Shown: positions 1 through 64,000 of the stretch, piece after piece
Position numbering within the stretch: position 1 is the stretch's first letter
Layout: the number at the start of each line of letters is the position of its first letter
Source of the DNA: Candidatus Doudnabacteria bacterium
Lineage (GTDB): Bacteria; Patescibacteriota; Doudnabacteria; UBA920; O2-02-FULL-48-8
Assembly (NCBI GenBank): GCA_039931165.1
Contig: JBDTSL010000002.1
Coordinates: forward strand, 71,134-135,133
Length of the DNA stretch: 64,000 bases
Reading direction: 5' to 3'
The notes under the pieces: generated by a model
What the model was told of the DNA's origin: nothing
Databases searched by the model: none
Seen by the model: the letters and a program-made list of their open reading frames with translations, nothing else
Made by a program: the position numbers and the translations under genes

Positions 1-39
1 CTGAATACTGGATACTTTATACTTAATACTTTAAACTAT

Positions 40-261
40 ATGCCCGCACCAATGAATGTAAAAAAGCCGTGCCTGTTCTGTACCGAGAAGATCTCCTTCG
101 TCGATTATAAAGACACGCAGTTCATGCGCCGCTTCATGTCCCCGCATGCCAAAATCCTGTCATCCAATAGAACCGGCACCTGCGCCAAGCATCAGCGCAT
201 GGTCAGTCAAGCTCTCAAAAGAGCAAGGCACATGGCACTGCTGCCGTTTGTAAGCACTTAA
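40..261 (+). CDS. rpsR: 30S ribosomal protein S18
   Basis: 73 aa; conserved S18 core 'RTGTCAKHQRMVSQALKRARHMALLPF' matches the S18 signature (RTGLCAxHQR...AIKRAR). Start could be the second Met at 52. Confidence 0.85.
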   Translation: MPAPMNVKKPCLFCTEKISFVDYKDTQFMRRFMSPHAKILSSNRTGTCAKHQRMVSQALKRARHMALLPFVST

Positions 262-342
262 ATAGTATAAAGGGAAAAGTATAAAGTATTAAGGACTTTA
301 TATCGCCCTTTATACTTTCCCCTTCATACTTTATACTTTTTT
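262..342. repeat. AT-rich imperfect palindrome built from GTATAAAG / CTTTATAC units
   Basis: agtataaaggg...agtataaagta...ccctttatact...catactttatact. Five copies of the 8-mer in both orientations in 1-340, including tactttatactt at 18-29 and 327-338. Confidence 0.5.
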
Positions 343-915
343 ATGGCTGTTTTAGATTTCTCCGACCTCAAAGGAACGGGACAAATTATCAAATTCAACG
401 ATGAACCATACCAGATTATCTGGTCTAATTTTATGCGCACGGCCCAGAGAAAACCGGTGATCCAGGCCAAGCTGCGCAACCTCATGACCGGTAAAGTCAT
501 GGAATACTCGTTTAAATACGGGGAAAAAATCCCGGAGGCTGACGTGGTCAAGCGGAAATGCCAATACCTTTACTCGGACGATGAAGGCGCGCACTTTATG
601 AACCCGGAAACTTTCGAGACGATCATGGTGCCCAAAGCTTTGGTCGAAGACCAGATCAAGTTTCTGAAAGATGGCACTGAGACAGTGATCATGTTTTTTG
701 AAGACAAACCGATAGCTCTCGACCTGCCGGTTAAGATCGATCTCAAGGTCACGGAAACCGCTCCCGGAATCAAAGGCGACACAGCCACCGGCGGCACCAA
801 ACCCGCGACCCTCGAAACCGGGCACGTAGTCAATGTTCCCCTGTTTATCAAAGAAGGCGATACGGTCAGGATTGATACGCGGTCCGGCAATTACGTGGAA
901 CGGGCAAGCCAGTAG
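343..915 (+). CDS. efp: elongation factor P
   Basis: 190 aa; EF-P-like N-terminal KOW region 'KGTGQIIKFNDEPYQII...QRKPVIQAKLRNLMTGKVME'; 'GDTATGGTKPATLETG...VPLFI' loop typical of EF-P. Confidence 0.9.
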   Translation: MAVLDFSDLKGTGQIIKFNDEPYQIIWSNFMRTAQRKPVIQAKLRNLMTGKVMEYSFKYGEKIPEADVVKRKCQYLYSDDEGAHFMNPETFETIMVPKALVEDQIKFLKDGTETVIMFFEDKPIALDLPVKIDLKVTETAPGIKGDTATGGTKPATLETGHVVNVPLFIKEGDTVRIDTRSGNYVERASQ

Positions 916-950
916 AATCTGGAATTTAGAATATAGAATATAGAAAAAAT

Positions 951-998
951 CCTCTCCCGACTTCCGCCAGTTGGCGGACGGGAGAGGATTTTTTTATT
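951..998. terminator. bidirectional rho-independent terminator (efp / convergent lipoprotein gene)
   Basis: Perfect stem cctctcccg...cgggagagg with inner ccgccagttggcgg palindrome. A-run before and T-run after the stem. Confidence 0.7.
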
Positions 999-1002
999 TA
1001 TC

Positions 1003-1368
1003 TTACGGTGTGACAATTACCGAGCCATGCATGCTTGGATTCGTATGATCATGGAAACCCCAGGTGCCCACTTTTGTGAAAGTATAGGCATAAGTGTTGC
1101 CTGTCGCGATTGTTTGCAAGGCATCAAATCCGGGAAGAACAGTATGCAGAGGATGCGGATTGGAAGCCACCCAATGCCCTTCAGTGTCGGTATTTTTAAA
1201 CACTACCGTAGTGCCGGCTTTGACCGTTATATCGGCCGGGATGAATCCGCTGGACGTCATATCGATCTCGGTTGTGCCGCTTAGCACCTGGGTAGAGACT
1301 TGAGATTTATTATTGCATCCCGCGGCAAGAAGAACCAGGCCCAGTCCCACGAAAATTATCTTTCTCAT
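1003..1368 (-). CDS. cupredoxin-like domain lipoprotein (no Cys copper ligand)
   Basis: 121 aa; lipoprotein signal 'LLAAGC'. 'FIPADITVKAGTTVVFKNTDTEGHWVAS' resembles Cupredoxin_1-type beta-sandwich; His present but the blue-copper Cys is absent. Confidence 0.5.
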   Translation of the reverse strand: MRKIIFVGLGLVLLAAGCNNKSQVSTQVLSGTTEIDMTSSGFIPADITVKAGTTVVFKNTDTEGHWVASNPHPLHTVLPGFDALQTIATGNTYAYTFTKVGTWGFHDHTNPSMHGSVIVTP

Positions 1369-1371
1369 CTA

Positions 1372-2613
1372 TTATATTCCCCTGTCACGCATGGCCTGGG
1401 CTATGCGATTAATTGCCAAAATAAACGCCGCGTTGCGAAAATCCGTGTGATATTTTTCTTTGGCGGAGACAACTCCTTTCCATGCCACGAACATGTAACT
1501 TGTCAGTTTTTTCAGCACCTCGGCTTTGCTCCAATAATTCCCGCTTAAGTTCTGCGACCATTCCAGATAAGAGGTTGCCACACCGCCGGAATTCGCCAGC
1601 ACATCCGGAATGACCCAAATACCTTTCTTACGCAATATTATATCAGCTTCCGGCGCGGTCGGTCCATTGGCCATTTCCAAGACCAGTTTTGCTTTGATCT
1701 TTTTGGCATTGCCTTTATGAATCTGGTTCTCAAGAGCCGCCGGCACCAGAACGTCCACGGGCAATTCCAAAAGTTTTTCATTTGTGACATCAACCGTGCC
1801 AGGAAACCCTTTCAATCCTCCCCGCTCCCGCTTATGGTCGTGGATTTTTTTTATATCGAGCCCACGGGGGTTGTAAATTCCGCCCTTGGAATCGGACAGC
1901 GCCACAACCCTAAAACCGGCCTCGACCGCGAGTTGCGCAAAGAACGACCCGACATTGCCGAAACCCTGAACCGCGATGCTCGTTCCTTTTTTTAGTTTCA
2001 AAGCTTTTGCCGCAAGTTTCAAAATCTCGACCCCGCCAAACCCGGTCGCTTCCTCGCGGCCTTGCGACCCGCCCATACTTAGAGGTTTTCCGGTGATCAC
2101 CGCCGGCGTAAACTTACCGACCAGCTTGGAATATTCGTCCACCATCCAGCCCATGATCTGCGGAGTGGTGTTGACATCGGGTGCTGGCACATCGACATTT
2201 GGACCGATGTCTTTATAAATCAGGTCTATAAATTTCCGGCTTAGCCGTTCCAGTTCGCCTACTGACAGTTTTTTCGGATCGACGATAATCCCGCCCTTGC
2301 CTCCGCCGTAAGGCACGCCTACCACCGCGTTTTTTATGCTCATCCAAAAAGCCAGTGCCTTGACCTCGTCCATATTCACCTTCGGATGATAGCGCAGCCC
2401 GCCTTTGAAAGGCCCTCTGGCGTCATTATATTGCACCCTGAAGCCGACAAAGATTTTTGTCTCGCCGTTATCCATCCTTACCGGAATCGAAACTTCGATA
2501 ATTCTGGCGGGATGTTTCAGCAAGGTATGGATTTCTTTATTTAAGCTTAAAGCCTTCGCGGCATTATCCAGCTGCCGCATGGCCGATTTGAACGGATTGA
2601 TCTTAATTGGCAT
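1372..2613 (-). CDS. gdhA: Glu/Leu/Phe/Val-family amino acid dehydrogenase (glutamate dehydrogenase-like)
   Basis: 413 aa; catalytic Lys motif 'PYGGGKGG'; Rossmann 'GFGNVGSF'; overall ELFV dehydrogenase layout. Confidence 0.85.
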   Translation of the reverse strand: MPIKINPFKSAMRQLDNAAKALSLNKEIHTLLKHPARIIEVSIPVRMDNGETKIFVGFRVQYNDARGPFKGGLRYHPKVNMDEVKALAFWMSIKNAVVGVPYGGGKGGIIVDPKKLSVGELERLSRKFIDLIYKDIGPNVDVPAPDVNTTPQIMGWMVDEYSKLVGKFTPAVITGKPLSMGGSQGREEATGFGGVEILKLAAKALKLKKGTSIAVQGFGNVGSFFAQLAVEAGFRVVALSDSKGGIYNPRGLDIKKIHDHKRERGGLKGFPGTVDVTNEKLLELPVDVLVPAALENQIHKGNAKKIKAKLVLEMANGPTAPEADIILRKKGIWVIPDVLANSGGVATSYLEWSQNLSGNYWSKAEVLKKLTSYMFVAWKGVVSAKEKYHTDFRNAAFILAINRIAQAMRDRGI

Positions 2614-2618
2614 ACTTT

Positions 2619-3542
2619 TTACCCCTGATCCATATGAAGATATTTTTCCGCGTCGAGGGCGGCCATGCAGCCCCAGCCGGCGGCGGTCACAGCCTGCCTA
2701 TACCGATAATCGCGGACATCGCCCGCCACGAAAACTCCCTCGACATTGGTTTTGGTCTGATCAATGGGCTCTATATAACCTTTGGCATCAAGTTTGAGCT
2801 GGCCCGCAAAAATTTCCGTGTTCGGTTTGTGGCCAATGGCAATAAACGCCCCTTCGATCGGACGTTCCTCAATCTTGCCCGAAATTGAATCTTTCACTTT
2901 CACACCCGCGAGGCGGTCACTGCCTAAAAACTCTTCCACGGCTTTATTGTATTCAATGCTTATCTTCGGATTCGCTTTGGCCCTGTCCTGCATGATCTGG
3001 GAGGCCCGCAGTTTATCGCTCCGGTTCAGTATTGTAACTTTTTTTGCGAATTTCGTCAGATATAAAGCTTCTTCCAACGCCGCGTCGCCGCCGCCCACGA
3101 CAATTATGTCCTTTTCCTTGAAAAAAAATCCGTCGCAGGTGGCGCAGGAGGAAATTCCTTTACCGCGGAATTTTTCTTCCGAAGGCAGGCCCAGCCAGAT
3201 CGAGGAAGCGCCGGTGGCGACAATGATGCTTTCGGTTTGATAAGTCTTGCTCCCCGATGTAACGCTGAATGGCTTTTGGCCAAATTCAACTTTGACAGCA
3301 TCTTCAAAAATAATCTCCGCGCCAAACCTCTTTGCCTGATCGATCATTTTTTGCATCAATTCCGGACCCTGAACTCCTTCGGGAAATCCCGGAAAATTCT
3401 CCACTTCCGACGTGATCATCAGTTGTCCGCCGTAAGTAAACCCGCCGATGACCAAAGGCTTGAGATTGGCTCTGGCCGCGTATAGGGCGGCAGTAAGGCC
3501 AGCCGGGCCGGAACCAATGATGATGAGCTTATGCGTATCCAT
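2619..3542 (-). CDS. trxB: thioredoxin-disulfide reductase
   Basis: 307 aa; FAD motif 'IIGSGPAGLTAA'; redox-active 'CATCDGFFF'; NADPH GxGxxA 'VVGGGDAALEEA'. Confidence 0.85.
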   Translation of the reverse strand: MDTHKLIIIGSGPAGLTAALYAARANLKPLVIGGFTYGGQLMITSEVENFPGFPEGVQGPELMQKMIDQAKRFGAEIIFEDAVKVEFGQKPFSVTSGSKTYQTESIIVATGASSIWLGLPSEEKFRGKGISSCATCDGFFFKEKDIIVVGGGDAALEEALYLTKFAKKVTILNRSDKLRASQIMQDRAKANPKISIEYNKAVEEFLGSDRLAGVKVKDSISGKIEERPIEGAFIAIGHKPNTEIFAGQLKLDAKGYIEPIDQTKTNVEGVFVAGDVRDYRYRQAVTAAGWGCMAALDAEKYLHMDQG

Positions 3543-3620
3543 AGTTTAGTTAGTAGTAGGTAGTTAGTAGTAGGTAGTCTACATACTACCTCACTACGTA
3601 CTACCTACTCACTTAATTCT
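3543..3620. repeat. TAGTAGGTAG direct/inverted repeat cluster between the two trxB paralogs
   Basis: ttagtagtaggtag twice in tandem, followed by inverted ctacctact copies. Could form a stem-loop. Related GTAGG/CCTAC-rich tract at 33001-33060. Confidence 0.5.
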
Positions 3621-4565
3621 CTTAATTTGCGTCCAATCGCTAGACAAACCTACACTGCCTTTTTTCCGCATCATCCAATCATAACATGCCAATGCCGCAG
3701 CTGCTCCTTCTCCGGCGGAGACCACAGCCTGCTTGTACGGCCGGTTGGTCGCATCACCTGCGGCAAAAATTCCGGCGCAGGAAGTGGTTTGATCTGAATC
3801 CACGACTATTTGTTCCTGCTCATCTAACTTTACTATATTTTGCAAAAAATGGGAATTAACAATGTATCCGAGCTCGACGAATAGTCCGTGCAAAAAAAGC
3901 TCTTCCTGTCTGCCTGTTTTCAGATGCATAAGCTTGATGCCGGACAATATTGTTTCTCCCATGATCTCTTGGATCTGAATGAAAGGCACTAATTCCACGT
4001 TTTTTTTCTTAAACAATGCTTTAGTCAACTCGGAATGCGCCAGCAGTTTGTCGGTTTTGGACAAGATATAAACTTTTTTGGCGTATTTTGCGCACAACAA
4101 GCCCGCGTCAGCCGCGATATCCCCTATTCCGGCGATGGCCACCACTTTGCCTTTGAACAATGGCGCGTCGCAAGTGGCGCAATACGAAATTCCTTTACCT
4201 TTAAGGGCCTGTTCGCCCGGTATTCCCAGATCCCTGGGTGTTTTCCCGTACGCCAATATCAACCCTTGGCTTTTGTATTGCTTGCCATAAGCCGTCACCA
4301 CAAAAGCATCAGGCGAGGTTTTTAGTTTTGTCACTTCCGACTGCAAATATTCCGCCCCAAATTTTTCCGCCTGGTTCCTGATCTGGTTGACCAGTTCAAA
4401 CCCGCCAATTTCTTCAATCCCAGGAAAATTTTCAATCGTATCGGTATAATTCGCCTGGCCTGCGACATCCTTGCCGATGACCAGAGTTTTCAGCCCCCGG
4501 CGAGACGCAAATAAAGCTGCTGAAAATCCGGCCACACCCGCTCCGATAATTATGACATCAAACAT
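3609..4565 (-). CDS. thioredoxin reductase-like flavoprotein (second paralog)
   Basis: 318 aa; 'IIIGAGVAGFSAA' FAD motif; 'SYCATCDAPLFKGK' CxxC redox motif; 'IAGIGDIAADAG'. Confidence 0.7.
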   Translation of the reverse strand: MFDVIIIGAGVAGFSAALFASRRGLKTLVIGKDVAGQANYTDTIENFPGIEEIGGFELVNQIRNQAEKFGAEYLQSEVTKLKTSPDAFVVTAYGKQYKSQGLILAYGKTPRDLGIPGEQALKGKGISYCATCDAPLFKGKVVAIAGIGDIAADAGLLCAKYAKKVYILSKTDKLLAHSELTKALFKKKNVELVPFIQIQEIMGETILSGIKLMHLKTGRQEELFLHGLFVELGYIVNSHFLQNIVKLDEQEQIVVDSDQTTSCAGIFAAGDATNRPYKQAVVSAGEGAAAALACYDWMMRKKGSVGLSSDWTQIKRIK

Positions 4566-5412
4566 GGAATTTTTTTATGAAGGATGCATTCGCAACAACG
4601 TTCTCAAGCAACTTGGCCACAGTGATCGGCCCGACTCCTCCGGGGGTCGGAGTGATCAGCGACGCGACATTTCTAACATTTTCGAAGTTTACATCGCCGT
4701 GCATTTTTTTATTGACAAACGACACGCCGGCGTCAATCACAATTGTCCCTTTATTGACCATGCGAGCCTGAATTAAATTAGCTTTACCGACTCCGGTTAC
4801 TAAAATATCGGCCTTGCGGGTCAACTCTGCCAAATTCCTGGTATCTTTATTGCAGGTGGTGAGAGTAACCGGCAAATGCATGAGCAGATTTGCCAAGGGC
4901 CTGCCGATCAGGTCTCCCTGGCCGACCAGGACGATATGTTTGCCGCGCAAATTGACGTGGTAATAGTCTAAAATTTCAAGAACCGCGCCCGGGCTTGGCG
5001 GAGTGAGAGTGTTTTCCGCGATCACCAATTTACCCAGCGATTCCCAGGTCAAAAAATCCACGTCTATTTCGGGATTGATCGCGTTGAGGATTTTTTTCTT
5101 GTCCAAATTTTTTGGCAGAGGAAGCTGAACGATTATGCCCGACAGATCCTGCTTCTGGATCTTTTTGATCGCGGCGATCAATTTGTCCTGCTTGATGGTG
5201 GACGGAAATTTATACAGAGAAAATTTTACGCCAATGCCGAGCGCGGCTTCCTGTTTTTTGCGGACATAGGTTTCCGACGGCTTGTCGGAGCCGACCAAAA
5301 CCACAGCCAAATGCGGCCGCAGTTTCAATTTTTGGATCTGCACTTTCAACCGGTGTAAAATTTTTTGGGCGATTAATTTGCCGTTGACGATTTGAGTCAT
5401 ATGAGCCCTCAT
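4558..5412 (-). CDS. folD: bifunctional methylenetetrahydrofolate dehydrogenase / methenyl-THF cyclohydrolase
   Basis: 284 aa; 'VVLVGSDKPSETYVRKK' and 'GAVLEILDYY...GKHIVLVGQGDLIGRPL' typical FolD. Confidence 0.85.
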   Translation of the reverse strand: MRAHMTQIVNGKLIAQKILHRLKVQIQKLKLRPHLAVVLVGSDKPSETYVRKKQEAALGIGVKFSLYKFPSTIKQDKLIAAIKKIQKQDLSGIIVQLPLPKNLDKKKILNAINPEIDVDFLTWESLGKLVIAENTLTPPSPGAVLEILDYYHVNLRGKHIVLVGQGDLIGRPLANLLMHLPVTLTTCNKDTRNLAELTRKADILVTGVGKANLIQARMVNKGTIVIDAGVSFVNKKMHGDVNFENVRNVASLITPTPGGVGPITVAKLLENVVANASFIKKFHV

Positions 5413-5491
5413 ATTTTATCATTTTGGGGCCAAAACAAAAAGAGGCCATAATGCTATAATAAGTAACGATTATTCAGTTTTTTCGATAAAA

Positions 5492-6025
5492 ATGATACAA
5501 GAAAAAGACATACAAAACTTGGTTAGTCAGGCCCAAGAGGGCGATTCGGAGGCCTTTGGCCGGATTTATGACATTTTTTCGAAGCAGATTTACAACTTTT
5601 TATTCGGCAAGCTGAGACACCGGCAAACCGCGGAAGATCTGACTCACACCGTTTTTCTGAAGGCCTGGACCAATTTACGGTCATATAAACCCCGTTCCAG
5701 CGCCAAATTCTCCACTTGGCTTTATCAGATCGCCAACTTCACCCTGATCGATCACTGGCGGACCAGGAAAACTACAGCCGAACTTTCAGATATTGAAAAT
5801 TTGGCCCGGTTTGCCGAAGATCCTAAGCTTTATGAAGAATACGAATATCTTTGGATCGCCATTTCTGAACTTCCGCTGGAGTATCAGACGGTTTTGGACT
5901 TGAGGTTCAAACAGGCATTATCCGTGGAAGAAACCGCGCAAATAATGGACAAAAGCCGTGTCGGCATCCGAGTCCTGCAACATCGCGCCTTGAAAGCGCT
6001 CAAATCCAAGCTCAAACATTTATGA
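5492..6025 (+). CDS. ECF-type RNA polymerase sigma factor
   Basis: 177 aa; region 2 'FGRIYDIFSKQIYNFL...DLTHTVFLKAW' and region 4 HTH 'LSVEETAQIMDKSRVGIRVLQHRALKAL'. Confidence 0.8.
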   Translation: MIQEKDIQNLVSQAQEGDSEAFGRIYDIFSKQIYNFLFGKLRHRQTAEDLTHTVFLKAWTNLRSYKPRSSAKFSTWLYQIANFTLIDHWRTRKTTAELSDIENLARFAEDPKLYEEYEYLWIAISELPLEYQTVLDLRFKQALSVEETAQIMDKSRVGIRVLQHRALKALKSKLKHL

Positions 6026-6750
6026 ACCTCTTCAGCCGCAAATCCAATCAAGACCTGATCGAACAGCTGGCGAAATCCCGGCAGGATTTTCAGTTTGACC
6101 GCTTCGGCATAAAAAATAAATTGCTCATGAGCCTGGAAAACTCTCCGGAGGAGCCTGTTGCCCATAAATTTTTCACGATCAGGCTGATAAAATATTCCGC
6201 GACATTTGCCGGTCTGTTAATTTTTCTTTCAACCGCGCTTAGTTTTGCCTCAACCGCGAAACCTGGCGATAAATTATTTCCTCTCAATAAACTGGAGGAA
6301 AAAATGATTTTGAACCTGCCGCTGTCAGCGGAACAAAAAGCCGATCTGCAAGTGCGAATAGTCAGCAAACGGCTGGAGGCGCTGAAAGCAGTGGAAAATA
6401 CAACCAACAACGTAAGGCTTCAGGCCAAACAATTGGAGACAGTGAAAGAATCAGACGCAAGCATTAAACAAGCCGTGGACAGCGTGTCCGCCAATAAAAA
6501 CGCGCTCAAGGGTCCTGGTAAAACCGCGACCGAGCAAAAGCTTGACCAAGTGTTAAATCAGATCGATGATCTGGCCCAAAAACACGAGCAGCGGATCCAA
6601 AGCTTGGAAGACTCCGCGTCTGATAAAAACATTAAGCAATCGCTTAACCAGCATCTGAATGAAATAAAAAATTCCAGGCACAAGGCTCAGAATGAGATAA
6701 AATCGCAAGACCACCGGGACCCGGATCATGAAAAAAAATCCGGCGATTAA
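6022..6750 (+). CDS. putative anti-sigma factor (single TM helix + coiled coil)
   Basis: Start overlaps the sigma stop (ATGA); one TM helix 'FAGLLIFLSTALSFAST'; C-terminal Q/K/E-rich coiled coil. No recognisable catalytic motif. Confidence 0.35.
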   Translation: MNLFSRKSNQDLIEQLAKSRQDFQFDRFGIKNKLLMSLENSPEEPVAHKFFTIRLIKYSATFAGLLIFLSTALSFASTAKPGDKLFPLNKLEEKMILNLPLSAEQKADLQVRIVSKRLEALKAVENTTNNVRLQAKQLETVKESDASIKQAVDSVSANKNALKGPGKTATEQKLDQVLNQIDDLAQKHEQRIQSLEDSASDKNIKQSLNQHLNEIKNSRHKAQNEIKSQDHRDPDHEKKSGD

Positions 6751-7517
6751 CCCTCCAGGTAAGCGGCTAATCCTGATAAAAATTCCTTCCTGGTCTCCAG
6801 TTGGCGCTTAACCCCTTCCCAGACCAGCTGTTTGGTATCGCGATCGAACACGATCTTATCCAGGATATGGCTTGAATTCACCACGTAATTGGCGCCGGAA
6901 TTGCCTTGTGTCGACAAAATCTCCAGGTCTTTATTGCCGAGGGCGGTATTTTTTTTGAGCATTTCCAGGATCGCCAGATTCTCCTCCTTGACCGCCCGCT
7001 CGGCAGCGGCGTATGCCCCGACCGCGGTTTGCCATTCGGATGACGAATAGACATCCGACATCTCGGCGATATAATTCCGGGTTTGCTCTTTCAGCACTGC
7101 CCGTCCGATGTCTTCTGTCTTCAGACCCAGCGCCAAAAGCAAGTACTGCCAAAGCGCGCGGTGGGCAGTGCCTTCCGGATCTTCCTGCCTTTTTTTATCC
7201 AGGATTTCTAAAGCGCTTTCGGCGGTCGGATCGTCTGATTCGGATAAATTGGCGATCGCGAAACGCAAAAATCCCGGATCGCCTTCTCTGGCGCCCAAAA
7301 AAGCCTCGGCCGCCAAAAATTTCTGGAGCATGAATTTTTTTATCTTCTCCGGCCTTGGTTTCGCTGCCTTTATCCGGATAACCGCTGGCCAGGCTTTTAT
7401 TTGCCGGCTGATGTGATCCATGAGCCATTCTATAAACTGTTCGCCCATGAATTGATCCACTGCCTGCTCGGGATTATTTATGATATTGGTATTGTCGGTT
7501 AGCTCATTCATGCTCAT
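6747..7517 (-). CDS. hypothetical all-alpha protein (possibly heme-oxygenase-like / PqqC-TenA-like fold)
   Basis: 256 aa, helical, Glu/Ala-rich. No diagnostic motif found; the fold guess is weak. Confidence 0.35.
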   Translation of the reverse strand: MSMNELTDNTNIINNPEQAVDQFMGEQFIEWLMDHISRQIKAWPAVIRIKAAKPRPEKIKKFMLQKFLAAEAFLGAREGDPGFLRFAIANLSESDDPTAESALEILDKKRQEDPEGTAHRALWQYLLLALGLKTEDIGRAVLKEQTRNYIAEMSDVYSSSEWQTAVGAYAAAERAVKEENLAILEMLKKNTALGNKDLEILSTQGNSGANYVVNSSHILDKIVFDRDTKQLVWEGVKRQLETRKEFLSGLAAYLEG

Positions 7518-7579
7518 AGTTTAGTCATGATTGCTTATTTGCGCAACAGTGCTTTTAGGTTATGATGTAAACGCAAGTT

Positions 7580-8401
7580 ATGCTCCGACTTACAAAAAAA
7601 TTTATCAAAAGCCGCGACGGTAAGGACCTCTACTACGAGGTGCGCGCTGCAGGGACGGACAAGCCAACCCTATTTTTCCTGCATGGGGTCGGCGGTGATC
7701 TGGATGCCTGGCACTTTGTCGAAAGCGCGCTTAACGCCCAAGGCTTTTCGAGCATTGCCATGGATCTGCGCGGCCACGGACACTCCGCCCATCCCGATAA
7801 GGCAGAAAGTTATGGGATCAATCACCTGGTTGAGGATGTGAGTGTAATTTTAAGGCAGGAGAAGCCCGATAAAATCATTTTGATCGGCCATTCGTTCGGC
7901 GCGATCGTGGCTTACCACTTTGCCCAAGCTTTCCCGGAATCCTTGAAAAAATTGGTTCTAATCTCCCCGATTTTCCATGCTCCTGCTTATTTGAGATCAG
8001 GAGGTTCGAAGAAATTGGCTCACAAGGCAATTGACGTTTTGGCCGGCCTTTCGCCTAAGCCCATCCGCCCCGGACATTCTAAGTATCCGGCCGGCAAATT
8101 CCATAAAGACTATGAAATATTCGGTTTAATTAGGACAATTATGCGGAATTCACTGAAAAGTTACCTGTTGAACTCCAAAATTTCAATAGATCTGGATTCG
8201 GAATCAAACGCTCACCAGCTTCAAACCGAAACCTTGATCATCGCCGGGGACAAAGACAGCGTTTTCCCCGTGGAAAGCACAAAAAGAATTCAATCTAAAA
8301 TCCCGAGGTCAAAAATAGAAATAATCGAGGGCGGCAATCACGTGGTTATTCTCAATAACGCGGATGAAGTTACCCGTTCAATACTGAACTTTTTGAAATA
8401 A
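7580..8401 (+). CDS. alpha/beta-fold hydrolase
   Basis: 273 aa; 'LFFLHGVGGD' oxyanion region; nucleophile elbow 'IGHSFGA'; C-terminal 'GGNHVV' His region. Confidence 0.75.
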   Translation: MLRLTKKFIKSRDGKDLYYEVRAAGTDKPTLFFLHGVGGDLDAWHFVESALNAQGFSSIAMDLRGHGHSAHPDKAESYGINHLVEDVSVILRQEKPDKIILIGHSFGAIVAYHFAQAFPESLKKLVLISPIFHAPAYLRSGGSKKLAHKAIDVLAGLSPKPIRPGHSKYPAGKFHKDYEIFGLIRTIMRNSLKSYLLNSKISIDLDSESNAHQLQTETLIIAGDKDSVFPVESTKRIQSKIPRSKIEIIEGGNHVVILNNADEVTRSILNFLK

Positions 8402-8489
8402 AAGTATAAAAAAACTTGATTAAAAATGAAAATTGTGCTATAATATATATGTAAATGAAATCTTTGACTGAAACTAAAATAAAAACAAA

Positions 8490-8969
8490 ATGGAACAAGA
8501 AGAAGTTAATAATATCAGCGCGCTTTTCAAAAAACCGCTTGTCCCAACTCCACAATTAGACAAACCGACGGTAAGGAATACTCCGCCGCCGAGTAATGTC
8601 CGTACTCCGGCACCAACCACCGATCGCTTTGCCCAAGTCCGCGAGACAGCACGCAAAACGCAAATCAGCGCTCCTGTAAAAAATAATCCGGTCAAAAAAG
8701 ATTTTGGCGTGATCGATTTTTCAAAAAAAAGTGTCGTGCGCGGCGTATCCAATACTGAAAAAACCCGCTCTCAGCTCTACAAACAGCTGGGTGGCGTATT
8801 TAACAGCTCAACACAGAGATCAGAGGTTACCAAAGAATTGGGCCGTCAGATTTCATCCGGCGGCATAGTCACTAGAGGTAGTGCGAAAAAAGCCCTTTGG
8901 AATTTGCAAAAAGCCGGGAAGCTTACAAGCGGACAAGTCAGCCGCACCTTCAAAAAATTGGGAATGTGA
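8490..8969 (+). CDS. hypothetical basic Pro/Thr-rich protein
   Basis: 159 aa ORF with own promoter-like ttgatt...tgctataat upstream; no recognisable domain. Confidence 0.4.
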   Translation: MEQEEVNNISALFKKPLVPTPQLDKPTVRNTPPPSNVRTPAPTTDRFAQVRETARKTQISAPVKNNPVKKDFGVIDFSKKSVVRGVSNTEKTRSQLYKQLGGVFNSSTQRSEVTKELGRQISSGGIVTRGSAKKALWNLQKAGKLTSGQVSRTFKKLGM

Positions 8970-9010
8970 TCTGGAAGTAAAAAATTTAAATTAAAAATTC
9001 AATCAAAACT

Positions 9011-9037
9011 AGGCTTGAAAAATTAAGCCTTTTTTTG
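9011..9037 (+). terminator. rho-independent terminator
   Basis: aggcttgaaaaattaagcct hairpin followed by T7. Confidence 0.7.
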
Positions 9038-9061
9038 TATAATAACCTAGCTTTAGTTATG

Positions 9062-9179
9062 TTTACGAACAAAAGTAGGTGCACAGCGAAGCGAGCACGA
9101 TTTTTGTCCGAGAGGAGCAGTATGTCGACCGTAGCATATCCGCCATCAAGCGGATTGCGAAATGTCGACCAACTGCGAC
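9062..9179 (+). ncRNA. structured non-coding element, family 1, copy a
   Basis: About 75% identical to 37063-37194. Shares closing stem acgaacaaaa / ttttgt(c/t)cg and core gagaggagcagt...ccgtagc...gcgaa...caactgcgacga. Internal hairpin shows compensatory change (ccgc..gcgg here vs ccga..tcgg in copy b). Preceded by a tataat -10. Confidence 0.55.
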
Positions 9180-9214
9180 GAGGTCCCATCGTCTAACGGT
9201 TAGGACGCCAGGTT
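9180..9214 (+). other. partial duplicate of tRNA-Glu 5' half (35 nt, up to anticodon position 35)
   Basis: ggtcccatcgtctaacggttaggacgccaggtttt is identical to 9511-9545; diverges after the anticodon-loop T-run. Confidence 0.8.
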
Positions 9215-9268
9215 TTTCCCGCGAAGCGGGACCACGCTTCGCGTGGCATCCTCCTTAATTTACAATGT

Positions 9269-9532
9269 ATGCATTATCTGTATATTCTCAAAAGCCAATC
9301 CAAAGATTGGTACTATGTAGGAATGACGGACAATCTAAAAAAACGACTAGCACAACATAATTTAGGAAAAACTAAATCAACCAAACCTTATAGGCCATTC
9401 AAGATAGTGTATACTGAAACCTATCAAAGCAAGACTGAATGTAGGAAGCGAGAGTTGTTTATAAAAAATAACCACGCTGCTAAACAAGCTATTGTAGAAA
9501 ACATGTATATGGTCCCATCGTCTAACGGTTAG
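9269..9532 (+). CDS. GIY-YIG nuclease superfamily protein (YhbQ/UPF0213-like)
   Basis: 87 aa; 'YLYILKSQSKDWYYVGMTDNLKKRLAQHNLGK' GIY-YIG motif plus conserved Arg/Glu. Last 7 codons (MVPSSNG) are encoded by the tRNA-Glu 5' end. Confidence 0.7.
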   Translation: MHYLYILKSQSKDWYYVGMTDNLKKRLAQHNLGKTKSTKPYRPFKIVYTETYQSKTECRKRELFIKNNHAAKQAIVENMYMVPSSNG

Positions 9533-9585
9533 GACGCCAGGTTTTCATCCTGGTAATCCGGGTTCGATTCCCGGTGGGATCACCA
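9511..9585 (+). tRNA. tRNA-Glu (anticodon UUC)
   Basis: Cloverleaf: acceptor ggtccca/tgggatc; D-loop tctaacggttagg; anticodon stem ccagg/cctgg with loop ttTTCat; T-arm ccgggttcgattcccgg; encoded CCA. Confidence 0.85.
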
Positions 9586-9691
9586 AAGAATTTTAAATGC
9601 AAACACAAACAACTACATCATCTTTGGGGCGCTGACCCCTGATTGCGGCTTGCATATCTTTCGTTTATAACAGGCCGGGCTTACGACAATC

Positions 9692-10609
9692 ATGAACATC
9701 TGGACTATTTTATTGACTGTGGCCGGACTTTGTTTGTTCGAGGTGGTTAACAGCATAGACAACGCGATCATCAATGCCGAAGTGCTGAGTACCATGAAAG
9801 AAAAAAGCCGGAAGTGGTTCCTGCTTTGGGGAATCCTGTTTGCCGTGTTTATCGTCCGCGGAATACTGCCGTGGCTGATAGTATTCGCGACCACTCCGTC
9901 TTTGGGCCTTCTTGGCTCTTTTGCAGCGACTTTCAGCAATGACCAGGCAGCCATAAGGGCCATAGAACAATCGACTCCGATCCTGTTTTTGGGCAGCGGC
10001 ACATTTTTGATCTTCCTTTTTTTTCACTGGCTGTTTCTGGAGCCAAAAACGGTCGGATTGCCGGGAGAATCTTTCTTCATAAGACAAGGCGCGTGGTTTT
10101 ACGCCCTGGTCTCGGTAATTCTGACCGGCATCGTCTGGCTGGCTCTGAAACAAAACCCCCTTGCCGCCTTCGGCGCTGTGGTCGGCTCCACCGCGTTTTT
10201 CATTACCCACGGATTTAAGGAAAACGCCGAGCAGGCGGAAAAAAAACTGATGAAAGGCGGAATGTCAGATACCGCCAAGATCATGTATTTGGAAGTCATC
10301 GACACGACATTTTCGATCGACGGGATCTTGGGCGCGTTCGCATTTACCCTCTCGGTTCCTTTGATCGTTCTGGGAAACGGGTTGGGCGCTTTTGTGGTGC
10401 GGCAAATGACCGTGGGCAACATAGAAAAGATCAAACAGTACCGTTATCTGAAGAATGGCGCGATGTATTCGATACTGGTCTTGGGCACGATAATGCTCCT
10501 GGACGGATTCGGGATTCACTCTGCCCCGTGGGTTTCTCCGGTCATAACTTTTGCGATCATCAGTTATTTCTTTTTTAAATCAAAACAATTGATAAAGCCG
10601 GCCCAATAG
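9692..10609 (+). CDS. TerC/DUF475-like integral membrane protein
   Basis: 305 aa, about 8 TM segments; 'NSIDNAIINAEVL' resembles the TerC-family (E/S)xDNAxx motif. Confidence 0.5.
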   Translation: MNIWTILLTVAGLCLFEVVNSIDNAIINAEVLSTMKEKSRKWFLLWGILFAVFIVRGILPWLIVFATTPSLGLLGSFAATFSNDQAAIRAIEQSTPILFLGSGTFLIFLFFHWLFLEPKTVGLPGESFFIRQGAWFYALVSVILTGIVWLALKQNPLAAFGAVVGSTAFFITHGFKENAEQAEKKLMKGGMSDTAKIMYLEVIDTTFSIDGILGAFAFTLSVPLIVLGNGLGAFVVRQMTVGNIEKIKQYRYLKNGAMYSILVLGTIMLLDGFGIHSAPWVSPVITFAIISYFFFKSKQLIKPAQ

Positions 10610-10613
10610 GCAC

Positions 10614-10639
10614 TTAGTCATGAGCATGCTCATGACTAA
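10614..10639. repeat. perfect 26-bp palindrome
   Basis: ttagtcatgagca|tgctcatgactaa, between two convergent genes; followed by a second 16-bp palindrome agttgatttatcaact. Confidence 0.8.
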
Positions 10640-10676
10640 ACTAAGTAGTGTAGTCAGTTGATTTATCAACTCCGGC

Positions 10677-10709
10677 AGAAAAAACCGCCTCGTTTATCGA
10701 GGCGGTTTT
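10677..10709. terminator. bidirectional rho-independent terminator
   Basis: aaaaccgcctcg ttta tcgaggcggtttt: A-run, 10-bp stem, T-run. Confidence 0.75.
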
Positions 10710-10724
10710 AAGTACGCTATAAAT

Positions 10725-11924
10725 TTAGAGAGAACTCAACGCGTCCGGTTTGACCTTGATTATTTTATCATCGCCCGAACGAACTGTTCCCCGTCCGTCT
10801 CGGTTGGATGTCGTGATATACAAATATCCGTCAGGTCCCAAAACCACAGCGCGTAAACGGCCATACGTCCCTTTCAGGTGTCCCACGAAAGCTGCGATCT
10901 TGCCATCCGAGCCCAATTTCGCTTCATAAAGAGCGGAGCCTTTCAACCCGCCAAAGAACAGGCTGTGATTGACATAAACAATTCCTCCCGGCGCCCAAAT
11001 GCTCCTGCCGGAATGTTTTATCGGTCCCACGGTTCCGGCTGCTACATTATCGCCGACGCTGTTTGGCCATCCGTAATTTTTCCCTTTTTCTATCAGATTT
11101 AATTCATCCTGACAGCAGTTGGGCCAAGTTGCTGAAGGACCGTGTTCCGTCTCCCACATCCGGCCCCTGTCGTCCCAGACAATCCCTTGCGGGTTGCGGT
11201 GGCCGTATGACCAGACCGCGGTTCCGAACGGATTATTCGCCGGGATCGCGCCGTCGGCTGTTAAGCGCAAAATTTTGCCGTTCAAAGAATTCAAGTCCTG
11301 GGCTGAATTCGGATTTTGCGCGTCGCCTGTGGTGATATAGAGCATACCATCGGGCCCAAAAGCCATCCGTCCGCCGTCGTGATAAATGGATGAAGCAATA
11401 TTCCCGATAATGACCTTGTCTTCAGTAAGCTTGTCGCCATTTAGCTTGAACCGGACGATCTGGTTCGTTTTGCCCGTGGTAGTATAGAATAAATAGATCA
11501 AAGAATTTTGCTCAAACTGCGGATGCAGGACCATGCCCATTAGTCCCCCTTCACCCACGTGCGCTACCGAAGGAATTGTTATGGTCGCCGGATGCGCGCC
11601 AATGCGCCTGATCGCTCCAGTCCGCTGAGTGACCATCATATCTCCCCCTGGCAGGAACACAATGTCCCAAGGAACATTCAGTCCGGTTGCCACAACCTGA
11701 ACCGGCCGAGCAGGCACGGGTGGTTTAACAACCGGCGGGGCTGATTGCGGAGATGTAGCGGAAGCGGTGGTCGGTTGAACGGGATCAGGCTGTTGGCCGG
11801 CAGGGACCGGTTGCATGGCTGTCTGGTTACAGCTGGCCGCAGTCAGTAAAACTAAGCCGGCGAGTAAAATAATTTTTTTTCCGGCGAAGCCGGATCCCGC
11901 TGGGCGGGACATTTTTATATTCAT
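10725..11924 (-). CDS. PQQ-dependent sugar (glucose/sorbosone) dehydrogenase family beta-propeller protein, secreted
   Basis: 399 aa; signal peptide/lipobox 'LLTAASC'; Pro-rich linker; 'GLNVPWDIVFLPGGDMMVTQRTG.IRRI' and 'HDGGRMAFGPDGMLYITTGD', 'YGWP' motifs of the soluble GDH/SGDH family. Confidence 0.75.
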   Translation of the reverse strand: MNIKMSRPAGSGFAGKKIILLAGLVLLTAASCNQTAMQPVPAGQQPDPVQPTTASATSPQSAPPVVKPPVPARPVQVVATGLNVPWDIVFLPGGDMMVTQRTGAIRRIGAHPATITIPSVAHVGEGGLMGMVLHPQFEQNSLIYLFYTTTGKTNQIVRFKLNGDKLTEDKVIIGNIASSIYHDGGRMAFGPDGMLYITTGDAQNPNSAQDLNSLNGKILRLTADGAIPANNPFGTAVWSYGHRNPQGIVWDDRGRMWETEHGPSATWPNCCQDELNLIEKGKNYGWPNSVGDNVAAGTVGPIKHSGRSIWAPGGIVYVNHSLFFGGLKGSALYEAKLGSDGKIAAFVGHLKGTYGRLRAVVLGPDGYLYITTSNRDGRGTVRSGDDKIIKVKPDALSSL

Positions 11925-11955
11925 GTAGTTTGATTATAGCAAGAATGGCTTTGAT

Positions 11956-13944
11956 TTAGAAACCATAGGCTCTGAAATCCGTTTCGTTGATATTGTGGAT
12001 CGAATCGGGATTCAATCCGAGAGTTGGAAGAGAATTGAATATCCCTACATTCCTTTTGCCACTGATAGAATATACGCTACCGTCTTGCGGGCGCATGATC
12101 AGGTCAGTAGCGGGAAAGTATGCCAATTCAGCTTGGTTAATAGTAACGATATCCGAGGCATGCCATCCGTAAGAATTAAAAACTTCCAGGCTGACGATGC
12201 CCCGCCTAGAACCGAGGTTATTCAAGACATATACCTCATCGTTGCCCGGCACGAGGACCAAAGAAGCCGAAGGAATCACATCCACAATGCTCTGCGGTAG
12301 GTCATAAACGGCGTCCAACGGAAAGGCCAGAGAACCTACCGTCGTTTTGGGGTCCACCGGAAGTTTTTTGTTGTTTTGGATGACATACACTATTTTATCT
12401 GCCATGCCGCGGATGAGCATTCCGTCAGGGTATTGATTTTGAGGACCGGCATAGGCCGAAGCCGAGGCCAGAACTTTCATATAACTATTCTGGACATCCA
12501 GTTGTACCAGGACAACACTGGAATTGTTGTCATACCGCCCCTCAATAAAATGCTGGCGTGGATCGACGTTGAACGACAGGCGGTAAACGCCGCTTGGCAT
12601 ATCAGTAATGTCAATAAATTGATCGGGCAGGGAATATAAATACACATCCGCCCACCCCACCGACACGCCTTGCCGACCTTTGTTGCATGTTGTAAAAAAT
12701 TTTTTTCTTGACGCGCCATTCAAGCTCAGATTCACTGCCAGGTCGTCGCGCATGCAGAACGTCGTTTTTTGCCTAACCTCGGGAGGGATGATTAACGGGG
12801 CCTGGTCCGTTACCGGCTTTACCGGCTCGAGGACATAATCGGCAAAGTCACTGAAATGAAAATGCAAGTGTGCCTGATGCCACAAAAAATTCCCCACTAC
12901 CTTGTCGCGGATATTGCCGCTAGGATCGATAATGTGCTGAAACGATTCCAAATATATGTCACCTTTAACTTTCGCAAGCGTGGGATCCGTGATCAGGTCC
13001 AGCCTGCCGTTTCCCTGGTTCCAAAAATTGGAAGTAAATCCCAGAATAGTCCGGCCGCTTCTGGTAGCCAAATAAACATCCTGCATCGGAAACGGAACCA
13101 GATCAGGCAAAGCATTCTCTTCCCCCGGAAACAACAATCTGGTGGTCAGCTCAGTGATCTGTTCTGCTTCCTGATAACGGTCCAGGACGGTGCTTGATAC
13201 CGATACCACATTTGTCCAACGGAAACCCTGTACCCGGAACGCCTCCGGTGAAAGTATCCAACGTTTCATCCCGTTCAGAATATAATATACTTTTGGATCA
13301 GAAATGGCCTGGACCAAAGTTCCGTCAGTTAAAATTGCCGAATCCGGCAGAACTTTTCTGTTGATAACCGAACCGGCAACATTTCCATTTGAAACAGCAG
13401 CCGTGTCTTTATAATTCAGCGGGTCCAGATCAGGCAAAGCCAAATCCGCGCCATTTGCAGGCACCACGCTGTTCGTTTGCCAATTCCAGGAATTAAAAAC
13501 CTTAATATCCGGAATTAACTGCTTTCCATTGTTAACAACTTTAAATATAGCAGGGCCGATTTTTATCAATGCCCCTGGCGGGTGGGGCAGATCTTCCGAA
13601 ATCACCGGCTGGCCAGCCGGATAATCAGATAGGTTCGCTTTTACTGTCTGTGAAAATTTGTACCCCAGACCGGTAAACACTTCCGGGCTTACAAATCCGC
13701 GCTTTATGCCGGAATCAATAATGTATATTGTCCCATGATTATCGGACGTATCAAGTACAAGAATCCCATCGGCCAACAGGGTATCTGCTATGGCGCTCGC
13801 GGCTAAGGGCGCAATTCCAATTGCCAGTACCAGCAAAAAAGAACCGAACATGATACTGATTCGGTTTTGCAAAAGTAATGCTATAATTGGCTTCTCAAGG
13901 CTTGAAGAAGGGTGGCTCATCGCTTTTTGTTTTGGGTTCTGCAA
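11956..13944 (-). CDS. secreted lysyl oxidase-like copper amine oxidase domain protein with flanking ~45-aa repeats
   Basis: 662 aa. Residues ~350-475 'WHQAHLHFHFSDFADY...RQKTTFCMRDD...GWADVYLYSLPDQFIDITDMPSGVYRLSFNVDP...YDNNSS' align with the LOX catalytic domain (WEWHSCHQHYHSMDEFSHY...GHKASFCLEDT...[20 protein letters not shown]...SDYSNN). His triad, LTQ Lys and Tyr are conserved. Signal peptide from Met32. At least 5 copies of a motif 'hYhI.nG.KR.I.S.E.F...G(Y/F/W)....V..V....L..Y'. Confidence 0.7.
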   Translation of the reverse strand: MQNPKQKAMSHPSSSLEKPIIALLLQNRISIMFGSFLLVLAIGIAPLAASAIADTLLADGILVLDTSDNHGTIYIIDSGIKRGFVSPEVFTGLGYKFSQTVKANLSDYPAGQPVISEDLPHPPGALIKIGPAIFKVVNNGKQLIPDIKVFNSWNWQTNSVVPANGADLALPDLDPLNYKDTAAVSNGNVAGSVINRKVLPDSAILTDGTLVQAISDPKVYYILNGMKRWILSPEAFRVQGFRWTNVVSVSSTVLDRYQEAEQITELTTRLLFPGEENALPDLVPFPMQDVYLATRSGRTILGFTSNFWNQGNGRLDLITDPTLAKVKGDIYLESFQHIIDPSGNIRDKVVGNFLWHQAHLHFHFSDFADYVLEPVKPVTDQAPLIIPPEVRQKTTFCMRDDLAVNLSLNGASRKKFFTTCNKGRQGVSVGWADVYLYSLPDQFIDITDMPSGVYRLSFNVDPRQHFIEGRYDNNSSVVLVQLDVQNSYMKVLASASAYAGPQNQYPDGMLIRGMADKIVYVIQNNKKLPVDPKTTVGSLAFPLDAVYDLPQSIVDVIPSASLVLVPGNDEVYVLNNLGSRRGIVSLEVFNSYGWHASDIVTINQAELAYFPATDLIMRPQDGSVYSISGKRNVGIFNSLPTLGLNPDSIHNINETDFRAYGF

Positions 13945-13980
13945 GATTTCACTATGTTCTTATTATAGCATAAAATAAAG

Positions 13981-14029
13981 AGAATAGCAAATATAATGAG
14001 TTGACAAATCCTCTGAAATATGCTATTCT
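13981..14029. promoter_or_regulatory. 9-bp inverted repeat AGAATAGCA...TGCTATTCT flanking a TTGACA hexamer in a divergent promoter region
   Basis: agaatagcaaatataatgagttgacaaatcctctgaaatatgctattct between the divergently transcribed LOX-like gene and the M23 peptidase gene. Confidence 0.45.
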
Positions 14030-14069
14030 TTAAAGTTACTAGAGAAAGCATTACTTACAGGCTTAATAT

Positions 14070-14780
14070 ATGTTTAAAAAAGTTATCTTAATTATCGGCG
14101 TCATTCTGCTCACTCTGGGGCTTAATTTCTTATTTGCCAAAGAGCGTATTTCTGTTGCCCAAAACTCTGCGCAAAAGCCGGCCATAGCCGGGATATCAAC
14201 CACTACGTCAATACGAGGAGGGGTTGAGCCGCAAATAGCCGGGATCTCAACGACCGAAAACTCAGAGGCGACTGCCGCTCCGATTTTCACGGCTCCTATC
14301 AGCAATGCTTTGGCGAGGATAACAGCAAAACCACTCGGTATTTACATAACGCCCGAAACTTCCCCTGTTCCGGATGATATCTTTACCGGTTTCCACGCGG
14401 GCGTGGATTTTGAAATCACAGCGGCCGAACAAAATATAGACGTGCCTATCATGGCGATCTGCACCGGCAAATTAAGAACCAAGGAATGGGCGAAAGGATA
14501 CGGCGGTGTCGCGGTGCAGGATTGTATTTTGGACAACCAGCCTGTGACTATAATTTACGGCCACATGAAACTTGATAGCATCATTGCCATTGAAGGAGCA
14601 GAACTTAAGCAAGGTGATACACTGGGAATATTGGGCCAAGGATTTACTTCTGAAACCGACGGCAGACGAAAACATCTTCATTTAGGGATCCATAAAGGCA
14701 ACGGTCCCAGCATCTTGGGTTATGTCCCGGCCAAGCAAGATCTGGCAGAATATATTGATATCACAAATTATTTGAAATAA
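14070..14780 (+). CDS. M23 family metallopeptidase (LytM-like)
   Basis: 236 aa; N-terminal TM anchor; 'FHAGVDF' (HxxxD) and 'KHLHLGIH' (HxH) zinc motifs. Confidence 0.8.
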   Translation: MFKKVILIIGVILLTLGLNFLFAKERISVAQNSAQKPAIAGISTTTSIRGGVEPQIAGISTTENSEATAAPIFTAPISNALARITAKPLGIYITPETSPVPDDIFTGFHAGVDFEITAAEQNIDVPIMAICTGKLRTKEWAKGYGGVAVQDCILDNQPVTIIYGHMKLDSIIAIEGAELKQGDTLGILGQGFTSETDGRRKHLHLGIHKGNGPSILGYVPAKQDLAEYIDITNYLK

Positions 14781-14848
14781 AAAAACGTCTTCGCGACCGC
14801 CAAGTGTTATACTTTCAAAGCGGTCGCTCGCAAAGACAAAATATACTT

Positions 14849-15865
14849 ATGACAATCCTTGCAATAGAAACCAGCTGCGACGAAACTGCGGCTGCGGTGA
14901 TCACCGACGGAAAAATCAGATCCAGCATTATCGCTTCACAAGCGCTCAAGCTTCATGCCAAATACGGCGGTGTAGTGCCGGAAGTGGCGGCCAGAAGCCA
15001 CGTCACTGCGATCATACCTGTGATAGACCTGGCCTTGAAACAATCAAAAACAAAATTGACCGACATTGATTATATTGCGGTTACCCAAGGCCCGGGATTG
15101 GCCACGTCTTTAATGGTGGGTGTGGACACGGCCAAAGGGCTGGGAGCGGCGCTGAATATTCCCGTGATTCCGATCAACCATCTGGAGGGTCATATATATG
15201 CCAATTTTGTCGGCGCTGAGCGCTCAGCTCTGAGCGCTCAAACCTTCCCTGCACTTATTCTTACCGTTTCCGGAGGCCACACCCAGCTGGTTGAAATGAA
15301 AGGACATGGAAAGTACCGCATCCTGGGCGAAACAGTGGATGATGCCGCCGGCGAAGCTTTTGATAAGATCGCCAGAATGCTGGGACTCGGGTATCCCGGG
15401 GGCCCGCAATTGAGCCTGCTTGCCAAAAAAGGAGATCCAAAAGCATTTAATTTTCCCCGCCCCATGATCAATTCGGGTAATTTTAATTTTAGTTTTTCCG
15501 GCCTTAAGACAGCCGTTCTCTACAAGCTTAAGGAACTATCACCTACAACCTACAACCTAAAACCTAACATCGCCGCATCTACACAACAGGCGATCGTGGA
15601 CGTTCTGATCTCCAAACTGGAAAAAGCAATTATCCGATATAAGCCGAAAACCATCATGCTCGGCGGCGGAGTGGCAGCGAACGAATTACTTAGAAAAAGA
15701 TTTAAATTATTATCTATCAACTATCATCTCTCGTCTATTATTCCTGAGCTCAAGTACTGCACGGACAATGCGGCCATGATCGGCTTGGCGGCTTTTTACA
15801 GGATCGAACACAAAAATTTTCAGGCAAAAAACTTCTCCGTAAACCCAAATCTTGTGCTAAAATAA
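14849..15865 (+). CDS. tsaD: tRNA N6-adenosine threonylcarbamoyltransferase TsaD (Kae1/Gcp)
   Basis: 'ILAIETSCDETAAAVI', 'GGVVPEVAARSHV', 'GGGVAANELLR'. Probable start at the Met of MTILAIE (14849); the listed ORF begins 45 nt upstream. Confidence 0.85.
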   Translation: MTILAIETSCDETAAAVITDGKIRSSIIASQALKLHAKYGGVVPEVAARSHVTAIIPVIDLALKQSKTKLTDIDYIAVTQGPGLATSLMVGVDTAKGLGAALNIPVIPINHLEGHIYANFVGAERSALSAQTFPALILTVSGGHTQLVEMKGHGKYRILGETVDDAAGEAFDKIARMLGLGYPGGPQLSLLAKKGDPKAFNFPRPMINSGNFNFSFSGLKTAVLYKLKELSPTTYNLKPNIAASTQQAIVDVLISKLEKAIIRYKPKTIMLGGGVAANELLRKRFKLLSINYHLSSIIPELKYCTDNAAMIGLAAFYRIEHKNFQAKNFSVNPNLVLK

Positions 15866-15871
15866 TCAAGT

Positions 15872-18022
15872 ATGAAAGACATTCCGACACACTACGACCA
15901 GTCAAAAGAATCCGAGATTTACAAGCTCTGGGAAGAGTCGGGTTATTTCAATCCCGATAATTTAACCGGCGAACCGTTCACGATCATTATGCCGCCCCTG
16001 AATGCCAATGCGCCGCCGCATGTCGGGCATGCCCTGGGCCTGACTTTGGAAGACATCATGATCCGCTACCAGCGCATGCTGGGCAAAAAAACCTTATGGC
16101 TACCGGGCACTGATCACGCGGGGCTTGAAACGCAGGTCGTGTTCGAAAAAAAACTGGAAAAAGAAGGACGTTCGCGGTTTCAGATGACGCGGGAGGAATT
16201 TTACAAAGAAGTCTGGGATTTCGTCCAGCTCAACAAACACATTACCGAAGAAGGCATCCGCCGCCTGGGAGCGTCTTGCGACTGGTCACGCAACACCTTT
16301 ACTCTCGACCCCAAAATTGTGGAAATAGTTTACGATACGTTCCGGCAAATGCATTCTGTCGGCCTGATCTACCGCGGCAACCGGATATGCAACTGGTGCG
16401 TTAAGCATCAGACCAATCTCGCTGACCTCGAAACCAAATACATAGAACGGACAGATCCGCTGTATTACATCAAATACGGGCCGTTTGTGCTGGCTACTGT
16501 AAGACCCGAAACCAAATTTGGCGATACAGCATTGGCGGTTAATCCCAAAGACCTCCGGTACAAAAAATATATTGGACAAGAAATTGAAGCCATGGGATTA
16601 CTGGGTCCGATTAAGCTTAAGGTCATAGCGGACGAGGCTGTGGACCAGGAGTTCGGCACAGGTGTTGTGAAAGTAACTCCTGCTCACGACCCGGCCGACT
16701 ACGAAATCTGGATGCGGCACAAAGATGAAATTCCAGGACCCAAGCAGGTCATTGATTCCCGCGGCAAAATGGACCTGCCTGGAACAAAATATCACGGGCT
16801 GAAAGTGGCCGAAGCGCGCAAGATCGTGACTGAAGATTTGCAGAAAGCAGGCTTGATCGAAAAAATTGACGAAAATTACAAGCATAACGTCCAGGTCTGC
16901 TACAAATGTGGCAACATCATCGAACCGCTGATCATGCCTCAATGGTATATGGCAATGACCAAAAAGTTTAGAGTTGGGAGTTTAGGGTTGGGAGATAATC
17001 TCAAATCTAAAAACTCAAATCTCCAATCTCTTCGCGATATGGGAGTAGAGGCCGTAAAAAATGGTGGGACCAAAATCATGCCGGAAAGACTTGAAAAGGT
17101 CTTCATGCATTGGATGGAAAACATCCGCGACTGGCCGATCTCCAGAAAAACCTGGTGGGGCATTCCCATTCCGGTCTGGTATAAAGGAGATGAAATAAAA
17201 ATTTCTGAAACATCTCCGGGCGACGGTTGGACCCAAGATCCTGACACATTCGACACCTGGTTTTCGTCGGGCCAATGGCCTTATGCGACTTTAATGGTAC
17301 ACGGCGAAAAAGATTTTGAAACTTTTTATCCGACCCAAGTAATGGAAACGGGCTGGGACATCCTGTTCTTCTGGGTCGCGCGCATGATCATGTTCGGGCT
17401 ATATAAAACCGGCGAGGTCCCGTTTGAAACCGTGTACCTTCACGGTCTGGTGCGCGACAAAGACAAGCAAAAAATGAGCAAGTCCAAAGGCAACGTGGTT
17501 GACCCGCTTGGGGTAATCGACCAATTTGGCGTGGATGCTCTCCGTATGGCCCTGACTGTCGGCAATTTGCCGGGCAATGATCTGCCGTTATCCGAGGATA
17601 AGGTGCGCGGCTACCGCAACTTTGCCAACAAGATCTGGAACGCATCCCGGTTCGTGCTCCAAAATACGGAAGACTTTGATACAAAAACCAAATTAACTCC
17701 GGATGATCAAAAAATTCTCGGTGAACTGGCTGAACTTGTTAAAGATATCACCAAATTAATGGACAAATACGATTTTGCCCATGCTTCCGAAAATCTGTAC
17801 CATTATTTCTGGCACACCTTTGCCGATAAGATCATCGAAGAATCAAAAACCAAACTTGCCAGCCCGGGAACGAAAAAATCAACACAACTAATGCTGATAA
17901 CTGTGCTTGAAACCAGCCTGAAACTGCTTCACCCTTTTATGCCTTTTGTGACGGAAAGCGTCTGGCAGCAAACTCACAAGGATTTGCTGATAATCCAAAA
18001 ATGGCCAAAAGATTTGCATTAA
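15872..18022 (+). CDS. valS: valine--tRNA ligase (short form lacking C-terminal coiled coil)
   Basis: 716 aa class I aaRS; 'PPLNANAPPHVGHALG' HIGH region; editing 'TPAHDPADYE'; 'KMSKSKGN'. N-terminus resembles ValS rather than IleS/LeuS. Confidence 0.7.
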   Translation: MKDIPTHYDQSKESEIYKLWEESGYFNPDNLTGEPFTIIMPPLNANAPPHVGHALGLTLEDIMIRYQRMLGKKTLWLPGTDHAGLETQVVFEKKLEKEGRSRFQMTREEFYKEVWDFVQLNKHITEEGIRRLGASCDWSRNTFTLDPKIVEIVYDTFRQMHSVGLIYRGNRICNWCVKHQTNLADLETKYIERTDPLYYIKYGPFVLATVRPETKFGDTALAVNPKDLRYKKYIGQEIEAMGLLGPIKLKVIADEAVDQEFGTGVVKVTPAHDPADYEIWMRHKDEIPGPKQVIDSRGKMDLPGTKYHGLKVAEARKIVTEDLQKAGLIEKIDENYKHNVQVCYKCGNIIEPLIMPQWYMAMTKKFRVGSLGLGDNLKSKNSNLQSLRDMGVEAVKNGGTKIMPERLEKVFMHWMENIRDWPISRKTWWGIPIPVWYKGDEIKISETSPGDGWTQDPDTFDTWFSSGQWPYATLMVHGEKDFETFYPTQVMETGWDILFFWVARMIMFGLYKTGEVPFETVYLHGLVRDKDKQKMSKSKGNVVDPLGVIDQFGVDALRMALTVGNLPGNDLPLSEDKVRGYRNFANKIWNASRFVLQNTEDFDTKTKLTPDDQKILGELAELVKDITKLMDKYDFAHASENLYHYFWHTFADKIIEESKTKLASPGTKKSTQLMLITVLETSLKLLHPFMPFVTESVWQQTHKDLLIIQKWPKDLH

Positions 18023-18070
18023 AATTATATTAGCGCTAGCATTAAGATATATTAATTAAAGAAACTCACT

Positions 18071-18532
18071 ATGAGCGACAAAAACAAATATCTATGGATT
18101 GTAGGTGGTTTGGTAGTAGTAGCGTTAGCAATCTGGCTGATTGCCTCAAATTCTAACAATACTTCCGGGCCAAGCAATACTTATACGCCTCAAACCCCCA
18201 CCACTCAAACTCCGCCCACCACAACACCCTCGACCGCTCCTGGCGCTGCTAGCGCTGCCTATACCGCGGCTCTGACCAAGTACGCAGCCACCCGCATTCA
18301 GATCCAGAATAATTGCCAAGTGGTGCCGAATAGATCCGTCTACAAAACCGGCACGGCCATCATGCTGGATAACCGGACCAATGTTACCCGGACGGTCAAA
18401 CTGGACAGCACTTTCGTCATCCCCGCGTTTGGCTTTAAGATAACCACGTTGTCGGGCGGGACATTGCCGCGCACAATTTTGGTGGATTGCGACAAATCCC
18501 AAAACGTCGCGACGATTACGCTAGAAAAATAA
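18071..18532 (+). CDS. hypothetical membrane-anchored protein with Thr/Pro-rich linker
   Basis: 153 aa; N-terminal TM helix, 'TPQTPTTQTPPTTTPSTAP' linker; no known domain. Confidence 0.4.
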   Translation: MSDKNKYLWIVGGLVVVALAIWLIASNSNNTSGPSNTYTPQTPTTQTPPTTTPSTAPGAASAAYTAALTKYAATRIQIQNNCQVVPNRSVYKTGTAIMLDNRTNVTRTVKLDSTFVIPAFGFKITTLSGGTLPRTILVDCDKSQNVATITLEK

Positions 18533-18545
18533 AAAAGTTAAAAAA

Positions 18546-18576
18546 AGACCAGGCTTATTCCTGGTCTTTTTTTTAT
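18546..18576. terminator. bidirectional rho-independent terminator
   Basis: agaccagg cttatt cctggtct flanked by A-run and T9. Confidence 0.75.
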
Positions 18577-18581
18577 TCTTA

Positions 18582-19094
18582 TTATTTAAATCTTACCGGT
18601 ATGGCGTAAGCCGCGTCTCGGGCAGGATCTCCGGAAGGATTGTCTTTGTTTACAATCAACACGCCGTATTGCGCGTCTTTCGGGTCAAAGGTCATTGTCA
18701 CGGAAAAAGGGACATAGTCCGCGGTCATCCAGTCGCTTTGCGCCTGCGCCGGCCCTTGAAACAATACATTGCCTTGGTCATCTTTTAAAGTCACCGGCAT
18801 GGTGGCTTCAAAAAACCAGAACCCTTTTGCTTTTCCGGAAACCTTCATCGGGCTTGAGACCAGACCGCCGTATTGCGGCTGGTCCACCACCACTTCAGGC
18901 TCAGCTGATTGCTGTTCTTCAAAAGTCCGGCCATTAATGCCGCAAGTCACCGGTTCACCGCCAGTAATAATGCCGCCGGCCGTTTGGCAGGATGAAAAAT
19001 CCGTGATGACAGGTACCGGTTTGCGCTTGATCACAAACAGGGCAATCGCGGCAAAAATAATCAGAAATGCTATTTGAAGATATTTGTTGTTCAT
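18582..19094 (-). CDS. hypothetical membrane-anchored secreted protein
   Basis: 170 aa; N-terminal TM 'IAFLIIFAAIALFVI'; no known domain. Preceded on its strand by family-2 structured element. Confidence 0.4.
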   Translation of the reverse strand: MNNKYLQIAFLIIFAAIALFVIKRKPVPVITDFSSCQTAGGIITGGEPVTCGINGRTFEEQQSAEPEVVVDQPQYGGLVSSPMKVSGKAKGFWFFEATMPVTLKDDQGNVLFQGPAQAQSDWMTADYVPFSVTMTFDPKDAQYGVLIVNKDNPSGDPARDAAYAIPVRFK

Positions 19095-19140
19095 GGGAAT
19101 AGTATAAAGAGTTATCGCTTAGGAGTAAAGAGAAATGGTG

Positions 19141-19250
19141 GCGAATCTGCGAGCGAACGTCAGTTCGCGTGGCAGTCTATTCCAATGATCAGATTGCTTC
19201 GTCGCCGCCAAATTTAACCGACTTTGAAAAAGCGGCTCCTCGCAAATGCG
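19141..19250 (-). ncRNA. structured non-coding element, family 2, copy A (minus orientation)
   Basis: Reverse complement aligns to 48551-48674. Shared atttgcgaggagcc...gacgaagcaatct.ttcatt.ggatagact.cc.cgcga.c...tcgctcgcagat with ~9-bp closing stem atttgcgag/ctcgcagat. First internal hairpin is a different sequence but still a hairpin. 5' part overlaps the rpoC intrinsic terminator gcggctc...gagccgc+U5. Confidence 0.5.
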
Positions 19251-19290
19251 TTGAGCCGCTTCATATTACTTTTTTACTTATTACTTTTTT

Positions 19291-23169
<3,879 letters not shown>

Positions 23170-23196
23170 AAATGATCTATGATCTTGGATTAAGGA

Positions 23197-26100
23197 TTAT
23201 TTCTTCAGCTTTTTCTTCTTACCCGCTTTATCGCCGGCAAATTCCAATTCTTTCACTTTCTCTTCGACTCGATCCGTGGTGGTCATTTCCCGCAGCTCGG
23301 CCGCGTCATCCAAGGCCAGTTTCTCGCCGATCAATTCCACGTTCAGGCACAACGATTGCAGTTCCTTGACCAAAACCCGGAAAGATTCCGGAACGTTCGG
23401 CTTCTTGATCGGCTCACCTTTTACGATTGATTCGTAAGTTTTGGCCCGGCCGACCACGTCGTCGGATTTTATGGTCAGCATTTCCTGCAAAGTGTGGGCG
23501 GCGCCATATCCTTCCAAAGCCCAGACTTCCATTTCCCCGAATCTCTGGCCGCCGAACTGGGCTTTGCCGCCCAATGGCTGCTGGGTGATCAGGGAGTAGG
23601 GGCCGGTGGAGCGGGCGTGCATCTTGTCGTCAACCAAATGATGCAATTTCAGCATGTAAATTATTCCGACCGTGACTTTTTCAATAAATTGCGTGCCGGT
23701 TTTGCCGTCATACAAATATACTTTCCCATCTTCCGGGTATCCGGCTCGCTTCAGTTCCGCTTTGATGATTTCTTCCGGCACACCGTCCAGAGCGGGAGAG
23801 GCGACTTTATAACCCAATTTTTTCGCGGCTAATCCCAAATGAGTTTCCAAGATCTGTCCGATGTTCATACGAGAGGCCACACCCAAAGGATTTAAAATAA
23901 TATCGACAGGTGTGCCGTCGGCCATAAATGGCATGTTCTCAACCGGGATGACCTGGGAAATAACGCCTTTATTCCCGTGCCGGCCGGCCATTTTGTCGCC
24001 AACCTGGATTTTCCGCAATACCGCCACCGAGACCTGGATCGAGCGGATAACGCCTGAAGGCAGTTTGTCGCCCTGCTCTCTGGAAAATTCGCGGATGTTC
24101 ACGACTTTGCCGTATTCGCCGTGGGGCAGGGTCAGGGAAGTGTCTTTTACGTCGCGAGATTTCTCGCCGAAAATCACGCGCAGCAGCTTTTCTTCGGCTG
24201 TCAGGTCGGTTTCGCCTTTCGGCGTAATTTTGCCGACCAAAATATCTCCGGCCTTGATCTGAGCGCCGACGCGGATAACGCCGTTCTCGTCCAGATCTTT
24301 GAGTTTTTCCTCGCCGACGTTCGGAATATCGCGGGTAATGATCTCAGGTCCCAATTTCGTATCGCGCAAGTCAACTTTAAAATCTTCTATGTGGATCGAA
24401 GAATAGCGGTCCTGTTCCACGACGCGGGAAGAGATCAGGATCGCGTCTTCATAATTTCCGCCCTCCCAGGACATGAACGCCACCAGCATGTTTTGTCCCA
24501 AAGCCAACTCGCCTTTTTCTATGGCCGCGCCATCGGCGATCGGCTGACCGGCTTTGATCTCCTGGCCTTTGGTCACGGTCGGGTGCTGGTTGATAGAGGT
24601 GGATGTATTGGAACGGATAAATTTCTGGAGCAAATATTCTTTTTTTCCGGCGGAGCCGGATCCGGCTTTGCCGGACTTGCTTGGCAAAATAATAATCTTA
24701 TCACCTGTCACGCTCAAAACTATGCCGTCGGTTTCGGAAATCACTACCTGGCCCGAGTCGTAAGCGGCTTTGGCTTCCACGCCGGTACCAACAACCGGAG
24801 AATCGGGTTTGATGCAGGACACGGCCTGGCGCTGCATGTTCGAGCCCATCAAGGCGCGGTTGGCGTCGTCATGTTCCAAAAAAGGAATAAGAGAGGTTGT
24901 GACCGAAATGATCTGCTTAGGAGAAACTTCGACGAAATCAATGTCAGCCGTTTCGGCGATCGAAGGTTCGGCGTTGACCCTGGCCGAAGTCCGCAGTTCG
25001 GTGAAAGAACCGTCCGGTTCGGAAAGAACAGTTGCTTGGGCGATAACCGTGAATTGCTCTTCGTAGGCATCCAAATACTGGATGTCGTCGGTCATCCGGG
25101 GTTTGATCTTTAAAGCGGCAAGAGTTTTGTTTAGTGATAATTTTTCGGCCGCTTCTTTGGAAATTTTCTCGCCGGCGCTGACCACCACTTCTTCATTCGC
25201 ATCGAGCAGATCAACTAAAGCCGTCTCTCCGACAGCAGCCTTGCCGTCATTGGCCACATTCTTTTTGACTTTGCGGTAAGGAGTTTCGATAAACCCAAAA
25301 TCATTGATCCTCGCATAGCTGGCCAAATGCGCCACCAGGCCGATGTTCGGGCCTTCGGGAGTGGTGATAGGACAGAGGCGCCCATAGTGGGAGCGGTGAA
25401 CATCGCGGACCTCAAACCCGGCCCGCTCGCGGGAAAGTCCTCCCGGCCCCATGGCCGAAAGCCTGCGTTTATGCTCGAGCTCGGCTAAAGGATTGGTCTG
25501 GTCCATGAACTGGGAAAGCTGCGAGGATGAGAAAAACTCCTGAATGACCGCGACGATAGGACGGACGTGGATCAGCTGGGCCGGGGTCACGGTCTCAATC
25601 TCAGCCAGTGACATCCTGTCTTTGGCAATCCTGCTCATGCGGGCCAGACCGACGCGGAATTTTTGCTGGATCAGCTCGCCGACCGCTCGGACGCGGCGGT
25701 TGGACAAATGATCGATGTCGTCCATGATTCCCTGGGAGTTGTTCAGACGGATGATCTCGCGGATTATGTCGGTTAGATCTTCTTTGGTCAGGATCCGGTC
25801 TTCGCGGTCTTTTACGTTTAGGCGCTGATTGAGTTTGTACCGCCCGACCTCGGACAGGTCATACCGGTCGGCATGAAAAAACATCGCTTCGATCAGGGAG
25901 CGGGCATTATCCACCGTGGCCAGATCCCCGGGGCGGATCCTTTTATAAACTTCCTTGTAGCCCTCATCGGCGGATTTTGACGGATCTTTTTCCAGAGTAT
26001 TTTGGATATAGCGCATGTCGGGGTTGGTATCGACATCGGCAAAAGCCGCTAAAATTTCTTCATCAGTCCCGAATTTAAAGACGCGCATCAGGGCTGTGAT

Positions 26101-26703
26101 CGGGATGCGGCGCTTGCGGTCGATTTTCACGCTGATCACGCCATTGAGGTCGGTTTCCACCTCGAGCCAAGCCCCGCGGTTGGGAATGATCTTTGCGCCA
26201 TACCAATTCCTGCCCCTGGCTGGTTCGCCTGTGAAGAACACGCCCGGAGATTTCACAAGTTGCGACACGACCACGCGCTCCACTCCGTTGATCACAAATG
26301 TGCCGCGCGGCGTCATCAATGGAAAATCACCCAAGTAGACATCTTGGGTTTTGGTCTTGCCTGTGACCTTATTGACCAGCTTTACCGAAACATACAGAGG
26401 CGCTTCGAAAGTCGTATTGCGCTCTTTGGCGGTTTTTTCGTCGTACTTCGGTTTATCCAAATAGTAATCGCCAAAAAACAATTCCAAATTCTTGCCGGTA
26501 AAGTCCTTGATGGAGTTGATTTCGGCAAAAAGTTCTTTCAAGCCCGTTTCCCACAACCATTTGTAGGATCGAATCTGCGATTCGATCAAGTTGGGCATTG
26601 CCAAAACTTCGTGAAAAGGAGTAAAAAACTTTCGGAGACCCTGTTGACGGTTGGGACCTGGCAAATTAAGGCTTAAATTAGCCATTTTTACTTTTTGAGG
26701 CAT
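23197..26703 (-). CDS. rpoB: DNA-directed RNA polymerase subunit beta
   Basis: 1168 aa; 'PNLIESQIRSY' N-terminus; 'GDKMAGRHGNKGV' rif-region/active-site motifs; 'EMEVWALEGYGAAHTLQEMLT'. Confidence 0.95.
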   Translation of the reverse strand: MPQKVKMANLSLNLPGPNRQQGLRKFFTPFHEVLAMPNLIESQIRSYKWLWETGLKELFAEINSIKDFTGKNLELFFGDYYLDKPKYDEKTAKERNTTFEAPLYVSVKLVNKVTGKTKTQDVYLGDFPLMTPRGTFVINGVERVVVSQLVKSPGVFFTGEPARGRNWYGAKIIPNRGAWLEVETDLNGVISVKIDRKRRIPITALMRVFKFGTDEEILAAFADVDTNPDMRYIQNTLEKDPSKSADEGYKEVYKRIRPGDLATVDNARSLIEAMFFHADRYDLSEVGRYKLNQRLNVKDREDRILTKEDLTDIIREIIRLNNSQGIMDDIDHLSNRRVRAVGELIQQKFRVGLARMSRIAKDRMSLAEIETVTPAQLIHVRPIVAVIQEFFSSSQLSQFMDQTNPLAELEHKRRLSAMGPGGLSRERAGFEVRDVHRSHYGRLCPITTPEGPNIGLVAHLASYARINDFGFIETPYRKVKKNVANDGKAAVGETALVDLLDANEEVVVSAGEKISKEAAEKLSLNKTLAALKIKPRMTDDIQYLDAYEEQFTVIAQATVLSEPDGSFTELRTSARVNAEPSIAETADIDFVEVSPKQIISVTTSLIPFLEHDDANRALMGSNMQRQAVSCIKPDSPVVGTGVEAKAAYDSGQVVISETDGIVLSVTGDKIIILPSKSGKAGSGSAGKKEYLLQKFIRSNTSTSINQHPTVTKGQEIKAGQPIADGAAIEKGELALGQNMLVAFMSWEGGNYEDAILISSRVVEQDRYSSIHIEDFKVDLRDTKLGPEIITRDIPNVGEEKLKDLDENGVIRVGAQIKAGDILVGKITPKGETDLTAEEKLLRVIFGEKSRDVKDTSLTLPHGEYGKVVNIREFSREQGDKLPSGVIRSIQVSVAVLRKIQVGDKMAGRHGNKGVISQVIPVENMPFMADGTPVDIILNPLGVASRMNIGQILETHLGLAAKKLGYKVASPALDGVPEEIIKAELKRAGYPEDGKVYLYDGKTGTQFIEKVTVGIIYMLKLHHLVDDKMHARSTGPYSLITQQPLGGKAQFGGQRFGEMEVWALEGYGAAHTLQEMLTIKSDDVVGRAKTYESIVKGEPIKKPNVPESFRVLVKELQSLCLNVELIGEKLALDDAAELREMTTTDRVEEKVKELEFAGDKAGKKKKLKK

Positions 26704-26991
26704 GCCTTTTAGTAGGAAAATTACTTAATAATTTATTAAACGATAAAATAATTCGCGGAAAAAATTAATCCCAGTAGAATTTGGCTAACATTAGCCATTA
26801 TATATGTTTCGAGGATACGAAACATATACCGAATTTCTTCTACAGGGCATAAAAACAACTCCCTTTTTCGCATATGCAAAAAAGAGCCGTCGTGGGCTAT
26901 ACTCTTATTAAATTAAATATCACTTGTGTATAATAAACTTTTTTAGAAAGTTGTCAAGTTTAGAGTTTTGAGACTTCGATTTTGAAAAAAC

Positions 26992-27017
26992 TAATTACGT
27001 AATTAAATATGTAATTC
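26992..27017. repeat. 26-bp terminal inverted repeat, left copy (taattacgtaattaaatatgtaattc)
   Basis: Exact reverse complement of 30615-30640; itself contains the palindrome taattacgtaatta. Confidence 0.85.
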
Positions 27018-27047
27018 AGTATATATTCGTTAGTATCCATTCTTAGA

Positions 27048-30000
27048 TTATTTGTTTTCCAGTCTACAAATTTCTAAATACGTTTGATTAACCATTTTAT
27101 CAATATTAATAATGGTTTTCTCATCAGAATAATTTTTATGTGCTAGTTTTGAAAAGTCAGATAGCTGTTTATGACGCTGATTGCTCTTAGAATATCGTGG
27201 AATAAAAACCGGAGGGCGAATCTTAAAGCTTCTTGAATCAGAGGAATTCGTAATAAACCTTTGGGTAATGGGCGCATTCAAGATTGCGCAGACAAAGTGT
27301 GCTTCGTCAGTAGAAATAAATTCTCCATCTTCTCTTTCACACATTGAAACAGCGTGATTTTGGAATACCGGGCGCTTTTTACCTCCCCAATCTGTTTCTA
27401 TTTCTTCTACAACCGCTGCCTGCCATTTTGTGTTATCGCGAAAAGTTACATATGTTTTTGCGAAGCTATATGCACCGACGCGCGCTAGTGCATAAAATTC
27501 CTTCTCCCTTTTGCCGATGATCTTCTCGTTATAGGCTGTCTGAGCTTCAATCGCCGCTTTATTATCGAGTATGTATTTAGCTAGATTGGGTGATTTCTTT
27601 CTTAGTTCACTAAGAATGAGTGGAACTCGAGTACTGAAAGATTTTTCATATGGAAAAGGTACGACAAATTCAGAATCTACATTGAGATGATACCTCTCGA
27701 TATTGATACCTTTTATTAAAGGATATACGAACATCTTTTCAAACAAAACATCCTGAGCGGGAATTTTATGTTTTGAATGTTCATTTTGATAGTTGTTTAA
27801 ATAGATCTCATTTTTTCTTTTTGGCATTTCATCGTCTATTTCAAAAAGAAATAGTTCTTGAGGGTAAAACTCAACTCCCTCTCTACCTATATAGCTAGAC
27901 TTACCGGAGATTACCCTGAATTGTTCTAAATCTTTGGATGAATCAGCGTACGAAAAGTTAGTGCTTCCTTTTATGCATTGCCCCATTAATTTATGCTCAA
28001 TCCTAAAAGAATCCCTTACTTCATCATAGCGGATATGTTCGTTAATTTTCTCTATCTTGTTACCAGATTTTTTTATAAAGAATGATACATCAATTCCTTT
28101 TTCGTAATCTGTAACTTTGTCGGAAATAAAATAGGTCAAAAATTTATGTTGTACGGGTTGAAAAGGATGTCCTGCCTTAGTCCAATCAAAGATATTTTGG
28201 AAATATAATCGTTCGCCATTAGAAAGATAGAAGTTTCGGAAACCCTCATAAGTCTGAAGGAGCATTAAGTTTTGTGGCATTAGGAATGCCAAGATGCCAT
28301 TTTTATTCAACCAGTTATCAGCCGCTACGTTAGCGATCAATGCACAGACGTTTAGATTTATGCCGCCAGTTAAACCATCGCCGGAAAATAGGTGGCGTTC
28401 AATACATAGTGATTTAATTCTGTTTCGATAACCTTCTGGTAAATTACGCCAATCAATCCAAGGAGGGTTTCCTACAATTAATTCAAATCTACCAAGGCTC
28501 GCAGTTGTGAGAAAATTAGTAACTATTCGCGCCCAAATACCATTCCATTCATTTTTTTCCAGATCAATAAATTTCTTTGCCAATTCATCAATTTTTTCAC
28601 TTATCTCTGGTATTAGTTCTTTTGAGTTGGCAAGACCCTTTATCTTTGTTGCAACTGCTGACCAGTCTAAAGATTTAATATCGTATTCAATCTCAGTCAT
28701 TGTCTGTGAAAAACGATCAGTATTTGAGACAACGCTTTTAGGTAAAACAATATCAATGGACCCCTTTAAGGTTTTAATGTGGTAACCAAGACACTCAACA
28801 TCTTTTATCTTCTGCGGTTCTGGTACATAAGATGAATCCCCGAGATAAATTGGGATATTAAAACGAATACCTTCTTCAATAAGATGTGCTGTATTTATAA
28901 AATAATTTACTCGACCTGTTAGAACCGACAAGGGATTAAGATCAATTCCTTTAACACGAGATAGTATCTCCTTTATTCTATCTGTACGATTTTCAGATTG
29001 CGTTTCCTCAAGAACTTTCTGAATGCCCACTATCAAAAAAGTACCCGAACCTGATGTTGGATCTAGCATCCTCCAATTATCCTTTTTCTTTAGTTGCGAA
29101 ATTGACTCCAGTACTAAGTTATCAGCTAGCCATGCTGGCGTGTAAAATTCTCCCAAACTATGTCGAACCTTTGAGGGCACAATATGCTGGTATAACTCTT
29201 TGAAGAGATCGTGTGTCCTTACTTGCTCATGCACAAGAACCTTATCCTCATATTTTGAAAGGACTTGTACGACTTCAACAATCTTTTTATGTATCTCTTT
29301 TGACCATTGTTGCTTTGATGCGTACCAAGAGAAATAATCACCCTCCAACAAATTGTTTATACCAATAGTCCTGAAGATCTCACCATCTTCAAGAGAGAGC
29401 ATTTTCATTTGAAGAACGGCTGAGTTGGCTTGAGCTATGTCACCAAATTCAAAAATGTTTTTATTAAAATAGATTTTACTTACCACTTTAAAAGCGATGA
29501 GCTTAACAATCAGAGCGTAGGTCGTTTGCAGAGCATAGAGGGCAAGGTATTCCTCTCTATTTGTCTTTATACCAACATCGATAGCAGTAGACAGTTCTTT
29601 GCGCCGGTCTTGCAGATCTCGTTGTTGAGAAGTGTCATCGTGAGATAGTTTGAAAAGCTCCTGCCACTCTTCAAACAACATTTCAGTCTTTGGTTTCATC
29701 TCATCGAGGAGCGTTTTGTAAAATACCTTTGTTAGTTGTTTTGCGAGATTGTCATCCAAAGGTTCACAAAAATCTCGAATTAAATTATCCGACGTGAGAG
29801 CTATCTGCTCCAATAGGATAATAGTTTTTACTAATCTATCTAATGAAGTTGGCGAAATGTCCATCCAAGCCTCTGTGTAAATTTGGCCACCCTCACTTCG
29901 GATAAACCTGCAAATAACACCATCAGTAACTAGGCCAAGATAATCTGTGGGGTTTTTTACATTTAGACCCCGCAGGTAATCTTCAAGCTGTGAGGAAGCC

Positions 30001-30380
30001 TTTTCTTTAAGTGTCGAAGTTTTTAGCTTGCTAGGATGTTTAAATTCAATAACAAATGCCCCGTACTTACTGTCGATTCTTCCTTGAGCAATATGCCTTT
30101 CTGTTCCGACGAATTTTTCTTTTTCAGGATAATACTTAAGACCAAGTTCGTTATTAATGAAGGAAAAAAGATTTAGTTCAAAACTGCTGACAACGGTTGC
30201 TTCATTTTCAGCAGTTTCGGAGCGCCTTTTAATAGCTAAAACAAGGCCCGGGAGCTTATTTCGATAGTCTGTAGAATATAATTTCTTAGTTACTGATTCA
30301 TTCATGATGTTATCTAACAAAATAGCGGCTAGTTTACCCGTTTTCTGATTTAATTCTAAACCAAATACGGCCAGACTCAA
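27048..30380 (-). CDS. Type IIG/IIL restriction-modification fusion enzyme (MmeI-family-like: PD-(D/E)xK nuclease + gamma-class N6-adenine MTase + TRD)
   Basis: 1110 aa, ~33% GC. N-terminal 'GRIDSKYGAFVIEFKHP' matches the MmeI D-x9-E-x-K nuclease motif; 'GEFYTPAW' motif X; 'MLDPTSGSGTFLI' motif I; 'GNPPWIDW' motif IV; long C-terminal target-recognition region. Confidence 0.7.
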   Translation of the reverse strand: MSLAVFGLELNQKTGKLAAILLDNIMNESVTKKLYSTDYRNKLPGLVLAIKRRSETAENEATVVSSFELNLFSFINNELGLKYYPEKEKFVGTERHIAQGRIDSKYGAFVIEFKHPSKLKTSTLKEKASSQLEDYLRGLNVKNPTDYLGLVTDGVICRFIRSEGGQIYTEAWMDISPTSLDRLVKTIILLEQIALTSDNLIRDFCEPLDDNLAKQLTKVFYKTLLDEMKPKTEMLFEEWQELFKLSHDDTSQQRDLQDRRKELSTAIDVGIKTNREEYLALYALQTTYALIVKLIAFKVVSKIYFNKNIFEFGDIAQANSAVLQMKMLSLEDGEIFRTIGINNLLEGDYFSWYASKQQWSKEIHKKIVEVVQVLSKYEDKVLVHEQVRTHDLFKELYQHIVPSKVRHSLGEFYTPAWLADNLVLESISQLKKKDNWRMLDPTSGSGTFLIVGIQKVLEETQSENRTDRIKEILSRVKGIDLNPLSVLTGRVNYFINTAHLIEEGIRFNIPIYLGDSSYVPEPQKIKDVECLGYHIKTLKGSIDIVLPKSVVSNTDRFSQTMTEIEYDIKSLDWSAVATKIKGLANSKELIPEISEKIDELAKKFIDLEKNEWNGIWARIVTNFLTTASLGRFELIVGNPPWIDWRNLPEGYRNRIKSLCIERHLFSGDGLTGGINLNVCALIANVAADNWLNKNGILAFLMPQNLMLLQTYEGFRNFYLSNGERLYFQNIFDWTKAGHPFQPVQHKFLTYFISDKVTDYEKGIDVSFFIKKSGNKIEKINEHIRYDEVRDSFRIEHKLMGQCIKGSTNFSYADSSKDLEQFRVISGKSSYIGREGVEFYPQELFLFEIDDEMPKRKNEIYLNNYQNEHSKHKIPAQDVLFEKMFVYPLIKGINIERYHLNVDSEFVVPFPYEKSFSTRVPLILSELRKKSPNLAKYILDNKAAIEAQTAYNEKIIGKREKEFYALARVGAYSFAKTYVTFRDNTKWQAAVVEEIETDWGGKKRPVFQNHAVSMCEREDGEFISTDEAHFVCAILNAPITQRFITNSSDSRSFKIRPPVFIPRYSKSNQRHKQLSDFSKLAHKNYSDEKTIINIDKMVNQTYLEICRLENK

Positions 30381-30436
30381 ACGAGTTTACTTCTTCCAAT
30401 TATTGATCCGACTTCGCCAAAGTCTTGTCTGACAAG

Positions 30437-30613
30437 TCAATTTTTCCAGTCTTTAATTATCAAATGCCTGCCCTGGAGTTTGACTACCACCTTCTGTTTC
30501 TCGCGCCAGCCGAGTTTTTCAATCATTTCTATAGGCAAAGTCACGGCTAAAGACTTCTTGCCAAGGCGAGTTATCTTGCGAATATTCTGTTCACTTTGTT
30601 TTCTGACTCCCAT
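30437..30613 (-). CDS. AbrB/MazE/SpoVT-type swapped-hairpin DNA-binding protein (58 aa), absent from the ORF track
   Basis: Hand translation MGVRKQSEQNIRKITRLGKKSLAVTLPIEMIEKLGWREKQKVVVKLQGRHLIIKDWKN. 'LAVTLPIEMIEKLGW...VVKLQGRHLII' fits the AbrB/MazE fold consensus. 56 nt upstream of the RM gene on the same strand. Confidence 0.6.
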   Translation of the reverse strand: MGVRKQSEQNIRKITRLGKKSLAVTLPIEMIEKLGWREKQKVVVKLQGRHLIIKDWKN

Positions 30614-30614
30614 G

Positions 30615-30640
30615 GAATTACATATTTAATTACGTAATTA
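30615..30640. repeat. 26-bp terminal inverted repeat, right copy
   Basis: gaattacatatttaattacgtaatta; exact reverse complement of 26992-27017; begins 2 nt upstream of the AbrB-like start codon. Confidence 0.85.
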
Positions 30641-30686
30641 AAAACCATTGCGATTTGCCTTTATTCTGGCATAATTTTATTTTTAA

Positions 30687-31907
30687 TCAAATCTCTACCG
30701 GCTGCCGCGGGCGGAGGGAAAGTCCGAACAGCAACAGGAGCATTCCCAAAGACGCCATGACCCAGCTCAAGCTCACTTTATCAGCCAAAATTCCAACTAT
30801 TATGGTGGGCAGGGTGGCCGCCACCTGGAGCAGGATATTCAGGGTCCCGTAAATCCGGCCGCGGAGATGCGACAGGGCATAAGTTTGGAGCAGAGAATGA
30901 CTGGGAGCGAATATATGAGCGTTAAAAAACCCGATGGCGAAGGCGATAATTGAATAATATACATACCTGTAAGTAAAGTATTCGATCAAAGACAAAGCCA
31001 TGATCATGGCGCCCATTCCGATAAATCCGGCAAAAATCAGAGTTTTTTTCGAAAAACGCCGCTCTTCTACACCCAAAAGCAGGGATCCGATCAAAATCCC
31101 AATTCCCAGAGGCGCGACCACAAGCAAAGAGCCTCTGTTCAAATTAATGCCGATCTCCTGCTGCATGAAAGCCGGCGCGATCGTGATCATCATGCCGTTG
31201 ACCACTTGAATCGCGATCAGGCTCATCAGCGGAAAATGCAGGGTTTTGTTTTCCAGCGCGTGCCTGATCCCTTCCATGATCTCATGCCAAATTTTGACCA
31301 ATGAAAAAGTATTATTCGTCTTTCTTTCCGGCGGCAAGGCAGGAAGGGATAGTGTCGCCAATCCGGCCAGGATCAAAAGAATAACGCCCAAAAAATACGG
31401 AGCGCTCTGGCCAAAAGCCAGGATTACCGGGCCAGCCGCGGCAAATCCCACGATCAATGCCACGCTTCCGGTAAAAGCAAAATAGCTGTTGGCAATTAAA
31501 ATCTGCTCCTTCGGCACCAACATCGGGATCGAAGGCGCTTCGGCGGGAATATAAAACTGATTCAGGGAAGAATACAGAAAAGTGATAATGATCAGGCCAG
31601 AAATATTGTCGCCGACCAAAAAATACAGACCAATGCTCGCGGCCTGGAGAAAATTTATTACGGTCAGGATCCATTTGCGGTCAAACCGGTCGGAAAAAGC
31701 CCCGGCTATGCTTCCAAAAAAAATCGTGCCCAGGCCGAACGCAATGATGATCAGCGAAACCGAAACCGACGAATTGGTCAGCTGAAAAACTTTGATCAGA
31801 ATGGCAAAGCTCAACAGGTAATTGGTCAGCTGGGAAGCAGCCTGTGAGATCCAAAGCTTGGTGAAGTCCCAGTTCTTGAGTACCGCCAAATATGATTTGA
31901 AGCTCAT
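30687..31907 (-). CDS. MFS transporter
   Basis: 406 aa, 12 predicted TM helices; N-terminal 'WDFTKLWISQAASQLTNYL' typical of the MFS family. Confidence 0.8.
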   Translation of the reverse strand: MSFKSYLAVLKNWDFTKLWISQAASQLTNYLLSFAILIKVFQLTNSSVSVSLIIIAFGLGTIFFGSIAGAFSDRFDRKWILTVINFLQAASIGLYFLVGDNISGLIIITFLYSSLNQFYIPAEAPSIPMLVPKEQILIANSYFAFTGSVALIVGFAAAGPVILAFGQSAPYFLGVILLILAGLATLSLPALPPERKTNNTFSLVKIWHEIMEGIRHALENKTLHFPLMSLIAIQVVNGMMITIAPAFMQQEIGINLNRGSLLVVAPLGIGILIGSLLLGVEERRFSKKTLIFAGFIGMGAMIMALSLIEYFTYRYVYYSIIAFAIGFFNAHIFAPSHSLLQTYALSHLRGRIYGTLNILLQVAATLPTIIVGILADKVSLSWVMASLGMLLLLFGLSLRPRQPVEI

Positions 31908-32296
31908 AAGGATTTTTTTGCCAGGGTAATATGTGGGTTTTGGGCGTAAAAAGGCTTGACCATGCCGAACCCCGGCCTGGACAATAAACCTATGAGGGAT
32001 TTTGAGCTGTTGGCTTTGACCGGCAAGATTTTAATGCCCAAGCCAAATCCCAGAGCATTGGCCACTGCCACCGAGCTCCGCGTTTTGGCAAACGGGCCGG
32101 GCCCGACCACAACCGCAAGCTTGGACAGATCGGAAAATTTGAACTTATTTTTTTTAAAAAACTTTTTGATCTCTAAAATTAACCGTTCGGATAGATTTTC
32201 GTTCACAAACTTATGTTCGGCCAAAAAATTTTCGGACACTATAGCTAATCGGGCAAAATCATGGTCGCTGGCATCGATAAAAAGTATTTTTTGCAT
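31904..32296 (-). CDS. tsaB: tRNA threonylcarbamoyladenosine biosynthesis protein TsaB-like (truncated YeaZ)
   Basis: 130 aa; 'ILFIDASDH...LAIV' and 'LAVVVGPGPFAKTRSSVAVANALGFGLGIKIL' match the TsaB N-terminal ASKHA half. Confidence 0.6.
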   Translation of the reverse strand: MQKILFIDASDHDFARLAIVSENFLAEHKFVNENLSERLILEIKKFFKKNKFKFSDLSKLAVVVGPGPFAKTRSSVAVANALGFGLGIKILPVKANSSKSLIGLLSRPGFGMVKPFYAQNPHITLAKKSL

Positions 32297-32421
32297 TCAA
32301 TTTATTTCTTAAGCGAGGATGCTGGTTGCAAAAGAATTGCGAAGGCCGTCTTAATCGGCCGAGCCTTAGCGAAAATTTTAATTAAAATTTTCGCGTCTTT
32401 TCAAACAGCATCCGAGCGGCT

Positions 32422-32991
32422 TCATGACGCTTCTTCCCATTTATGGCTTTTTTCCCTGTCATTAACGCGGATAAGCTTAATGACTTTGTCCACCAGGCGC
32501 TTGGGATCATCATCAAACACGATCCGCTTCCGGCCGCGCTTCGCCAATTTCAAAATGTGGTCGATGTCCTGCTCAATCCCGCCTGTTTTGGTCAAAACCC
32601 CGACCACTCTGCGGTCTTCGAAGGCCGTAGTGAATTCATTCAGTGTGCCGATCCTGCCGCAAACCACGATCACTCCGTCCGAGGACCTGGTCATGAGCAT
32701 ATTCCGTCCGGAATAATCGAACCCCGTATAAATAATCAGGTCCATGTAGTTGGTTGGCAGATGGTATGTGTTGACGTGGGCTTGCTTGGACACGGCCGGC
32801 GACAGCCCGATTGAAATCCCTCCCACGGATTTCGCGCCCCGAGTGGCCCAAGCCGTCACTCCGATCGTGGCTCCGGTGACCAAAACGCAGCCATGCAACG
32901 CGACTTGCCTGCCAACTTCAAAAGCTTTTTTATACGCGCCGCGAGTACAATTGTTTTCGGCGGAACCGGAAACGGCTATTTTATATTTCAT
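32422..32991 (-). CDS. LOG-family / TIGR00725-type Rossmann-fold protein
   Basis: 189 aa; 'KIAVSGSAE...GCVLVTGATIGV...GGISIGLSP' pattern of the TIGR00725/LOG lysine-decarboxylase-like family. Confidence 0.55.
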   Translation of the reverse strand: MKYKIAVSGSAENNCTRGAYKKAFEVGRQVALHGCVLVTGATIGVTAWATRGAKSVGGISIGLSPAVSKQAHVNTYHLPTNYMDLIIYTGFDYSGRNMLMTRSSDGVIVVCGRIGTLNEFTTAFEDRRVVGVLTKTGGIEQDIDHILKLAKRGRKRIVFDDDPKRLVDKVIKLIRVNDREKSHKWEEAS

Positions 32992-33046
32992 AAAATTAGG
33001 TTATAAGTTAGTAGGTTTCAGGTTATAGTCTATTACCTACAACCTA

Positions 33047-34009
33047 TCACCTGTAACCTCTTAAAAGTTTTCTGCCTTGCTTATAAACATTATACCAGAT
33101 TGGGGAAAAGATCAGGTCAAAACTGCCAGGATAATTTACTTCAAACCCGCCGAAGCCTTTTTTAAACCTGGTGATGCCGGCCCAGGAATGATCTTTTTCT
33201 CCATCGGGGGCAATGCCGCCGAAATCATAAAATTTCATGCCGGAATTTTTAGCCAGCTTGATGGCTTCCCAGTGCAGAACATAAGGAGACATGGCTTCTT
33301 TCATCTTCACCGATGTTCCGCCGTGCAGGTAGGTGGCGGTGGATCCGAATAAGGTCAGGATCATGGCGGACAGAGCCTGTCCTTTATATTCCGCGATCAA
33401 AATTTTCAAATACTGCGGCTCCAGATGCTCCCACATCTTAAAATAATAATCCTGCGGGTGCAGTTTTATCTTATTTCTCCCGGCGGTTTCCATGAACAAT
33501 TGCCAGACCTGGATCAGATCCTGCCAGCCGGCCTGACGCACAGTGACACCTTTGCGCTGGGCGAGATTGATGTTGTATCGGGTTTTTGGTTTCATCGAGA
33601 TCAGTAATTCTTCCTCGGTTTTTTCTCCGCCAGAGGCGGATCCGCCTTCGGCGGACAAACTCAGCATCCAATTATTCACCGGCTGGATGTCTTTGACAGC
33701 GCGCGGCAAGCGTACGATTTGCCCCGGTTCAACGCGAGAAAAAATAATCGAATGATCGGAATCCAATTTTTTCAGATCATCCAGAGCCGCATCGATATTC
33801 CCCAGAGGTCCGCGCGGGCAGTAGACGAATTTTTTGCCTAGAGGCAGATCCGTCTCGATTCCCAAATTCACAAAGTCATCCCCGGAAAAACGGTGAATTT
33901 TTTGGCCCAAGGACTGCTGAAATTCGCCCCAAGCGAAAGATTGCAAAATCGAGCCGCCGAGCTCGATTGTTTTTTTGTCCCATAATTCTTGGGTGAGGTT
34001 TGATATCAT
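33047..34009 (-). CDS. FemAB-family peptidoglycan interpeptide bridge aminoacyltransferase-like protein
   Basis: 320 aa; 'ALSAMILTLFGSTATYLHGGTS', 'KLAKNSGMKFYDFGGI' typical of FemAB/MurM GNAT-fold peptidyltransferases. Confidence 0.7.
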   Translation of the reverse strand: MISNLTQELWDKKTIELGGSILQSFAWGEFQQSLGQKIHRFSGDDFVNLGIETDLPLGKKFVYCPRGPLGNIDAALDDLKKLDSDHSIIFSRVEPGQIVRLPRAVKDIQPVNNWMLSLSAEGGSASGGEKTEEELLISMKPKTRYNINLAQRKGVTVRQAGWQDLIQVWQLFMETAGRNKIKLHPQDYYFKMWEHLEPQYLKILIAEYKGQALSAMILTLFGSTATYLHGGTSVKMKEAMSPYVLHWEAIKLAKNSGMKFYDFGGIAPDGEKDHSWAGITRFKKGFGGFEVNYPGSFDLIFSPIWYNVYKQGRKLLRGYR

Positions 34010-34010
34010 A

Positions 34011-34577
34011 TTATCTTTGCAGTGCTTTCAGCGCCATTTTTACTTTCGCCTGCAAATTCGAGATCTCTAGGGGCACGGTTTTCAGGGCGTCCCTGGCTTC
34101 CTGCTGCGAATAACCCAAACTGACCAAGGCATCCATAGCATCCGAGTGTTCTTTCGCCACAGGCATGGATGACTTTTCGTCTTTCAATTTTTCTTTCAAT
34201 TCGACTATTACCCGCTCCGCGGTTTTGCGGCCGATGCCGGAAACTTTTGTAAACACGGACGGGTCTTCCGAGACGATCGCGGATTTGAGCATTTCGATTG
34301 ATGCCAGAGACATGATCGCCAGCGCGGATTTAGGACCTACTCCTGATACCGTCAGCAGCATTTCGAAAAATTCCATATCCGGCAAGCCGGGAAAGCCGTA
34401 CAAAGCCAGCTGGTCTTCCCGGACATGAGTATAGATCACCAGGTATAACTCCTGGTTTAATTTCAAACCTAAAAGCATTACTTGCGGCAGAGCCACTTTG
34501 TAGCCCACGCCCGAGGTTTCAAGGATGATGTAATTCGCTCCCTTTTGTGTAACTTTTCCTTTAAGTGATCCGATCAT
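34011..34577 (-). CDS. ruvA: Holliday junction branch migration complex subunit RuvA
   Basis: 188 aa; 'MIGSLKGKV...YIILETSGVGYKV' OB domain; two HhH motifs 'VSGVGPKSALAIM', 'VSGIGRKTAERV'. Confidence 0.85.
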   Translation of the reverse strand: MIGSLKGKVTQKGANYIILETSGVGYKVALPQVMLLGLKLNQELYLVIYTHVREDQLALYGFPGLPDMEFFEMLLTVSGVGPKSALAIMSLASIEMLKSAIVSEDPSVFTKVSGIGRKTAERVIVELKEKLKDEKSSMPVAKEHSDAMDALVSLGYSQQEARDALKTVPLEISNLQAKVKMALKALQR

Positions 34578-34659
34578 ATAAGAGAATTATAGCAATGTCG
34601 GAGACATTGACAAAACCGGAAAATAGCATTAATATCCAAGCCTCAAGGAGGTAACGTGT

Positions 34660-34899
34660 ATGGTTAAGAAATTGAAGGAAATCCTATTGGCGGCCTGGAA
34701 TCAAATCTCGCATCCGATTCTCGTCCGTCCTCTCACAAAATTTCAACACGCGAATTGTTTTTACTGCGGAAGGGTTGCGACACACGAAGCCGTCCTCGAA
34801 CCGCACACGGTAAAATGTTGCAAACGGTTTGATTGTACTATCGCGGCCAAGAAGCAGTTGCAGGAGATGGATTTGCGCCTGAATTCACGCCTCCAGTAA
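34660..34899 (+). CDS. hypothetical small Cys-rich protein
   Basis: 79 aa with strong SD aaggaggt; 'CFYCGRV...HTVKCCKRFDC' possible zinc ribbon; no family assignment. Confidence 0.3.
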   Translation: MVKKLKEILLAAWNQISHPILVRPLTKFQHANCFYCGRVATHEAVLEPHTVKCCKRFDCTIAAKKQLQEMDLRLNSRLQ

Positions 34900-34971
34900 C
34901 CTGGAACGCGTGATTTTTTTATTGCCGTCACTATACAAGGCTCTATTAATTTTGCTATAATAAAATTTGCT

Positions 34972-36972
34972 ATGAAATTCCAACTTCAATCCGAATTCAA
35001 ACCCGCGGGCGACCAGCCGCAGGCCATTGAAAAACTGGTCAAGGGCCTGGAAAAAAAATACCGTTACCAAACCTTGCTCGGCGTTACCGGTTCAGGCAAG
35101 ACTTTTACCATGGCCAATATCGTACAGCAGGTCCAGCGGCCGACATTAATAATTTCCCACAACAAAACCTTAGCCGCCCAGCTCGCCTCGGAGTTTACGG
35201 ATTTTTTTCCGGATAATGCCGTGCATTACTTCGTCTCATACTACGATTACTACCAGCCGGAGGCCTACATCCCCCGTTCTGACACATATATCGAAAAAGA
35301 AACCCAGATCAACGAAGAGATCGACAAATTGCGGAACGCAGCCACGCAAAGCCTGCTGTCGCGCAAGGATGTTTTGATCGTCGCTTCCGTGTCCTGCATT
35401 TACGGCCTTGGCAATCCCGGCAATTACTTGGAACTGTCCATTCCGCTGAAAGTCGGCCAGGAAATCAAGCGCGATAAATTCCTGCGGCGCCTGACTGATC
35501 TGCAGTTTTTACGCAATGACATAAATCTGACCCGCGGCACTTACCGCGTGCGGGGGGATGTCATTGAATTCATCCCGGCATCGGCGGACAAGATCACCAG
35601 GCTGAATTTTAACGGCGACGAGCTGGAAAAAATCTCGGAGCACGATCCGCTGACCGGCCAAGATTTCGGCAATCTAGCTGAACTGACTATTTTCCCGGCC
35701 AAACATTTCGTCACGCCCAAAGAAAAACTGTTCGCCGCCGTCGGCAACATCCGCAATGAGCTGGCTGATCAGATTAAATTTTTTAAATCGCAAGGCAAGG
35801 ACATCGAAGCCCAGCGCATCGAACAGCGGACGAACTTTGACATCGAAATGATGCTGGAAACCGGTTTCGTCGCCGGTATCGAAAACTACTCGCGGCAGTT
35901 GGATTTCCGCAAACCCGGCGAGCCGCCGAGCACCCTGCTCGATTATTTTCCGGATGATTTTCTGCTTTTCATCGACGAATCGCACATCACCCTGCCGCAG
36001 ATCTCCGGCATGTATCTCGGCGACCAGTCGCGGAAAAAAACTCTGGTCGATTACGGGTTCAGGCTGCCCTCCGCCATGGACAACCGGCCGCTGCAGTTCG
36101 AGGAATTCGAAAAAAAAATCGGCCAGACGATATTCGTCTCCGCCACTCCGGTTCAGGACCGGGAGATAAAAATTTCGAAAGTCGTGGCCGAGCAGCTGAT
36201 CCGGCCGACAGGGCTGCTTGATCCCGAAATTGAGATCCGCCCGACCAAAAACCAGATCGACGACCTGATGGAAGAGATCCAAAAAAGGGTCAAGAAAAAA
36301 CAGCGCGTGCTGGTCACGACCCTGACCAAAAATATGGCCGAGGAACTGTCGCAATATCTGGTGGAGTACGGCATCCGCGGGCAATACCTCCACGCCGACA
36401 TCGAGACTTTGGAGCGCCTGGAGATCCTGCGCGACCTGAGATTGGGAGTTTACGATGTGGTGGTCGGCATCAACCTGCTGCGTGAAGGTTTGGATTTACC
36501 GGAAGTATCCTTGGTCGCGATCTTGGATGCGGATAAAGAAGGATTTTTGCGCTCGGAAACTTCCCTGATCCAGACCATGGGCCGCGCTTCGCGCCACGTC
36601 GAAGGCCATGTCATCATGTACGCGGACAAGATCACGGGTTCGATGCAACGCGCCATGGATGAAGTTGAGCGCCGGCGCAAACTTCAGATAGCGTACAACA
36701 AAAAGCATGGCATTACTCCTCAAAGCATCATCAAAGCCATCAAAGAAACCCGGCTGGCCGGCAAGAAAGCCGAAGAAGAAAAAACCGAGGCTCTAAAGGA
36801 AATGGACCTGACCCGGATGACCAAACAGGACATTGCCTATGCCATCGAAGAACTGCGCGACCAGATGGATATGGCTTCGCGCAATCTGGATTTCGAAAAA
36901 GCCGCCGCTCTGCGCGACCAGATCACCGCCATCCGAACCAAAACCCGGATGAAAAAACATAAGTTTAAATAA
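34972..36972 (+). CDS. uvrB: excinuclease ABC subunit B
   Basis: 666 aa; '[14 protein letters not shown]' Walker A; helicase motifs; C-terminal UVR domain '[15 protein letters not shown]'. Confidence 0.95.
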
Positions 36973-37062
36973 GCCTTAACCTTGAACATTAATCAAAAAC
37001 TTGCTATTCTTTGTAAGCTAATCAGAGGTGTCGCCCTGAAATGCAATTTTTTAACTTTATTA

Positions 37063-37194
37063 TTTACGAACAAAATTAGGTGCGCAGTCCCGACCTGTCG
37101 GGGCGAGCACGAATTTTGTTCGAGAGGAGCAGTGAGGATACCGTAGCGCATTCCGACAAATCGGGATCGCGAAGGTAATCCCAACTGCGACGAC
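37063..37194 (+). ncRNA. structured non-coding element, family 1, copy b (rpsT 5' leader)
   Basis: Homolog of 9062-9179; ends exactly at the rpsT start codon; closing stem acgaacaaaat/attttgttcg; inner hairpin cccgacctgtcgggg. Confidence 0.55.
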
Positions 37195-37458
37195 ATGCCC
37201 AATACTAAATCTGCCATGAAAGCCATGCGCCAGAATGCCAAACGGCGCATTACCAATCTGAAAGCCCTGGACGCTATCCGGAAAACCGTGAAGAATGTCC
37301 GCAAGCTGGCGGAGGCCGGAAACAAATCGGATGCTCACAAAGCTCTGTCTGCCGCCTTTGCCGCGCTCGATAAGGCTGCCAAAAAGAACATCATCCATAA
37401 AAATAACGCGTCCCGCCGAAAAGCCCGCCTCGCGCAAATGGTCGGAAAACTCAAGTAA
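37195..37458 (+). CDS. rpsT: 30S ribosomal protein S20
   Basis: 87 aa; 'NTKSAMKAMRQNAKRRITNLKA' N-terminus and A/K-rich helices typical of S20. Confidence 0.85.
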   Translation: MPNTKSAMKAMRQNAKRRITNLKALDAIRKTVKNVRKLAEAGNKSDAHKALSAAFAALDKAAKKNIIHKNNASRRKARLAQMVGKLK

Positions 37459-37465
37459 ATTTTTT

Positions 37466-37503
37466 AAACCGCCTCTTGCATCCATCGCGAGCGGCGGTTT
37501 TAG
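37466..37503. terminator. bidirectional rho-independent terminator (rpsT / polA convergent)
   Basis: aaaccgcc...ggcggtttt stem flanked by A and T runs. Confidence 0.65.
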
Positions 37504-37615
37504 TTTGGGTTATATTTAGCCGCCGCGTGGCGATCTAACACAAGGATTGGATTGCTTCGTCGGCCGCCAAGCTAATTCTTTTTCAGAACACCCGGCCTCC
37601 TCGCAAAGACGGTGT

Positions 37616-40135
37616 TCATATCTCCAATTTTTCCATCTCCGCCCAGTTGGTCCCGGCTTTAGCTTCCGACACGATCGGCACCTTAAGTTTATATGCCGAT
37701 TCCATGATTTTTTTGATCTTTTGGGCGAAGTCTTCGGCTTTTCCCTTCTCGACCTCAAAAACCAGTTCGTCGTGCACGGTCAGGATCATATTCGCCTCCG
37801 GCATTTCTTTTTCAATTTCGATCATGCTCAGCTTCATAATATCCGCGGCCAGGGATTGGATGGGTGTGTTCACGGCTTGCCTCTCGGCAGCCCCCCTGAT
37901 CGCAAAATTCGGAGCTGAAATATCCGGGAAATACCTGATCCTGCCCAAGGCGTTGGTGATGAAGCCCTGCTTGCGGGTGGTTTCGATCAGGCCGTCGATG
38001 TATTTTTTCAATTTGGAAAAAGTCTCAAAATATTTTTTTATATGTTCTCCGGCCTCGGCCCGCGTCAGCTCGGATCTGGAAGAAAGTCCGAACGCCGAAA
38101 CGCCATAAAGCACGCTGAAATTGATGGTTTTGGCGTCCCGGCGCTGATTTGAAGTGACCTTATCTTCAGGGACATTGAAGATCCTGGCCGCGGTTGCCCG
38201 GTGGAAATCCCCGCCGGCTTTGAAAATCTTCATCATTTCATCGTCGCCCGATAAAGACGCGGCAATTCGCAGTTCGATCTGCGAGTAATCCAAAGACAGA
38301 AGTACTTTGCCTTTCTCGGAAATAAAAGATTTGCGGACCTCGTTGCCCAGCTCGGTCCGGATGGGGATGTTCTGCAGGTTCGGATTGATCGAAGACAGCC
38401 TTCCCGTAGCCGCAATGGTCTGGCTGTACGTCGTGTGCACCCGTCCGTCATCTTTGGACACCAGCAAAGGAAGCGAATCTACGTAAGTCGATTTGAGTTT
38501 GGTCAGCTCGCGGTATTCGAAAAGCAGCTCGATGACCGGATGCAGTCCGCGCATTTTCTCCAGTTCTCCTGCCGCGGTCGAAATGCCGCCGGATTTTTTA
38601 TTTTTCTTGAGATTATCCGTGGGGATCCTCAGTTTTTCGAACAAAATTTCCGATAGCTGCTTCGGCGAGGAAATATTGAACTCCTGCCCGGCGAGTTTGT
38701 GAATTTCTTTGATCAGCTGGCCGATCCGCTTTTCCAGCCTGACGCTTAAAGACTCAAGCCAAGCCAGGTCCAGCTTCACGCCGCGGTTTTCCATGGCGAT
38801 CAAAACTTCTGCCAGCGGTTTTTCGATCTCATCATAGATCTTTAGAATATTTTTGGCTTTCAGTTCTTTTTCCAGCTCCTGTGTGCGGGCAAAAATTTCG
38901 GAAAAATCTTCCGGCTCATAGCTTCTCTGCCCAGGATTGGCCAAATACGAAGCAAGAAGCACATCGAATGTCATGGGCAGCAATTCGATGCCCGAGCTCA
39001 AAAATATCTGATGCAAAGTTTTCAGATCAAATCCGATCTTTTCGATCTTCGGGTCCTCTAGAACGTCTTTCAGTTCGGAAACTTTCTCCATAGGGATCTG
39101 ATAAATCTCGTGCTTGCTCCAGCCGATCAATAAGTTATCATCTTTCGCCATCAGCGCGATCTGTTTTTGCTTCTGCAATTTATCCGCATTCCGCAGAGCA
39201 GGAAAATTATTTTTCGGGGGAGCCAAAAGCTCGGACTGGGCGCCTTTGGAAACTTTCGGCAATCTGGAAACCAGAGATTTGATACCTAAATCGGCCAATA
39301 ATTTGATGACTTTGGACTGGTCATAGTCGCCCATTTCTGTTTTTTCAAAATCGAAATCCAACTCGCCTTTTTGATCTATATACGCCAGTTTTTGGGATAA
39401 ATACGCCTTGGGTTTGCCCTCAACCAATTTTTTTATGGTTCCTTCCTTGATTTTCTTTGACCCTCGCTCGGCCGCCTCGTACACACTGTCCAAACTGCCG
39501 AACTCTTTCATCAGATCCATCGCCCCTTTCTCGCCGATGCCCGGCACTCCCGGGATATTGTCGGACAGGTCGCCGCGGATGGCTTTATAGTCCACCCACT
39601 GGCCGGGATGCAAGCCATAAATTTCCACCATTTTATCAATATCAAAAATCTGGATGTCGGAAAACCCCGTTTTGAACCGGTACACCTGCGTATGGTTGTC
39701 GATCAGTTGCAACAGATCCAGATCTCCGGTAACAATGATGCTCAAAACATCTTTCGGCGTTTTGTGCGCGATGATCCCCAGCAGGTCATCCGCTTCAAAT
39801 CCGGCTCTTTCGTAAATCGGGATGTCCAATGCAATTAAAATTTCTTTGATCTTCGGCAGCTGCATCAGAAGTTCGTCCGGCGCTGGCTTGCGCGTGGCTT
39901 TATAATCCGAGGTTAACTTGTCGCGGAAGGTCGGTCCTTTCACATCAAAAGTCACCAGCGCATGACTCGGTTTTATGTCTACCAGAGCCTTGAAGAGCAT
40001 GGAAAAAAATCCGAAAATGGCTCCGGTCGGAAATCCGTCTTTGTTCGACATGGCCGGCAAGGCGTGAAAAGCGCGATGAAACAGGGCATGCCCGTCAATT
40101 AGTAAAAGTTTTCGTTTAAATTCGTTCATAGACAA
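37616..40135 (-). CDS. polA: DNA polymerase I (5'-3' exonuclease + polymerase; reduced 3'-5' exo region)
   Basis: 839 aa; 'LLLIDGHALFHRAFHA' 5' nuclease N-terminus; pol motifs 'DYSQIELR', 'RRDAKTINFSVLYG', 'VHDELVFE'. Confidence 0.9.
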   Translation of the reverse strand: MSMNEFKRKLLLIDGHALFHRAFHALPAMSNKDGFPTGAIFGFFSMLFKALVDIKPSHALVTFDVKGPTFRDKLTSDYKATRKPAPDELLMQLPKIKEILIALDIPIYERAGFEADDLLGIIAHKTPKDVLSIIVTGDLDLLQLIDNHTQVYRFKTGFSDIQIFDIDKMVEIYGLHPGQWVDYKAIRGDLSDNIPGVPGIGEKGAMDLMKEFGSLDSVYEAAERGSKKIKEGTIKKLVEGKPKAYLSQKLAYIDQKGELDFDFEKTEMGDYDQSKVIKLLADLGIKSLVSRLPKVSKGAQSELLAPPKNNFPALRNADKLQKQKQIALMAKDDNLLIGWSKHEIYQIPMEKVSELKDVLEDPKIEKIGFDLKTLHQIFLSSGIELLPMTFDVLLASYLANPGQRSYEPEDFSEIFARTQELEKELKAKNILKIYDEIEKPLAEVLIAMENRGVKLDLAWLESLSVRLEKRIGQLIKEIHKLAGQEFNISSPKQLSEILFEKLRIPTDNLKKNKKSGGISTAAGELEKMRGLHPVIELLFEYRELTKLKSTYVDSLPLLVSKDDGRVHTTYSQTIAATGRLSSINPNLQNIPIRTELGNEVRKSFISEKGKVLLSLDYSQIELRIAASLSGDDEMMKIFKAGGDFHRATAARIFNVPEDKVTSNQRRDAKTINFSVLYGVSAFGLSSRSELTRAEAGEHIKKYFETFSKLKKYIDGLIETTRKQGFITNALGRIRYFPDISAPNFAIRGAAERQAVNTPIQSLAADIMKLSMIEIEKEMPEANMILTVHDELVFEVEKGKAEDFAQKIKKIMESAYKLKVPIVSEAKAGTNWAEMEKLEI

Positions 40136-40958
40136 TATTTTCCATAATTTCTTTTGTATACGGAGTGAAGGAGCTCGGATACCTCCATAGTGAACGGATA
40201 ACCATATACAGATTAAATTCTGTTTTGTATTTCACCAAAAAATCTTCGCCATAACCTCTTATAAAAGAAGTTATTACCTCCAAATCATTTTTATTTTCCG
40301 GATTATCAGTATGAATATACGTTCCATTAGGACTATGGTCAACAATAGTTACTAAATCATAAGGATGATGACCGGAAAAAATTTCTGAACCTTTATCATA
40401 TAGTACAATCTCTTCGTTCTTCCCTAAAGTATTACCAGTATGAAGATCGCAGTGCAGCAAAGAATAAACGATGTTGTTGGAATCTAAAGCGAGAATTCTA
40501 CCATTTACATATTTGGATATATCTTTTAAAAAGCTGGCAGATAAATCACTTTTCTTCTCAATTTGTTCTTCCGTGGCTTTTTGAAAAGCGCCCGATAAAA
40601 AACTCTTCCAATCCAGCTTCTCTTCCTTGCCCTCGCTTGTAATTCTAAAGCAATACTCATAGTGGATCGAGTGCAATTTTCTTACAATTTTTCCAAACCT
40701 TTCATAGTCTTGTGCTGATCCGAAAATCAAACCACCAGCTGAATGCGGTATATACTCTAGTAATAACTGATCATTTTTGAGATTTGGGGCCTCAATAATA
40801 TTCAGTGTAGGAAACCCTCGGTCCTTCAACTCTTTCAAATACACTTTTTCGGTTGCTATCTCTTGAGGTTCTGCAGTTTTTAACACGAACTGTTTACCAT
40901 CAATTTCCACCAATTCTACTTTAGAACTATATGAATCAAATTGTTTTATAACTTTCAT
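40116..40958 (-). CDS. aminoglycoside/choline-kinase-like phosphotransferase (APH fold)
   Basis: 280 aa; Brenner motif 'LLHCDLHTGNTL' (HxDxxxxN) and downstream 'D' region; AT-rich relative to neighbours; stop overlaps the polA start by 20 nt. Confidence 0.6.
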   Translation of the reverse strand: MKVIKQFDSYSSKVELVEIDGKQFVLKTAEPQEIATEKVYLKELKDRGFPTLNIIEAPNLKNDQLLLEYIPHSAGGLIFGSAQDYERFGKIVRKLHSIHYEYCFRITSEGKEEKLDWKSFLSGAFQKATEEQIEKKSDLSASFLKDISKYVNGRILALDSNNIVYSLLHCDLHTGNTLGKNEEIVLYDKGSEIFSGHHPYDLVTIVDHSPNGTYIHTDNPENKNDLEVITSFIRGYGEDFLVKYKTEFNLYMVIRSLWRYPSSFTPYTKEIMENIVYERI

Positions 40959-41182
40959 GGTTAAATCATACCAAAAAACCGCCCTTTGGGCGATTAGATT
41001 ATTTTTTTATATAAAGAATGCGAGCCTTAGAAAAATTTAGTCAGAATTTGAAGAGAGCAACCACCCCGGACTTGATCCGGGGTCCACTTCCTTAATTAAA
41101 CCAGTTGGTGATAATGATGGTAGTGGATCCCAGCTTTCGCTGGGATGGTTATCATTTTTTCTTGAAGCAATTTTTTTTGCGC

Positions 41183-42817
41183 CTACTCTTCTGTCACCCG
41201 GAAAACTTCTTCCACGTCGGTGACTCCCTGCAATGCTTTCAAAATCCCGTCCTGGGCCATGGTGATCATGCCGTCAAGTACGGCCTGATTTTTCAGTTCC
41301 GTGGTTGTGGCCCCTTTGGTGATCAGTTTTTCGATCTCGTCATTGATCGTGAAAACCTCATACACTCCCATCCGCCCTTTATAACCCAACCCGTTGCATT
41401 TGACGCATCCGGGGCTGTGATAAAAGATAAGTTTTTTCGGCACATCGGCCTTGGAATTTTTGGGAATGGTTTTCAGGATCATCTCAACTCTGGACTGCAA
41501 ATTATCCGGCAATTTATATTCCTGTTTGCAGAATGTGCAAATTTTACGGACCAGCCGCTGGCCGATGATAATGTTTATCGCCGGCGCGAGCACAAATGGC
41601 TTGATCCCCATGTCCAAAAGCCTCGGGATAGCCGAGGGGGCATCATTGGTATGCAGGGTCGAAAGCACGATATGGCCGGTGAGCGCCGCTTGCGCCGCGA
41701 TCTCGGCGGTTTCCAGATCCCGCATTTCCCCGACCATCACGATATCCGGGTCTTGCCGCAGAATCGCGCGCAACCCGGCGGCAAAGGTCATGCCTGCCCG
41801 GGCATCGATCGGGGTTTGGGTAATGCCGGAAATTTTATACTCCACAGGATCTTCCAGGGTGATGATCTTCACTCCAGGCTGATTGAGCTTGTTTAAAATC
41901 GCGTACAGGGTCGTGGTTTTGCCCGAGCCGGTGGGACCGGTGGTCAGGAGCATGCCGTTGGGCTTTTCCATTTCGTGAACGATGCGGTCGTGGGCGAATC
42001 CGATTATTCCAAGCTCTTCAAACTTCAGCGCCCCTTTATCCTGGCGCAAAATTCTCATCACGATCGATTCGCCGAAAGCCGAAGGGATGACCGAGACCCT
42101 GATGTCTATCGGGGCGTTATCGTAGGTGAAGCTAAAACTGCCGTCCTGCGGAGTCACCAGAACATTCAGCTTCAGTTTGGACAGGATCTTGATGCGCGAA
42201 ATAATCTGATGATACAGATCCAAATGGAGGGAGACGGCATCCTGCAAAACCCCGTCAATCCGAAACCGGACTTTTACGTAGAACGATTCCGGCTCGAGAT
42301 GAATATCTGACGCGTCCAAATGAAGGGCGTCGCCCAAAATCTGCTCCATGAATTCGGTGGCCGAAACCGTGGTGAATTTCGCGGCCAGTTCCTTCAGAGA
42401 GGTGATCTGAAAATCCACGCTGGCCAGATCCATCGTAGCCGACTTGCGCTGCGTGGTGATGACTTTCTCGTAACCTTCCAGAACGTGGGTCAAGCTGGAA
42501 ACGGAAATTATATAAGAATCGATAAAATAGCCCTGCTCCTGCAATTGTTTGAAAACCCGGTTGATCTCGTCGGAGGGTGCTACCATCCCCACTTTCAAAT
42601 TCCGGCCTTCTTTATAAAAAACAACAACCCGCAAGGCAGCTGCCGTCTCCTGCGGGATCAAGCCCAAAGCCTGCGTATCGACCGGGAACCCATAGAGGTT
42701 GATATACGCGACTTCCTGCTGTTCGGCTTTTTTTTGTGTTTCTTCTTCTTCGTATTTGCGGTCAAGCTCGGAATAAACCTGCTTGACGTGCATGGCTCTG
42801 TCTTGCAAAGACGGCAT
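41183..42817 (-). CDS. pilB: type II secretion / type IV pilus assembly ATPase (GspE/PilB family)
   Basis: 544 aa; 'LLTTGPTGSGKTTTLYA' Walker A; 'DPDIVMVGEMRD' Asp box; tetracysteine 'CTFCKQ...CVKCNGLG'. Confidence 0.85.
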   Translation of the reverse strand: MPSLQDRAMHVKQVYSELDRKYEEEETQKKAEQQEVAYINLYGFPVDTQALGLIPQETAAALRVVVFYKEGRNLKVGMVAPSDEINRVFKQLQEQGYFIDSYIISVSSLTHVLEGYEKVITTQRKSATMDLASVDFQITSLKELAAKFTTVSATEFMEQILGDALHLDASDIHLEPESFYVKVRFRIDGVLQDAVSLHLDLYHQIISRIKILSKLKLNVLVTPQDGSFSFTYDNAPIDIRVSVIPSAFGESIVMRILRQDKGALKFEELGIIGFAHDRIVHEMEKPNGMLLTTGPTGSGKTTTLYAILNKLNQPGVKIITLEDPVEYKISGITQTPIDARAGMTFAAGLRAILRQDPDIVMVGEMRDLETAEIAAQAALTGHIVLSTLHTNDAPSAIPRLLDMGIKPFVLAPAINIIIGQRLVRKICTFCKQEYKLPDNLQSRVEMILKTIPKNSKADVPKKLIFYHSPGCVKCNGLGYKGRMGVYEVFTINDEIEKLITKGATTTELKNQAVLDGMITMAQDGILKALQGVTDVEEVFRVTEE

Positions 42818-42854
42818 AGATTTTATTTTTTAATCTAGCCTAAGTATAACACAA

Positions 42855-43991
42855 TTACTTGCCGTTAAATTTCGCCGCTTGCGGACCGAGCTGGGACAAA
42901 ACCAGCTTTTCGGCATTGAGCACGGAATCCGGCACCACGAACTTGATTGTCTGCGGGCCTGAAACCTGGGGCTGGTAGCGCGAAAAAAGTTCAGCAAGAT
43001 TGATCGGCACTATGGATTGCAAAAAAACGGTGGTCTGATTTTCCGCATCTTCTTTCAAAAACAAAAAGATCTTGGCAAAAGACAGCTGGCTGGCCATTTC
43101 CTTGATGATGGCCCGTGCGTCTTCTTCTGTCGCTCCGGCCTTGGCCAGATCGGATTGATTGACCTGCGAATACACCAAAAGATTGTCAAAGTCCTGGCTT
43201 AAACGCGCCAGGACCCGGCCCCATAATTTCAGCAGGCCCAGAGATTTGCTCTTATACAGGTGGCCGACGATCTCCTGCTGCTTGGCGCCCAGGCTGACCA
43301 GCTGGGAGGCTTTCAAGAATACCTGGGGCGTGGTCCTGATGTGCTGGAAGCTGTTGGTTTCGGCGATGATGCCGGTCAGAAGCTGAGTGGCGATATTTTC
43401 GTCGATCAGACTGCCTTCAAATTTATTGATCAGATCCAGAATTATTTCCGAACATGAGGTGGCGGTCAGGTCTATAAAATTAATCAACCCGTAATTTTCG
43501 TTGCTGGGCCGAAAATCAATATTGATGACCGGGGTTTGGAAAAACAATTGCGCGTTCCGGCTGTAAAACTCCCCCAATTGCTCGAGGCCGGTTATGCCGA
43601 CCATGACCACCAGGTCAAACGGAAAATTCGAGGCGTCAAATGTGATGTCATTGGAAGTAAATTCGCCCTTCGAAGGCTTGAGAATTATAGAAAGCTGCTC
43701 CGGAGTTTTTTTGTAGCTGAGTTCCGCCACCTGGATCTTTTTGGTGGCGACATTGATTACCAGGCTTTTGGTCAGGTCGATCTGCGTCTGAACCTGCGAA
43801 CTTTCGGGCAAAAATCCGAACTTCGCGGAAACTTCCGTGTAGCTGAGCAAGGTCACTTCTTTTTCCAGTTTTCTCAAAAAAGCCCCTAAAGCCAATGAAG
43901 CGGCCAGGCTGTCGCCATTGGTCCCGGTGGCGATGATCAGAACGCTTTTGGCCGGTGATAGTTTGGAGATGATTTGCTGTACTTCGTCCAT
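42855..43991 (-). CDS. hypothetical protein with degenerate DHH-phosphoesterase-like motifs
   Basis: 378 aa; 'VLIIATGTNGDSLAASLAL' resembles DHH motif I, but the DHH triad position reads 'INIDFRP'. Weak assignment. Confidence 0.3.
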   Translation of the reverse strand: MDEVQQIISKLSPAKSVLIIATGTNGDSLAASLALGAFLRKLEKEVTLLSYTEVSAKFGFLPESSQVQTQIDLTKSLVINVATKKIQVAELSYKKTPEQLSIILKPSKGEFTSNDITFDASNFPFDLVVMVGITGLEQLGEFYSRNAQLFFQTPVINIDFRPSNENYGLINFIDLTATSCSEIILDLINKFEGSLIDENIATQLLTGIIAETNSFQHIRTTPQVFLKASQLVSLGAKQQEIVGHLYKSKSLGLLKLWGRVLARLSQDFDNLLVYSQVNQSDLAKAGATEEDARAIIKEMASQLSFAKIFLFLKEDAENQTTVFLQSIVPINLAELFSRYQPQVSGPQTIKFVVPDSVLNAEKLVLSQLGPQAAKFNGK

Positions 43992-44113
43992 AAATATGTG
44001 ATTAGATAATCATAACAGTATAGTTGATTTCTTCTCCGCCGTCAAGACTAGAATAAAAAAGGACTTCAAGTCTGGACTCGAAAGTCCAAAACCAAAAGTC
44101 CGAAAACCCACGG

Positions 44114-44476
44114 CTACTGGCCGGCGCGAAACGCGTCGATCTTGGCCTGGCACACGGCGCAGCGGTCCTGACCGAGGTGAAACCCGACCGCGTGTTTGAG
44201 CGAAAAATTCTCACCGGCGATTGCGTAACCCTGGAGGATGTTGTTCTCAGGGCAACGAGCCCGCCAGTCGAGCGCGATCATCCGCTGGCAGTAATCGGCG
44301 CACGAGGCGATGTGCTCGCACTCCTCAGCCGTCAGGATCGGCGCGATCCGGGGATTTAGAACCAGTTTCGAGAACGTAAGGCACTGTTCGGTCCGGTTGC
44401 GATGGCGGTTGGGAGCACTTTCCTCCCTTTTTTCACCGAGCTCTCGGAGCATGTCCCCAAAGGGTTTCAACGCCAT
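44114..44476 (-). CDS. hypothetical Cys-rich protein on a GC-rich patch
   Basis: 120 aa; 'CEHIASCADYCQ...CPENN...CAVCQ'. Local GC clearly above the window average, which suggests foreign origin. Confidence 0.35.
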   Translation of the reverse strand: MALKPFGDMLRELGEKREESAPNRHRNRTEQCLTFSKLVLNPRIAPILTAEECEHIASCADYCQRMIALDWRARCPENNILQGYAIAGENFSLKHAVGFHLGQDRCAVCQAKIDAFRAGQ

Positions 44477-44595
44477 TTCGTCCTCCTCCTTAACACGATC
44501 ATCATCAGTACCTTGACACTCAAAACCGTATTCTGGTTTTGGCTAGGCAGTATAATACTTATAGGAACTTACGTCAAGACTTGCTAGAATAAAGC

Positions 44596-45018
44596 ATGCT
44601 TACCTACCGCAATTTGACCCTGAAGGAAACTCAAAACCTAGCCGCTGGTCTGGCAGACGAATTACGCCACCGCGGTGCGGTTATTGGCCTAATTGGCGAG
44701 CTCGGCAGCGGTAAGACGACCTTTACTAAGGCCTTTGCCAAACAACTAGGCATAAAAAAGATCACCAGCCCGACCTTTGTCACTACTCATGAATATAACA
44801 TCAGGCAAGGCAAACTCTATCACTTGGATTTTTACCGGCTGAAAAAATCCCATGAACTGCTGCCGATCGGGTTTTCCGAAATGCGCCAAAACAAAAATCT
44901 GGTGCTGGTGGAATGGGTCGACCGTTTCCCGCAGATAAAAAGGCAATGTGATATACTGATTAGCCTTAAATACAGAGAACACAACAAACGAGATGTCATT
45001 ATCCAAGCTCAAAATTAA
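44596..45018 (+). CDS. tsaE: tRNA threonylcarbamoyladenosine biosynthesis ATPase TsaE
   Basis: 140 aa; 'VIGLIGELGSGKTTFTKAFAKQLGI' P-loop; 'SPTFV...YHLDFYRL' TsaE signature. Confidence 0.8.
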   Translation: MLTYRNLTLKETQNLAAGLADELRHRGAVIGLIGELGSGKTTFTKAFAKQLGIKKITSPTFVTTHEYNIRQGKLYHLDFYRLKKSHELLPIGFSEMRQNKNLVLVEWVDRFPQIKRQCDILISLKYREHNKRDVIIQAQN

Positions 45019-46219
45019 CACCATTGCGAGGAGCGCAAGCGACGAAGCAATCTTAACCATGGGCCAGATTGCCGCGGCCTGCGGCCTCGCAATGGTTATA
45101 TTTTTTTCTTTTGCCATTCCTAAACCCGCCCATGCCAAAACTTTATCTTTCGGAGACAAAAAATGGGAGCTTGAACCCAATTTTGTTCAAACAGTTGACG
45201 AAATTTCGGTCCGCAACGACTTCGATCTTTTGGAGCTGTCGCGTGCCGCGATGTTTGGCAGCGAATTAAAGCAAACCACCAGGCTGTTTGACGAAGCCAC
45301 GATCAGCGCTGTGGATCAAGTGGAGCTGGACGTGGACCAGCAAACGCATGACGCGGTTTTAAAAATCGACAACCATACCGCCACGTTCTTCGATCCCGGC
45401 CAAAACGGCCAGGCACTGGACCTGTACGCGCTGCGCGATCTTCTGACCTCCGATAGTCCTTTGGTTGACCTGCCTGTTTTGATCTCTTTGCCCAAGCATT
45501 CTCTGGGGCAAACCAATGATCTGGGGATCAAGGAACTCGTCGCCACAGGTGAGTCCAATTTCAAAGGGTCGCCATCCAACAGAATTCATAATATCAAAAT
45601 CGGGGCCCAGAAATTCAACGGAGTCGTGGTCGGGGCCGGCGAAGAATTTTCTTTTAACAAATTTTTGGGCGACGTCGACGATAAGCATGGATTTTTGCCG
45701 GAACTGGTGATCAAGCCGGAAGGCGTGATCCCGGAATTCGGCGGCGGCCTGTGCCAGGTCTCGACCACTACTTTCCGCGCGGCCATGAATGCCGGCCTGC
45801 CCATCACCGCCCGCCGCAACCACAGCTTTGCCGTGCAGTATTACGCGCCGCAGGGCACAGATGCCACGATTTATCCCGGCTCATCGGACCTGAAATTCAC
45901 TAACAACCTAGCGAGCGCTCTGCTCATCCGGACCAGAATTGAGGACAGAAAATTATACTTTGATTTTTATGGCACTAAAGATGACCGAAGCATCAGTTTT
46001 GACGGGCCAACCGTGTATGACAGAAAAACCGACGGTTCCATGAAAGCCACCTGGACCAGGCATGTGACTCTGAATGACCAAACTACGGATCAGACTTTCA
46101 GAAGCACTTATCTGCCGCCGGCGCTGTTCCATCACGACGCGGTGGTGGTACCCAGTATCCCCAATCCGCAGATAGCCGGCGAAACCCTGGTTCCAATAAC
46201 ACCGCCGGTGGTACAATAA
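44993..46219 (+). CDS. VanW family protein
   Basis: 408 aa; N-terminal TM anchor; 'EFGGGLCQVSTTTFRAAMNAGLPITARRNHSFAVQYY' is the VanW domain core. Confidence 0.75.
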   Translation: MSLSKLKINTIARSASDEAILTMGQIAAACGLAMVIFFSFAIPKPAHAKTLSFGDKKWELEPNFVQTVDEISVRNDFDLLELSRAAMFGSELKQTTRLFDEATISAVDQVELDVDQQTHDAVLKIDNHTATFFDPGQNGQALDLYALRDLLTSDSPLVDLPVLISLPKHSLGQTNDLGIKELVATGESNFKGSPSNRIHNIKIGAQKFNGVVVGAGEEFSFNKFLGDVDDKHGFLPELVIKPEGVIPEFGGGLCQVSTTTFRAAMNAGLPITARRNHSFAVQYYAPQGTDATIYPGSSDLKFTNNLASALLIRTRIEDRKLYFDFYGTKDDRSISFDGPTVYDRKTDGSMKATWTRHVTLNDQTTDQTFRSTYLPPALFHHDAVVVPSIPNPQIAGETLVPITPPVVQ

Positions 46220-46223
46220 ATAT

Positions 46224-47462
46224 ATGTCATACCATCCAAACAAAAAAATACTCGACCGCTATGCCGCAGTTTTGGTTCACTTCGCCCTTGGCGGAGGCAA
46301 AGGGATAAAAAAAGGCGACGTGGTCAGGGTTTCCAGCAACGAATCGGCCAAACCGCTGTTCATGGCCGTGTGCAATGCGGTCGTGGACGGAGGCGGTCAC
46401 GTCATTTCGCATTACGCTCCCGACGACGAGCGAGGAGACAAGCGCCGAAACGAAAGCTTCACCAGATATTTTTATGAAAACGCCAAAGACCATCAAATAG
46501 ATTTTTTCCCGGCCAAATATCTGAAGGGGCTGGTCGATGAAATGCACCATTCGCTGTTCATCCTTTCGGATGTGGACCCGCATGCGCTCAAAGGCGTAGA
46601 CCCAAAAAAGATCATGCGCCGAGGCATAGCTCTCAAGCAATTCATGGATTGGCGGCATGAGAAGGAATGGAAAGGCAATTTCACCTGGACCATCGGCCTG
46701 TACGGAACCAAAGCCATGGCCCGGGAAGCGGGGCTATCGGAAAAAGCCTACTGGAACCAGATCATAAAAGCATGTTTTCTGGACCAGAGGGATCCGATCG
46801 CGAAATGGAAACAGGTTTACCGGGATCTGGAACATTACCGCGCCAAACTCAACAAACTCGCTCCCAGCATCGACCGCCTGCATGCGGTCGGCCCCGATAT
46901 GGACCTCTGGGTCAAATTTGGCGACAAGCGCAGCTGGCTCGGCGGCAGCGGACGGAACATCCCGAGCTTCGAACTGTTCACATCCCCGGATTGGCGCGGC
47001 ACCGAAGGCTGGATCCGGTTCAATCAGCCGCTTTACCGCTACGGCAATAAGATCACAGGCATTCAGCTCTGGTTTGTGAATGGCCGGGTGGTAAAAAGTT
47101 CCGCGACCTCGAACTATAAACTCCTGAAAGAAATGATCGCCACCAAAGGCGCGGATAAGATCGGAGAATATTCCCTGACCGACCGGCGCTATTCCCGCAT
47201 TACCAAATTCATGGCCGAAACTTTGTTTGACGAAAACATGGGAGGCCCCCATGGCAACACGCACATCGCGCTCGGCATGTCCTACCGCGACACTTATTCC
47301 GGCAATGTTTCGAAACTGACGAAAAAACAATCCGAGGCGCTGGGGTTCAATGACTCCTCGGTGCATACTGATATCATCTCAACAACCCCGCGGACAGTTA
47401 CCGCGCATCTAAAAAACGGCAAAGAGAAGATCATCTACGCCCACGGCCAATTTGTGCTGTAA
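46224..47462 (+). CDS. aminopeptidase, M29 (AmpS/PepS thermophilic metalloprotease) family
   Basis: 412 aa; N-terminal 'LDRYAAVLVHFALGGGKGIKKGDVV' and C-terminal 'HIALG...TDII' layout of M29 aminopeptidases. Confidence 0.65.
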   Translation: MSYHPNKKILDRYAAVLVHFALGGGKGIKKGDVVRVSSNESAKPLFMAVCNAVVDGGGHVISHYAPDDERGDKRRNESFTRYFYENAKDHQIDFFPAKYLKGLVDEMHHSLFILSDVDPHALKGVDPKKIMRRGIALKQFMDWRHEKEWKGNFTWTIGLYGTKAMAREAGLSEKAYWNQIIKACFLDQRDPIAKWKQVYRDLEHYRAKLNKLAPSIDRLHAVGPDMDLWVKFGDKRSWLGGSGRNIPSFELFTSPDWRGTEGWIRFNQPLYRYGNKITGIQLWFVNGRVVKSSATSNYKLLKEMIATKGADKIGEYSLTDRRYSRITKFMAETLFDENMGGPHGNTHIALGMSYRDTYSGNVSKLTKKQSEALGFNDSSVHTDIISTTPRTVTAHLKNGKEKIIYAHGQFVL

Positions 47463-47498
47463 AAAAAGCGGTCCTAATCGTGGTATACTGAAAGTGCC

Positions 47499-48533
47499 AT
47501 GATCACCCAAGATTCCGATGAAACCAACATTATCAGCCCTGCTCCCGTTTCCGACGAAACGCTTTTTGAGGCAACTTTAAGGCCGCAAAAACTGGCAGAT
47601 TACGTCGGCCAGGAAAAGATCAAAGAAAATCTGAAGATCCTGGTCGAGGCGGCGTCCGCGCGCAAAGAAACACTGGAGCACATCCTGCTTTACGGCCCGC
47701 CGGGACTGGGCAAAACCACGCTGGCCCATATCATCGCCCGCGAGATCGGCGCAAATATCAAGATCACTTCCGGCCCGGCCATAGAAAAAGCCGGAGACCT
47801 CGCTTCAATTCTGACCAACCTCGGCGAAAACGATGTTTTGTTTATTGATGAAATTCACAGGTTGAATAAAGTGGTGGAAGAAATTCTTTATCCGGCCATG
47901 GAAGATTATTGCCTGGACATTGTCCTGGGCAAAGGCGCCGGAGCCAAAGCCCTGCGCCTGGATCTGCCGAAATTCACGCTGATCGGGGCCACGACCCGCA
48001 TCGGCCTGCTTACCGGTCCGTTCCGCGACCGGTTCGGCATGACCTATCGTTTGGATTATTATGAAGAAAATGAAATTGAACAGATCATTGAGCGGGCGGC
48101 CAAAATTCTGAATATTAAAATTGATTCCGACGGCAAAGCCGAGATCGCCAAAAGAGCCAGGCGCACCCCGAGAGTGGCCAATCGCCTGCTGAAACGCGTG
48201 CGGGACTTTGCGCAAGTCAAAGCCGGTGGTAAAATTAATCAAACGGTGTCCCAGCAGGCCCTGGCCCAGCTGGAAGTGGATACCTTGGGCCTCGATGGCA
48301 ATGACCGCCGGATATTGGAGGCTTTGATCGATAAATTTTCGGGCGGGCCGGTGGGACTTTCCTCTATTGCCGCGGCCACCTCCGAAGATATGGGCACGAT
48401 CGAGGAAATTTACGAACCTTTTCTGCTGCGCCTGGGGCTGATCGCCCGCACACCCAAAGGGCGCGTGGCCACCGCTGCGGCTTATGATCATCTTAAAAAA
48501 ATCCCAAAACAAACAGCGCAAACTCTACTCTAA
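47499..48533 (+). CDS. ruvB: Holliday junction branch migration DNA helicase RuvB
   Basis: 344 aa; '[19 protein letters not shown]', '[18 protein letters not shown]' Walker A, 'LFIDEIHRL' Walker B. Confidence 0.95.
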
Positions 48534-48550
48534 TAGATACATTAAATAAA

Positions 48551-48674
48551 AATAATCCGAATTTGCGAGGAGCCCTGTACCAGCGCTCGGTACGGGGCGA
48601 CGAAGCAATCTATTCATTAGGATAGACTACCGCGCGACCGCCATGATTAAGACTCAAAAGATATAGCGGTCGCT
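48551..48674 (+). ncRNA. structured non-coding element, family 2, copy B
   Basis: Homolog (in + orientation) of 19141-19250; closing stem atttgcgag/ctcgcagat; lies between ruvB and a small membrane-protein gene. Confidence 0.5.
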
Positions 48675-48699
48675 CGCAGATGCGTAAAAGTTAAAATAT

Positions 48700-48921
48700 A
48701 TGACACCATATCAACCAACCTCCCTCTGGCCCACCATCCTGGCTCTGGTTTTCTATATCCTCATGGCCGCGTACGTCCTCTACAGCCTGCTGGCAATTTA
48801 CGCCCTGGTGAAATTCGGCCGGTCCAAAGGCCTGGCGATCCTGGTCTCGCTTTTTTACCTGGCGATTTCATCGGGCCTGTACGCGGCAGCCGTGATAAAC
48901 CTGAATAATATTAAATTTTAA
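48700..48921 (+). CDS. hypothetical small membrane protein (two TM helices)
   Basis: 73 aa hydrophobic ORF immediately downstream of family-2 element copy B. Confidence 0.35.
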   Translation: MTPYQPTSLWPTILALVFYILMAAYVLYSLLAIYALVKFGRSKGLAILVSLFYLAISSGLYAAAVINLNNIKF

Positions 48922-48946
48922 TCTTCTATTTTCTATTTTCTAGCTT

Positions 48947-49516
48947 ATGAATTGGCCTAGCTTCAAACCTTCTTTTTTCCCCGGACAGCAGGAGAACGAA
49001 AGAATCTGCCTGGTGGTGCGCGAACACTGGATGGTCCTGTTCTTCCGCCTTTCTGCCTGGCTGATATTTGCGGCGGTTTTGGTTTTGTCCGACTGGTTTA
49101 TCGGCATGTACCTTCCGGCTCTCAAATCCGACCCTTGGGTTGCGTGGGTCAGCCTGCTGCGCTCCGTCTATCTCATGTTTCTGATGCTCGGACTGCTGAT
49201 CATCTGGGTCATCTATTACCTGAATGTGCAGATCATCACCAATGAGCGCGTGGTGGACATTGAGCAGGATTCGCTTCTGAAGCGGAGAGTGTCCGAACTG
49301 CACTTAAGCCGCTTGGAGGATGTCACCTCCGAGGTCAACGGCATATTCGGCACGTTTCTGAATTACGGCAATGTCTATATCCAGACCGCGGCCGAGACCG
49401 AACGGTTCACATTCTCCCGCGTCCCCGATCCGGCAGCCATCGAAAAAATGATCCTCGACCTGTACGAACAACTGCCGGAAAACGAAAAACTCCAAAAAGA
49501 ACCGCTAAAAAAATGA
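48947..49516 (+). CDS. membrane-flanked bacterial PH-domain protein (YdbS/bPH_2-like)
   Basis: 189 aa; two TM helices followed by 'ERVVDIEQDSLLKRRVSELHLSRLEDV...GNVYIQT' bPH_2 pattern. Confidence 0.55.
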   Translation: MNWPSFKPSFFPGQQENERICLVVREHWMVLFFRLSAWLIFAAVLVLSDWFIGMYLPALKSDPWVAWVSLLRSVYLMFLMLGLLIIWVIYYLNVQIITNERVVDIEQDSLLKRRVSELHLSRLEDVTSEVNGIFGTFLNYGNVYIQTAAETERFTFSRVPDPAAIEKMILDLYEQLPENEKLQKEPLKK

Positions 49517-49700
49517 AAAAAGACTCGAAAGAGTCTTTTTTCATCCCGAGGCCGTTTGGCCGAGGGATCTGCAACTTACCGCCGAAAGGCGGTTTTTTCA
49601 TGCATCTGGCATATTCTCTCCCCTTTCAGGGGAGATGTCGCCATAGGCGACAGAGAGGTAGCTACCTCTCCCGAAAAAATCCGACTCAAGGGTTTTTTTT
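49516..49700. terminator. array of at least six consecutive perfect hairpins (convergent-gene terminator cluster)
   Basis: aaaaagactcgaaagagtctttttt; accgccgaaaggcggtttttt; ctcccctttcaggggag; gtcgccataggcgac; gagaggtagctacctctc; followed by a T8 tract. Confidence 0.6.
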
Positions 49701-49844
49701 AGAAAAATCCGCCCAAAGCGACAATACTCCCACAGCGGCGAAAAGCGCCGCTTCCAGCCAATTGTTTTTTTGGACTGCCTCGATCAAAGCAATCCCGAAA
49801 AACAGGATAAAAACCGTAAGATTTGCGAATTTTATATTTTTCAT
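49686..49844 (-). CDS. possible 52-aa hydrophobic peptide (not in ORF track)
   Basis: Hand translation MKNIKFANLTVFILFFGIALIEAVQKNNWLEAALFAAVGVLSLWADFSKKNP; two hydrophobic segments; no homology support. Confidence 0.25.
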   Translation of the reverse strand: MKNIKFANLTVFILFFGIALIEAVQKNNWLEAALFAAVGVLSLWADFSKKNP

Positions 49845-49861
49845 AGTTGTAAAAAATTAAG

Positions 49862-49902
49862 GTTTATCTCCGACATTTGGAAAAATTTTGTCAGAATTCG
49901 AC
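49862..49902 (+). repeat. 41-bp direct repeat R1a
   Basis: gtttatctccgacatttggaaaaattttgtcagaattcgac; about 37/41 identical to 50025-50065; a looser third copy at 41036-41063. Confidence 0.75.
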
Positions 49903-49911
49903 CCGAGGCCC

Positions 49912-49982
49912 ATCCCAGACATTAGCTGGCCTTGGGCTCAGCCCGAGGCCTAATGCTATCGGAAGCTGGGATCTAAACCTGC
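49912..49982 (+). repeat. nested-helix element E1 (related to 51715-51746)
   Basis: P1 atcccag/ctgggat, P2 cattag/ctaatg, P3 ggcct/aggcc, apical gggctcagccc. Core g.ctcagcccgag..c.aatgct.tcgg shared with E2. Confidence 0.6.
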
Positions 49983-50024
49983 AGTTTAATACTTAGCCTC
50001 GACCGTTTGAAAAATTTATAGGCA

Positions 50025-50065
50025 GTTTATTTTCGACACTTGGAAAAATTATGTCAGAATTCGAC
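50025..50065 (+). repeat. 41-bp direct repeat R1b
   Basis: gtttattttcgacacttggaaaaattatgtcagaattcgac. Confidence 0.75.
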
Positions 50066-50156
50066 GCGTGAGCTAAGAATTCTGGATAATTTTTCCCGTG
50101 TCGCCAATTTTTGGCGCCACCTTTTGTTTGGCACAAAAGGTGGCATAAAAAAATAA

Positions 50157-50459
50157 CTATTCGCTGGATTTGGATTTGCCGGCTAAATTCGCCAACCCCA
50201 CAGCCACGCAGTGCTGGCAAAAAAATCCTTTGCGGGAACTGCAGGTGCATTTCCATCTCAGCCCGTTCGGTGTGGACTCCAGCATCACGGTCCGGCGCTG
50301 ACCGTCCCCATGCTTGACCCGAGCCTCGATCCTGAAGGTCTTTTTTTCGTGAATTTGCACATCGCCGGCATCCGCGATGGCCTGGCCATAGCGAAAATGC
50401 GACCTGCTCGACAGGTCTTTTAATTCTTCCAAGGTTAACAATGAATTCAGAGGCTTCAT
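50157..50459 (-). CDS. SWIM zinc-finger domain protein
   Basis: 100 aa; 'WKCTCSSRKGFFCQHCVAV' = CxCx(n)CxH SWIM signature; start overlaps the stop of the upstream nuclease gene by 4 nt. Confidence 0.7.
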   Translation of the reverse strand: MKPLNSLLTLEELKDLSSRSHFRYGQAIADAGDVQIHEKKTFRIEARVKHGDGQRRTVMLESTPNGLRWKCTCSSRKGFFCQHCVAVGLANLAGKSKSSE

Positions 50460-51196
50460 GAATTTGCTTTAGCCAGCGCCAAAATATCCTTTTGGTACTC
50501 GCAGTCTTCGCAGTCAGCCGTATATTTCGGGAGCTTATCACTATGCAGTAATTTCTTAATATCCATCAGCGCCTTCTCTATCCATTTATCGCTTCCTTTG
50601 TATGGCAGAACCGTGATCTCAAAATCAAGCCTTCCGTCAAAAGCCTTTCTGTCTTTTTTACCGTTGCAATACACAAAGTACCCGGTATTGGAAACCTTGA
50701 AGCCATTCATCCGCAGAAGCCACTGGTAAACTTCCATCTGCCGCTTATAACTCATCTGCCAGTCGGCATCCAGCGTTACTTCGTCATTTTTTGATGTGGC
50801 CTTGTAATCGGCCACGATCAGCTCCCCGTTTGGCTTGACCCAAACATCATCCACCGCGCCGGTAACATAGAGATTGGTTTTTTTATGGTGAAATTGTACG
50901 CCTTTAAAATTTTCCCTCCATTCATTCATCTTTTCATGCGGAAACGGAACCGCATCAATCCCGTATTTTTTTAACAGCGGGTGCTTGCTGCCCTTGGCGC
51001 GATGAGCATCGAATTCCTGTTTCAATAAATAGTCTACCGCGTTATTCAGGGTATACGGAGCGCAGCCCGACGGGCCGATGTTCAGTTTTCTGTCCAGATA
51101 AAAACACCGCGGACAGCGGACAAAGCCTTCTATCCCCGACCGGCTCATTTTATATGAATCAAGCGAGTCTTTATCGTATTTTCCTCGATATGGCAT
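50456..51196 (-). CDS. Cas4/RecB-like PD-(D/E)xK nuclease with 4-Cys cluster
   Basis: 246 aa; N-terminal 'CPRCFY' and C-terminal 'ADCEDCEY' cysteines; 'GAVDDVWV...GELIVADYKATS' matches the RecB/Cas4 motif II-III (IVDYKTG). Confidence 0.7.
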   Translation of the reverse strand: MPYRGKYDKDSLDSYKMSRSGIEGFVRCPRCFYLDRKLNIGPSGCAPYTLNNAVDYLLKQEFDAHRAKGSKHPLLKKYGIDAVPFPHEKMNEWRENFKGVQFHHKKTNLYVTGAVDDVWVKPNGELIVADYKATSKNDEVTLDADWQMSYKRQMEVYQWLLRMNGFKVSNTGYFVYCNGKKDRKAFDGRLDFEITVLPYKGSDKWIEKALMDIKKLLHSDKLPKYTADCEDCEYQKDILALAKANS

Positions 51197-51233
51197 ATAT
51201 CCTATGTAATTAAAAGCGAAGCTGGCGCGCCGC

Positions 51234-51632
51234 CTACTTATTCAAATAAGTAATTGTTAGTTGTAAGACCGTCGCGAACGATACCCACAGAAGATATGGA
51301 ATATTGGCATAGACAATCCACCGAAAATGCGGATAAATGGCCACCAGCGCCCAGATGAGCGTAGCGAGCACCAGTACTATATCTATAGCCGCGAGCAGAT
51401 TATTTTTTAACCCGAACTGCAAAGGAGTAAAAGCAAAATTAAAAATCAGGTTAAGTACGAACGGCAAGGCGACTATCCAAGGTAATTTTCCGGTAAAAGT
51501 TTTGTAGAAAACAGTGCCGAAACTAACCGCAATGATCGCGTACAGCACTGTCCACACCGGGCCGAAAAGCCAGCTCGGCGGCGCCCACGCCGGCTTTATG
51601 AGAGTTGAATACCAATTGTAAGCTTTATTCAT
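51234..51632 (-). CDS. tspO: TspO/MBR family tryptophan-rich sensory protein
   Basis: 132 aa, 4-5 TM; 'LIKPAWAPPSWLFGPVWTVLY' conserved N-terminal motif. Confidence 0.8.
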   Translation of the reverse strand: MNKAYNWYSTLIKPAWAPPSWLFGPVWTVLYAIIAVSFGTVFYKTFTGKLPWIVALPFVLNLIFNFAFTPLQFGLKNNLLAAIDIVLVLATLIWALVAIYPHFRWIVYANIPYLLWVSFATVLQLTITYLNK

Positions 51633-51714
51633 ATTGGTTTAATTATAAATTATTTTTTCGAATTACGCCTGCCTGCCGGCAGACGGGTAATTGCCGCCGG
51701 AGGACATGAGCTTT

Positions 51715-51746
51715 CTCGGACTCAGCCCGAGCACAATGCTCTCGGG
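51715..51746 (+). repeat. element E2 (related to E1); overlapping alternative hairpins
   Basis: ctcggactcagcccgagcacaatgctctcggg: ctcgg/ccgag and cccgag/ctcggg stems are mutually exclusive. Confidence 0.55.
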
Positions 51747-51764
51747 TCCGCACCTGTGGATAAC

Positions 51765-51834
51765 TTGACATCTAAGGTCTACCTATGCTATAATTGAAAT
51801 ATAAATGGGGACTGCGTAGCGGGCCCCGTTTTTT
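51765..51834 (+). promoter_or_regulatory. consensus sigma-70-like promoter (TTGACA-18-TATAAT) followed within ~40 nt by a hairpin + T6
   Basis: ttgaca 51765-51770, tataat 51789-51794; ggggac...gggcccc followed by tttttt at 51829-51834; no ORF downstream on this strand. Confidence 0.5.
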
Positions 51835-52090
51835 ATTTTGGAAAAATCATAATTCCATGTCCTATAATCTTGCCTTTTGAATCTTTTCTTAGTTTACTCT
51901 TAATAACTTGAAAATCTTCTTTGCTTTGTTATTTTATATATCTCATCCACCAACTGCATGGATTTCTGCCACACTATCAAGTCTTTGAAATTATGTATAG
52001 TCATGGTTTTACTTAGGGTGGAGGTTTGAGCGCCCAGCGCGCGGTAGGTTTGAGGTTTCAGCGCCCACCCGAGGGTTCATTCTGAGCGCT

Positions 52091-52145
52091 CCCCCCTGCA
52101 CCCTGACCCCTACTTTCCTGACCCCTCGGCGCTGACCCCTTCCCC
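52091..52145 (-). repeat. G-run cluster (GGGGTCAG x3 plus further G4-6 runs), potential G-quadruplex, minus strand
   Basis: On the + strand: cccccc...ccc..cccc...cccc...cccc..cccc within 55 nt; embedded in a GC-rich 170-bp tract (51980-52150) with gcgccca repeats inside AT-rich DNA. Confidence 0.5.
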
Positions 52146-52152
52146 TGGCAAT

Positions 52153-52515
52153 CTACCCTCTTTTTCGAACGTTTACTTTTATATAACTTATTTTCGGAAT
52201 TCTTTTTAGAAATGCTCTATTTTTTGACATAATAGTTACTTTGGCGACCTTGCGGCCAGAATGCCATCCAAGCTTAGGCGCGCCATTTACTCTCGGAGCG
52301 TTCACAAATTTTGTATGATTACAATTTTTACAGGCTGTAACGAAATTTTCAATTCCATCATATCCACCCTTACTGACTGGAATGATATGGTCTACGTTCA
52401 ATGAACTAGATTTCTTCCGAACACCGCAATAACCGCAAATATATTTATCCCTGATATATACTCGCTTTCTGAGTGCTGGCTGGATAGTCTTTCTTGTTTT
52501 ATCCCTAAATGCCAT
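52153..52515 (-). CDS. HNH endonuclease
   Basis: 120 aa; 'CGYCG...NVDHIIPVSKGGYDGIENFVTACKNCNHTK' canonical HNH with Cys4 zinc site. Confidence 0.8.
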   Translation of the reverse strand: MAFRDKTRKTIQPALRKRVYIRDKYICGYCGVRKKSSSLNVDHIIPVSKGGYDGIENFVTACKNCNHTKFVNAPRVNGAPKLGWHSGRKVAKVTIMSKNRAFLKRIPKISYIKVNVRKRG

Positions 52516-52641
52516 TTGTTTTCTTTAAATTACTTCCTTGGCAATCCTCACCACTTTCGCAATATTTTTTTTCATATTTTAATTATTGAAATTTTAATAA
52601 ATATAATAACAACTTCTGATTAAAGTTCTCAGGCTAAGAAT

Positions 52642-54078
52642 TTATGCTTCCAAATCAGCATTCTCTAATACAATAAGTGCCTTATTCTTATCAACTAAAT
52701 TCAAATTAAATCCTGTTTCGTCATAAGATAATCCATGTACCCACCCAATTGCAGACATTGTGTGCTTAGCGTGTTTTAGATAATTACCTCTCACGTTCTT
52801 TGCTGTTACCCCTTTAGTTTTATCGAACTGTTTATTGAATTGTTTAATAAGTAATTCTTGCTCAGGCTGGGTTAATTTTCTAAACATGAGTACCAAATCA
52901 CGAATAAATAATAAATCAGTCATAGAATCAGCGTGCATTACAAATAGATAAAATTCTTCCAAACTTATATATTCTAGTTCTAACAATAACTTTATTATAA
53001 AACTTACCATATTTACTCCACCCCAAGTCATCATGGATGTGTTATTAGTATAAATATCTTTCTCACAATCCAAATTCTTACAAACAGCAAATTTAATACC
53101 CGATTCTGTTAAGGTTAATTTGGAGTTATCTTCTTTATTCTTATTCTTGAGTAAATGGGTTGCTAATCCCAACCTTATTAAATAATTTTTTTCTTGCCTA
53201 ATAAATAAGTCTCTAGGTCTTGTTTTATGTTTTTTCTTTTTAAATTTAATTTTAAGGCTGTTAAGAATAGTTATTAATTCTTTACTTTTTTTTGATATAT
53301 CAATATAACCCTTTTTACCTAACTTAGACTTAATTAAGATAACAATTTTTTTTAAGTTGGAGACTAAATTATTATCAATGTAGCCTTGGTCTGGAATAAT
53401 GTACCACCCTCTCCAGAGTGAATTTGTAAAATCACTTTTCACCTGTTTTTTCTTTTTAGAAATACCTATCCAAGATTTAATAAAATCAAACAGTACTTTT
53501 GATACTTTTTTGCTTTCGCTAGAAAATTTAACAATTTCAATTTCTTTTTTCACTTCTCGTTTTAGTCGCTCTCTATCCTGCCATTCTTTAAGAATTACAT
53601 CAGTTACTTCAAAACACTTATCATTATCCCAAAGATATTCAAAAAACATTAAAGATTGTTCAACTGTATTGTTTTTATTTGATTCGGGATCAATAAATAT
53701 ACTCGCTTCTACATTCTGCAAAAAAGCCGCTCTACTAAAGTTTGCAGATCCAACCAAACAGACCCAGGCTCCATTTTTTTCGGAAAGCCACATTTTAGGA
53801 TGAAAGGTGCCTGCTTCAAATTTGCATATTTTAACTTCAACTCCAACCCCTATCAACCTTCTAATTGCTGTTGGTTGAGTTATATCCATATCATTGCTAC
53901 ATATAATTCTAATGTCTCCCTTATTGATAATGATGGATTTCAAATCATCAATTAACATATCAACACCACTATTTCTAATATATGCTACAGCCAAAAATAA
54001 CTTATCGCTATCTTTTAATAGTTCCTTTATCTTTTTTAGATGATTGGGTAGAGAAATGATCTGATTTTGAATAAACAT
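52642..54078 (-). CDS. PLD-family (HKD) nuclease domain protein with long uncharacterised C-terminal region
   Basis: 478 aa; N-terminal domain 'LFLAVAYI...HPKMWLSEKNGAWVCLVGSANFSRAAF' = single HxK...GSxN PLD motif (BfiI/NgoFVII/Nuc-like). C-terminal ~300 aa Lys-rich, no match. Confidence 0.6.
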   Translation of the reverse strand: MFIQNQIISLPNHLKKIKELLKDSDKLFLAVAYIRNSGVDMLIDDLKSIIINKGDIRIICSNDMDITQPTAIRRLIGVGVEVKICKFEAGTFHPKMWLSEKNGAWVCLVGSANFSRAAFLQNVEASIFIDPESNKNNTVEQSLMFFEYLWDNDKCFEVTDVILKEWQDRERLKREVKKEIEIVKFSSESKKVSKVLFDFIKSWIGISKKKKQVKSDFTNSLWRGWYIIPDQGYIDNNLVSNLKKIVILIKSKLGKKGYIDISKKSKELITILNSLKIKFKKKKHKTRPRDLFIRQEKNYLIRLGLATHLLKNKNKEDNSKLTLTESGIKFAVCKNLDCEKDIYTNNTSMMTWGGVNMVSFIIKLLLELEYISLEEFYLFVMHADSMTDLLFIRDLVLMFRKLTQPEQELLIKQFNKQFDKTKGVTAKNVRGNYLKHAKHTMSAIGWVHGLSYDETGFNLNLVDKNKALIVLENADLEA

Positions 54079-54087
54079 AAGGACTAT

Positions 54088-55332
54088 TCAATATTTAACC
54101 AAGTATTCATAAATATCTTTTAATAATTCTCGATTGTAGTTTTTCATTCCACCAGCGAGATCACCTTTATACTTAACATTTTTTCCGTTTTCGGCATGAA
54201 TAAAATTATGATCGAAATCTTCAAGATCTATTTCGTTTTCTGTTATATTAAGAATCATATTCCGGTTTCCATTTTTCCCTATTTCGGCATGCTTATTCTT
54301 TTCTAGGTATAATAAATTTTTCCAATGATCAATCATTTTTAGTTCTTCTTTGTTACGAGCTGCATTAAAAGGAACAATATGATGCAATTCAAAACTAATG
54401 GATCGCTTTATGCTGTGTTTCACAAAATATTCTTGTTTAGCTCCTAGGCTTCTGAGCTGAACTCTGACATCAGAAAATAAACCATAACGGCCCGTATTTA
54501 AAGTTAAACTATTACGAGTAATTTCAAAATATACAGTATTTTTTAAAAGGCTAAATATTTGTTGGGACTCGTTCTTCCAATTATGGAAATCGCGGTCGTC
54601 CGTTTTGGATCCAGAAAAATTAACTGGATTGCAATATAGCTTTATTAAATCTATGGCTTTATTTTGCTGCCAACGCTTTAAACTACGATAAGAATCAATG
54701 AGTACAATCTTAAACTCTTTGGGAACCCCTTTTCTGTCATCAGATAAAATAAACATAAACTCATAAATACCTATCGGATCGTTTTTATAATTACTATAAT
54801 ATAAAGTTTCCGCTAACTGAGTTATTTGATCTTGAAATAAAACATCTAGCGCATCGGTGAAAACCTTATATTTGATCGAAATAGATCTGGTTGTGGCGAA
54901 TTCAGTAGCTTTTTTAGTTAACCCGCAATAGAAAATTTGACCTCGTGTCCCAATATCTAAGAGGTTTTCATTTTTATCATATCTATCCAAAAAACCCATT
55001 CTTTGAAAATCAACAAAAAAATTTTTCTTAATAGAATTAACTGTCCCAATTCCTATACTACTTTTAACTTTTTTAACTATTTCATAATACTGTACACAAT
55101 CCCTCTCCCTCGTACCATCATCATCACCTAAGGGTATCCTGAATTTACTATTCCCTACTACACTATGAATTGCCTCAACTATTCCAGATAACCTATCCAA
55201 ATCATATCTATTGTGTTGGGATATATGTAACCCGCGATAATCCTTATCTTTTATTCTTTCAACTATATAATGCAAAAATAAGTTATCTTTGTCTATCGAT
55301 AATATTTCTTTCAGAATATTATTTACGTTCAT
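54088..55332 (-). CDS. HNH-like nuclease domain protein, putative restriction endonuclease
   Basis: 414 aa; C-terminal 'SFELHHIVPFNAARNKEELKMIDHWKNLLYLEKNKH' HNH-type His-Asn-His pattern; start overlaps the upstream MTase stop. Confidence 0.45.
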   Translation of the reverse strand: MNVNNILKEILSIDKDNLFLHYIVERIKDKDYRGLHISQHNRYDLDRLSGIVEAIHSVVGNSKFRIPLGDDDGTRERDCVQYYEIVKKVKSSIGIGTVNSIKKNFFVDFQRMGFLDRYDKNENLLDIGTRGQIFYCGLTKKATEFATTRSISIKYKVFTDALDVLFQDQITQLAETLYYSNYKNDPIGIYEFMFILSDDRKGVPKEFKIVLIDSYRSLKRWQQNKAIDLIKLYCNPVNFSGSKTDDRDFHNWKNESQQIFSLLKNTVYFEITRNSLTLNTGRYGLFSDVRVQLRSLGAKQEYFVKHSIKRSISFELHHIVPFNAARNKEELKMIDHWKNLLYLEKNKHAEIGKNGNRNMILNITENEIDLEDFDHNFIHAENGKNVKYKGDLAGGMKNYNRELLKDIYEYLVKY

Positions 55333-56110
55333 TTTTATTCAAACTCTTGAGACGATTACTGGCTATTTTAACATACTCCTTATCTGAATCATTACCAACA
55401 AAATTACGTCCTAGTTTCGTGGCGGCCACAGCAGTTGTACCGCTACCTATAAAACAATCCAATACTAAATCACCTTTATTAGAACTCGCCAAAACCATCC
55501 TCTCAATCATATCTAAAGGCTTCGGGGTCAAATGAGGCAGCTTCTGTACCTTACCATTAACCTTGTGCTTGTGTCTTTCACTGGTTATATGCCAAACTTC
55601 GCCTACTACCTTGCCTTTTTCATTAGGAAACCATCTTTTCCCGTTTTTTAGGATTCCTCTAACCTTCGCATGTTCAATTCTCTCTGTTGAATCATAGGGT
55701 ACTCTTACATCATTATAATTAAAAGTGTGGTTATGCTCTTTGGTGAAAAAAAGAATAGTTTCTTGACCATTACTGTACCTTTGCTTTGCGCTACCTAAAC
55801 CGTCGCGTTTATCCCATGTTATCCAATTTTGGAATACTAATCTTCTTTTTATTAAATACTCTAAAATAAATGCTGAATTGTATGGTGTATTAAATATATA
55901 AATGCTGGAATCTTTCTTAAGTTTTGGAATGAGTGCGTCTATCCATTTAAATGTAAACTCTAAAAACTTTTTATGGTTTCTAAAAGTATCCCAATCCGCC
56001 TTATGCATATTATAAGGGGGATCTAATATAGCCAAATTAACAGTATTATTATCAATTTGTTTTAAAAAATCAAAGCAATCTAAATTGTAAATTTTGTTAA
56101 TTTTAAGCAT
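55319..56110 (-). CDS. DNA methyltransferase, beta-class amino-MTase (N6-adenine or N4-cytosine)
   Basis: 263 aa; motif IV 'DPPYNM' near N-terminus, motif I 'DLVLDCFIGSGTTAVAA' near C-terminus (beta-class order). Confidence 0.85.
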   Translation of the reverse strand: MLKINKIYNLDCFDFLKQIDNNTVNLAILDPPYNMHKADWDTFRNHKKFLEFTFKWIDALIPKLKKDSSIYIFNTPYNSAFILEYLIKRRLVFQNWITWDKRDGLGSAKQRYSNGQETILFFTKEHNHTFNYNDVRVPYDSTERIEHAKVRGILKNGKRWFPNEKGKVVGEVWHITSERHKHKVNGKVQKLPHLTPKPLDMIERMVLASSNKGDLVLDCFIGSGTTAVAATKLGRNFVGNDSDKEYVKIASNRLKSLNKNERK

Positions 56111-56726
56111 TTATTATAAATTCTTTTAAAATTTCACTCATTGGTTCTAAGTCTGGAACTGCTTTTGTGTAAGCAGGATTAGGCATCCAGCTTGCAAGTG
56201 GAGGTAGCCCAATTGAGTACCCAGCAAGGCATACACTTTTGTCGTCATCTAATAAAAATGCTTGTACATAAAAATCTGCCTTTGAATTTTGTTTTTGATC
56301 AATTAATAAATTAAGGGGCATTCCGTTTAATTTTAGTCCTTTAAATATTTGGTCTAAAGATACTTTATTATTTTCGTAAGTTTTTATATCAATGGTCTTA
56401 TTTTTGATTTTAAACTCAAATCCCTCATCAAATTTCCCAATGACAATCCCATAAGAAAACTCTACTCTTTTATGAAGTATTTGCCATCTGTCTAGGGGTT
56501 CAATCGCTCCAAAATTATTATTGAGGTAACTAAAAATATATTCTAAAAATGCAAGTTCGCCTAAAATTCCCGTCTTAATTTTATTGATATGTGATATTTT
56601 TTCGTAACTACCATAGCCCCGGCGTGGATATTCAAATAAACTCCTTTTCTCGGCCACATACTCGGCCACATGGTTCATCTCGTCTGTTATAGCTATAACT
56701 ATTAGATTACTCTTATTTACAGACAT
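56103..56726 (-). CDS. hypothetical protein sandwiched between the two MTase genes (possible restriction/nicking subunit)
   Basis: 207 aa; overlaps both neighbours (translational coupling); 'GILGELAFLEY' plus Asp/Glu/Lys-rich segments; no confident motif. Confidence 0.4.
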   Translation of the reverse strand: MSVNKSNLIVIAITDEMNHVAEYVAEKRSLFEYPRRGYGSYEKISHINKIKTGILGELAFLEYIFSYLNNNFGAIEPLDRWQILHKRVEFSYGIVIGKFDEGFEFKIKNKTIDIKTYENNKVSLDQIFKGLKLNGMPLNLLIDQKQNSKADFYVQAFLLDDDKSVCLAGYSIGLPPLASWMPNPAYTKAVPDLEPMSEILKEFIINA

Positions 56727-57556
56727 AATTTTAATTTGATAACTTTTTCATAACTCTTGGAGATTTCATAACCAACATATTTCCTATCTAACTCCTTGGC
56801 CACTTTTAATGTAGTCCCGGAACCGACAAATGGGTCTAGAATGAGTTCTCCAACGAAACTATAAAGTCTAACACATCTTTTAACTATTTCCTCTGGCATA
56901 ATTGCTGAATGCTCACCAAAGGCAATGTCCCCTCTGCCTGGGATTGGAATATTCCAGATTTGCTTTGTATATTCTATCCACTCCTTCTGAGTCAATTTGC
57001 TTCGTTCTTTTATTTTATGAGTAAAATTATTTTCAGGGATACCATCCTTGACATAAATTGTAATAAACTCTGTCGTATTCTGGGCATAAAAATTTCTAGG
57101 AAATGGGTAGCTCCCAAACATAAGTCTTTTACTAGGATTTGTTCTATTCCAAATAAATAAATCCATTAAATATAAATTGGTATTTCTTAAAATAGAATGC
57201 TGAATATCGCTATTGATATCAAAAATATGCCTATTATAATGTGTAGTCATGTTCTTTTTCAAAATTGGCATTAAGGGGCTATTTATAGCGATTTTTCCAT
57301 TCGGTTTCAGCACACGATGGCATTCTTCCCAAACTTTTAGCATCTCTTCAATGTATTTATTATATTCCGGAATGTCTCCTATTTGGCCATTTACTTTTTC
57401 CGATGTTTTATTCTTTTGATAACCATCGAGTGAATAATCCTTAATGTTAAAATAGGGCGGGCTGGTGACGATGAGCTGAACAGAATTATCTGGAAGCTCT
57501 TTCATCATTCGCGCGTCCTTAAAGAATACCTTATTTATGTAATCAATTTGTTTCAT
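56717..57556 (-). CDS. DNA methyltransferase, beta-class amino-MTase (second)
   Basis: 279 aa; motif IV 'SPPYFN', motif I 'ILDPFVGSGTT'; ParB-less, MTase only. Confidence 0.85.
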   Translation of the reverse strand: MKQIDYINKVFFKDARMMKELPDNSVQLIVTSPPYFNIKDYSLDGYQKNKTSEKVNGQIGDIPEYNKYIEEMLKVWEECHRVLKPNGKIAINSPLMPILKKNMTTHYNRHIFDINSDIQHSILRNTNLYLMDLFIWNRTNPSKRLMFGSYPFPRNFYAQNTTEFITIYVKDGIPENNFTHKIKERSKLTQKEWIEYTKQIWNIPIPGRGDIAFGEHSAIMPEEIVKRCVRLYSFVGELILDPFVGSGTTLKVAKELDRKYVGYEISKSYEKVIKLKLCL

Positions 57557-57667
57557 CGATACCTACTGACGCTACTATAATGCCATAAAAACTCTAGATT
57601 GACAATAAAAATAGCGGCGTTTTTTCTGCAAAAAGTCAAATTCATTCCCTCAAGATTAAAGCTTAGA

Positions 57668-58234
57668 TCAACCAGTAAAACCAATCGTCCGTGGGTTACT
57701 GGAATATTCCAAATCCTTCAGCAAACTGACGTACTCTTTCAGCATTTCCGCCGGGATGTTTTCCTGCGCCGTATCCAGAATCAGATTATAGTAGGCCATC
57801 ATGTGCTGTCTCGAGGCATTAAACTTATCCCAAAATTTGTCCCCGTAAATTTTCAGGTTGTCTTTCAAGTCCCGCATATTGGATATAGCATCCGCGGATT
57901 TGAGAAACATGGCCATTTTTGACCGCCCCATCCGGACAAGTACATCATCTTTCCGCTTGATCCAATCCTTGATCGCTTTATTTTCGGTGACCATATCCAC
58001 CAGCTCGGCCACACCCGGCCCGAACTCCTGCCGCATTTCTTCCGATGTGTATTTGGTATCCTCGATGGTATCGTGCAGGATCGCTGCGGCGATAACCTCT
58101 TCGTTTGGAGTAAACCTGGCCATCAGCATGGCGACTTCCAAAGGATGGACGATGAACGGTGTTTCCTCATCCTTGCGCAGCTGGCCCTGATGCAGGGTCA
58201 TGGCTTTAATTGTAGCTTTTCTGACTAATCCCAT
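57668..58234 (-). CDS. HD-domain (p)ppGpp hydrolase-like protein (small alarmone hydrolase, RelA/SpoT HD family)
   Basis: 188 aa; 'FIVHPLEVAMLM...AAILHDTIEDT' is the RelA/SpoT hydrolase HD signature. Confidence 0.75.
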   Translation of the reverse strand: MGLVRKATIKAMTLHQGQLRKDEETPFIVHPLEVAMLMARFTPNEEVIAAAILHDTIEDTKYTSEEMRQEFGPGVAELVDMVTENKAIKDWIKRKDDVLVRMGRSKMAMFLKSADAISNMRDLKDNLKIYGDKFWDKFNASRQHMMAYYNLILDTAQENIPAEMLKEYVSLLKDLEYSSNPRTIGFTG

Positions 58235-58482
58235 ATTTTTCCTTTCGTTTAAAAATTAAAAAACTCTTCCCACGAGGAAAGAGAAATAAAAAATCGACCA
58301 TTTATCTTTCCCCGAAGGGCTGAAGTTGGCACCTTCTTTAGGTTATCAATCTAAAGGGTTGCCGGTAGGGTCATAAGGTCAGTTCCTTCGCCTACTCTCT
58401 TGATAGTTAACTATTCAATTGTAAATTAATTATACTCCTATTTCGTAAAATAGTCAAATTTTACCACAATTTCTAATACAAA
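58235..58482 (-). promoter_or_regulatory. long structured 5' leader with intrinsic terminator (riboswitch/attenuator-like) upstream of the HD-hydrolase gene
   Basis: Minus-sense: ...aggagtataat... then multiple helices (cccuucgggg UUCG tetraloop; cuuuag/cuaaag; gaagg/ccuuc pairs), then cucuuuccucgugggaagag+UUUUUU about 45 nt before the ATG. Confidence 0.45.
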
Positions 58483-59367
58483 TTACTTTAGTTGTGGAAA
58501 TTTAATTTTTCTAGGAGCTTTATCCATAATAGTCTGCGGGGTATAAGACCAAAAGTTTATAAAACAATTTGGATTATTTGTACGTAATCCTTTTTTTGTC
58601 TGAAAAGAAATGGGTAAATTGTTTTTTCTACAAGCAGAATAAAATCTTTTAAGAACGTGGAATTTTTCCTCTTCGGCAGGAGTAAAATTAATTTCTTTAT
58701 TAGGTGTCGGAATTAGCTCCAATTGCTTGCTCTTAGTCCGTTCCCATTCGATGAATTTTTCAAAATGACCCCAGGAATAAGATCCTAAACCAGCAAACAA
58801 ATCCGAAACTTGTATTAAGGGCATGGAATGCGATGGGGTAGGAATAATCGATAACAATTTAACTCTCTGAAACTTAGAGACCATCCTAAAAAGATCATTA
58901 ACAAAATTATGTTTTTTACCATTAATACAATCCCACAAAACGTTCCAATCGACTGAGGATTGGTTGTCAGGAAACCATCTCCAAGAATGCCCGTCGATTG
59001 GCCATCTCTGGCTCAGTATTGACGAAATTAAATGATAATACATTCTAACCAAATTGGCATTATCATCTCTGTGTATTATTCCTCTATGCCTTGAGTCCAG
59101 TAAATCCCAAATAATTACATCTATTCTTAGTTTATCCCTGTTTAAAAAAATAAAATCGAGTATTTTTTCTGCTGCAAATCGGTACTTCGCACTGCTCAAT
59201 TTTCCCCATTTAAATTCTTTGCCAACATCCGAATTTTTATAGATTTCTAAAAGACCTGCATTCAATCGTTTAATATGATCACGGTTTACAGTTAAAACTG
59301 CTAAACTATTGAAGCGGCCCTGATGATGTTTCGAATCATCCGAAAAAGCAAAATGTGTTGGTAGCAT
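58483..59367 (-). CDS. DUF3800-like protein
   Basis: 294 aa; N-terminal 'FAFSDDSKHHQGRFNSLAVL' and C-terminal 'LIQVSDLFAGL' resemble the DUF3800 D...S / Q(V/L)ADL.A signature. Confidence 0.5.
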   Translation of the reverse strand: MLPTHFAFSDDSKHHQGRFNSLAVLTVNRDHIKRLNAGLLEIYKNSDVGKEFKWGKLSSAKYRFAAEKILDFIFLNRDKLRIDVIIWDLLDSRHRGIIHRDDNANLVRMYYHLISSILSQRWPIDGHSWRWFPDNQSSVDWNVLWDCINGKKHNFVNDLFRMVSKFQRVKLLSIIPTPSHSMPLIQVSDLFAGLGSYSWGHFEKFIEWERTKSKQLELIPTPNKEINFTPAEEEKFHVLKRFYSACRKNNLPISFQTKKGLRTNNPNCFINFWSYTPQTIMDKAPRKIKFPQLK

Positions 59368-59490
59368 AAATTTATAATATTAGTGGGAAAATCATCACAC
59401 AAACTACTTGAAAAATCAACCTAAATTCCAATATCTAAAAAGAATAAAAAACCGGATCCCATGGAAATTGTTCCACGAAACCCGGAGGGA

Positions 59491-59832
59491 CTACTTCGCA
59501 AACGCGCGGCGGAAATCGTCCACGCTCGAGCTGTTCGTAAACCGCGCGATGACCGGCCCGTGCAGATTATTCAGCCGCAGTTCGATCGACCCGCCGTCGG
59601 CATGAGCGTAGCTGAAGGCGTAAGGTTTGCCGCTGAGCTTGCACCACAGCACGTTGCACATCGAGCCTTGGTGGGAGCGGACCCGGATCGATCCCACGTC
59701 CACGTTGGCTACCAGATACCCGATGAGCGGGAAGACGATTGCCTTGATATTCGGCCCGTGGTGATTCGCCCGGCGAATGACGCCGGCAAAGTACTCCTTC
59801 AGTGTTTCCAGTGTCGTCACGTTTACTGACAT
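59491..59832 (-). CDS. hypothetical protein on a GC-rich (~60%) foreign patch
   Basis: 113 aa; composition protein-like, whereas the overlapping + strand ORF is Arg-rich antisense-like. No family assigned. Confidence 0.4.
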   Translation of the reverse strand: MSVNVTTLETLKEYFAGVIRRANHHGPNIKAIVFPLIGYLVANVDVGSIRVRSHQGSMCNVLWCKLSGKPYAFSYAHADGGSIELRLNNLHGPVIARFTNSSSVDDFRRAFAK

Positions 59833-59983
59833 AGAGCCTCCTCAAGGTTGCCCGGTCCCGTGTTTGTTTGGAGGCTAAGTATAGTCGGTACAGACGAAAG
59901 AATCAAGAGGAAGAACAGTGCAAACAAAAAGCCGCCTGGTGGAAAAAATCCCAGACGGCGCAAAGCAAACGTGGTCCAAGAAT

Positions 59984-60196
59984 TCAGCTCCTGGCGAGCC
60001 ATCCTTCCAGATCCCTGATCTGCTGATCGGTCTGGGCCGGGCAATCGCCGGTGATGCCCTCGACCGAATAGGGATCGGTGCCGCGGGCCCTGACCAGGTC
60101 CCGGAGGCGCTCGCGGATCCGATGCGGAGTTTCGACAGGAGCGGGCGCGGACGGCGCGGACGAACGGTCTAACAGTTCAGTAGCCGCTAGGCTCAT
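59984..60196 (-). CDS. hypothetical small protein on the GC-rich patch
   Basis: 70 aa; Ala/Pro/Arg-rich high-GC codon usage unlike the host genes. Confidence 0.3.
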   Translation of the reverse strand: MSLAATELLDRSSAPSAPAPVETPHRIRERLRDLVRARGTDPYSVEGITGDCPAQTDQQIRDLEGWLARS

Positions 60197-60250
60197 ATAC
60201 TACCTCCTTGAAAACGTATTTAAATTGTAAATCCATTTTTTTCGGTTGTC

Positions 60251-60294
60251 AAAAAAAGACCCTCCGCCAACTGGCGGATTGGGTCTTTTTTTTC
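60251..60294. terminator. bidirectional rho-independent terminator
   Basis: agaccc tccgccaactggcgga ttgggtct flanked by A7 and T8. Core ccgccaactggcgg is the reverse complement of the efp terminator core. Confidence 0.75.
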
Positions 60295-60305
60295 GTTTAG
60301 ATTTT

Positions 60306-61013
60306 CTACTTTTTGATCAAACTTGCGTTGGTGAAATTCGCCAGAGTTCCGGAAGCACTCAGCGTCACGTCTCTGCTGACCAGCGCGGTCAGATCTTGTT
60401 TGGTTTTCAGGTAAACCTTGGTCAAACCGGATACCACCATGTAGTTGCCCTTTGCTTGCTGGTCCGAGACGTGCAAACTGCCGGTGAATGTGACTTTGCC
60501 TTCGGTCTCGGCAGTGGGCGCGGAAGGCGCCTCGTTATCGGGTACGCCTCCCACATCAGCGCCTAAAACATCACCGGGCTTGGAGAGGCCCAGGAATGTA
60601 AATTTTTGCAGGGTTCCCTCGGCCCGCAGGTCCACGGCCTGGTCCATCAGGGTGGAGTAATCGCGCGCGGTGTGAATGTAAATTTTTCCTTTCGAACCAT
60701 CCACCACCAGATTGCCTTTGGCGGTGTTATCCGAAGTTTTCAGAACCCCGCTGGCGGCAATGTTGCCGGCAGAGTCCGTTTGCGCGGGCGAGGCAGGCTT
60801 AACGGTCAGTCCGTTTGAATTAACCGGCGGGGGCGGAACTTCGGCAGTATTGCCGGCAACGCTGTCGCCTGATTCCTGCTCCGGGTTTGGTTTATTCCCT
60901 ACTCTGGCCAGGACGATCAGCGCCACTATCACCACAATCAGACCGCCTATCATGTAAATTTGGGTTTTGGACTCTTTTAGATTTTTGTTTTGGCTGCTTT
61001 CGGTTTGGTCCAT
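60306..61013 (-). CDS. membrane-anchored protein with two ~70-aa internal repeats
   Basis: Probable start at MDQTES (61013); TM helix 'IYMIGGLIVVIVALIVLA'; repeats 'SGVLKTSDNTAKGNLVVDGSKGKIYIHTARDYSTL' / 'GSLHVSDQQAKGNYMVVSGLTKVYLKTKQDLTAL'. Confidence 0.45.
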   Translation of the reverse strand: MDQTESSQNKNLKESKTQIYMIGGLIVVIVALIVLARVGNKPNPEQESGDSVAGNTAEVPPPPVNSNGLTVKPASPAQTDSAGNIAASGVLKTSDNTAKGNLVVDGSKGKIYIHTARDYSTLMDQAVDLRAEGTLQKFTFLGLSKPGDVLGADVGGVPDNEAPSAPTAETEGKVTFTGSLHVSDQQAKGNYMVVSGLTKVYLKTKQDLTALVSRDVTLSASGTLANFTNASLIKK

Positions 61014-61148
61014 ATTGTTCCAAAAATTAATTGTAAAAGTCCGACATACTACGGATAGTATATATAAATATGGAAACTTTACAACCGGGGTCATATTCCC
61101 GCGATACCCTTGACAAAACCGTCATTTTAATGTAATCTTATATGTTAT

Positions 61149-61904
61149 ATGAGATTACGAATTCTTGCGACAACTACAGCTTCAATACTGTTACTGACAA
61201 TACCGTTATTTGTCGGCGCTTCTTCTCGCGTGGCCGTAAAGACCAAAACCATAGCCGCAACGGTTAAACCGGTTGCCCAAATCCGCGTCCCGGCCGCGAC
61301 TTTATTTGACCGAGTCAGCCCTTCGGTGGTTGAAGTCGGCTGTAATCTCGGCAGCGGCTTTGTATTTGACCATAACGGATATATTCTGACCAATGCTCAC
61401 GTCGTGGCAGGCTTCAGCACATGTAATATAAAACTGAACAATAATGTCATTTTGATCGGCACAGTTGTCGGGACCGACCCGGTCAACGATCTGGCTGTGA
61501 TCAAAATTGATCAAGACTTGCCGGTTCTGGCTTTGGGCGATTCTTCGCAGTCAGCGCTAACCCAAGGATCAAAAATCTATTTACTGGGCCATCCTCTGGG
61601 AGTATCGAACACCATCATCACTCAAGGAACCCTGACTTCAAGACATCAGATTTCTAATTTGAATTATTTGACCACTGACGCGGCCGTACAAGCCGGCAAC
61701 AGCGGCGGGCCGTGGGTCAATGAATCCGGCCAAGTGGTGGGTATGCACGAAGGTATTTTGGGAAATCCCGACGGCACAGCTTCCGGGATTGGGCTGGGCA
61801 TTCCGGTCAACACAATCAAAAACATGGTCCCGACATTAAAAGAGCCTGTTACGGCTACTGTTGCCGAAAAACTTCCGTTCGTCAGCTGGTTCGGCAGTTT
61901 CTAA
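61149..61904 (+). CDS. trypsin-like serine protease (S1 family, HtrA-type protease domain without PDZ)
   Basis: 251 aa; signal peptide; catalytic His 'LTNAHVV', Asp 'DLAVIKID', Ser 'GNSGGPWVN'. Confidence 0.8.
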   Translation: MRLRILATTTASILLLTIPLFVGASSRVAVKTKTIAATVKPVAQIRVPAATLFDRVSPSVVEVGCNLGSGFVFDHNGYILTNAHVVAGFSTCNIKLNNNVILIGTVVGTDPVNDLAVIKIDQDLPVLALGDSSQSALTQGSKIYLLGHPLGVSNTIITQGTLTSRHQISNLNYLTTDAAVQAGNSGGPWVNESGQVVGMHEGILGNPDGTASGIGLGIPVNTIKNMVPTLKEPVTATVAEKLPFVSWFGSF

Positions 61905-61914
61905 AACATTGCAA

Positions 61915-61951
61915 TAATAAAACAGCGGCTTCGCAGCCGCTGTTTTTTTTA
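61915..61951. terminator. bidirectional rho-independent terminator
   Basis: aacagcggc ttcg cagccgctgtt followed by T8; preceded by an A-rich run. Confidence 0.75.
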
Positions 61952-62338
61952 TTTACCGGCCTGTCTTCTTTTGTGCTCAGCGTTCCGCACTTGTCCTTCA
62001 TCCATGCCGAAGTGGTGGGCGATCTCGTGCCAGACGGTGTTTTTAACAATTTGCTTGACAATATCGGGATTATTTCCGGATGCCAGTTCGATCGGTTTGC
62101 GGAAGATCGTAATTTTATCCGGCAGGACCGAGGTATAATTCACGCCCCTTTTGTTCTGGGGCACGCCTTCATACAAGCCGAACAGAGTGCCGCCGTGGAC
62201 CAGATTAAATTTAGCCAGCTGGGCATACGTCGGCTCGTCGGCGATAGTGACCGCGACATTATCGAGCAGGTCCAAAAACTTTTTCGGGATCGCTTCCACG
62301 CCTTCATTCACCAGTTGTTCGAATTCTTCTTCGGTCAT
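61949..62338 (-). CDS. Zincin-like metallopeptidase family protein (HExxH)
   Basis: 129 aa; 'MTEEEFEQLVNEGVEAIP...VAVTIADEP' and 'VWHEIAHHFGMDE' match the Zincin_1/DUF1025-type pattern. Confidence 0.55.
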   Translation of the reverse strand: MTEEEFEQLVNEGVEAIPKKFLDLLDNVAVTIADEPTYAQLAKFNLVHGGTLFGLYEGVPQNKRGVNYTSVLPDKITIFRKPIELASGNNPDIVKQIVKNTVWHEIAHHFGMDEGQVRNAEHKRRQAGK

Positions 62339-62342
62339 GATG

Positions 62343-63413
62343 TTATTTTATAGTATTATTCTCTACTTTCAAAACCAGCGCGCCTTCGGAAACCCGCGGC
62401 AGATGGCGCTCTTCCGTGGAGGTGATAAAGATCTGGTGGCCGGACAGATTCTCGATCAGTTTCGCACGCCTGACCTCGTCCAGTTCCGAGAACACGTCGT
62501 CCAGAAGTATAATTGGTTTTTTGCCGGCCTCGGACAAATATTCGGCCTGAAGCAGTTTCAGGGCCAGGATCTGAGCCCGCAGTTCTCCTCTGGATGAGCT
62601 GTAAAGATTCGGTTCGTTGTTTTTTTTGATCTCAAAGTCATCCCGGTGCGGCCCGACCAAGTTTTTCCCGGAACGGATCTCGGCCTGCTTATGAACTTCT
62701 AAATATTCCAGGATTGCGGCTTCGGAACTCGCTTCGGTTCTTTTATATTCCACCAAATAACTATCGTTAAAGCCGGTTAAGTCCTGAATTTTGCCCTGTA
62801 TTTTCAAATTTAAAAAATCGATAAACTTTTGCCTGGTGTTTGTGATCCGAAACGCGATCGGGGCCAGCTGCTGGTTCCAAAAATCCAGCTGTTCGGTTTG
62901 CTCTGGCCCGGCTCCTGCGGTATAAATCTGCTCCAGCAAAGCCGATTTTTGCTTCAGGACATGGTCCAGGGATTCCAGGTCCATACTGTATGCCTGGTCT
63001 GTCTGGCTGAGGGTTTCGTCCAGATATTTGCGGCGCAGGATCGGGCCGAGATGGAACAGGTTCAGGTCATTGGGCACAAACAGCACCACCGGGAACGGCT
63101 GCCAAAAACCGCGTTTGGTTTTCAGGTCGTCCAGCTTGAACTGGCGCTTGAGAACCGGTACGGTCTGCAGTATCGCTTCCAGCTTCCGGGCGCCATAAAG
63201 TCCGGTCAGGCTGAAAAAATCTTCCTGGTTTTTCACCAGCAGGTTATCCGGTGCCCGAAACGATTTTAAGCGGGACAGAAAATAAATACTTTCCAAAAAA
63301 TTGGTTTTACCCGCGGCGTTGGGTCCCAGGATCAAAACTAAATCAGCATCAATTGCGATGCTGATCTTTTTGTAGTTGCGGAAATTTTCGAGCGAGATAT
63401 TTTGAAGGCGCAT
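62343..63413 (-). CDS. recF: DNA replication and repair protein RecF
   Basis: 356 aa; 'LILGPNAAGKTNFLESIYFLS' Walker A; 'ILLDDVFSELD' Walker B/signature region. Confidence 0.9.
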   Translation of the reverse strand: MRLQNISLENFRNYKKISIAIDADLVLILGPNAAGKTNFLESIYFLSRLKSFRAPDNLLVKNQEDFFSLTGLYGARKLEAILQTVPVLKRQFKLDDLKTKRGFWQPFPVVLFVPNDLNLFHLGPILRRKYLDETLSQTDQAYSMDLESLDHVLKQKSALLEQIYTAGAGPEQTEQLDFWNQQLAPIAFRITNTRQKFIDFLNLKIQGKIQDLTGFNDSYLVEYKRTEASSEAAILEYLEVHKQAEIRSGKNLVGPHRDDFEIKKNNEPNLYSSSRGELRAQILALKLLQAEYLSEAGKKPIILLDDVFSELDEVRRAKLIENLSGHQIFITSTEERHLPRVSEGALVLKVENNTIK

Positions 63414-63426
63414 AGGCCGAACTCTT

Positions 63427-64000
63427 TCAGAGCTTGATCGGCATGACTATATAAGTATAGTTGTCGCGGCCGGCGGGAGTGATCGCCGCCGGGGAAGCGT
63501 CGTTGATCATTTTGAAATTTATGCTTGGTTCAGAAAGATTATTCAGACAATCCAGCAGATAGCGGAAATTGAACACCGCTTTGTTTTCGTCCCCCGTGAC
63601 CTTGGCTTTGATCTTGGTGGTGTTCTCGCCTGAGGCCATGGAAGCGGCTGTCACGGTTATCCCCGTGGATTTTACTTCCAAATTGACATTGTTTGAGTCC
63701 GGGGCGAACAATGAAGCGGCCTTAAGCGCGTGCATGAACTCTTCCCGCTCTACCACGGCTTCGGTTTTGAATTCTTTGGGGATGATCTGCCGATAATCCG
63801 GATATGAGCCGTCGATCAGGCGGGAAATCAGTTCGGTTTCGTCAAACTTGAATAAAACCTGGCTATCGGAAAAGTAGATCTCTACCTGGCCCTGCCCGAT
63901 GGTCAGGATTTTGTACAGTTCAGCCACGGTCCTGGCCGGGATGATCACCTCTTTGGTGCCGGTGGCCGGTTCCAGAAGATGCGCTGTTCTTTCTGCCAGG
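63427..64000 (-). CDS. dnaN: DNA polymerase III subunit beta (C-terminal part; gene continues beyond the window)
   Basis: C-terminal '...NYTYIVMPIKL' clamp motif; typical recF-dnaN adjacency; the N-terminus lies past position 64000. Confidence 0.8.
   Translation of the reverse strand, partial: LAERTAHLLEPATGTKEVIIPARTVAELYKILTIGQGQVEIYFSDSQVLFKFDETELISRLIDGSYPDYRQIIPKEFKTEAVVEREEFMHALKAASLFAPDSNNVNLEVKSTGITVTAASMASGENTTKIKAKVTGDENKAVFNFRYLLDCLNNLSEPSINFKMINDASPAAITPAGRDNYTYIVMPIKL

Follow-up and report, generated by a model that had tools for sequence, protein, structure and literature searches.

To our knowledge, the control of restriction-modification (RM) genes has so far been explained by HTH C proteins, by antisense RNAs and by autoregulation of the methyltransferase, and we know of no well-described dedicated regulator for the single-chain Type IIG/IIL enzymes. 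AbrB and SpoVT are described as autoregulated, and the antitoxins MazE, VapB and PemI bind operator repeats in their own promoters. The C proteins, represented by C.PvuII, C.AhdI and C.Esp1396I, have a single ancestry and share the Xre/lambda-repressor HTH fold; their sites lie near the ATG, their mRNAs are leaderless, their promoters have no clear -10 box, and their linkage to RM genes is non-exclusive (PMC2632904). In addition, Furuta et al. (2010; PMC2853133) described RM units that are flanked by inverted repeats and were proposed as 'transposon-like' mobile forms.

The locus considered here lies in a 64-kb stretch of a Candidatus Doudnabacteria genome, which is called the window below. 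A two-gene block is found there, with rpoB (23197..26703) on one side and an MFS transporter gene (30687..31907) on the other, and has a GC content of 35% against ~50% for the genome. Its leading gene encodes a protein of 58 residues with the AbrB/MazE/SpoVT fold, its second gene a Type IIG RM enzyme, and an inverted repeat of 26 nucleotides encloses the two. We favour the view that the small protein is probably, though by no means certainly, the autoregulatory controller of the RM cassette, that is, a functional counterpart of the HTH C proteins with an unrelated fold. This is read from sequence, and it is from the same kind of evidence that we infer that the protein binds to the repeats in front of its gene, regulates itself and controls the RM gene. 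The features of the cassette and of its borders are as follows, in the order of their coordinates:

26930..26957, minus strand: host rpoB promoter, TTGACA-16-TATTAT (11/12), kept in the relatives; it forms the left boundary of the insertion and lies outside the cassette.
26958..26991, no strand assigned: inserted stretch of 34 nt outside the left arm; the homology with the relatives resumes at TTGACAACTT, the -35 of rpoB (26957..26952).
26992..27017, plus strand: left arm of the inverted repeat, second copy of the putative operator, 30 nt past the stop codon of the RM gene, pointing inward.
27048..30305, minus strand: Type IIG RM gene, assigned from Pfam, PADLOC and motifs (longest ORF 27048..30380 from a TTG, 1110 aa).
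30306..30436, minus strand: spacer from the stop of the AbrB gene to the probable RM start, with a palindrome CTTGTC-T-GACAAG (30423-30435) and a promoter-like TTGAGT-16-TAGAAT (30380..30353).
30437..30613, minus strand: small AbrB/MazE/SpoVT-fold gene, ATG start, 58 aa, putative controller and leading gene of the cassette.
30615..30640, minus strand: right arm, putative operator overlapping the promoter; it reads TAATTACGTAATTAAATATGTAATTC and consists of 12-nt units with GTAAT and a palindrome, TAATTACGTAATTA.
30641..30686, minus strand: 46 nt from the MFS stop to the right arm, inserted DNA that has no counterpart in the relatives.

The initial annotation had presented the small gene as unlisted. 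Its absence from the list was due solely to the 60-aa cut-off of the ORF track; NCBI already lists an identical protein from Candidatus Doudnabacteria under the name 'AbrB/MazE/SpoVT family DNA-binding domain-containing protein', and the minus-strand translation of 30437..30613 is identical to the 58-aa sequence that had been quoted. The assignment to the AbrB/MazE fold, for which a profile search had been proposed as a check, is borne out by a match to Pfam PF04014 (MazE_antitoxin) over residues 16-53, with E=8.2e-8 and 32.5 bits for a curated cut-off of 24.7 bits; the same family is precomputed for most relatives of the protein. When the PDB was searched with a sequence profile only, residues 11-57 aligned with residues 7-49 of AbrB-N, the whole N-domain, at a marginal E of ~0.04, so that a structure-based comparison was needed. 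An AlphaFold2 (AF2) model of the monomer, built with 57 relatives as input, has a mean pLDDT of 86.9 and a predicted beta-beta-alpha-beta-beta topology (E14-17, E21-24, H28-34, E42-47, E50-55). The top PDB match of this model in Foldseek is MazE (1ub4_C; TMq 0.69, rmsd 1.7 A, prob 1.0). The ten best PDB matches are all MazE, AbrB-N or SpoVT, and VapB antitoxins come next; the TMq of these top matches ranges from 0.5 to 0.69. No HTH family of Pfam or NCBIfam matches the protein, and PADLOC and NCBIfam contain no model for it that would mark it as a known component of a defence system. The polypeptide consists of the DNA-binding domain, which ends about 5 residues before the C-terminus, and of a basic N-terminal arm of 15 aa. 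With a pI of 10.8 and 15 K/R for 5 D/E (net charge +10), its composition is consistent with DNA binding. Thus, 30437..30613 is a real gene, and its product is a protein of the swapped-hairpin DNA-binding type that would be expected to contact DNA.

Relatives of this protein form 261 clusters at 90% and occur in 238 of the 185,579 GTDB species, nearly all of them Patescibacteria/CPR; the distribution is patchy, and the gene is present several times in some genomes. The length of most relatives is 55-63 aa, and conservation extends from the first to the last residue, with invariant R12, T25, P27, W36, E38, Q40 and D55 and with a conserved basic N-terminal arm, NIRK-T-K. What follows the small gene varies from locus to locus: ResIII and N6_N4_Mtase genes in one case, a 142-aa gene with Z1 and a C5 methylase in another, an MmeI-type enzyme whose start overlaps the stop of the small gene in a third, and Type III mod, DUF3800 and res in a fourth. 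Pfam counts were pooled over loci for the first downstream gene (57 proteins) and for the second and third (71 proteins). Given in this order, they are 6+3 for N6_Mtase, 6+3 for Eco57I, 5 for MmeI_Mtase, 5+1 for N6_N4_Mtase, 2+1 for EcoRI_methylase, 3 for HsdM_N, 3 for Methylase_S, 2+2 for ResIII and 2 for HSDR_N; DpnI, Tsp45I, Z1 and DNA_methylase occur once each among the downstream genes.

The direction of this association was measured by a screen for methyltransferase motifs, either [DNS]PP[YFWH] together with a motif-I-like pattern or PC[QK] together with ENV, the regions upstream of the small genes serving as the control. Downstream, 20 of 58 loci have an ORF with such motifs at a distance of up to 4.5 kb, 19 times on the same strand; upstream, none of 63 has one at this distance (Fisher p=5e-8), which means that the family preferentially leads RM operons of many types, its partners being found among Type I, II, IIG/IIL and III systems. 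RM genes are not its sole partner: a recognisable methyltransferase lies downstream in about one third of the family loci. The other downstream genes include RadC, Fic, DUF3800 and some housekeeping genes, and one locus contains what was recognised by eye as the remnant of an Abi-like gene.

The initial annotation had hesitated between a controller and an antitoxin-like partner. The first half of this proposal is strengthened by the position of the relatives in front of RM genes and by the selected arrays described below; the second half, in which the small protein would be a Type II antitoxin or a direct inhibitor that neutralises a toxin (here the RM enzyme itself) by protein-protein contact, loses ground and seems to us very unlikely. 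Its best Pfam and structural matches are admittedly antitoxins, MazE and VapB, several database sources name relatives 'antitoxin component of MazEF', and RM systems are known to act as addiction modules (PMC2701414). However, a 58-aa protein with its domain at residues 16-53 has no C-terminal toxin-binding tail, and a net charge of +10 points to DNA binding rather than to DNA mimicry. It had been remarked that no cognate toxin was visible, and in fact no MazF, PIN or Doc gene is adjacent in the window; nor is there any classical toxin among the 25 families listed for the 57 first downstream genes, which include only two long Fic proteins with Fic_N. Furthermore, the enzymes that accompany the family belong to several RM types and are unrelated to one another, so that a specific fit between two proteins is hard to reconcile with them.

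The partner in the window has Eco57I and N6_Mtase matches in Pfam over its 1110-aa ORF, and the PADLOC profile REase_MTase_IIG aligns with this ORF at E=7.9e-159 over profile positions 3-1068 of 1100. Numbered from the TTG start, its motifs are a PD-(D/E)XK-like D103...E112-F-K114, a motif I DPTSGSGTF (440) and an NPPW (638). The predicted protein has the attributes of a Type IIG enzyme: one polypeptide combines a PD-(D/E)XK nuclease at its N-terminus, an N6A methyltransferase of the gamma class (NPPW) and a recognition region at its C-terminus. Since its homologues are 1086-1090 aa long, the ATG at 30305 is probably the true start, and the spacer that separates it from the small gene would be 131 nt rather than 56 nt long. 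Thus, of the earlier statement that the small gene stands in the same orientation 56 nt upstream, the orientation was right, but the distance holds only for the TTG at 30380. The slot in front of the RM gene is not filled in the same way everywhere. In the closest orthologues (79% and 55% identical) it is taken by an unrelated HTH_17 gene of 58-60 aa, and in an orthologue that is 76% identical it contains no small gene. The changing small gene ahead of these orthologues is consistent with a replaceable regulatory slot, although HTH_17 is also the fold of excisionases, and a serine recombinase is present in one of the orthologous loci with an HTH_17 gene.

The history of the block can be read by comparison with three related Doudnabacteria loci (L090-L092), in which the MFS protein is 74-75% identical and which share the gene order ruvA-femAB-SLOG-tsaB-MFS-rpoB-rpoC. 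The stop codon of the MFS gene is separated from the start of rpoB by ~110 nt in these relatives, as against 3,983 nt in the window. Alignment of the junctions shows that the MFS stop codon and the rpoB promoter (TTGACAACTTCC) overlap in the relatives; the counterpart of this promoter in the window, TTGACAACTTTC, is found at 26957..26946, and the MFS frame of the window now closes at ATTTGA (stop codon 30687-30689). This alignment places the inserted DNA at ~26958..30686 (~3.7 kb), where it replaces the last MFS codons. The window's low-GC cassette is a recent, horizontally acquired insertion. As regards a target duplication, the junctions share only TTGA, in a comparison with relatives that are just 75% identical in the neighbouring protein. 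No gene for a transposase, an integrase or a recombinase was seen among the window ORFs in or near the cassette.

The inverted repeat that encloses exactly the two genes is perfect (26/26), and no such match arose in 100 shuffles; the 64-kb window holds two copies of the repeat, both bracketing the cassette. The right arm had been reported as the region upstream of the small gene, and it does lie there, at 30615-30640, one base short of the ATG. The arms are subterminal, as the inserted DNA runs 34 and 46 nt past them. For this reason the arms were rejected as the termini of the insertion, the junctions defined against L090-L092 being 34 and 46 nt outside. The pentanucleotide AAAAC, which abuts both arms and could be taken for a 5-bp target duplication, was rejected likewise, since it sits inside the inserted DNA. 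By eye, a weak promoter-like TTGATT-16-CAGAAT can be made out in the 46 nt at 30641..30686; it falls under the threshold of the scan. The intergenic regions gave no Rfam match at E<=1.

A perfect inverted repeat around a unit of this kind could also consist of two recombination sites that flip the 3.6-kb cassette, making it an invertible, phase-variable segment, and phase variation through inverted repeats at RM loci in other bacteria is discussed in PMC2853133. We hold this to be exceedingly unlikely: no recombinase is found nearby, the putative promoter and operator lie within or at the repeat, so that flipping would leave the genes coupled to them, and the same type of motif stands upstream of family genes that have no partner copy of it.

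In the 60 nt that precede the small gene in 80 distinct family loci, direct repeats and palindromes are usual. Of the 80, 45 (56%) have a repeat of 9 nt or more whose spacing is exactly 12 or 24, compared with 22 of 422 control regions (5%; p=7e-26), the controls being AT-rich regions upstream of other genes of the same loci. In many loci the last unit of the array, as judged by eye, stops 1-5 nt short of the ATG. The unit also tracks the subfamily of the protein: GTAATT goes with the MGVRKQSEQ subfamily, to which the window's own protein belongs, TCAGTAAT with the GGG-loop subfamily (nine loci) and ACGTAATCG with the MGITKSGSS subfamily. A comparison of the window with locus L008 gives an identity of 81% for the proteins, of 70% for the coding DNA and of 38% for the third codon positions. 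The corresponding figures upstream are 93% from -30 to -1 and only 20% from -60 to -31, and the pairs L011/L023, L034/L064 and L028/L073 show similar contrasts. The array that abuts the ATG is evidently under selection and is a putative binding site. The right inverted repeat of the window is thus the conserved cis-element of the family.

A minus-strand scan gave no good match to a sigma-70-like promoter for the AbrB gene. A Shine-Dalgarno-like motif precedes only 3 of the 46 window genes, and many genes show -10-like boxes at 6-11 nt from the ATG; it follows that the promoter of the small gene must overlap the array. With so few genes having the motif, its absence is not diagnostic of a special leaderless mode of translation, and we abandoned this argument.

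The left arm has its equivalents elsewhere, in at least two closely related cassettes and, in a similar form, in two others. In L008, an inverted distal copy (22/24) comes after an MmeI gene, a 276-aa gene and DUF3800 and is followed by a terminator; a terminator-like direct duplication of 23 nt flanks this unit, one copy lying upstream of the cassette too. In L021, an inverted copy comes after a Type III cassette of seven genes, directly before terminators and rsgA. L011/L004 have a similar inverted copy (41 nt at 83%) after a C5 methylase, and L102 has a full 36-nt palindrome, which is the complete form of the motif, after the Abi-like remnant. The left-arm copy belongs to the design of the cassette and may serve as a second operator, as a roadblock, as an antisense promoter or as a signal of the cassette end.

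The last of these roles could be taken further. The arrays would then be the ends of mobile defence cassettes, and the small protein an end-binding or architectural factor, in the manner of transposase or Xis arrays, with a recombinase acting in trans or supplied by the cargo. The perfect repeat enclosing exactly two genes of a recently inserted cassette is what one would expect in this case, as are the recurrence of inverted boundary copies (L008, L021, and similarly L011/L004 and L102), the conservation of the ends while the cargo varies between cassettes, and the 23-nt terminator-like direct duplication around the L008 unit. In addition, RM units with flanking inverted repeats were proposed earlier as putative mobile forms (PMC2853133), and the flanks of a solitary motif in L100 and L105 diverge a few tens of nucleotides away from it. 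Nevertheless, there is no transposase or integrase in or near the cassette, the repeats are subterminal by 34 and 46 nt, and the junction shares only TTGA. Second copies are found in a minority of the family loci, on either side and in either orientation. Carriage by a phage or a plasmid was rejected, since neither the family nor the motif occurs among viral contigs, and the solitary site kept in L110 and L116 (see below) looks functional and does not resemble an element on the move. On balance, a function devoted to mobility seems quite unlikely.

The motif is not private to the small gene. A metagenome scan with the exact 25-mer returned 29 loci; a family gene is nearby in 4, and the other 25 sites, which have none nearby, are intergenic; this weakens the idea that the 26-mer is a private operator. 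At eight solitary sites with annotated neighbours, the recognisable genes are housekeeping genes (among them an ftsW operon, secA, thrS, valS and relA/spoT). One site, at the promoter of the ftsW operon, overlaps the -35 region of the extended -10 promoter TGGTATAAT; the sites beside secA and thrS abut the 3' ends of these genes, and another adjoins relA/spoT. At about 13 of 18 distinct solitary sites, judged by eye, the motif points with its GTAATT end towards the 3' end of a convergently oriented gene. The orthologous relA-side sites of L110 and L116 have diverged flanks but a perfectly kept motif with a 12-nt unit in addition, which indicates a functional site for a DNA-binding protein.

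One could conclude from this that the arrays belong to a resident regulator of the global or nucleoid type, the small protein or some other factor binding GTAAT arrays chromosome-wide, and that the linkage to RM genes reflects co-transfer. The 25 of 29 exact-motif loci that have no family gene nearby, the solitary sites at the ftsW-operon promoter and at the secA and thrS 3' ends, and the motif of L110/L116, perfect between diverged flanks, would all fit. This explanation appears unlikely, because it does not account for the directional linkage to methyltransferases (20/58 downstream, 0/63 upstream) or for array motifs that differ by protein subfamily, as private operators should. Moreover, the family is patchy (238 of 185,579 GTDB species) and sits in low-GC insertions, and the 64-kb window contains only the two bracketing copies of the motif.

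The second and solitary copies leave room for a trans-acting regulon, for a roadblock or insulator at gene ends and for a cassette-end or docking function. A broader possibility, which we regard as improbable, is that of a new kind of exchangeable CPR defence cassette in which one protein would both set expression and mark, insulate or help to mobilise the two ends, the solitary arrays being docking sites or footprints.

To return to the small protein as a controller of the RM cassette, the following mechanism can be proposed. Dimers of the protein would bind cooperatively to the 12-nt-spaced GTAAT units over their own promoter, and this binding would set the expression of the small protein and, via read-through, that of the RM gene. 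With a single-chain enzyme, separate transcription cannot delay restriction until after methylation, which suggests low-level feedback instead: tight negative feedback would hold the amount of enzyme low, and methylation would be favoured over cleavage on entry into a new host. Since the RM gene begins 131 nt downstream and has a promoter-like site of its own that carries no GTAAT array, control of this gene is perhaps exerted by read-through only, or is absent.

The small gene is already known under a generic annotation; what appears to be new is its recurrent, directional partnership with RM genes, together with the periodic operator. A full-text search of the literature for AbrB or swapped-hairpin proteins in combination with restriction-modification retrieved no description of an AbrB-type RM controller, the apparent matches being mentions in reference lists or unrelated.

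If the controller reading is true, a second, unrelated fold occupies the same slot across hundreds of CPR species, in front of RM systems of Types I, II, IIG and III, which would amount to a convergent solution to the problem of controller design. It would also provide a handle on how incoming restriction genes are tamed in ultra-small, poorly tractable bacteria. The variable operators and their protein subfamilies would constitute a natural set of orthogonal small repressor-operator pairs, and the conserved copies at cassette ends may help to explain the exchange of defence cassettes in CPR genomes.

How does this system compare with those already described? Like the C proteins, the small protein is encoded by a small gene directly upstream of, and co-oriented with, a restriction gene; repeated or palindromic putative sites are packed against its own start codon, there is no clear -10 box, and the mRNA is probably leaderless or nearly so. 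As with the C proteins, too, the classes of motif follow the protein subfamilies, and the linkage to RM is non-exclusive. Unlike them, it has the swapped-hairpin AbrB/MazE fold and is not homologous to C.PvuII or C.AhdI, and its regulatory function is predicted from sequence. Its putative sites are arrays with a 12-nt period, whereas the C proteins have two C-boxes, and among the partners of its family are single-chain enzymes of Type IIG/IIL as well as Type I and Type III systems.

Its DNA-binding fold is the one found in the N-domains of AbrB, Abh and SpoVT, transition-state regulators of Bacillus, but it lacks the C-terminal multimerisation or GAF domain of these proteins. It also differs from them in that its family is nearly confined to CPR and is found in mobile defence cassettes, and in its conserved basic N-terminal arm. 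The fold is likewise shared with the antitoxins MazE, VapB and PemI, MazE being the best structural match; in contrast to these, the small protein has neither a C-terminal toxin-binding region nor a cognate toxin gene. Lastly, the cassette resembles the units of Furuta et al. in that an RM unit lies within a short perfect inverted repeat (26/26 here and in the Neisseria Type IIG case), lacks an intact transposase gene and occupies a site that is empty in relatives. It departs from them in that the repeats of the window are subterminal, with no clear target duplication, and in that the repeat doubles as the conserved upstream array of the leading gene, that of the putative regulator.

Between its promoter and its start codon, the rpoB gene of the window has a leader with two hairpins, the second of them in a segment of its own:

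26861-26886, minus strand: G+C-poor hairpin, then a T-run
26801-26811 / 26818-26828: hairpin with an 11-bp stem, in an extra segment of the leader

The sequence of the former is kept in three related Doudnabacteria loci that lack the cassette (L090-L092), and Rfam gave no match. A possible role for this hairpin is that of a leader structure or attenuator for rpoBC as an operon. Within 26687-26830, the segment that holds the latter amounts to about 113 nt that the window has over its relatives. Its bounds are marked by a duplication of the region where rpoB begins (26670-26686, GGCTTAAATTAGCCATT; 26783-26799, GGCTAACATTAGCCATT), and the segment looks like a small insertion of its own with target duplication. 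The real start of rpoB is probably ATGGCTAAT at 26685, from which translation would begin with MANLSLN, the same as in relatives, rather than the ATG at 26703.

Only 3 of the 46 long ORFs of the whole window have a Shine-Dalgarno-like motif, while TATAAT-like boxes end 6-11 nt 5' of the ATG at many genes (for example those starting at 11924, 34577 and 34972). Taken together, these two features suggest that leaderless or near-leaderless mRNAs are the norm for this genome.

At the MFS transporter gene, insertion of the cassette has replaced the final codons (30687-30720), the protein ending in ...LRPRQPVEI* in the window versus ...IRPRDLTTS* in relatives. The -35 box of rpoB sits inside the codons for the latter ending.

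The 25-mer of the inverted repeat, TAATTAYGTAATTRAATATGTAATT, was also found in metagenome loci (L093-L121) as solitary intergenic sites adjoining housekeeping genes: the ftsW operon promoter, the 3' ends of secA and thrS, valS and relA/spoT. Such sites are often extended to a full 36-nt palindrome or by additional 12-nt units, and two orthologous sites (L110 and L116) differ by one unit. One 3.3-kb metagenome contig (L117:1-3305) is made up, over almost its whole length, of degenerate versions of the 12-nt GTAA-type unit, which form a satellite-like array.

Ahead of two orthologues of the Type IIG enzyme, 58-60-aa HTH_17 proteins replace the AbrB-fold protein:

L122:1320-1502: HTH_17 gene before Type IIG orthologue
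L126:2815-2991: HTH_17 gene before Type IIG orthologue

Just downstream in L126 lie a HARE-HTH/PDDEXK gene and a large serine recombinase.

In L004 (= L011), where a Z1 + C5-methylase cassette carries the AbrB-fold gene and adjoins a GIY-YIG gene, an apparent tRNA gene 3' end (GGTTCGATCC-type T-arm, 5850-5890) lies about 110 nt upstream of the cassette, which suggests tRNA-adjacent integration. The MmeI-type cassette of L008 has a 23-nt direct duplication on both flanks (1900-1950 and 7080-7110); the duplicated sequence is a terminator-like hairpin (aataatccgccggttttgttttt), and the arrangement is similar to the "insertion with long target duplication" reported for RM units.

Follow-up and report, generated by a model that had tools for sequence, protein, structure and literature searches.

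The locus, a low-GC island in a CPR bacterium (Doudnabacteria), holds an MboII-type restriction-modification (R-M) system that was acquired horizontally. The system is of a known kind, Type IIS R-M, in a rare triple-nuclease configuration, and it is likely that three independent restriction nucleases are carried here on one methyltransferase pair. According to this explanation, host DNA would be protected by the methyltransferases M1 (m6A, GAAGA strand) and M2 (m4C, TCTTC strand), and unmodified DNA would be attacked by three nucleases of different catalytic chemistry. These would be an R.MboII-family enzyme (R) that has its winged-helix recognition domain at the N-terminus and its HNH domain at the C-terminus, a PLD enzyme that combines a Nuc/BfiI-like cleavage domain at its N-terminus with a recognition domain homologous to that of R, and a minimal 207-aa PD-(D/E)XK protein (x207) genetically tied to M2. 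The nucleases would be alternative and additive; any could be the sole one, and the Doudnabacteria locus would stack all three. The analysis shows the identities of the genes, their folds and catalytic residues, the orthology with the MboII locus, the relationship between the recognition domains, and how the nucleases co-occur; we infer that each nuclease is active and that the same methylation protects against all of them. Any benefit of stacking is a matter of speculation, and robustness to anti-restriction proteins or metal limitation are examples.

Locus organization and composition

An ORF check of the window (the whole 64,000-nucleotide stretch of DNA analyzed) found six co-directional ORFs on the minus strand, with coordinates and lengths identical to those in the initial annotation. 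They are considered real genes rather than chance ORFs because highly significant homologues or domain matches were found for each of them. The domains first assigned to them were also correct for the two PF01555 beta-class amino-methyltransferases, the N-terminal PLD domain of the 478-aa protein, and the HNH domain of the 120-aa protein. In gene order, adjacent ORFs overlap by 10, 8, and 14 nt and are then separated by gaps of 9 and 126 nt; the five genes from M2 to the PLD gene, with their 8-14 nt overlaps and one 9-nt gap, have an operon structure. GC content of the six genes is 30-37% (GC3 26-33%), and it is ~45-50% in the flanking genes and the whole window. Neither direct nor inverted repeats were found bounding the low-GC island. 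The sole tRNA of the window (9511-9585) is located far from the island.

A candidate promoter (TTGTCA-17-CATTAT, TG-extended; 57577-57605, minus strand), identified by consensus match only, is located in the 111-nt spacer upstream of M2. The stretch that separates M2 from the upstream HD gene contains no terminator-like site, and the operon may therefore also be transcribed by read-through from upstream. The window shows no avoidance of GAAGA, with 174 occurrences counted against an expectation of 149 ± 14; this result is neutral and gives no support to the proposed specificity.

The methyltransferase pair and the MboII locus

M2 (279 aa; 56717-57556, minus strand) is a beta-class N4-cytosine DNA methyltransferase that matches PF01555 (4.6e-45) and the PADLOC MTase_II model PDLC03353 (4.4e-87). 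It has a TSPPY motif near the N-terminus, in which SPPY is invariant, and FxGSGTT near the C-terminus. M1 (263 aa; 55319-56110, minus strand) is a beta-class N6-adenine DNA methyltransferase with a DPPY motif and FxGSGTT near the C-terminus, and its residues 1-257 match M.MboIIA (PDB 1G60, E = 4.6e-123). M1 and M2 both belong to the R-M system in M. bovis (MboII) and in H. pylori (HpyAII), where each acts on one strand of a shared site (PMC7494987; PMC3990576), and M2.MboII and M2.HpyAII act on TCTTC (PMC7494987; PMC4417176).

The gene order M2-x-M1-R is also that of the M. bovis type-strain locus (L078), with identities of 68, 26, 64, and 33%, respectively. The R of L078 is exactly UniProt T2M2_MORBO (R.MboII; E = 1e-56 against the Doudnabacteria R), its M1 is the 1G60/P23192 sequence, and the 90%-identity cluster of its M2 includes AIT76554.1. 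The Doudnabacteria and M. bovis loci also share an m6A DPPY and m4C SPPY methyltransferase pair, an HNH-type R, and a small intervening ORF, whose M. bovis version is only 26% identical to x207. The MboII locus differs in having no PLD-type nuclease, which directly follows R in the Doudnabacteria locus. HpyAII, an MboII isoschizomer, has been described with M1, M2, and R only (PMC7494987). The layout was originally thought not to be that of a standard R-M system, but its first four genes correspond one by one to those of the catalogued MboII locus. By their identity to the M. bovis enzymes, M1 and M2 are assigned as orthologues of M1.MboII and M2.MboII, with the GAAGA strand as the expected target of M1 (m6A) and the TCTTC strand as that of M2 (m4C). 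The recognition site is probably GAAGA/TCTTC, as judged from the 64-68% identity of the methyltransferases, and by orthology cleavage would occur 8/7 nt downstream of it.

R and the PLD-type enzyme

R (414 aa; 54088-55332, minus strand) was initially annotated as HNH-like. This is true by motif only; there is no significant Pfam match, and the protein matches PADLOC REase_II PDLC03506 over its full length (2.6e-79). Its recognition domain is N-terminal (~30-279), the C-terminal part carries an HNH motif (H317-H318 ... N ... H), and the sequence ELHHIVPF..N..H corresponds to the HpyAII residues H328/H329/N350/H359 that have been mutagenised (PMC7494987). These matches classify R as an R.MboII-family Type IIS restriction endonuclease with a C-terminal His-His...Asn...His motif.

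The PLD protein (478 aa; 52642-54078, minus strand) has an N-terminal Nuc/BfiI-like PLD cleavage domain (~1-160), which is Nuc-like, each chain carrying a single HxK(x)nN(x)nE motif. The C-terminal 300 aa, for which the initial annotation had no function, contain a helical winged-helix domain (~220-460) that matches N.BspD6I, BpuJI, and FokI and represents a Type IIS recognition domain. This domain is homologous to R.MboII-type recognition domains (hhalign probability 96.4%, E = 1e-9), with flat controls. Bridging proteins, encoded in L047 and L034, carry an HNH_2 domain and match the recognition profiles of R and of the PLD protein alike. Based on its two domains, the PLD protein is predicted to be a Type IIS restriction enzyme.

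BfiI and BmrI belong to the PLD superfamily, and the PLD protein resembles them in its Nuc/BfiI-like cleavage domain; outside this domain, a sequence relationship to BfiI is undetectable. The BfiI recognition domain is a B3-like pseudobarrel (PMC3973309) and its target is ACTGGG, whereas the PLD protein has a FokI/BspD6I/BpuJI-type winged-helix array and a predicted GAAGA target. No Pfam RE_NgoFVII_C/B3 match was found in the PLD protein. Because its C-terminal region is winged-helix without a B3 match, the protein falls outside the BfiI family proper, although its working mode is probably similar. BfiI-like enzymes cleave without metal ions, as homodimers whose chains share one active site, and by analogy with BfiI the PLD enzyme is probably metal-independent. 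FokI, N.BspD6I/AlwI-family enzymes, and BpuJI have C-terminal PD-(D/E)XK cleavage domains, whereas here a recognition domain of their kind is joined to an N-terminal PLD domain, to HNH, or to HNH_2.

PADLOC gave weak partial matches of the PLD protein, restricted to the generic PLD domain (1.9e-11 to 0.03), to models including a Type IV enzyme, DrmC, and PbeA. No drmA/B, pbe, or zor partner genes were found among neighboring ORFs. Identification as DISARM DrmC, PbeA, Zorya ZacB, or a Type IV enzyme was rejected on account of the weak, partial matches and the lack of partner genes.

Nuclease combinations in related loci

About 120 related loci were compared. The analysis covered 80 M2-anchored genome loci, an x207-anchored metagenome census, and PLD-anchored look-ups. 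Among the M2-anchored genome loci, M2-M1-R is found in 50/80 and M2-M1-PLD in 7/80; x207 occurs with R in 4/80, M2-x207 in 2/80, R with PLD in 1/80, and all three nucleases in 1/80. The metagenome census adds M2-M1-PLD-x207 and one more clean M2-x207 locus, and the PLD-anchored look-ups gave M2-M1-PLD or M2-PLD-M1. All seven possible combinations of the three nucleases occur with the methyltransferase pair, although the x207-only loci have M2 without M1, support for some combinations comes from one to three loci, and the PLD gene of L054 is cut by a contig end. Because all seven occur, the three nucleases are independent, stackable, and interchangeable modules rather than subunits of a BtsI/BsrDI-like enzyme. 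Neither x207 nor the PLD protein had a tblastn match among 72,556 plasmids.

M1 and M2 are 54-84% identical between loci irrespective of the nuclease partner, and the nearest neighbors of PLD-linked or x207-only methyltransferases are R-linked ones. For example, L036 (PLD) and L018 (R) have M1 and M2 identities of 80 and 84%, and M2 is 91% identical between L089 (x207) and L091 (R). The proposal of a composite restriction module is upheld for five of the six genes, and their families are also found together in a Methanofastidiosum archaeon. A known Type IIS system beside an unrelated PLD gene had also been envisaged. The core is indeed known, but the PLD protein is an alternative enzyme for the same methyltransferase pair.

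The genes could instead represent two or three adjacent R-M systems of separate specificity, such as M2 with x207, M1 with R, and the PLD protein as an orphan or a Type IV (modification-dependent) enzyme. Stand-alone M2+x207 pairs exist, defence islands often hold clustered R-M genes, and the weak PADLOC matches could be read this way. We consider this unlikely. In both MboII and HpyAII, M1 and M2 act on opposite strands of a single site (PMC7494987; PMC3990576), and they remain paired in most census loci whatever nuclease comes next. Elsewhere the PLD enzyme is usually the lone nuclease next to the same methyltransferases, and its recognition domain is homologous to that of R.MboII. A modification-dependent enzyme of this specificity would be lethal beside M1 and M2, and the defence matches involve a generic domain without DISARM or Pbe partners.

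The predicted small nuclease x207

x207 (56103-56726, minus strand) is a predicted small single-domain PD-(D/E)XK nuclease. It shows the alpha-beta-beta-beta-alpha-beta core fold, and E57, D100, and D113-I-K115 are invariant in an alignment of 34 sequences; the E..D..DxK motifs are also kept in the M. bovis homologue. The family is rare, unnamed, and labelled hypothetical in all sources, and the ORF is unannotated in M. bovis. MboII-type methyltransferases are found beside x207 in 21/21 informative loci, an exclusive association. Three loci from unrelated lineages (L005, L089, and L104) have x207 and M2 with no R, PLD, or M1 gene within 5-7 kb; these could in principle be decaying remnants. 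x207 is a putative extra restriction endonuclease checked by M2 methylation.

Type IIS operons with several nuclease genes, one of them encoding a bare PD-(D/E)XK protein of ~200 aa, are also seen in BtsI, BsrDI, and BspD6I, and the initial annotation proposed a heteromeric endonuclease of this type. x207 would then be a specificity-less small catalytic subunit, recruited by R and/or the PLD protein for the second-strand cut. In keeping with this, x207 is a bare core of ~200 aa without a separate recognition domain, with a size like that of the BspD6I small subunit. It is translationally coupled within the operon and lies directly beside R in L116 and L117. However, no nuclease pair is obligate here, since every nuclease family is also found as the only one beside these methyltransferases. 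R lacks x207 in 50/80 loci, x207 is with M2 alone in the three lineages above, and in most loci it adjoins M2 rather than a nuclease. HpyAII cuts both strands, and no such partner has been reported (PMC7494987). A heteromer is thus quite improbable.

It is very unlikely that x207 is an accessory repair or regulatory nuclease (Vsr-like or resolvase-like) accompanying the m4C methyltransferase. In favor of such a role, Holliday-junction resolvases (Hjc) and a homing endonuclease are among its best structural matches, besides restriction enzymes, and its family is labelled hypothetical. Against it, the tie to MboII-type methyltransferases is strict, stand-alone M2+x207 is a classic methyltransferase-plus-nuclease layout, many Type II restriction enzymes likewise have an Hjc-like core as their minimal scaffold, and no repair need specific to m4C is known. 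A Vsr-like role was rejected as unlikely.

Significance

Beyond three independent nucleases on one methyltransferase pair, we tentatively propose, at somewhat less than even chances, an isospecific Type IIS family. In it, one GAAGA-reading winged-helix module would be fused to three or more unrelated cleavage modules (MboII-type HNH, zinc-type HNH_2, and PLD), with x207 as a fourth, so far unrecognised, minimal PD-(D/E)XK restriction enzyme riding on the m4C methyltransferase and unannotated in the M. bovis MboII locus; stacking would be a selected strategy, giving redundancy in the face of anti-restriction proteins or metal limitation, rather than an insertion accident. If the three-nuclease reading is correct, the locus would show natural domain shuffling between restriction enzymes, with one recognition module on HNH, HNH_2, or PLD beside the same methyltransferases, and would parallel the use of FokI and BmrI cleavage domains by engineers. 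It would predict a metal-independent enzyme cutting at GAAGA. Within the MboII locus, studied for a long time, it would identify a nuclease gene that is conserved, catalytically intact, and "hypothetical" in every database. One methylation specificity could carry several restriction enzymes of different chemistry, which bears on R-M resistance to anti-restriction proteins and on R-M competition or merging. The core system is ordinary, and knowledge of how Type IIS R-M systems work is unchanged.

The 120-aa HNH gene

The last gene (52153-52515, minus strand) encodes a stand-alone HNH endonuclease that matches PF01844 (1.5e-13), and a 126-nt spacer with 24% GC separates it from the PLD gene. It was initially included in the unit, but none of the ~120 related loci contains it, and its homologues are in unrelated contexts. 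It is an unrelated neighbor inside the low-GC stretch, and the composite module does not extend to it. The protein matches many phage HNH PHROGs, and the gene is possibly mobile.

Restriction-modification locus

The six co-directional ORFs on the minus strand at window positions 57556-52153 are as initially annotated, with exact coordinates: M2 (279-aa methyltransferase, 57556-56717), x207 (207-aa protein, 56726-56103), M1 (263-aa methyltransferase, 56110-55319), R (414 aa, 55332-54088), a PLD protein (478 aa, 54078-52642), and a 120-aa HNH protein (52515-52153). Their junctions are, in order, overlaps of 10, 8, and 14 nt and gaps of 9 and 126 nt. The six genes have 30-37% GC (GC3 26-33%), compared with 45-48% for the flanking HD-domain, TspO, and Cas4-like genes and a window mean of about 48%. 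The cluster is real and horizontally acquired. Neither repeats nor tRNA genes were found marking the island borders. Just 3' of the HNH stop codon, a G-rich stretch at 52103-52140 (minus strand) carries three exact copies of AGGGGTCAG with 14-15 nt spacing, and just one further exact copy occurs in the 64 kb. After these copies comes a short ORF ('MTIHNFKDLIVWQKSMQLVDEIYKIT...'; about 51900-52003, minus strand), whose product may resemble a shortened N-terminal part of a 23S rRNA intervening-sequence (four-helix-bundle) protein. The copies and the ORF may mark an island border.

MboII is a Type IIS restriction-modification (R-M) system of Moraxella bovis, and HpyAII is its isoschizomer in Helicobacter pylori. 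In MboII-type systems, GAAGA is methylated by M1 (m6A) and TCTTC by M2 (m4C) (PMC7494987, PMC3990576). R.MboII has been assigned to the HNH superfamily (PMC2441816, PMC4081073), and mutagenesis confirmed the catalytic role of HpyAII H328/H329/N350/H359 (PMC7494987). In the window, M1 matches the M.MboIIA crystal-structure sequence 1G60 over its whole length (E=4.6e-123) and has the m6A-type motif DPPY. M2 has an invariant m4C-type motif, SPPY, and N4-cytosine methyltransferases are among its best PDB matches. R has no significant match in Pfam; over its full length it fits one Type II REase model of PADLOC (2.6e-79), and it carries 'ELHH(317-318)IVPF...N...H', equivalent to the HpyAII catalytic residues.

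The M2 alignment was scanned against 185,579 species genomes, yielding 327 relatives, and 80 loci were kept, including that of the M. bovis type strain. Gene order in M. bovis is M2 (273 aa), a 217/218-aa ORF, M1 (260/264 aa), and a 416-aa R, identical to the first four window genes. By exact look-up, this R is UniProt T2M2_MORBO and this M1 is the 1G60/P23192 sequence; M2 falls in the same 90%-identity cluster as the deposited mboIIM2 product. Window and M. bovis proteins are 68% identical for M2, 64% for M1, 33% for R (E=1e-56), and 26% for the small ORF (E=7e-14). Because of these identities, the common gene order, the R motif, and the roles of M1 and M2, each of the first four genes has its counterpart in a catalogued Type IIS system. 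The initial annotation considered the PLD protein and the small HNH protein not to fit a standard R-M layout; relative to M. bovis, the PLD gene is the extra component. This type of system is familiar, and the textbook arrangement accounts for four of the six genes. At 64-68% identity, the methyltransferases likely have the MboII specificity. The window shows no depletion of GAAGA.

The x207 protein has no match in Pfam, PADLOC, NCBIfam, PHROGs, or PDB sequences. A first search found 36 homologues, and the family is compact: at 50% identity, 1.84 billion representatives contained only 55 clusters. Residues E57, D100, D113-x-K115, Q146, and Q155 are invariant in 34 members, and x207 is predicted to be a Mg-dependent type of PD-(D/E)XK nuclease. 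The M. bovis counterpart (217 aa, WP_078274192.1) retains the family motifs; in many strains its annotation goes no further than hypothetical or uncharacterized protein. Our search of the searchable literature found neither this nuclease family nor a mention that the M. bovis locus contains a member; REBASE may already list some as putative enzymes. In four related loci from metagenome contigs (L007-L010, e.g., L007 2-1126), x207-M2-M1-R lies directly 3' of a TniQ-domain gene (PF06527, 1.5e-30), which suggests carriage as Tn7-like transposon cargo.

Distribution of the nuclease genes

An HMM was built for each family, and every fetched locus was scanned. The 80 M2-anchored genome loci included M2-M1-R (50), M2-M1-PLD (7), and M2-x207 (2); x207 and R occurred together in four, M. 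bovis among them, and single loci had M2-M1-R-PLD and M2-x207-M1-PLD-R (Methanofastidiosum). Look-ups that started from PLD homologues showed the order M2-M1-PLD or M2-PLD-M1 and neither R nor x207. In the x207-anchored metagenome scan, all 21 informative loci had an MboII-type methyltransferase neighborhood around x207, and the scan added M2-M1-PLD-x207 and one more clean M2-x207 pair. The M2-x207 pairs (L005, L089, L104) have 5-7 kb flanks without M1, R, or PLD; in L089 the pair lies between housekeeping genes and a separate m5C/NgoFVII-like system on its flanks. From these three sets of counts, all seven combinations of R, PLD, and x207 were seen, some based on very few loci or cut contigs. 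R and PLD without x207 came from one Omnitrophota contig, where the contig end cuts the PLD gene. The triple-nuclease configuration is rare (the window and one archaeal lineage).

PLD-linked and x207-only methyltransferases have R-linked nearest neighbors (65-91% identity) and do not split by partner, which favors a single specificity whose nucleases have been exchanged. These patterns support R, PLD, and x207 as alternative, additive restriction modules on a common modification platform. The same patterns led us to reject the BtsI/BsrDI-like heteromer initially proposed, in which the nucleases would be subunits of one enzyme, and also unrelated systems that are simply adjacent. We did not find this free nuclease combination on one methyltransferase pair in the searchable literature.

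Other arrangements were observed among the related loci. M1 and R are fused in one 674-aa protein (L061 8823-10844), and M2 and M1 in one 555-aa protein (L087 7974-9638). The five-gene MboII-type Methanofastidiosum cluster (L001/L003/L004 468-4831) adjoins McrB/McrC and AAA_15 ATPase genes, so it sits inside a larger defense island.

Recognition domain and proposed mechanism

Residues ~1-160 of the PLD protein form a Nuc/BfiI-type PLD domain (PF13091, PF09565) with invariant H93-x-K95, S111, N113, and E124. In a profile-profile comparison of 51 R.MboII-type and 73 PLD-type sequences, R residues 30-279 aligned to PLD residues 220-460 (probability 96.4%, E=1.1e-9); in four control comparisons the probability never exceeded 0.3%. 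In two loci, a variant restriction enzyme with a zinc-type HNH_2 (PF13391) cleavage domain follows M2-M1 (L047 9615-10811; L034 3381-4568). Both proteins, encoded 3' of M1, match the recognition portions of the R and PLD profiles, have the 'YRGWHLVQ' form of the motif common to both families, and carry HNH_2 at the C-terminal end; one matches Pfam RE_AlwI above the cut-off and one just below. With the R/PLD alignment, these proteins show that a single recognition module occurs in fusion with different cleavage modules, at least three in number. A 2014 review noted only that there are at least 40 putative PLD restriction enzymes, of unknown organization (PMC4081073). A PLD enzyme whose recognition domain is of MboII type was not found in the searchable literature; REBASE may already list some as putative enzymes.

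In the proposed mechanism, M1 and M2 would each mark one strand of GAAGA/TCTTC (hemi-methylation). The N-terminal winged-helix domain of the R.MboII-type enzyme would bind this site, and the HNH site of the enzyme would cut downstream; HpyAII, which favors substrates with two sites, cleaves 8/7 nt downstream (PMC7494987). The homologous recognition domain of the PLD enzyme would bind this site or one very much like it. By analogy with BfiI (PMC2853115, PMC4081073), the PLD enzyme would dimerize through its PLD domains, giving a single active site that needs no metal and cleaves the strands one after the other. The stand-alone pairing of x207 with M2 suggests that the m4C mark would block x207. 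An advantage from stacked nucleases is speculation.

Neighboring genes

The 120-aa ORF encodes a genuine HNH protein and is set off from the PLD gene by a 126-nt AT-rich spacer. It was found in none of about 120 related loci, and its 16 close homologues are in unrelated contexts, twice beside small PDDEXK_3 genes. Its proposed membership in a six-gene unit was therefore abandoned, and we treat it as an independent, possibly mobile neighbor. Homologues overlap a 129-aa PDDEXK_3 gene on two contigs (L097/L098 5001-5748), and a similar gene lies near a homologue on a third (L096 1246-1635); small HNH and PD-(D/E)XK proteins may be a recurring pair.

Upstream, a SAM-I riboswitch (RF00162, 58299-58409, minus strand; 56.8 bits vs. 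gathering score 44.4, E=3e-11) and an adjoining terminator-like hairpin (58283-58264, minus strand) precede a 188-aa HD_4/SpoT-like HD-domain gene (57668-58234, minus strand), an unusual gene for S-box control. The R-M operon follows downstream, separated from this gene by 111 nt in which no terminator is predicted, so SAM-dependent read-through is conceivable and may extend into the two SAM-using methyltransferase genes. A 294-aa DUF3800 gene (58483-59367, minus strand, 34% GC) matches PADLOC candidate defense family PDC-M04A (1.5e-13). This gene and the R-M cluster together constitute a small defense island that the native HD gene interrupts.

Elsewhere in the window, another low-GC island (35-39% GC), adjoining rpoB, contains the gene for a 1110-aa protein (27048-30380, minus strand). 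The protein has Eco57I and N6_Mtase domains and is probably a fused Type IIG/IIL restriction-modification enzyme. Another GC dip (41%), with strongly negative GC skew, lies at 39000-41000.

What the first reader, a model, noticed from the sequence alone, without database searches (positions are those of the whole stretch)
57668..58482. HD-domain (p)ppGpp-hydrolase-like gene preceded by a ~200-nt highly structured leader ending in an intrinsic terminator
The 188-aa protein has the RelA/SpoT hydrolase signature HPLEV...ILHDTIEDT, as in a small alarmone hydrolase. Its 5' leader on the minus strand has a -10 box and then multiple stable helices, including a UUCG-tetraloop stem and several gaagg/ccuuc pairings. 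A stem + U6 terminator lies about 45 nt before the ATG. That layout is typical of a transcription-attenuating riboswitch. Nucleotide-alarmone (ppGpp/PRPP) riboswitches exist, so ligand-controlled expression of an alarmone hydrolase next to a defence operon would be notable. I could not match it to a known consensus by eye.
Basis: partly seen in the sequence, partly recalled or inferred. Interest (0 to 1): 0.6.

Follow-up and report, generated by a model that had tools for sequence, protein, structure and literature searches.

The report
SAM riboswitch controlling an alarmone-hydrolase gene
The structured leader is a textbook S-adenosylmethionine (SAM-I) riboswitch with a terminator/antiterminator switch, not an alarmone sensor; the only unusual thing is that it sits in front of a small (p)ppGpp-hydrolase-like gene inside a defence-gene island of a Candidatus Doudnabacteria genome.

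Summary
On the minus strand there is a near-consensus promoter (58457-58429), a structured leader, a stem plus U6 terminator (58283-58258), a ribosome-binding site, and a 188-aa HD gene (58234-57668).

The leader belongs to a known family. Rfam places 58409-58299 in SAM-I (RF00162) at 56.8 bits, above the 44.4 cut-off, over the full model. A model built without this sequence also finds it, at 48.9 bits. No ykkC, PRPP or c-di-GMP model matches, even at E<=10.

The 3' strands of P4 and P1 can instead pair with the 5' half of the terminator. This is the classical S-box OFF design: high SAM terminates transcription, low SAM lets it read through.

The protein is a small alarmone hydrolase by sequence (HD_4; PDB 7QOC, E 1.8e-25) and keeps all catalytic motifs. 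Its composition matches the core genome. Both flanks are foreign, low-GC defence genes.

The SAM-I/hydrolase pairing is rare: I found two distinct cases among about 245 related loci. It is absent from the nearest relatives I could read, and I found no paper describing it.

Verdict: a new member of a known riboswitch class with an atypical target gene. Interest is modest. The physiological logic is not resolved.

The parts
58429..58457 (-). Promoter-like site: -35 TTGACT (58457-58452), 17-nt spacer, -10 TATAAT (58434-58429).
   Evidence: matches 11 of 12 consensus positions and is the best site in the region. It lies 25 nt after the stop codon of the upstream DUF3800 gene.
58299..58409 (-). SAM-I riboswitch aptamer (S-box) with helices P1-P4.
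   Evidence: - **Family match:** one search gives RF00162 at 56.8 bits (gathering score 44.4), E 1.7e-10, model positions 1-108 of 108.
- **Independent check:** model R1, built from L098 plus a remembered T. tengcongensis sequence and not from the window, scores 48.9 bits.
- **Conserved blocks:** UAUCAAGAG, CGGCAACC, AGGUGCCAA and GAAAGAUA are all present.
- **Pseudoknot:** P2-loop CUGA is complementary to J3/4 UCAG. This is a double change relative to the consensus cuGG/CCug.
- **P1:** the helix has two non-standard pairs.
58310..58319 (-). Helix P4 of the aptamer: CCC-UUCG-GGG.
   Evidence: P4 is shorter than in the consensus.
58274..58313 (-). Antiterminator. GGGGAAAGAUAAAU (58313-58300, the 3' strands of P4 and P1) pairs with AUUUCUCUUUCCUC (58287-58274, which includes the 5' half of the terminator).
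   Evidence: - **Unconstrained fold:** the minimum-energy fold forms this helix, at -44.3 kcal/mol for 58412-58250.
- **P1 enforced:** this gives the four-way junction plus terminator at -35.8 kcal/mol.
- **Chance control:** the duplex energy of -14.9 kcal/mol is reached by 7 of 2000 shuffles of the partner strand.
58258..58283 (-). Intrinsic terminator: 8-bp stem CUCUUUCC/GGAAGAG(G) with loop UCGU, followed by UUUUUU.
   Evidence: One search found only one other candidate, inside the DUF3800 ORF (58963-58945), in the co-directional gene array 59367-52153.
58240..58245 (-). Ribosome-binding site AAAGGA, 5-6 nt before the ATG. No predicted helix sequesters it.
   Evidence: Read directly from the sequence; folds.
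57668..58234 (-). HD gene: a 188-aa single-domain RelA/SpoT-type hydrolase (small alarmone hydrolase family).
   Evidence: - **Pfam:** HD_4 at 64 bits.
- **Solved structures:** 7QOC E 1.8e-25, 7QOE, 4YF1, MESH1, and the hydrolase domains of Rel proteins.
- **Motifs:** R20, K21, H30, H54, D55, E58, D59, D115 and N119 are invariant in the subfamily alignment.
- **Identity:** identical to an NCBI protein from a Candidatus Doudnabacteria genome assembled from a metagenome.
- **Composition:** GC 0.48 and GC3 0.61, like the core genome.
57557..57667 (-). Spacer between the HD gene and the first methyltransferase. It has no terminator-like site and only a weak promoter-like site (TTGTCA-17-CATTAT, 57605-57577).
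   Evidence: Read-through from the riboswitch-controlled transcript into the restriction-modification genes is therefore possible but not shown.
52153..57556 (-). Downstream low-GC defence block: type II methyltransferase (57556-56717), 207-aa unknown (56726-56103), type II methyltransferase (56110-55319), type II restriction enzyme (55332-54088), PLD-family nuclease (54078-52642) and HNH nuclease (52515-52153). This is context and is not shown to be part of the riboswitch unit.
   Evidence: Pfam, PADLOC. GC 0.30-0.34 and GC3 0.26-0.33, against a genome GC3 of 0.51-0.67.
58483..59367 (-). Upstream low-GC gene: 294-aa DUF3800 protein (PADLOC candidate defence family PDC-M04A). It is co-directional with the HD gene, and no terminator lies between its stop codon and the riboswitch.

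Best explanation
The leader is a SAM-I (S-box) riboswitch acting as a transcriptional OFF switch on the HD gene.

**Proposed mechanism**
1. Transcription starts about 10-20 nt upstream of the aptamer, from the TTGACT/TATAAT promoter, and possibly also by read-through from the DUF3800 gene.
2. When S-adenosylmethionine is plentiful, it binds the four-way junction (58409-58299) and locks helices P1 and P4.
3. The segment CUCUUUCC is then free to form the terminator hairpin (58283-58264 plus U6). Transcription stops about 25 nt before the ribosome-binding site.
4. When SAM is scarce, the 3' strands of P4 and P1 (58313-58300) pair with 58287-58274. This antiterminator removes the terminator's 5' half, and RNA polymerase continues into the HD gene.
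5. No terminator follows the HD gene, so polymerase may also continue into the restriction-modification genes.

**The product.** It is a small alarmone hydrolase, a Mn2+-dependent 3'-pyrophosphohydrolase of the RelA/SpoT family. It most likely degrades (p)ppGpp and/or (p)ppApp. The net effect would be more hydrolase made when SAM (methionine supply) is low.

**Shown by computation:** family membership of the RNA and of the protein, and the mutually exclusive helices.

**Inferred:** ligand binding, termination control in vivo, the enzyme's substrate, and the reason a Candidatus Doudnabacteria cell would tie this enzyme to SAM.
For: **Riboswitch identity**
- RF00162 matches over its full length at 56.8 bits, above the 44.4 cut-off, with E 1.7e-10. 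It is the only family that passes in an E<=10 scan of the leader.
- An independent covariance model scores 48.9 bits.
- The conserved core blocks are intact and the pseudoknot is kept by a double change.

**Switch design**
- The terminator lies directly 3' of the aptamer.
- The antiterminator shares strands with P1/P4 on one side and with the terminator on the other. It is the unconstrained minimum-energy fold.
- Enforcing P1 produces the junction plus the terminator.
- The ribosome-binding site and ATG follow immediately, with no room for another gene.

**Protein**
- HD_4 at 64 bits.
- Solved small-alarmone-hydrolase structures match at E 1e-25 to 1e-20.
- The catalytic motifs are invariant.

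**A second case.** A second, unrelated locus (L098) has a strong SAM-I (85.9 bits) at the head of a tight co-directional operon that contains a hydrolase of the same subfamily.
Against: - **No covariation test.** The only other copies of this leader are identical contigs (L001, L002). The genome has no close relative in the collections searched; a neighbouring gene's best relative is 41% identical.
- **Weak P1.** P1 has two non-standard pairs after a 4-bp core, so the ligand-bound state may be weak.
- **Rare, unstable pairing.** I found 2 distinct cases in about 245 loci carrying related HD genes. The nearest relatives I could read, L089 and L090, have a different leader. A relative of L098's hydrolase at 87% identity, in the same operon, lacks the L098 terminator sequence upstream.
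- **No metabolic link.** Genes flanking this hydrolase subfamily show no enrichment for methionine, cysteine or SAM metabolism. There is therefore no independent support for a functional link between SAM and this enzyme.
Confidence: 0.8

Rival explanations
1. The riboswitch is intact in sequence, but its link to this gene is an accident of genome rearrangement. Under this view a SAM-I leader and a hydrolase gene were brought together by the insertions and recombination that built the defence island. Control of the hydrolase by SAM would have no adaptive meaning and could be on its way to being lost.
For: - The HD ORF has core-genome composition (GC3 0.61). The leader and both flanks are AT-rich, and the flanking genes are clearly foreign (GC3 0.26-0.33).
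- The pairing is sporadic across relatives.
- Neighbours of the subfamily show no sulfur-metabolism link.
- P1 carries two mismatches.
Against: - The aptamer core, pseudoknot, antiterminator, terminator, ribosome-binding site and ATG are all intact and tightly spaced. This is not what decay looks like.
- Leaders are AT-rich in any genome, so the composition contrast is weak evidence.
- A second independent SAM-I plus hydrolase operon exists (L098).
Confidence: 0.12
2. The riboswitch is a sensor of SAM depletion for the defence island. Under this view a fall in SAM, caused by starvation or by a phage SAM-degrading enzyme, opens the antiterminator. This induces the hydrolase and, by read-through, the two methyltransferases, the restriction enzyme and the nucleases downstream.
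For: - One search found no terminator-like site between the riboswitch terminator and the last gene of the co-directional array on that strand, other than a 5-bp match inside the HD ORF (57924-57911).
- The genes from 57556 to 54088 overlap one another, and 9 nt separate the restriction enzyme from the PLD nuclease that ends at 52642.
- The unit sits inside a defence island.
- That phages carry SAM-degrading enzymes which disable SAM-dependent defences is established knowledge, not something tested here.
Against: - The restriction-modification block has foreign composition, unlike the HD gene, so it is probably a later insertion.
- A promoter-like site precedes the first methyltransferase (57605-57577).
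- Raising restriction enzyme and methyltransferase together when SAM is low has no obvious benefit.
- PADLOC has no model that matches the HD protein.
- I found no literature support.
Confidence: 0.06
3. One reading: the leader senses an alarmone or a related nucleotide (ppGpp, pppGpp, PRPP, c-di-GMP), giving feedback control of the hydrolase by its own substrate.
For: The only support is the appeal of the logic, together with the existence of ppGpp and PRPP riboswitches (ykkC subtype 2), which is established knowledge.
Against: - No ykkC, PRPP or c-di-GMP family matches, even at E<=10.
- The whole structured region is accounted for by a full-length SAM-I aptamer and its expression platform.
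Confidence: 0.01

Closest known systems
SAM-I riboswitch / S-box leaders (Rfam RF00162). Examples from my own knowledge: the Bacillus subtilis yitJ, metI and metK leaders, and the Thermoanaerobacter tengcongensis metF aptamer (PDB 2GIS).
   Same: - Four-way junction P1-P4.
- GA/UGA kink-turn motif in P2.
- Pseudoknot between the P2 loop and J3/4.
- Conserved core blocks: UAUCAAGAG, CGGCAACC, AGGUGCCAA, GAAAGAU.
- A terminator/antiterminator expression platform in which the 3' strand of P1 is the switching segment, so the riboswitch turns the gene off when SAM is high.
   Different: - **Target gene.** The downstream gene is a RelA/SpoT-type HD hydrolase and not a methionine, cysteine or SAM biosynthesis or transport gene.
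- **Host.** The host is a Candidatus Doudnabacteria (Patescibacteria/CPR) genome.
- **P1.** It has two non-standard pairs.
- **P4.** It is minimal: 3 bp plus a UUCG loop.
- **P2a and P3.** P2a has extra inserted bases, and P3 has a long loop.
- **Pseudoknot.** It uses CUGA/UCAG in place of the consensus cuGG/CCug.
Small alarmone hydrolases: single-domain RelA/SpoT-homologue hydrolases. Solved examples that matched here are PDB 7QOC/7QOD, 7QOE, 4YF1 (Lmo0812), MESH1 (3NR1, 5VXA) and the (p)ppApp hydrolase 7SMG.
   Same: - About 190 aa, consisting of an HD_4 domain only.
- All catalytic motifs are present: RK, HP, HD, ED and D...N.
- The alignment to 7QOC covers residues 4-162, so it includes the C-terminal helical extension.
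   Different: - It is at most 47% identical to any protein in the collection.
- No partner synthetase or toxin gene lies in the 64-kb window.
- It is preceded by a riboswitch. No paper in the searched library describes that for this family.
ppGpp and PRPP riboswitches (ykkC subtype 2a/2b)
   Same: The concept is shared: an RNA switch connected to alarmone physiology, acting through an intrinsic terminator.
   Different: - The fold and ligand are different.
- Those switches sense the alarmone and turn on amino-acid or purine genes.
- This one senses SAM and controls an alarmone-degrading enzyme.
- There is no sequence or structure match.
L098 operon (JGI metagenome contig Ga0102928_1009648, 27% GC; its hydrolase belongs to a clade found mostly in Halanaerobiales and Clostridia)
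   Same: A SAM-I riboswitch (85.9 bits) with a terminator sits at the head of a co-directional gene array that contains a hydrolase of the same subfamily (33% identical).
   Different: - Three unknown genes lie between the riboswitch and the hydrolase.
- The operon continues into an unknown gene and a long ORF that I read by eye as AddB-like; in the relative L246 the corresponding 926-aa gene carries a PD-(D/E)XK nuclease domain (PDDEXK_1).
- A relative of its hydrolase at 87% identity (L245) has the same genes but a different sequence where the riboswitch terminator would be.

Membership tests
SAM-I riboswitch (RF00162) | Covariance-model score at or above the curated gathering score, over the full model. 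| tested here: met
   56.8 bits against 44.4, model positions 1-108 of 108, E 1.7e-10; an independent model gives 48.9 bits.
SAM-I riboswitch (RF00162) | Four helices P1-P4 around a junction, formed by standard pairs. | tested here: met
   P2, P3 and P4 are fully paired. P1 has a 4-bp core, then two non-standard pairs, then weak pairs.
SAM-I riboswitch (RF00162) | Pseudoknot between the P2 loop and J3/4. | tested here: met
   Read from the sequence. Loop CUGA and J3/4 UCAG give 4 standard pairs, a double change relative to the consensus cuGG/CCug. Rfam's model does not score this feature.
SAM-I riboswitch (RF00162) | Conserved nucleotides that contact SAM in the crystal structures. From my memory of PDB 2GIS these are the A-U pairs of P1, G11, and the C44/A45 and U57/G58 equivalents. 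| tested here: met
   The alignment shows UAUCAAGAG, CGGCAACC, GGUGCCAA and GAAAGAUA all identical to the consensus at these positions. Which bases contact SAM is recalled from memory and was not computed.
SAM-I riboswitch (RF00162) | Expression platform with mutually exclusive terminator and antiterminator, using the 3' strand of P1. | tested here: met
SAM-I riboswitch (RF00162) | Selective binding of SAM, and SAM-dependent termination. | not testable with these tools
   Needs in-line probing or calorimetry, and in vitro transcription.
SAM-I riboswitch (RF00162) | Usual genomic association with methionine, cysteine or SAM metabolism or transport genes. This is typical of the family, not defining. 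| tested here: not met
   The downstream gene is an HD_4 hydrolase. No MetK motif was found in the window.
Small alarmone hydrolase (single-domain RelA/SpoT-homologue hydrolase) | HD_4 / RelA-SpoT hydrolase domain above the family threshold. | tested here: met
   PF13328 at 64 bits (cut-off 27.2); partial match to the hydrolase end of TIGR00691.
Small alarmone hydrolase (single-domain RelA/SpoT-homologue hydrolase) | Stand-alone protein with no synthetase, TGS or ACT domains. | tested here: met
   The protein is 188 aa and only HD_4 and HD matched. In the whole window, proteins that carry a synthetase domain match only through their HD part.
Small alarmone hydrolase (single-domain RelA/SpoT-homologue hydrolase) | Metal-binding and catalytic residues: RK, H(P), HD, ED and D..N. 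Their roles are recalled from the Rel and MESH1 structures. | tested here: met
   R20, H30, H54, D55, E58, D59, D115 and N119 are invariant and K21 is nearly invariant across 21 subfamily members, the window protein included.
Small alarmone hydrolase (single-domain RelA/SpoT-homologue hydrolase) | Sequence relationship to structurally solved members. | tested here: met
   7QOC E 1.8e-25 (residues 4-162), 7QOE 3.7e-21, 4YF1 1.8e-20, MESH1 about 4e-15.
Small alarmone hydrolase (single-domain RelA/SpoT-homologue hydrolase) | Hydrolysis of (p)ppGpp or (p)ppApp. | not testable with these tools
   Needs an enzyme assay.
ppGpp / PRPP riboswitch (ykkC subtype 2) and other nucleotide-sensing classes | Match to the family covariance model. 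| tested here: not met
   no such family matches, even at E<=10 in the 301-nt leader.

The most novel reading that the evidence does not exclude
SAM supply is wired by design to alarmone turnover, and possibly to a defence island, in an ultrasmall CPR bacterium. Under this reading, falling SAM derepresses a small alarmone hydrolase. The fall could come from loss of host-derived methionine or from a phage SAM-degrading enzyme. Read-through would also raise expression of the adjacent restriction-modification and nuclease genes. That would make a classical metabolite riboswitch a stress or infection sensor and not a biosynthetic feedback device. The independent SAM-I plus hydrolase operon in L098 would be a second example of the same logic.
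Probability: 0.1. Interest if true: 0.7.

Novelty: new member of a known kind. Interest (0 to 1): 0.3.

Why it matters
**The open question is answered.** It is SAM-I, and that removes the more exciting idea of an alarmone-sensing switch.

**What remains of interest is limited.**
- SAM riboswitches are almost always feedback controls on sulfur amino-acid and SAM metabolism.
- Here one controls a (p)ppGpp/(p)ppApp hydrolase-type gene.
- The organism belongs to a group (Patescibacteria) with minimal biosynthesis. I found no papers on native riboswitches in this group.

**If the link is functional,** it would connect methyl-donor status to stringent-response signalling. It would also offer a natural, ligand-controlled expression element from a CPR genome.

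**If the link is an accident of island assembly,** it illustrates how modular riboswitch leaders get re-used.

Tried and rejected
1. **Alarmone, PRPP or c-di-GMP riboswitch.** Rejected: there is no Rfam match at E<=10.

2. **Conservation of the leader in the hydrolase's relatives.**
   - I fetched about 245 loci: 80 genome, 75 metagenome, 80 viral, and 10 contigs by exact protein look-up.
   - I scanned them with Rfam or with my own SAM-I model. Only L098 carried a SAM-I on the gene's strand.
   - A simple regular-expression prefilter missed L098, so I abandoned it as unreliable.

3. **The nearest relative, P0002 (47% identity).** It has a 241-nt upstream gap, but its DNA could not be fetched.

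4. **Synteny in related Doudnabacteria, using a core neighbour gene.** This was a dead end. The best relative of the trypsin-like protease is 41% identical, so no close genome is available.

5. **A hidden link between this hydrolase subfamily and methionine, cysteine or SAM genes.**
   - The idea came from a serine acetyltransferase next to the gene in L004 and a homoserine dehydrogenase near it in L005.
   - A Pfam survey of 103 flanking genes showed no such enrichment.

6. **A partner synthetase or toxin, or MetK, in the window.** None was found.

7. **Conservation of the L098 riboswitch in its 87%-identical relative L245.**
   - The contig begins only 70 nt before the first gene.
   - Those 70 nt do not contain the L098 terminator.
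   - The test therefore leans negative but is incomplete.

8. **Literature.** Six searches found no paper linking SAM riboswitches to HD or alarmone hydrolases, and none on native riboswitches in Patescibacteria. The library is incomplete.

9. **Structure prediction.** Not run, because the sequence matches to solved hydrolases were already decisive.
Full report
**1. What is there**

On the minus strand, the ORF at 58234-57668 encodes a 188-aa protein containing HPLEV and ILHDTIEDT. Upstream of it, in order, lie:
- a near-consensus promoter, TTGACT-17-TATAAT, at 58457-58429;
- about 195 nt of leader;
- an 8-bp GC-containing hairpin followed by U6, at 58283-58258;
- a ribosome-binding site, AAAGGA, at 58245-40.

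**2. What the leader is**

A scan of the whole window against Rfam at curated thresholds gave two hits. One is a tRNA. The other is SAM-I (RF00162) at 58409-58299 on the minus strand: 56.8 bits against a gathering score of 44.4, E 1.7e-10, covering model positions 1-108 of 108.

I repeated the scan on the 301-nt leader alone with permissive filters and E<=10. SAM-I was the only family above its threshold. No ykkC, PRPP, c-di-GMP or other nucleotide-sensing family appeared.

As an independent check I built a covariance model from a different SAM-I (L098) plus the T. tengcongensis aptamer sequence recalled from memory. The window sequence was not used. That model finds the window aptamer at 48.9 bits, E about 1e-11.

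The conserved core blocks UAUCAAGAG, CGGCAACC, AGGUGCCAA and GAAAGAUA are intact. From my memory of the 2GIS structure, these blocks hold the SAM-contacting bases. The P2-loop/J3/4 pseudoknot is not scored by the Rfam model. It is preserved here by a double change, with loop CUGA pairing with UCAG where the consensus has cuGG/CCug.

The weak points are P1 and P4. P1 has a 4-bp core followed by two non-standard pairs, and P4 has only 3 bp.

**3. How it most likely works**

ViennaRNA folding of 58412-58250 without constraints gives P2 and P3 plus a long helix between GGGGAAAGAUAAAU (58313-58300) and AUUUCUCUUUCCUC (58287-58274), at -44.3 kcal/mol. The first strand is the 3' side of P4 and P1. 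The second strand includes the 5' half of the terminator.

Enforcing the four P1 core pairs yields the four-way junction plus the terminator hairpin, at -35.8 kcal/mol. The antiterminator duplex energy is reached by 7 of 2000 shuffles of the partner strand.

This is the classical S-box arrangement:
- The ligand-free RNA reads through.
- SAM stabilises P1 and P4, which releases the terminator.

The 8.5 kcal/mol gap is of a size I would expect ligand binding and co-transcriptional folding to overcome; this is my judgement, not a computed result. The ribosome-binding site is not sequestered in either fold, so control is transcriptional.

Family membership and the mutually exclusive helices are computed results. 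SAM binding and termination control are inferred.

**4. The gene it controls**

- **Family.** The protein matches Pfam HD_4 at 64 bits.
- **Solved relatives.** Its best matches are stand-alone hydrolases: 7QOC (E 1.8e-25, residues 4-162), 7QOE and 4YF1. MESH1 and the hydrolase domains of Rel enzymes follow.
- **Motifs.** R20, K21, H30, H54, D55, E58, D59, D115 and N119 are conserved in a 21-member subfamily alignment. They correspond to the metal-binding and catalytic motifs of RelA/SpoT hydrolases; the residue roles are from memory.
- **Conclusion.** By sequence it is a small alarmone hydrolase. Its substrate was not tested.
- **Source.** The identical protein is annotated in NCBI as coming from a Candidatus Doudnabacteria genome assembled from a metagenome.
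- **Relatives.** The nearest relatives are only 47%, 44% and 40% identical.

**5. Surroundings**

The window's long ORFs mostly have GC 0.46-0.53 and GC3 0.51-0.67. The HD ORF fits this, at 0.48 and 0.61. The genes on both sides do not:
- **Upstream.** The DUF3800 gene (59367-58483) matches the PADLOC candidate defence family PDC-M04A and has GC3 0.30.
- **Downstream.** A tightly packed array runs from 57556 to 52153, with GC3 of 0.26-0.33 for the five genes from 57556 to 52642. It holds two type II methyltransferases, a 207-aa unknown gene, a type II restriction enzyme, a PLD-family nuclease and an HNH nuclease.

The hydrolase gene therefore looks resident, with foreign defence genes on each side.

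On the minus strand across 59367-52153, only two other, weaker terminator-like matches were found, both inside ORFs. Read-through from DUF3800 into the riboswitch is therefore possible. Read-through from the HD gene into the restriction-modification genes is also possible. Neither is shown. A weak promoter-like site (57605-57577) precedes the first methyltransferase.

No alarmone synthetase domain and no MetK motif occur in the 64 kb.

**6. Is the pairing recurrent?**

I collected about 245 loci carrying relatives of the hydrolase:
- 80 from species-representative genomes;
- 75 from metagenomes;
- 80 from viral contigs, where the family is common;
- contigs fetched by exact protein look-up.

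Rfam scans of 60 loci and my SAM-I model on the rest found one further case, L098. There, a strong SAM-I (85.9 bits) with a terminator heads a co-directional, tightly spaced array. The array holds three unknown genes, a hydrolase 33% identical to the window's, another unknown gene and a long ORF that looks AddB-like by eye.

Several results weaken the case for a recurrent pairing:
- A relative of L098's hydrolase at 87% identity (L245) has the same genes. The 70 nt available upstream do not contain L098's terminator.
- The window protein's nearest relatives with readable DNA are L090 and L089, at 44% identity. They have long structured leaders of a different, unclassified kind.
- A Pfam survey of 103 genes flanking the subfamily shows no enrichment for sulfur amino-acid or SAM metabolism.
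- Two weak SAM-I-like hits, in L158 and L130, lie on the strand opposite to the hydrolase.

The association is real in this genome but rare and evolutionarily unstable.

**7. What could not be tested**

The only other copies of this leader are identical contigs from two sequencing runs. The lineage has no close relative in the collections: a neighbouring core gene's best relative is 41% identical. Covariation within the lineage therefore cannot be assessed. Six literature searches found nothing on SAM riboswitches controlling HD or alarmone hydrolases, or on native riboswitches in Patescibacteria. The library is incomplete, so this is not proof of absence.

**8. Comparison with known systems, and verdict**

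The RNA meets every computable criterion for SAM-I. It differs from typical members only in detail: a weak P1, a minimal P4 and a long P3 loop. Its real departure is the gene it controls. The protein meets every computable criterion for a small alarmone hydrolase. The ykkC-type alarmone riboswitch reading fails its membership test.

| Explanation | Confidence |
|---|---|
| Functional SAM-responsive OFF switch on a hydrolase gene | about 0.8 |
| Pairing is an accident of island assembly, with no adaptive logic | about 0.12 |
| SAM-depletion sensor feeding into the defence genes | about 0.06 |

Novelty: a new member of a known kind, with an atypical regulon. Interest is modest, at 0.3. The finding would rise sharply only if SAM-dependent control of alarmone turnover or of the defence island were demonstrated.

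Noticed in passing
L090:1583-2041 and L089:1-195: The two nearest relatives of the hydrolase with readable DNA (44% identity) also have long leaders, but not SAM-I.
- **L090:** a promoter-like site is followed by about 180 nt of structured RNA that ends in a very strong terminator (about 1812-1872). The fold z-score is -4.5.
- **Shared by both loci:** a roughly 170-nt leader follows, with a long stem (UUAACCC.../...GGGGUUAA) and a hairpin GCCG-AAGGUCGA-CGGC just before the start codon.
- **Rfam:** no family matches at E<=1.

This could be an unclassified cis-regulatory RNA.
   Followed up: partly
L098:165-267 and L098:345-5001: A second SAM-I riboswitch (85.9 bits) heads an operon in a 27%-GC contig. 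The operon holds three genes with no significant family match, a small alarmone hydrolase, another unknown gene and a long ORF that looks AddB-like by eye. Relatives L245, L246 and L247 keep the unknown-hydrolase-unknown core, and in L246 and L247 a 926-aa PD-(D/E)XK nuclease-domain gene follows it.
   Followed up: partly
window 52153-59367: A low-GC (0.30-0.34) defence island surrounds the HD gene. It contains DUF3800 (PADLOC PDC-M04A), two type II methyltransferases, a 207-aa unknown gene between them, a type II restriction enzyme, a PLD-family nuclease (weak PbeA/DrmC-like matches) and an HNH nuclease.
   Followed up: partly
window 59452-59832: A 113-aa protein of the integron-cassette family VCH_CASS14 (59491-59832, minus strand) has unusually high GC (0.59). 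A strong 15-bp terminator follows it at 59485-59452, at the edge of the low-GC island.
   Followed up: no
window 27048-30305: A second low-GC (0.37) insertion holds a 1085-aa protein resembling an Eco57I-type fused restriction-modification enzyme.
   Followed up: no
window 40116-40958: A third low-GC gene (GC 0.34) encodes a 280-aa protein of the APH phosphotransferase family. It lies directly after the DNA polymerase I gene (37616-40129).
   Followed up: no
L158:200-288 (-) and L130:532-621 (-): Weak SAM-I-like matches to my model (30.0 and 21.4 bits) lie on the strand opposite to the hydrolase gene. In the model alignment, L158 has the P4 region replaced by 3 nt, so it may lack P4. Neither locus was checked against Rfam.
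   Followed up: no
None of the 80 loci examined has a SAM-I nearby.
   Followed up: partly
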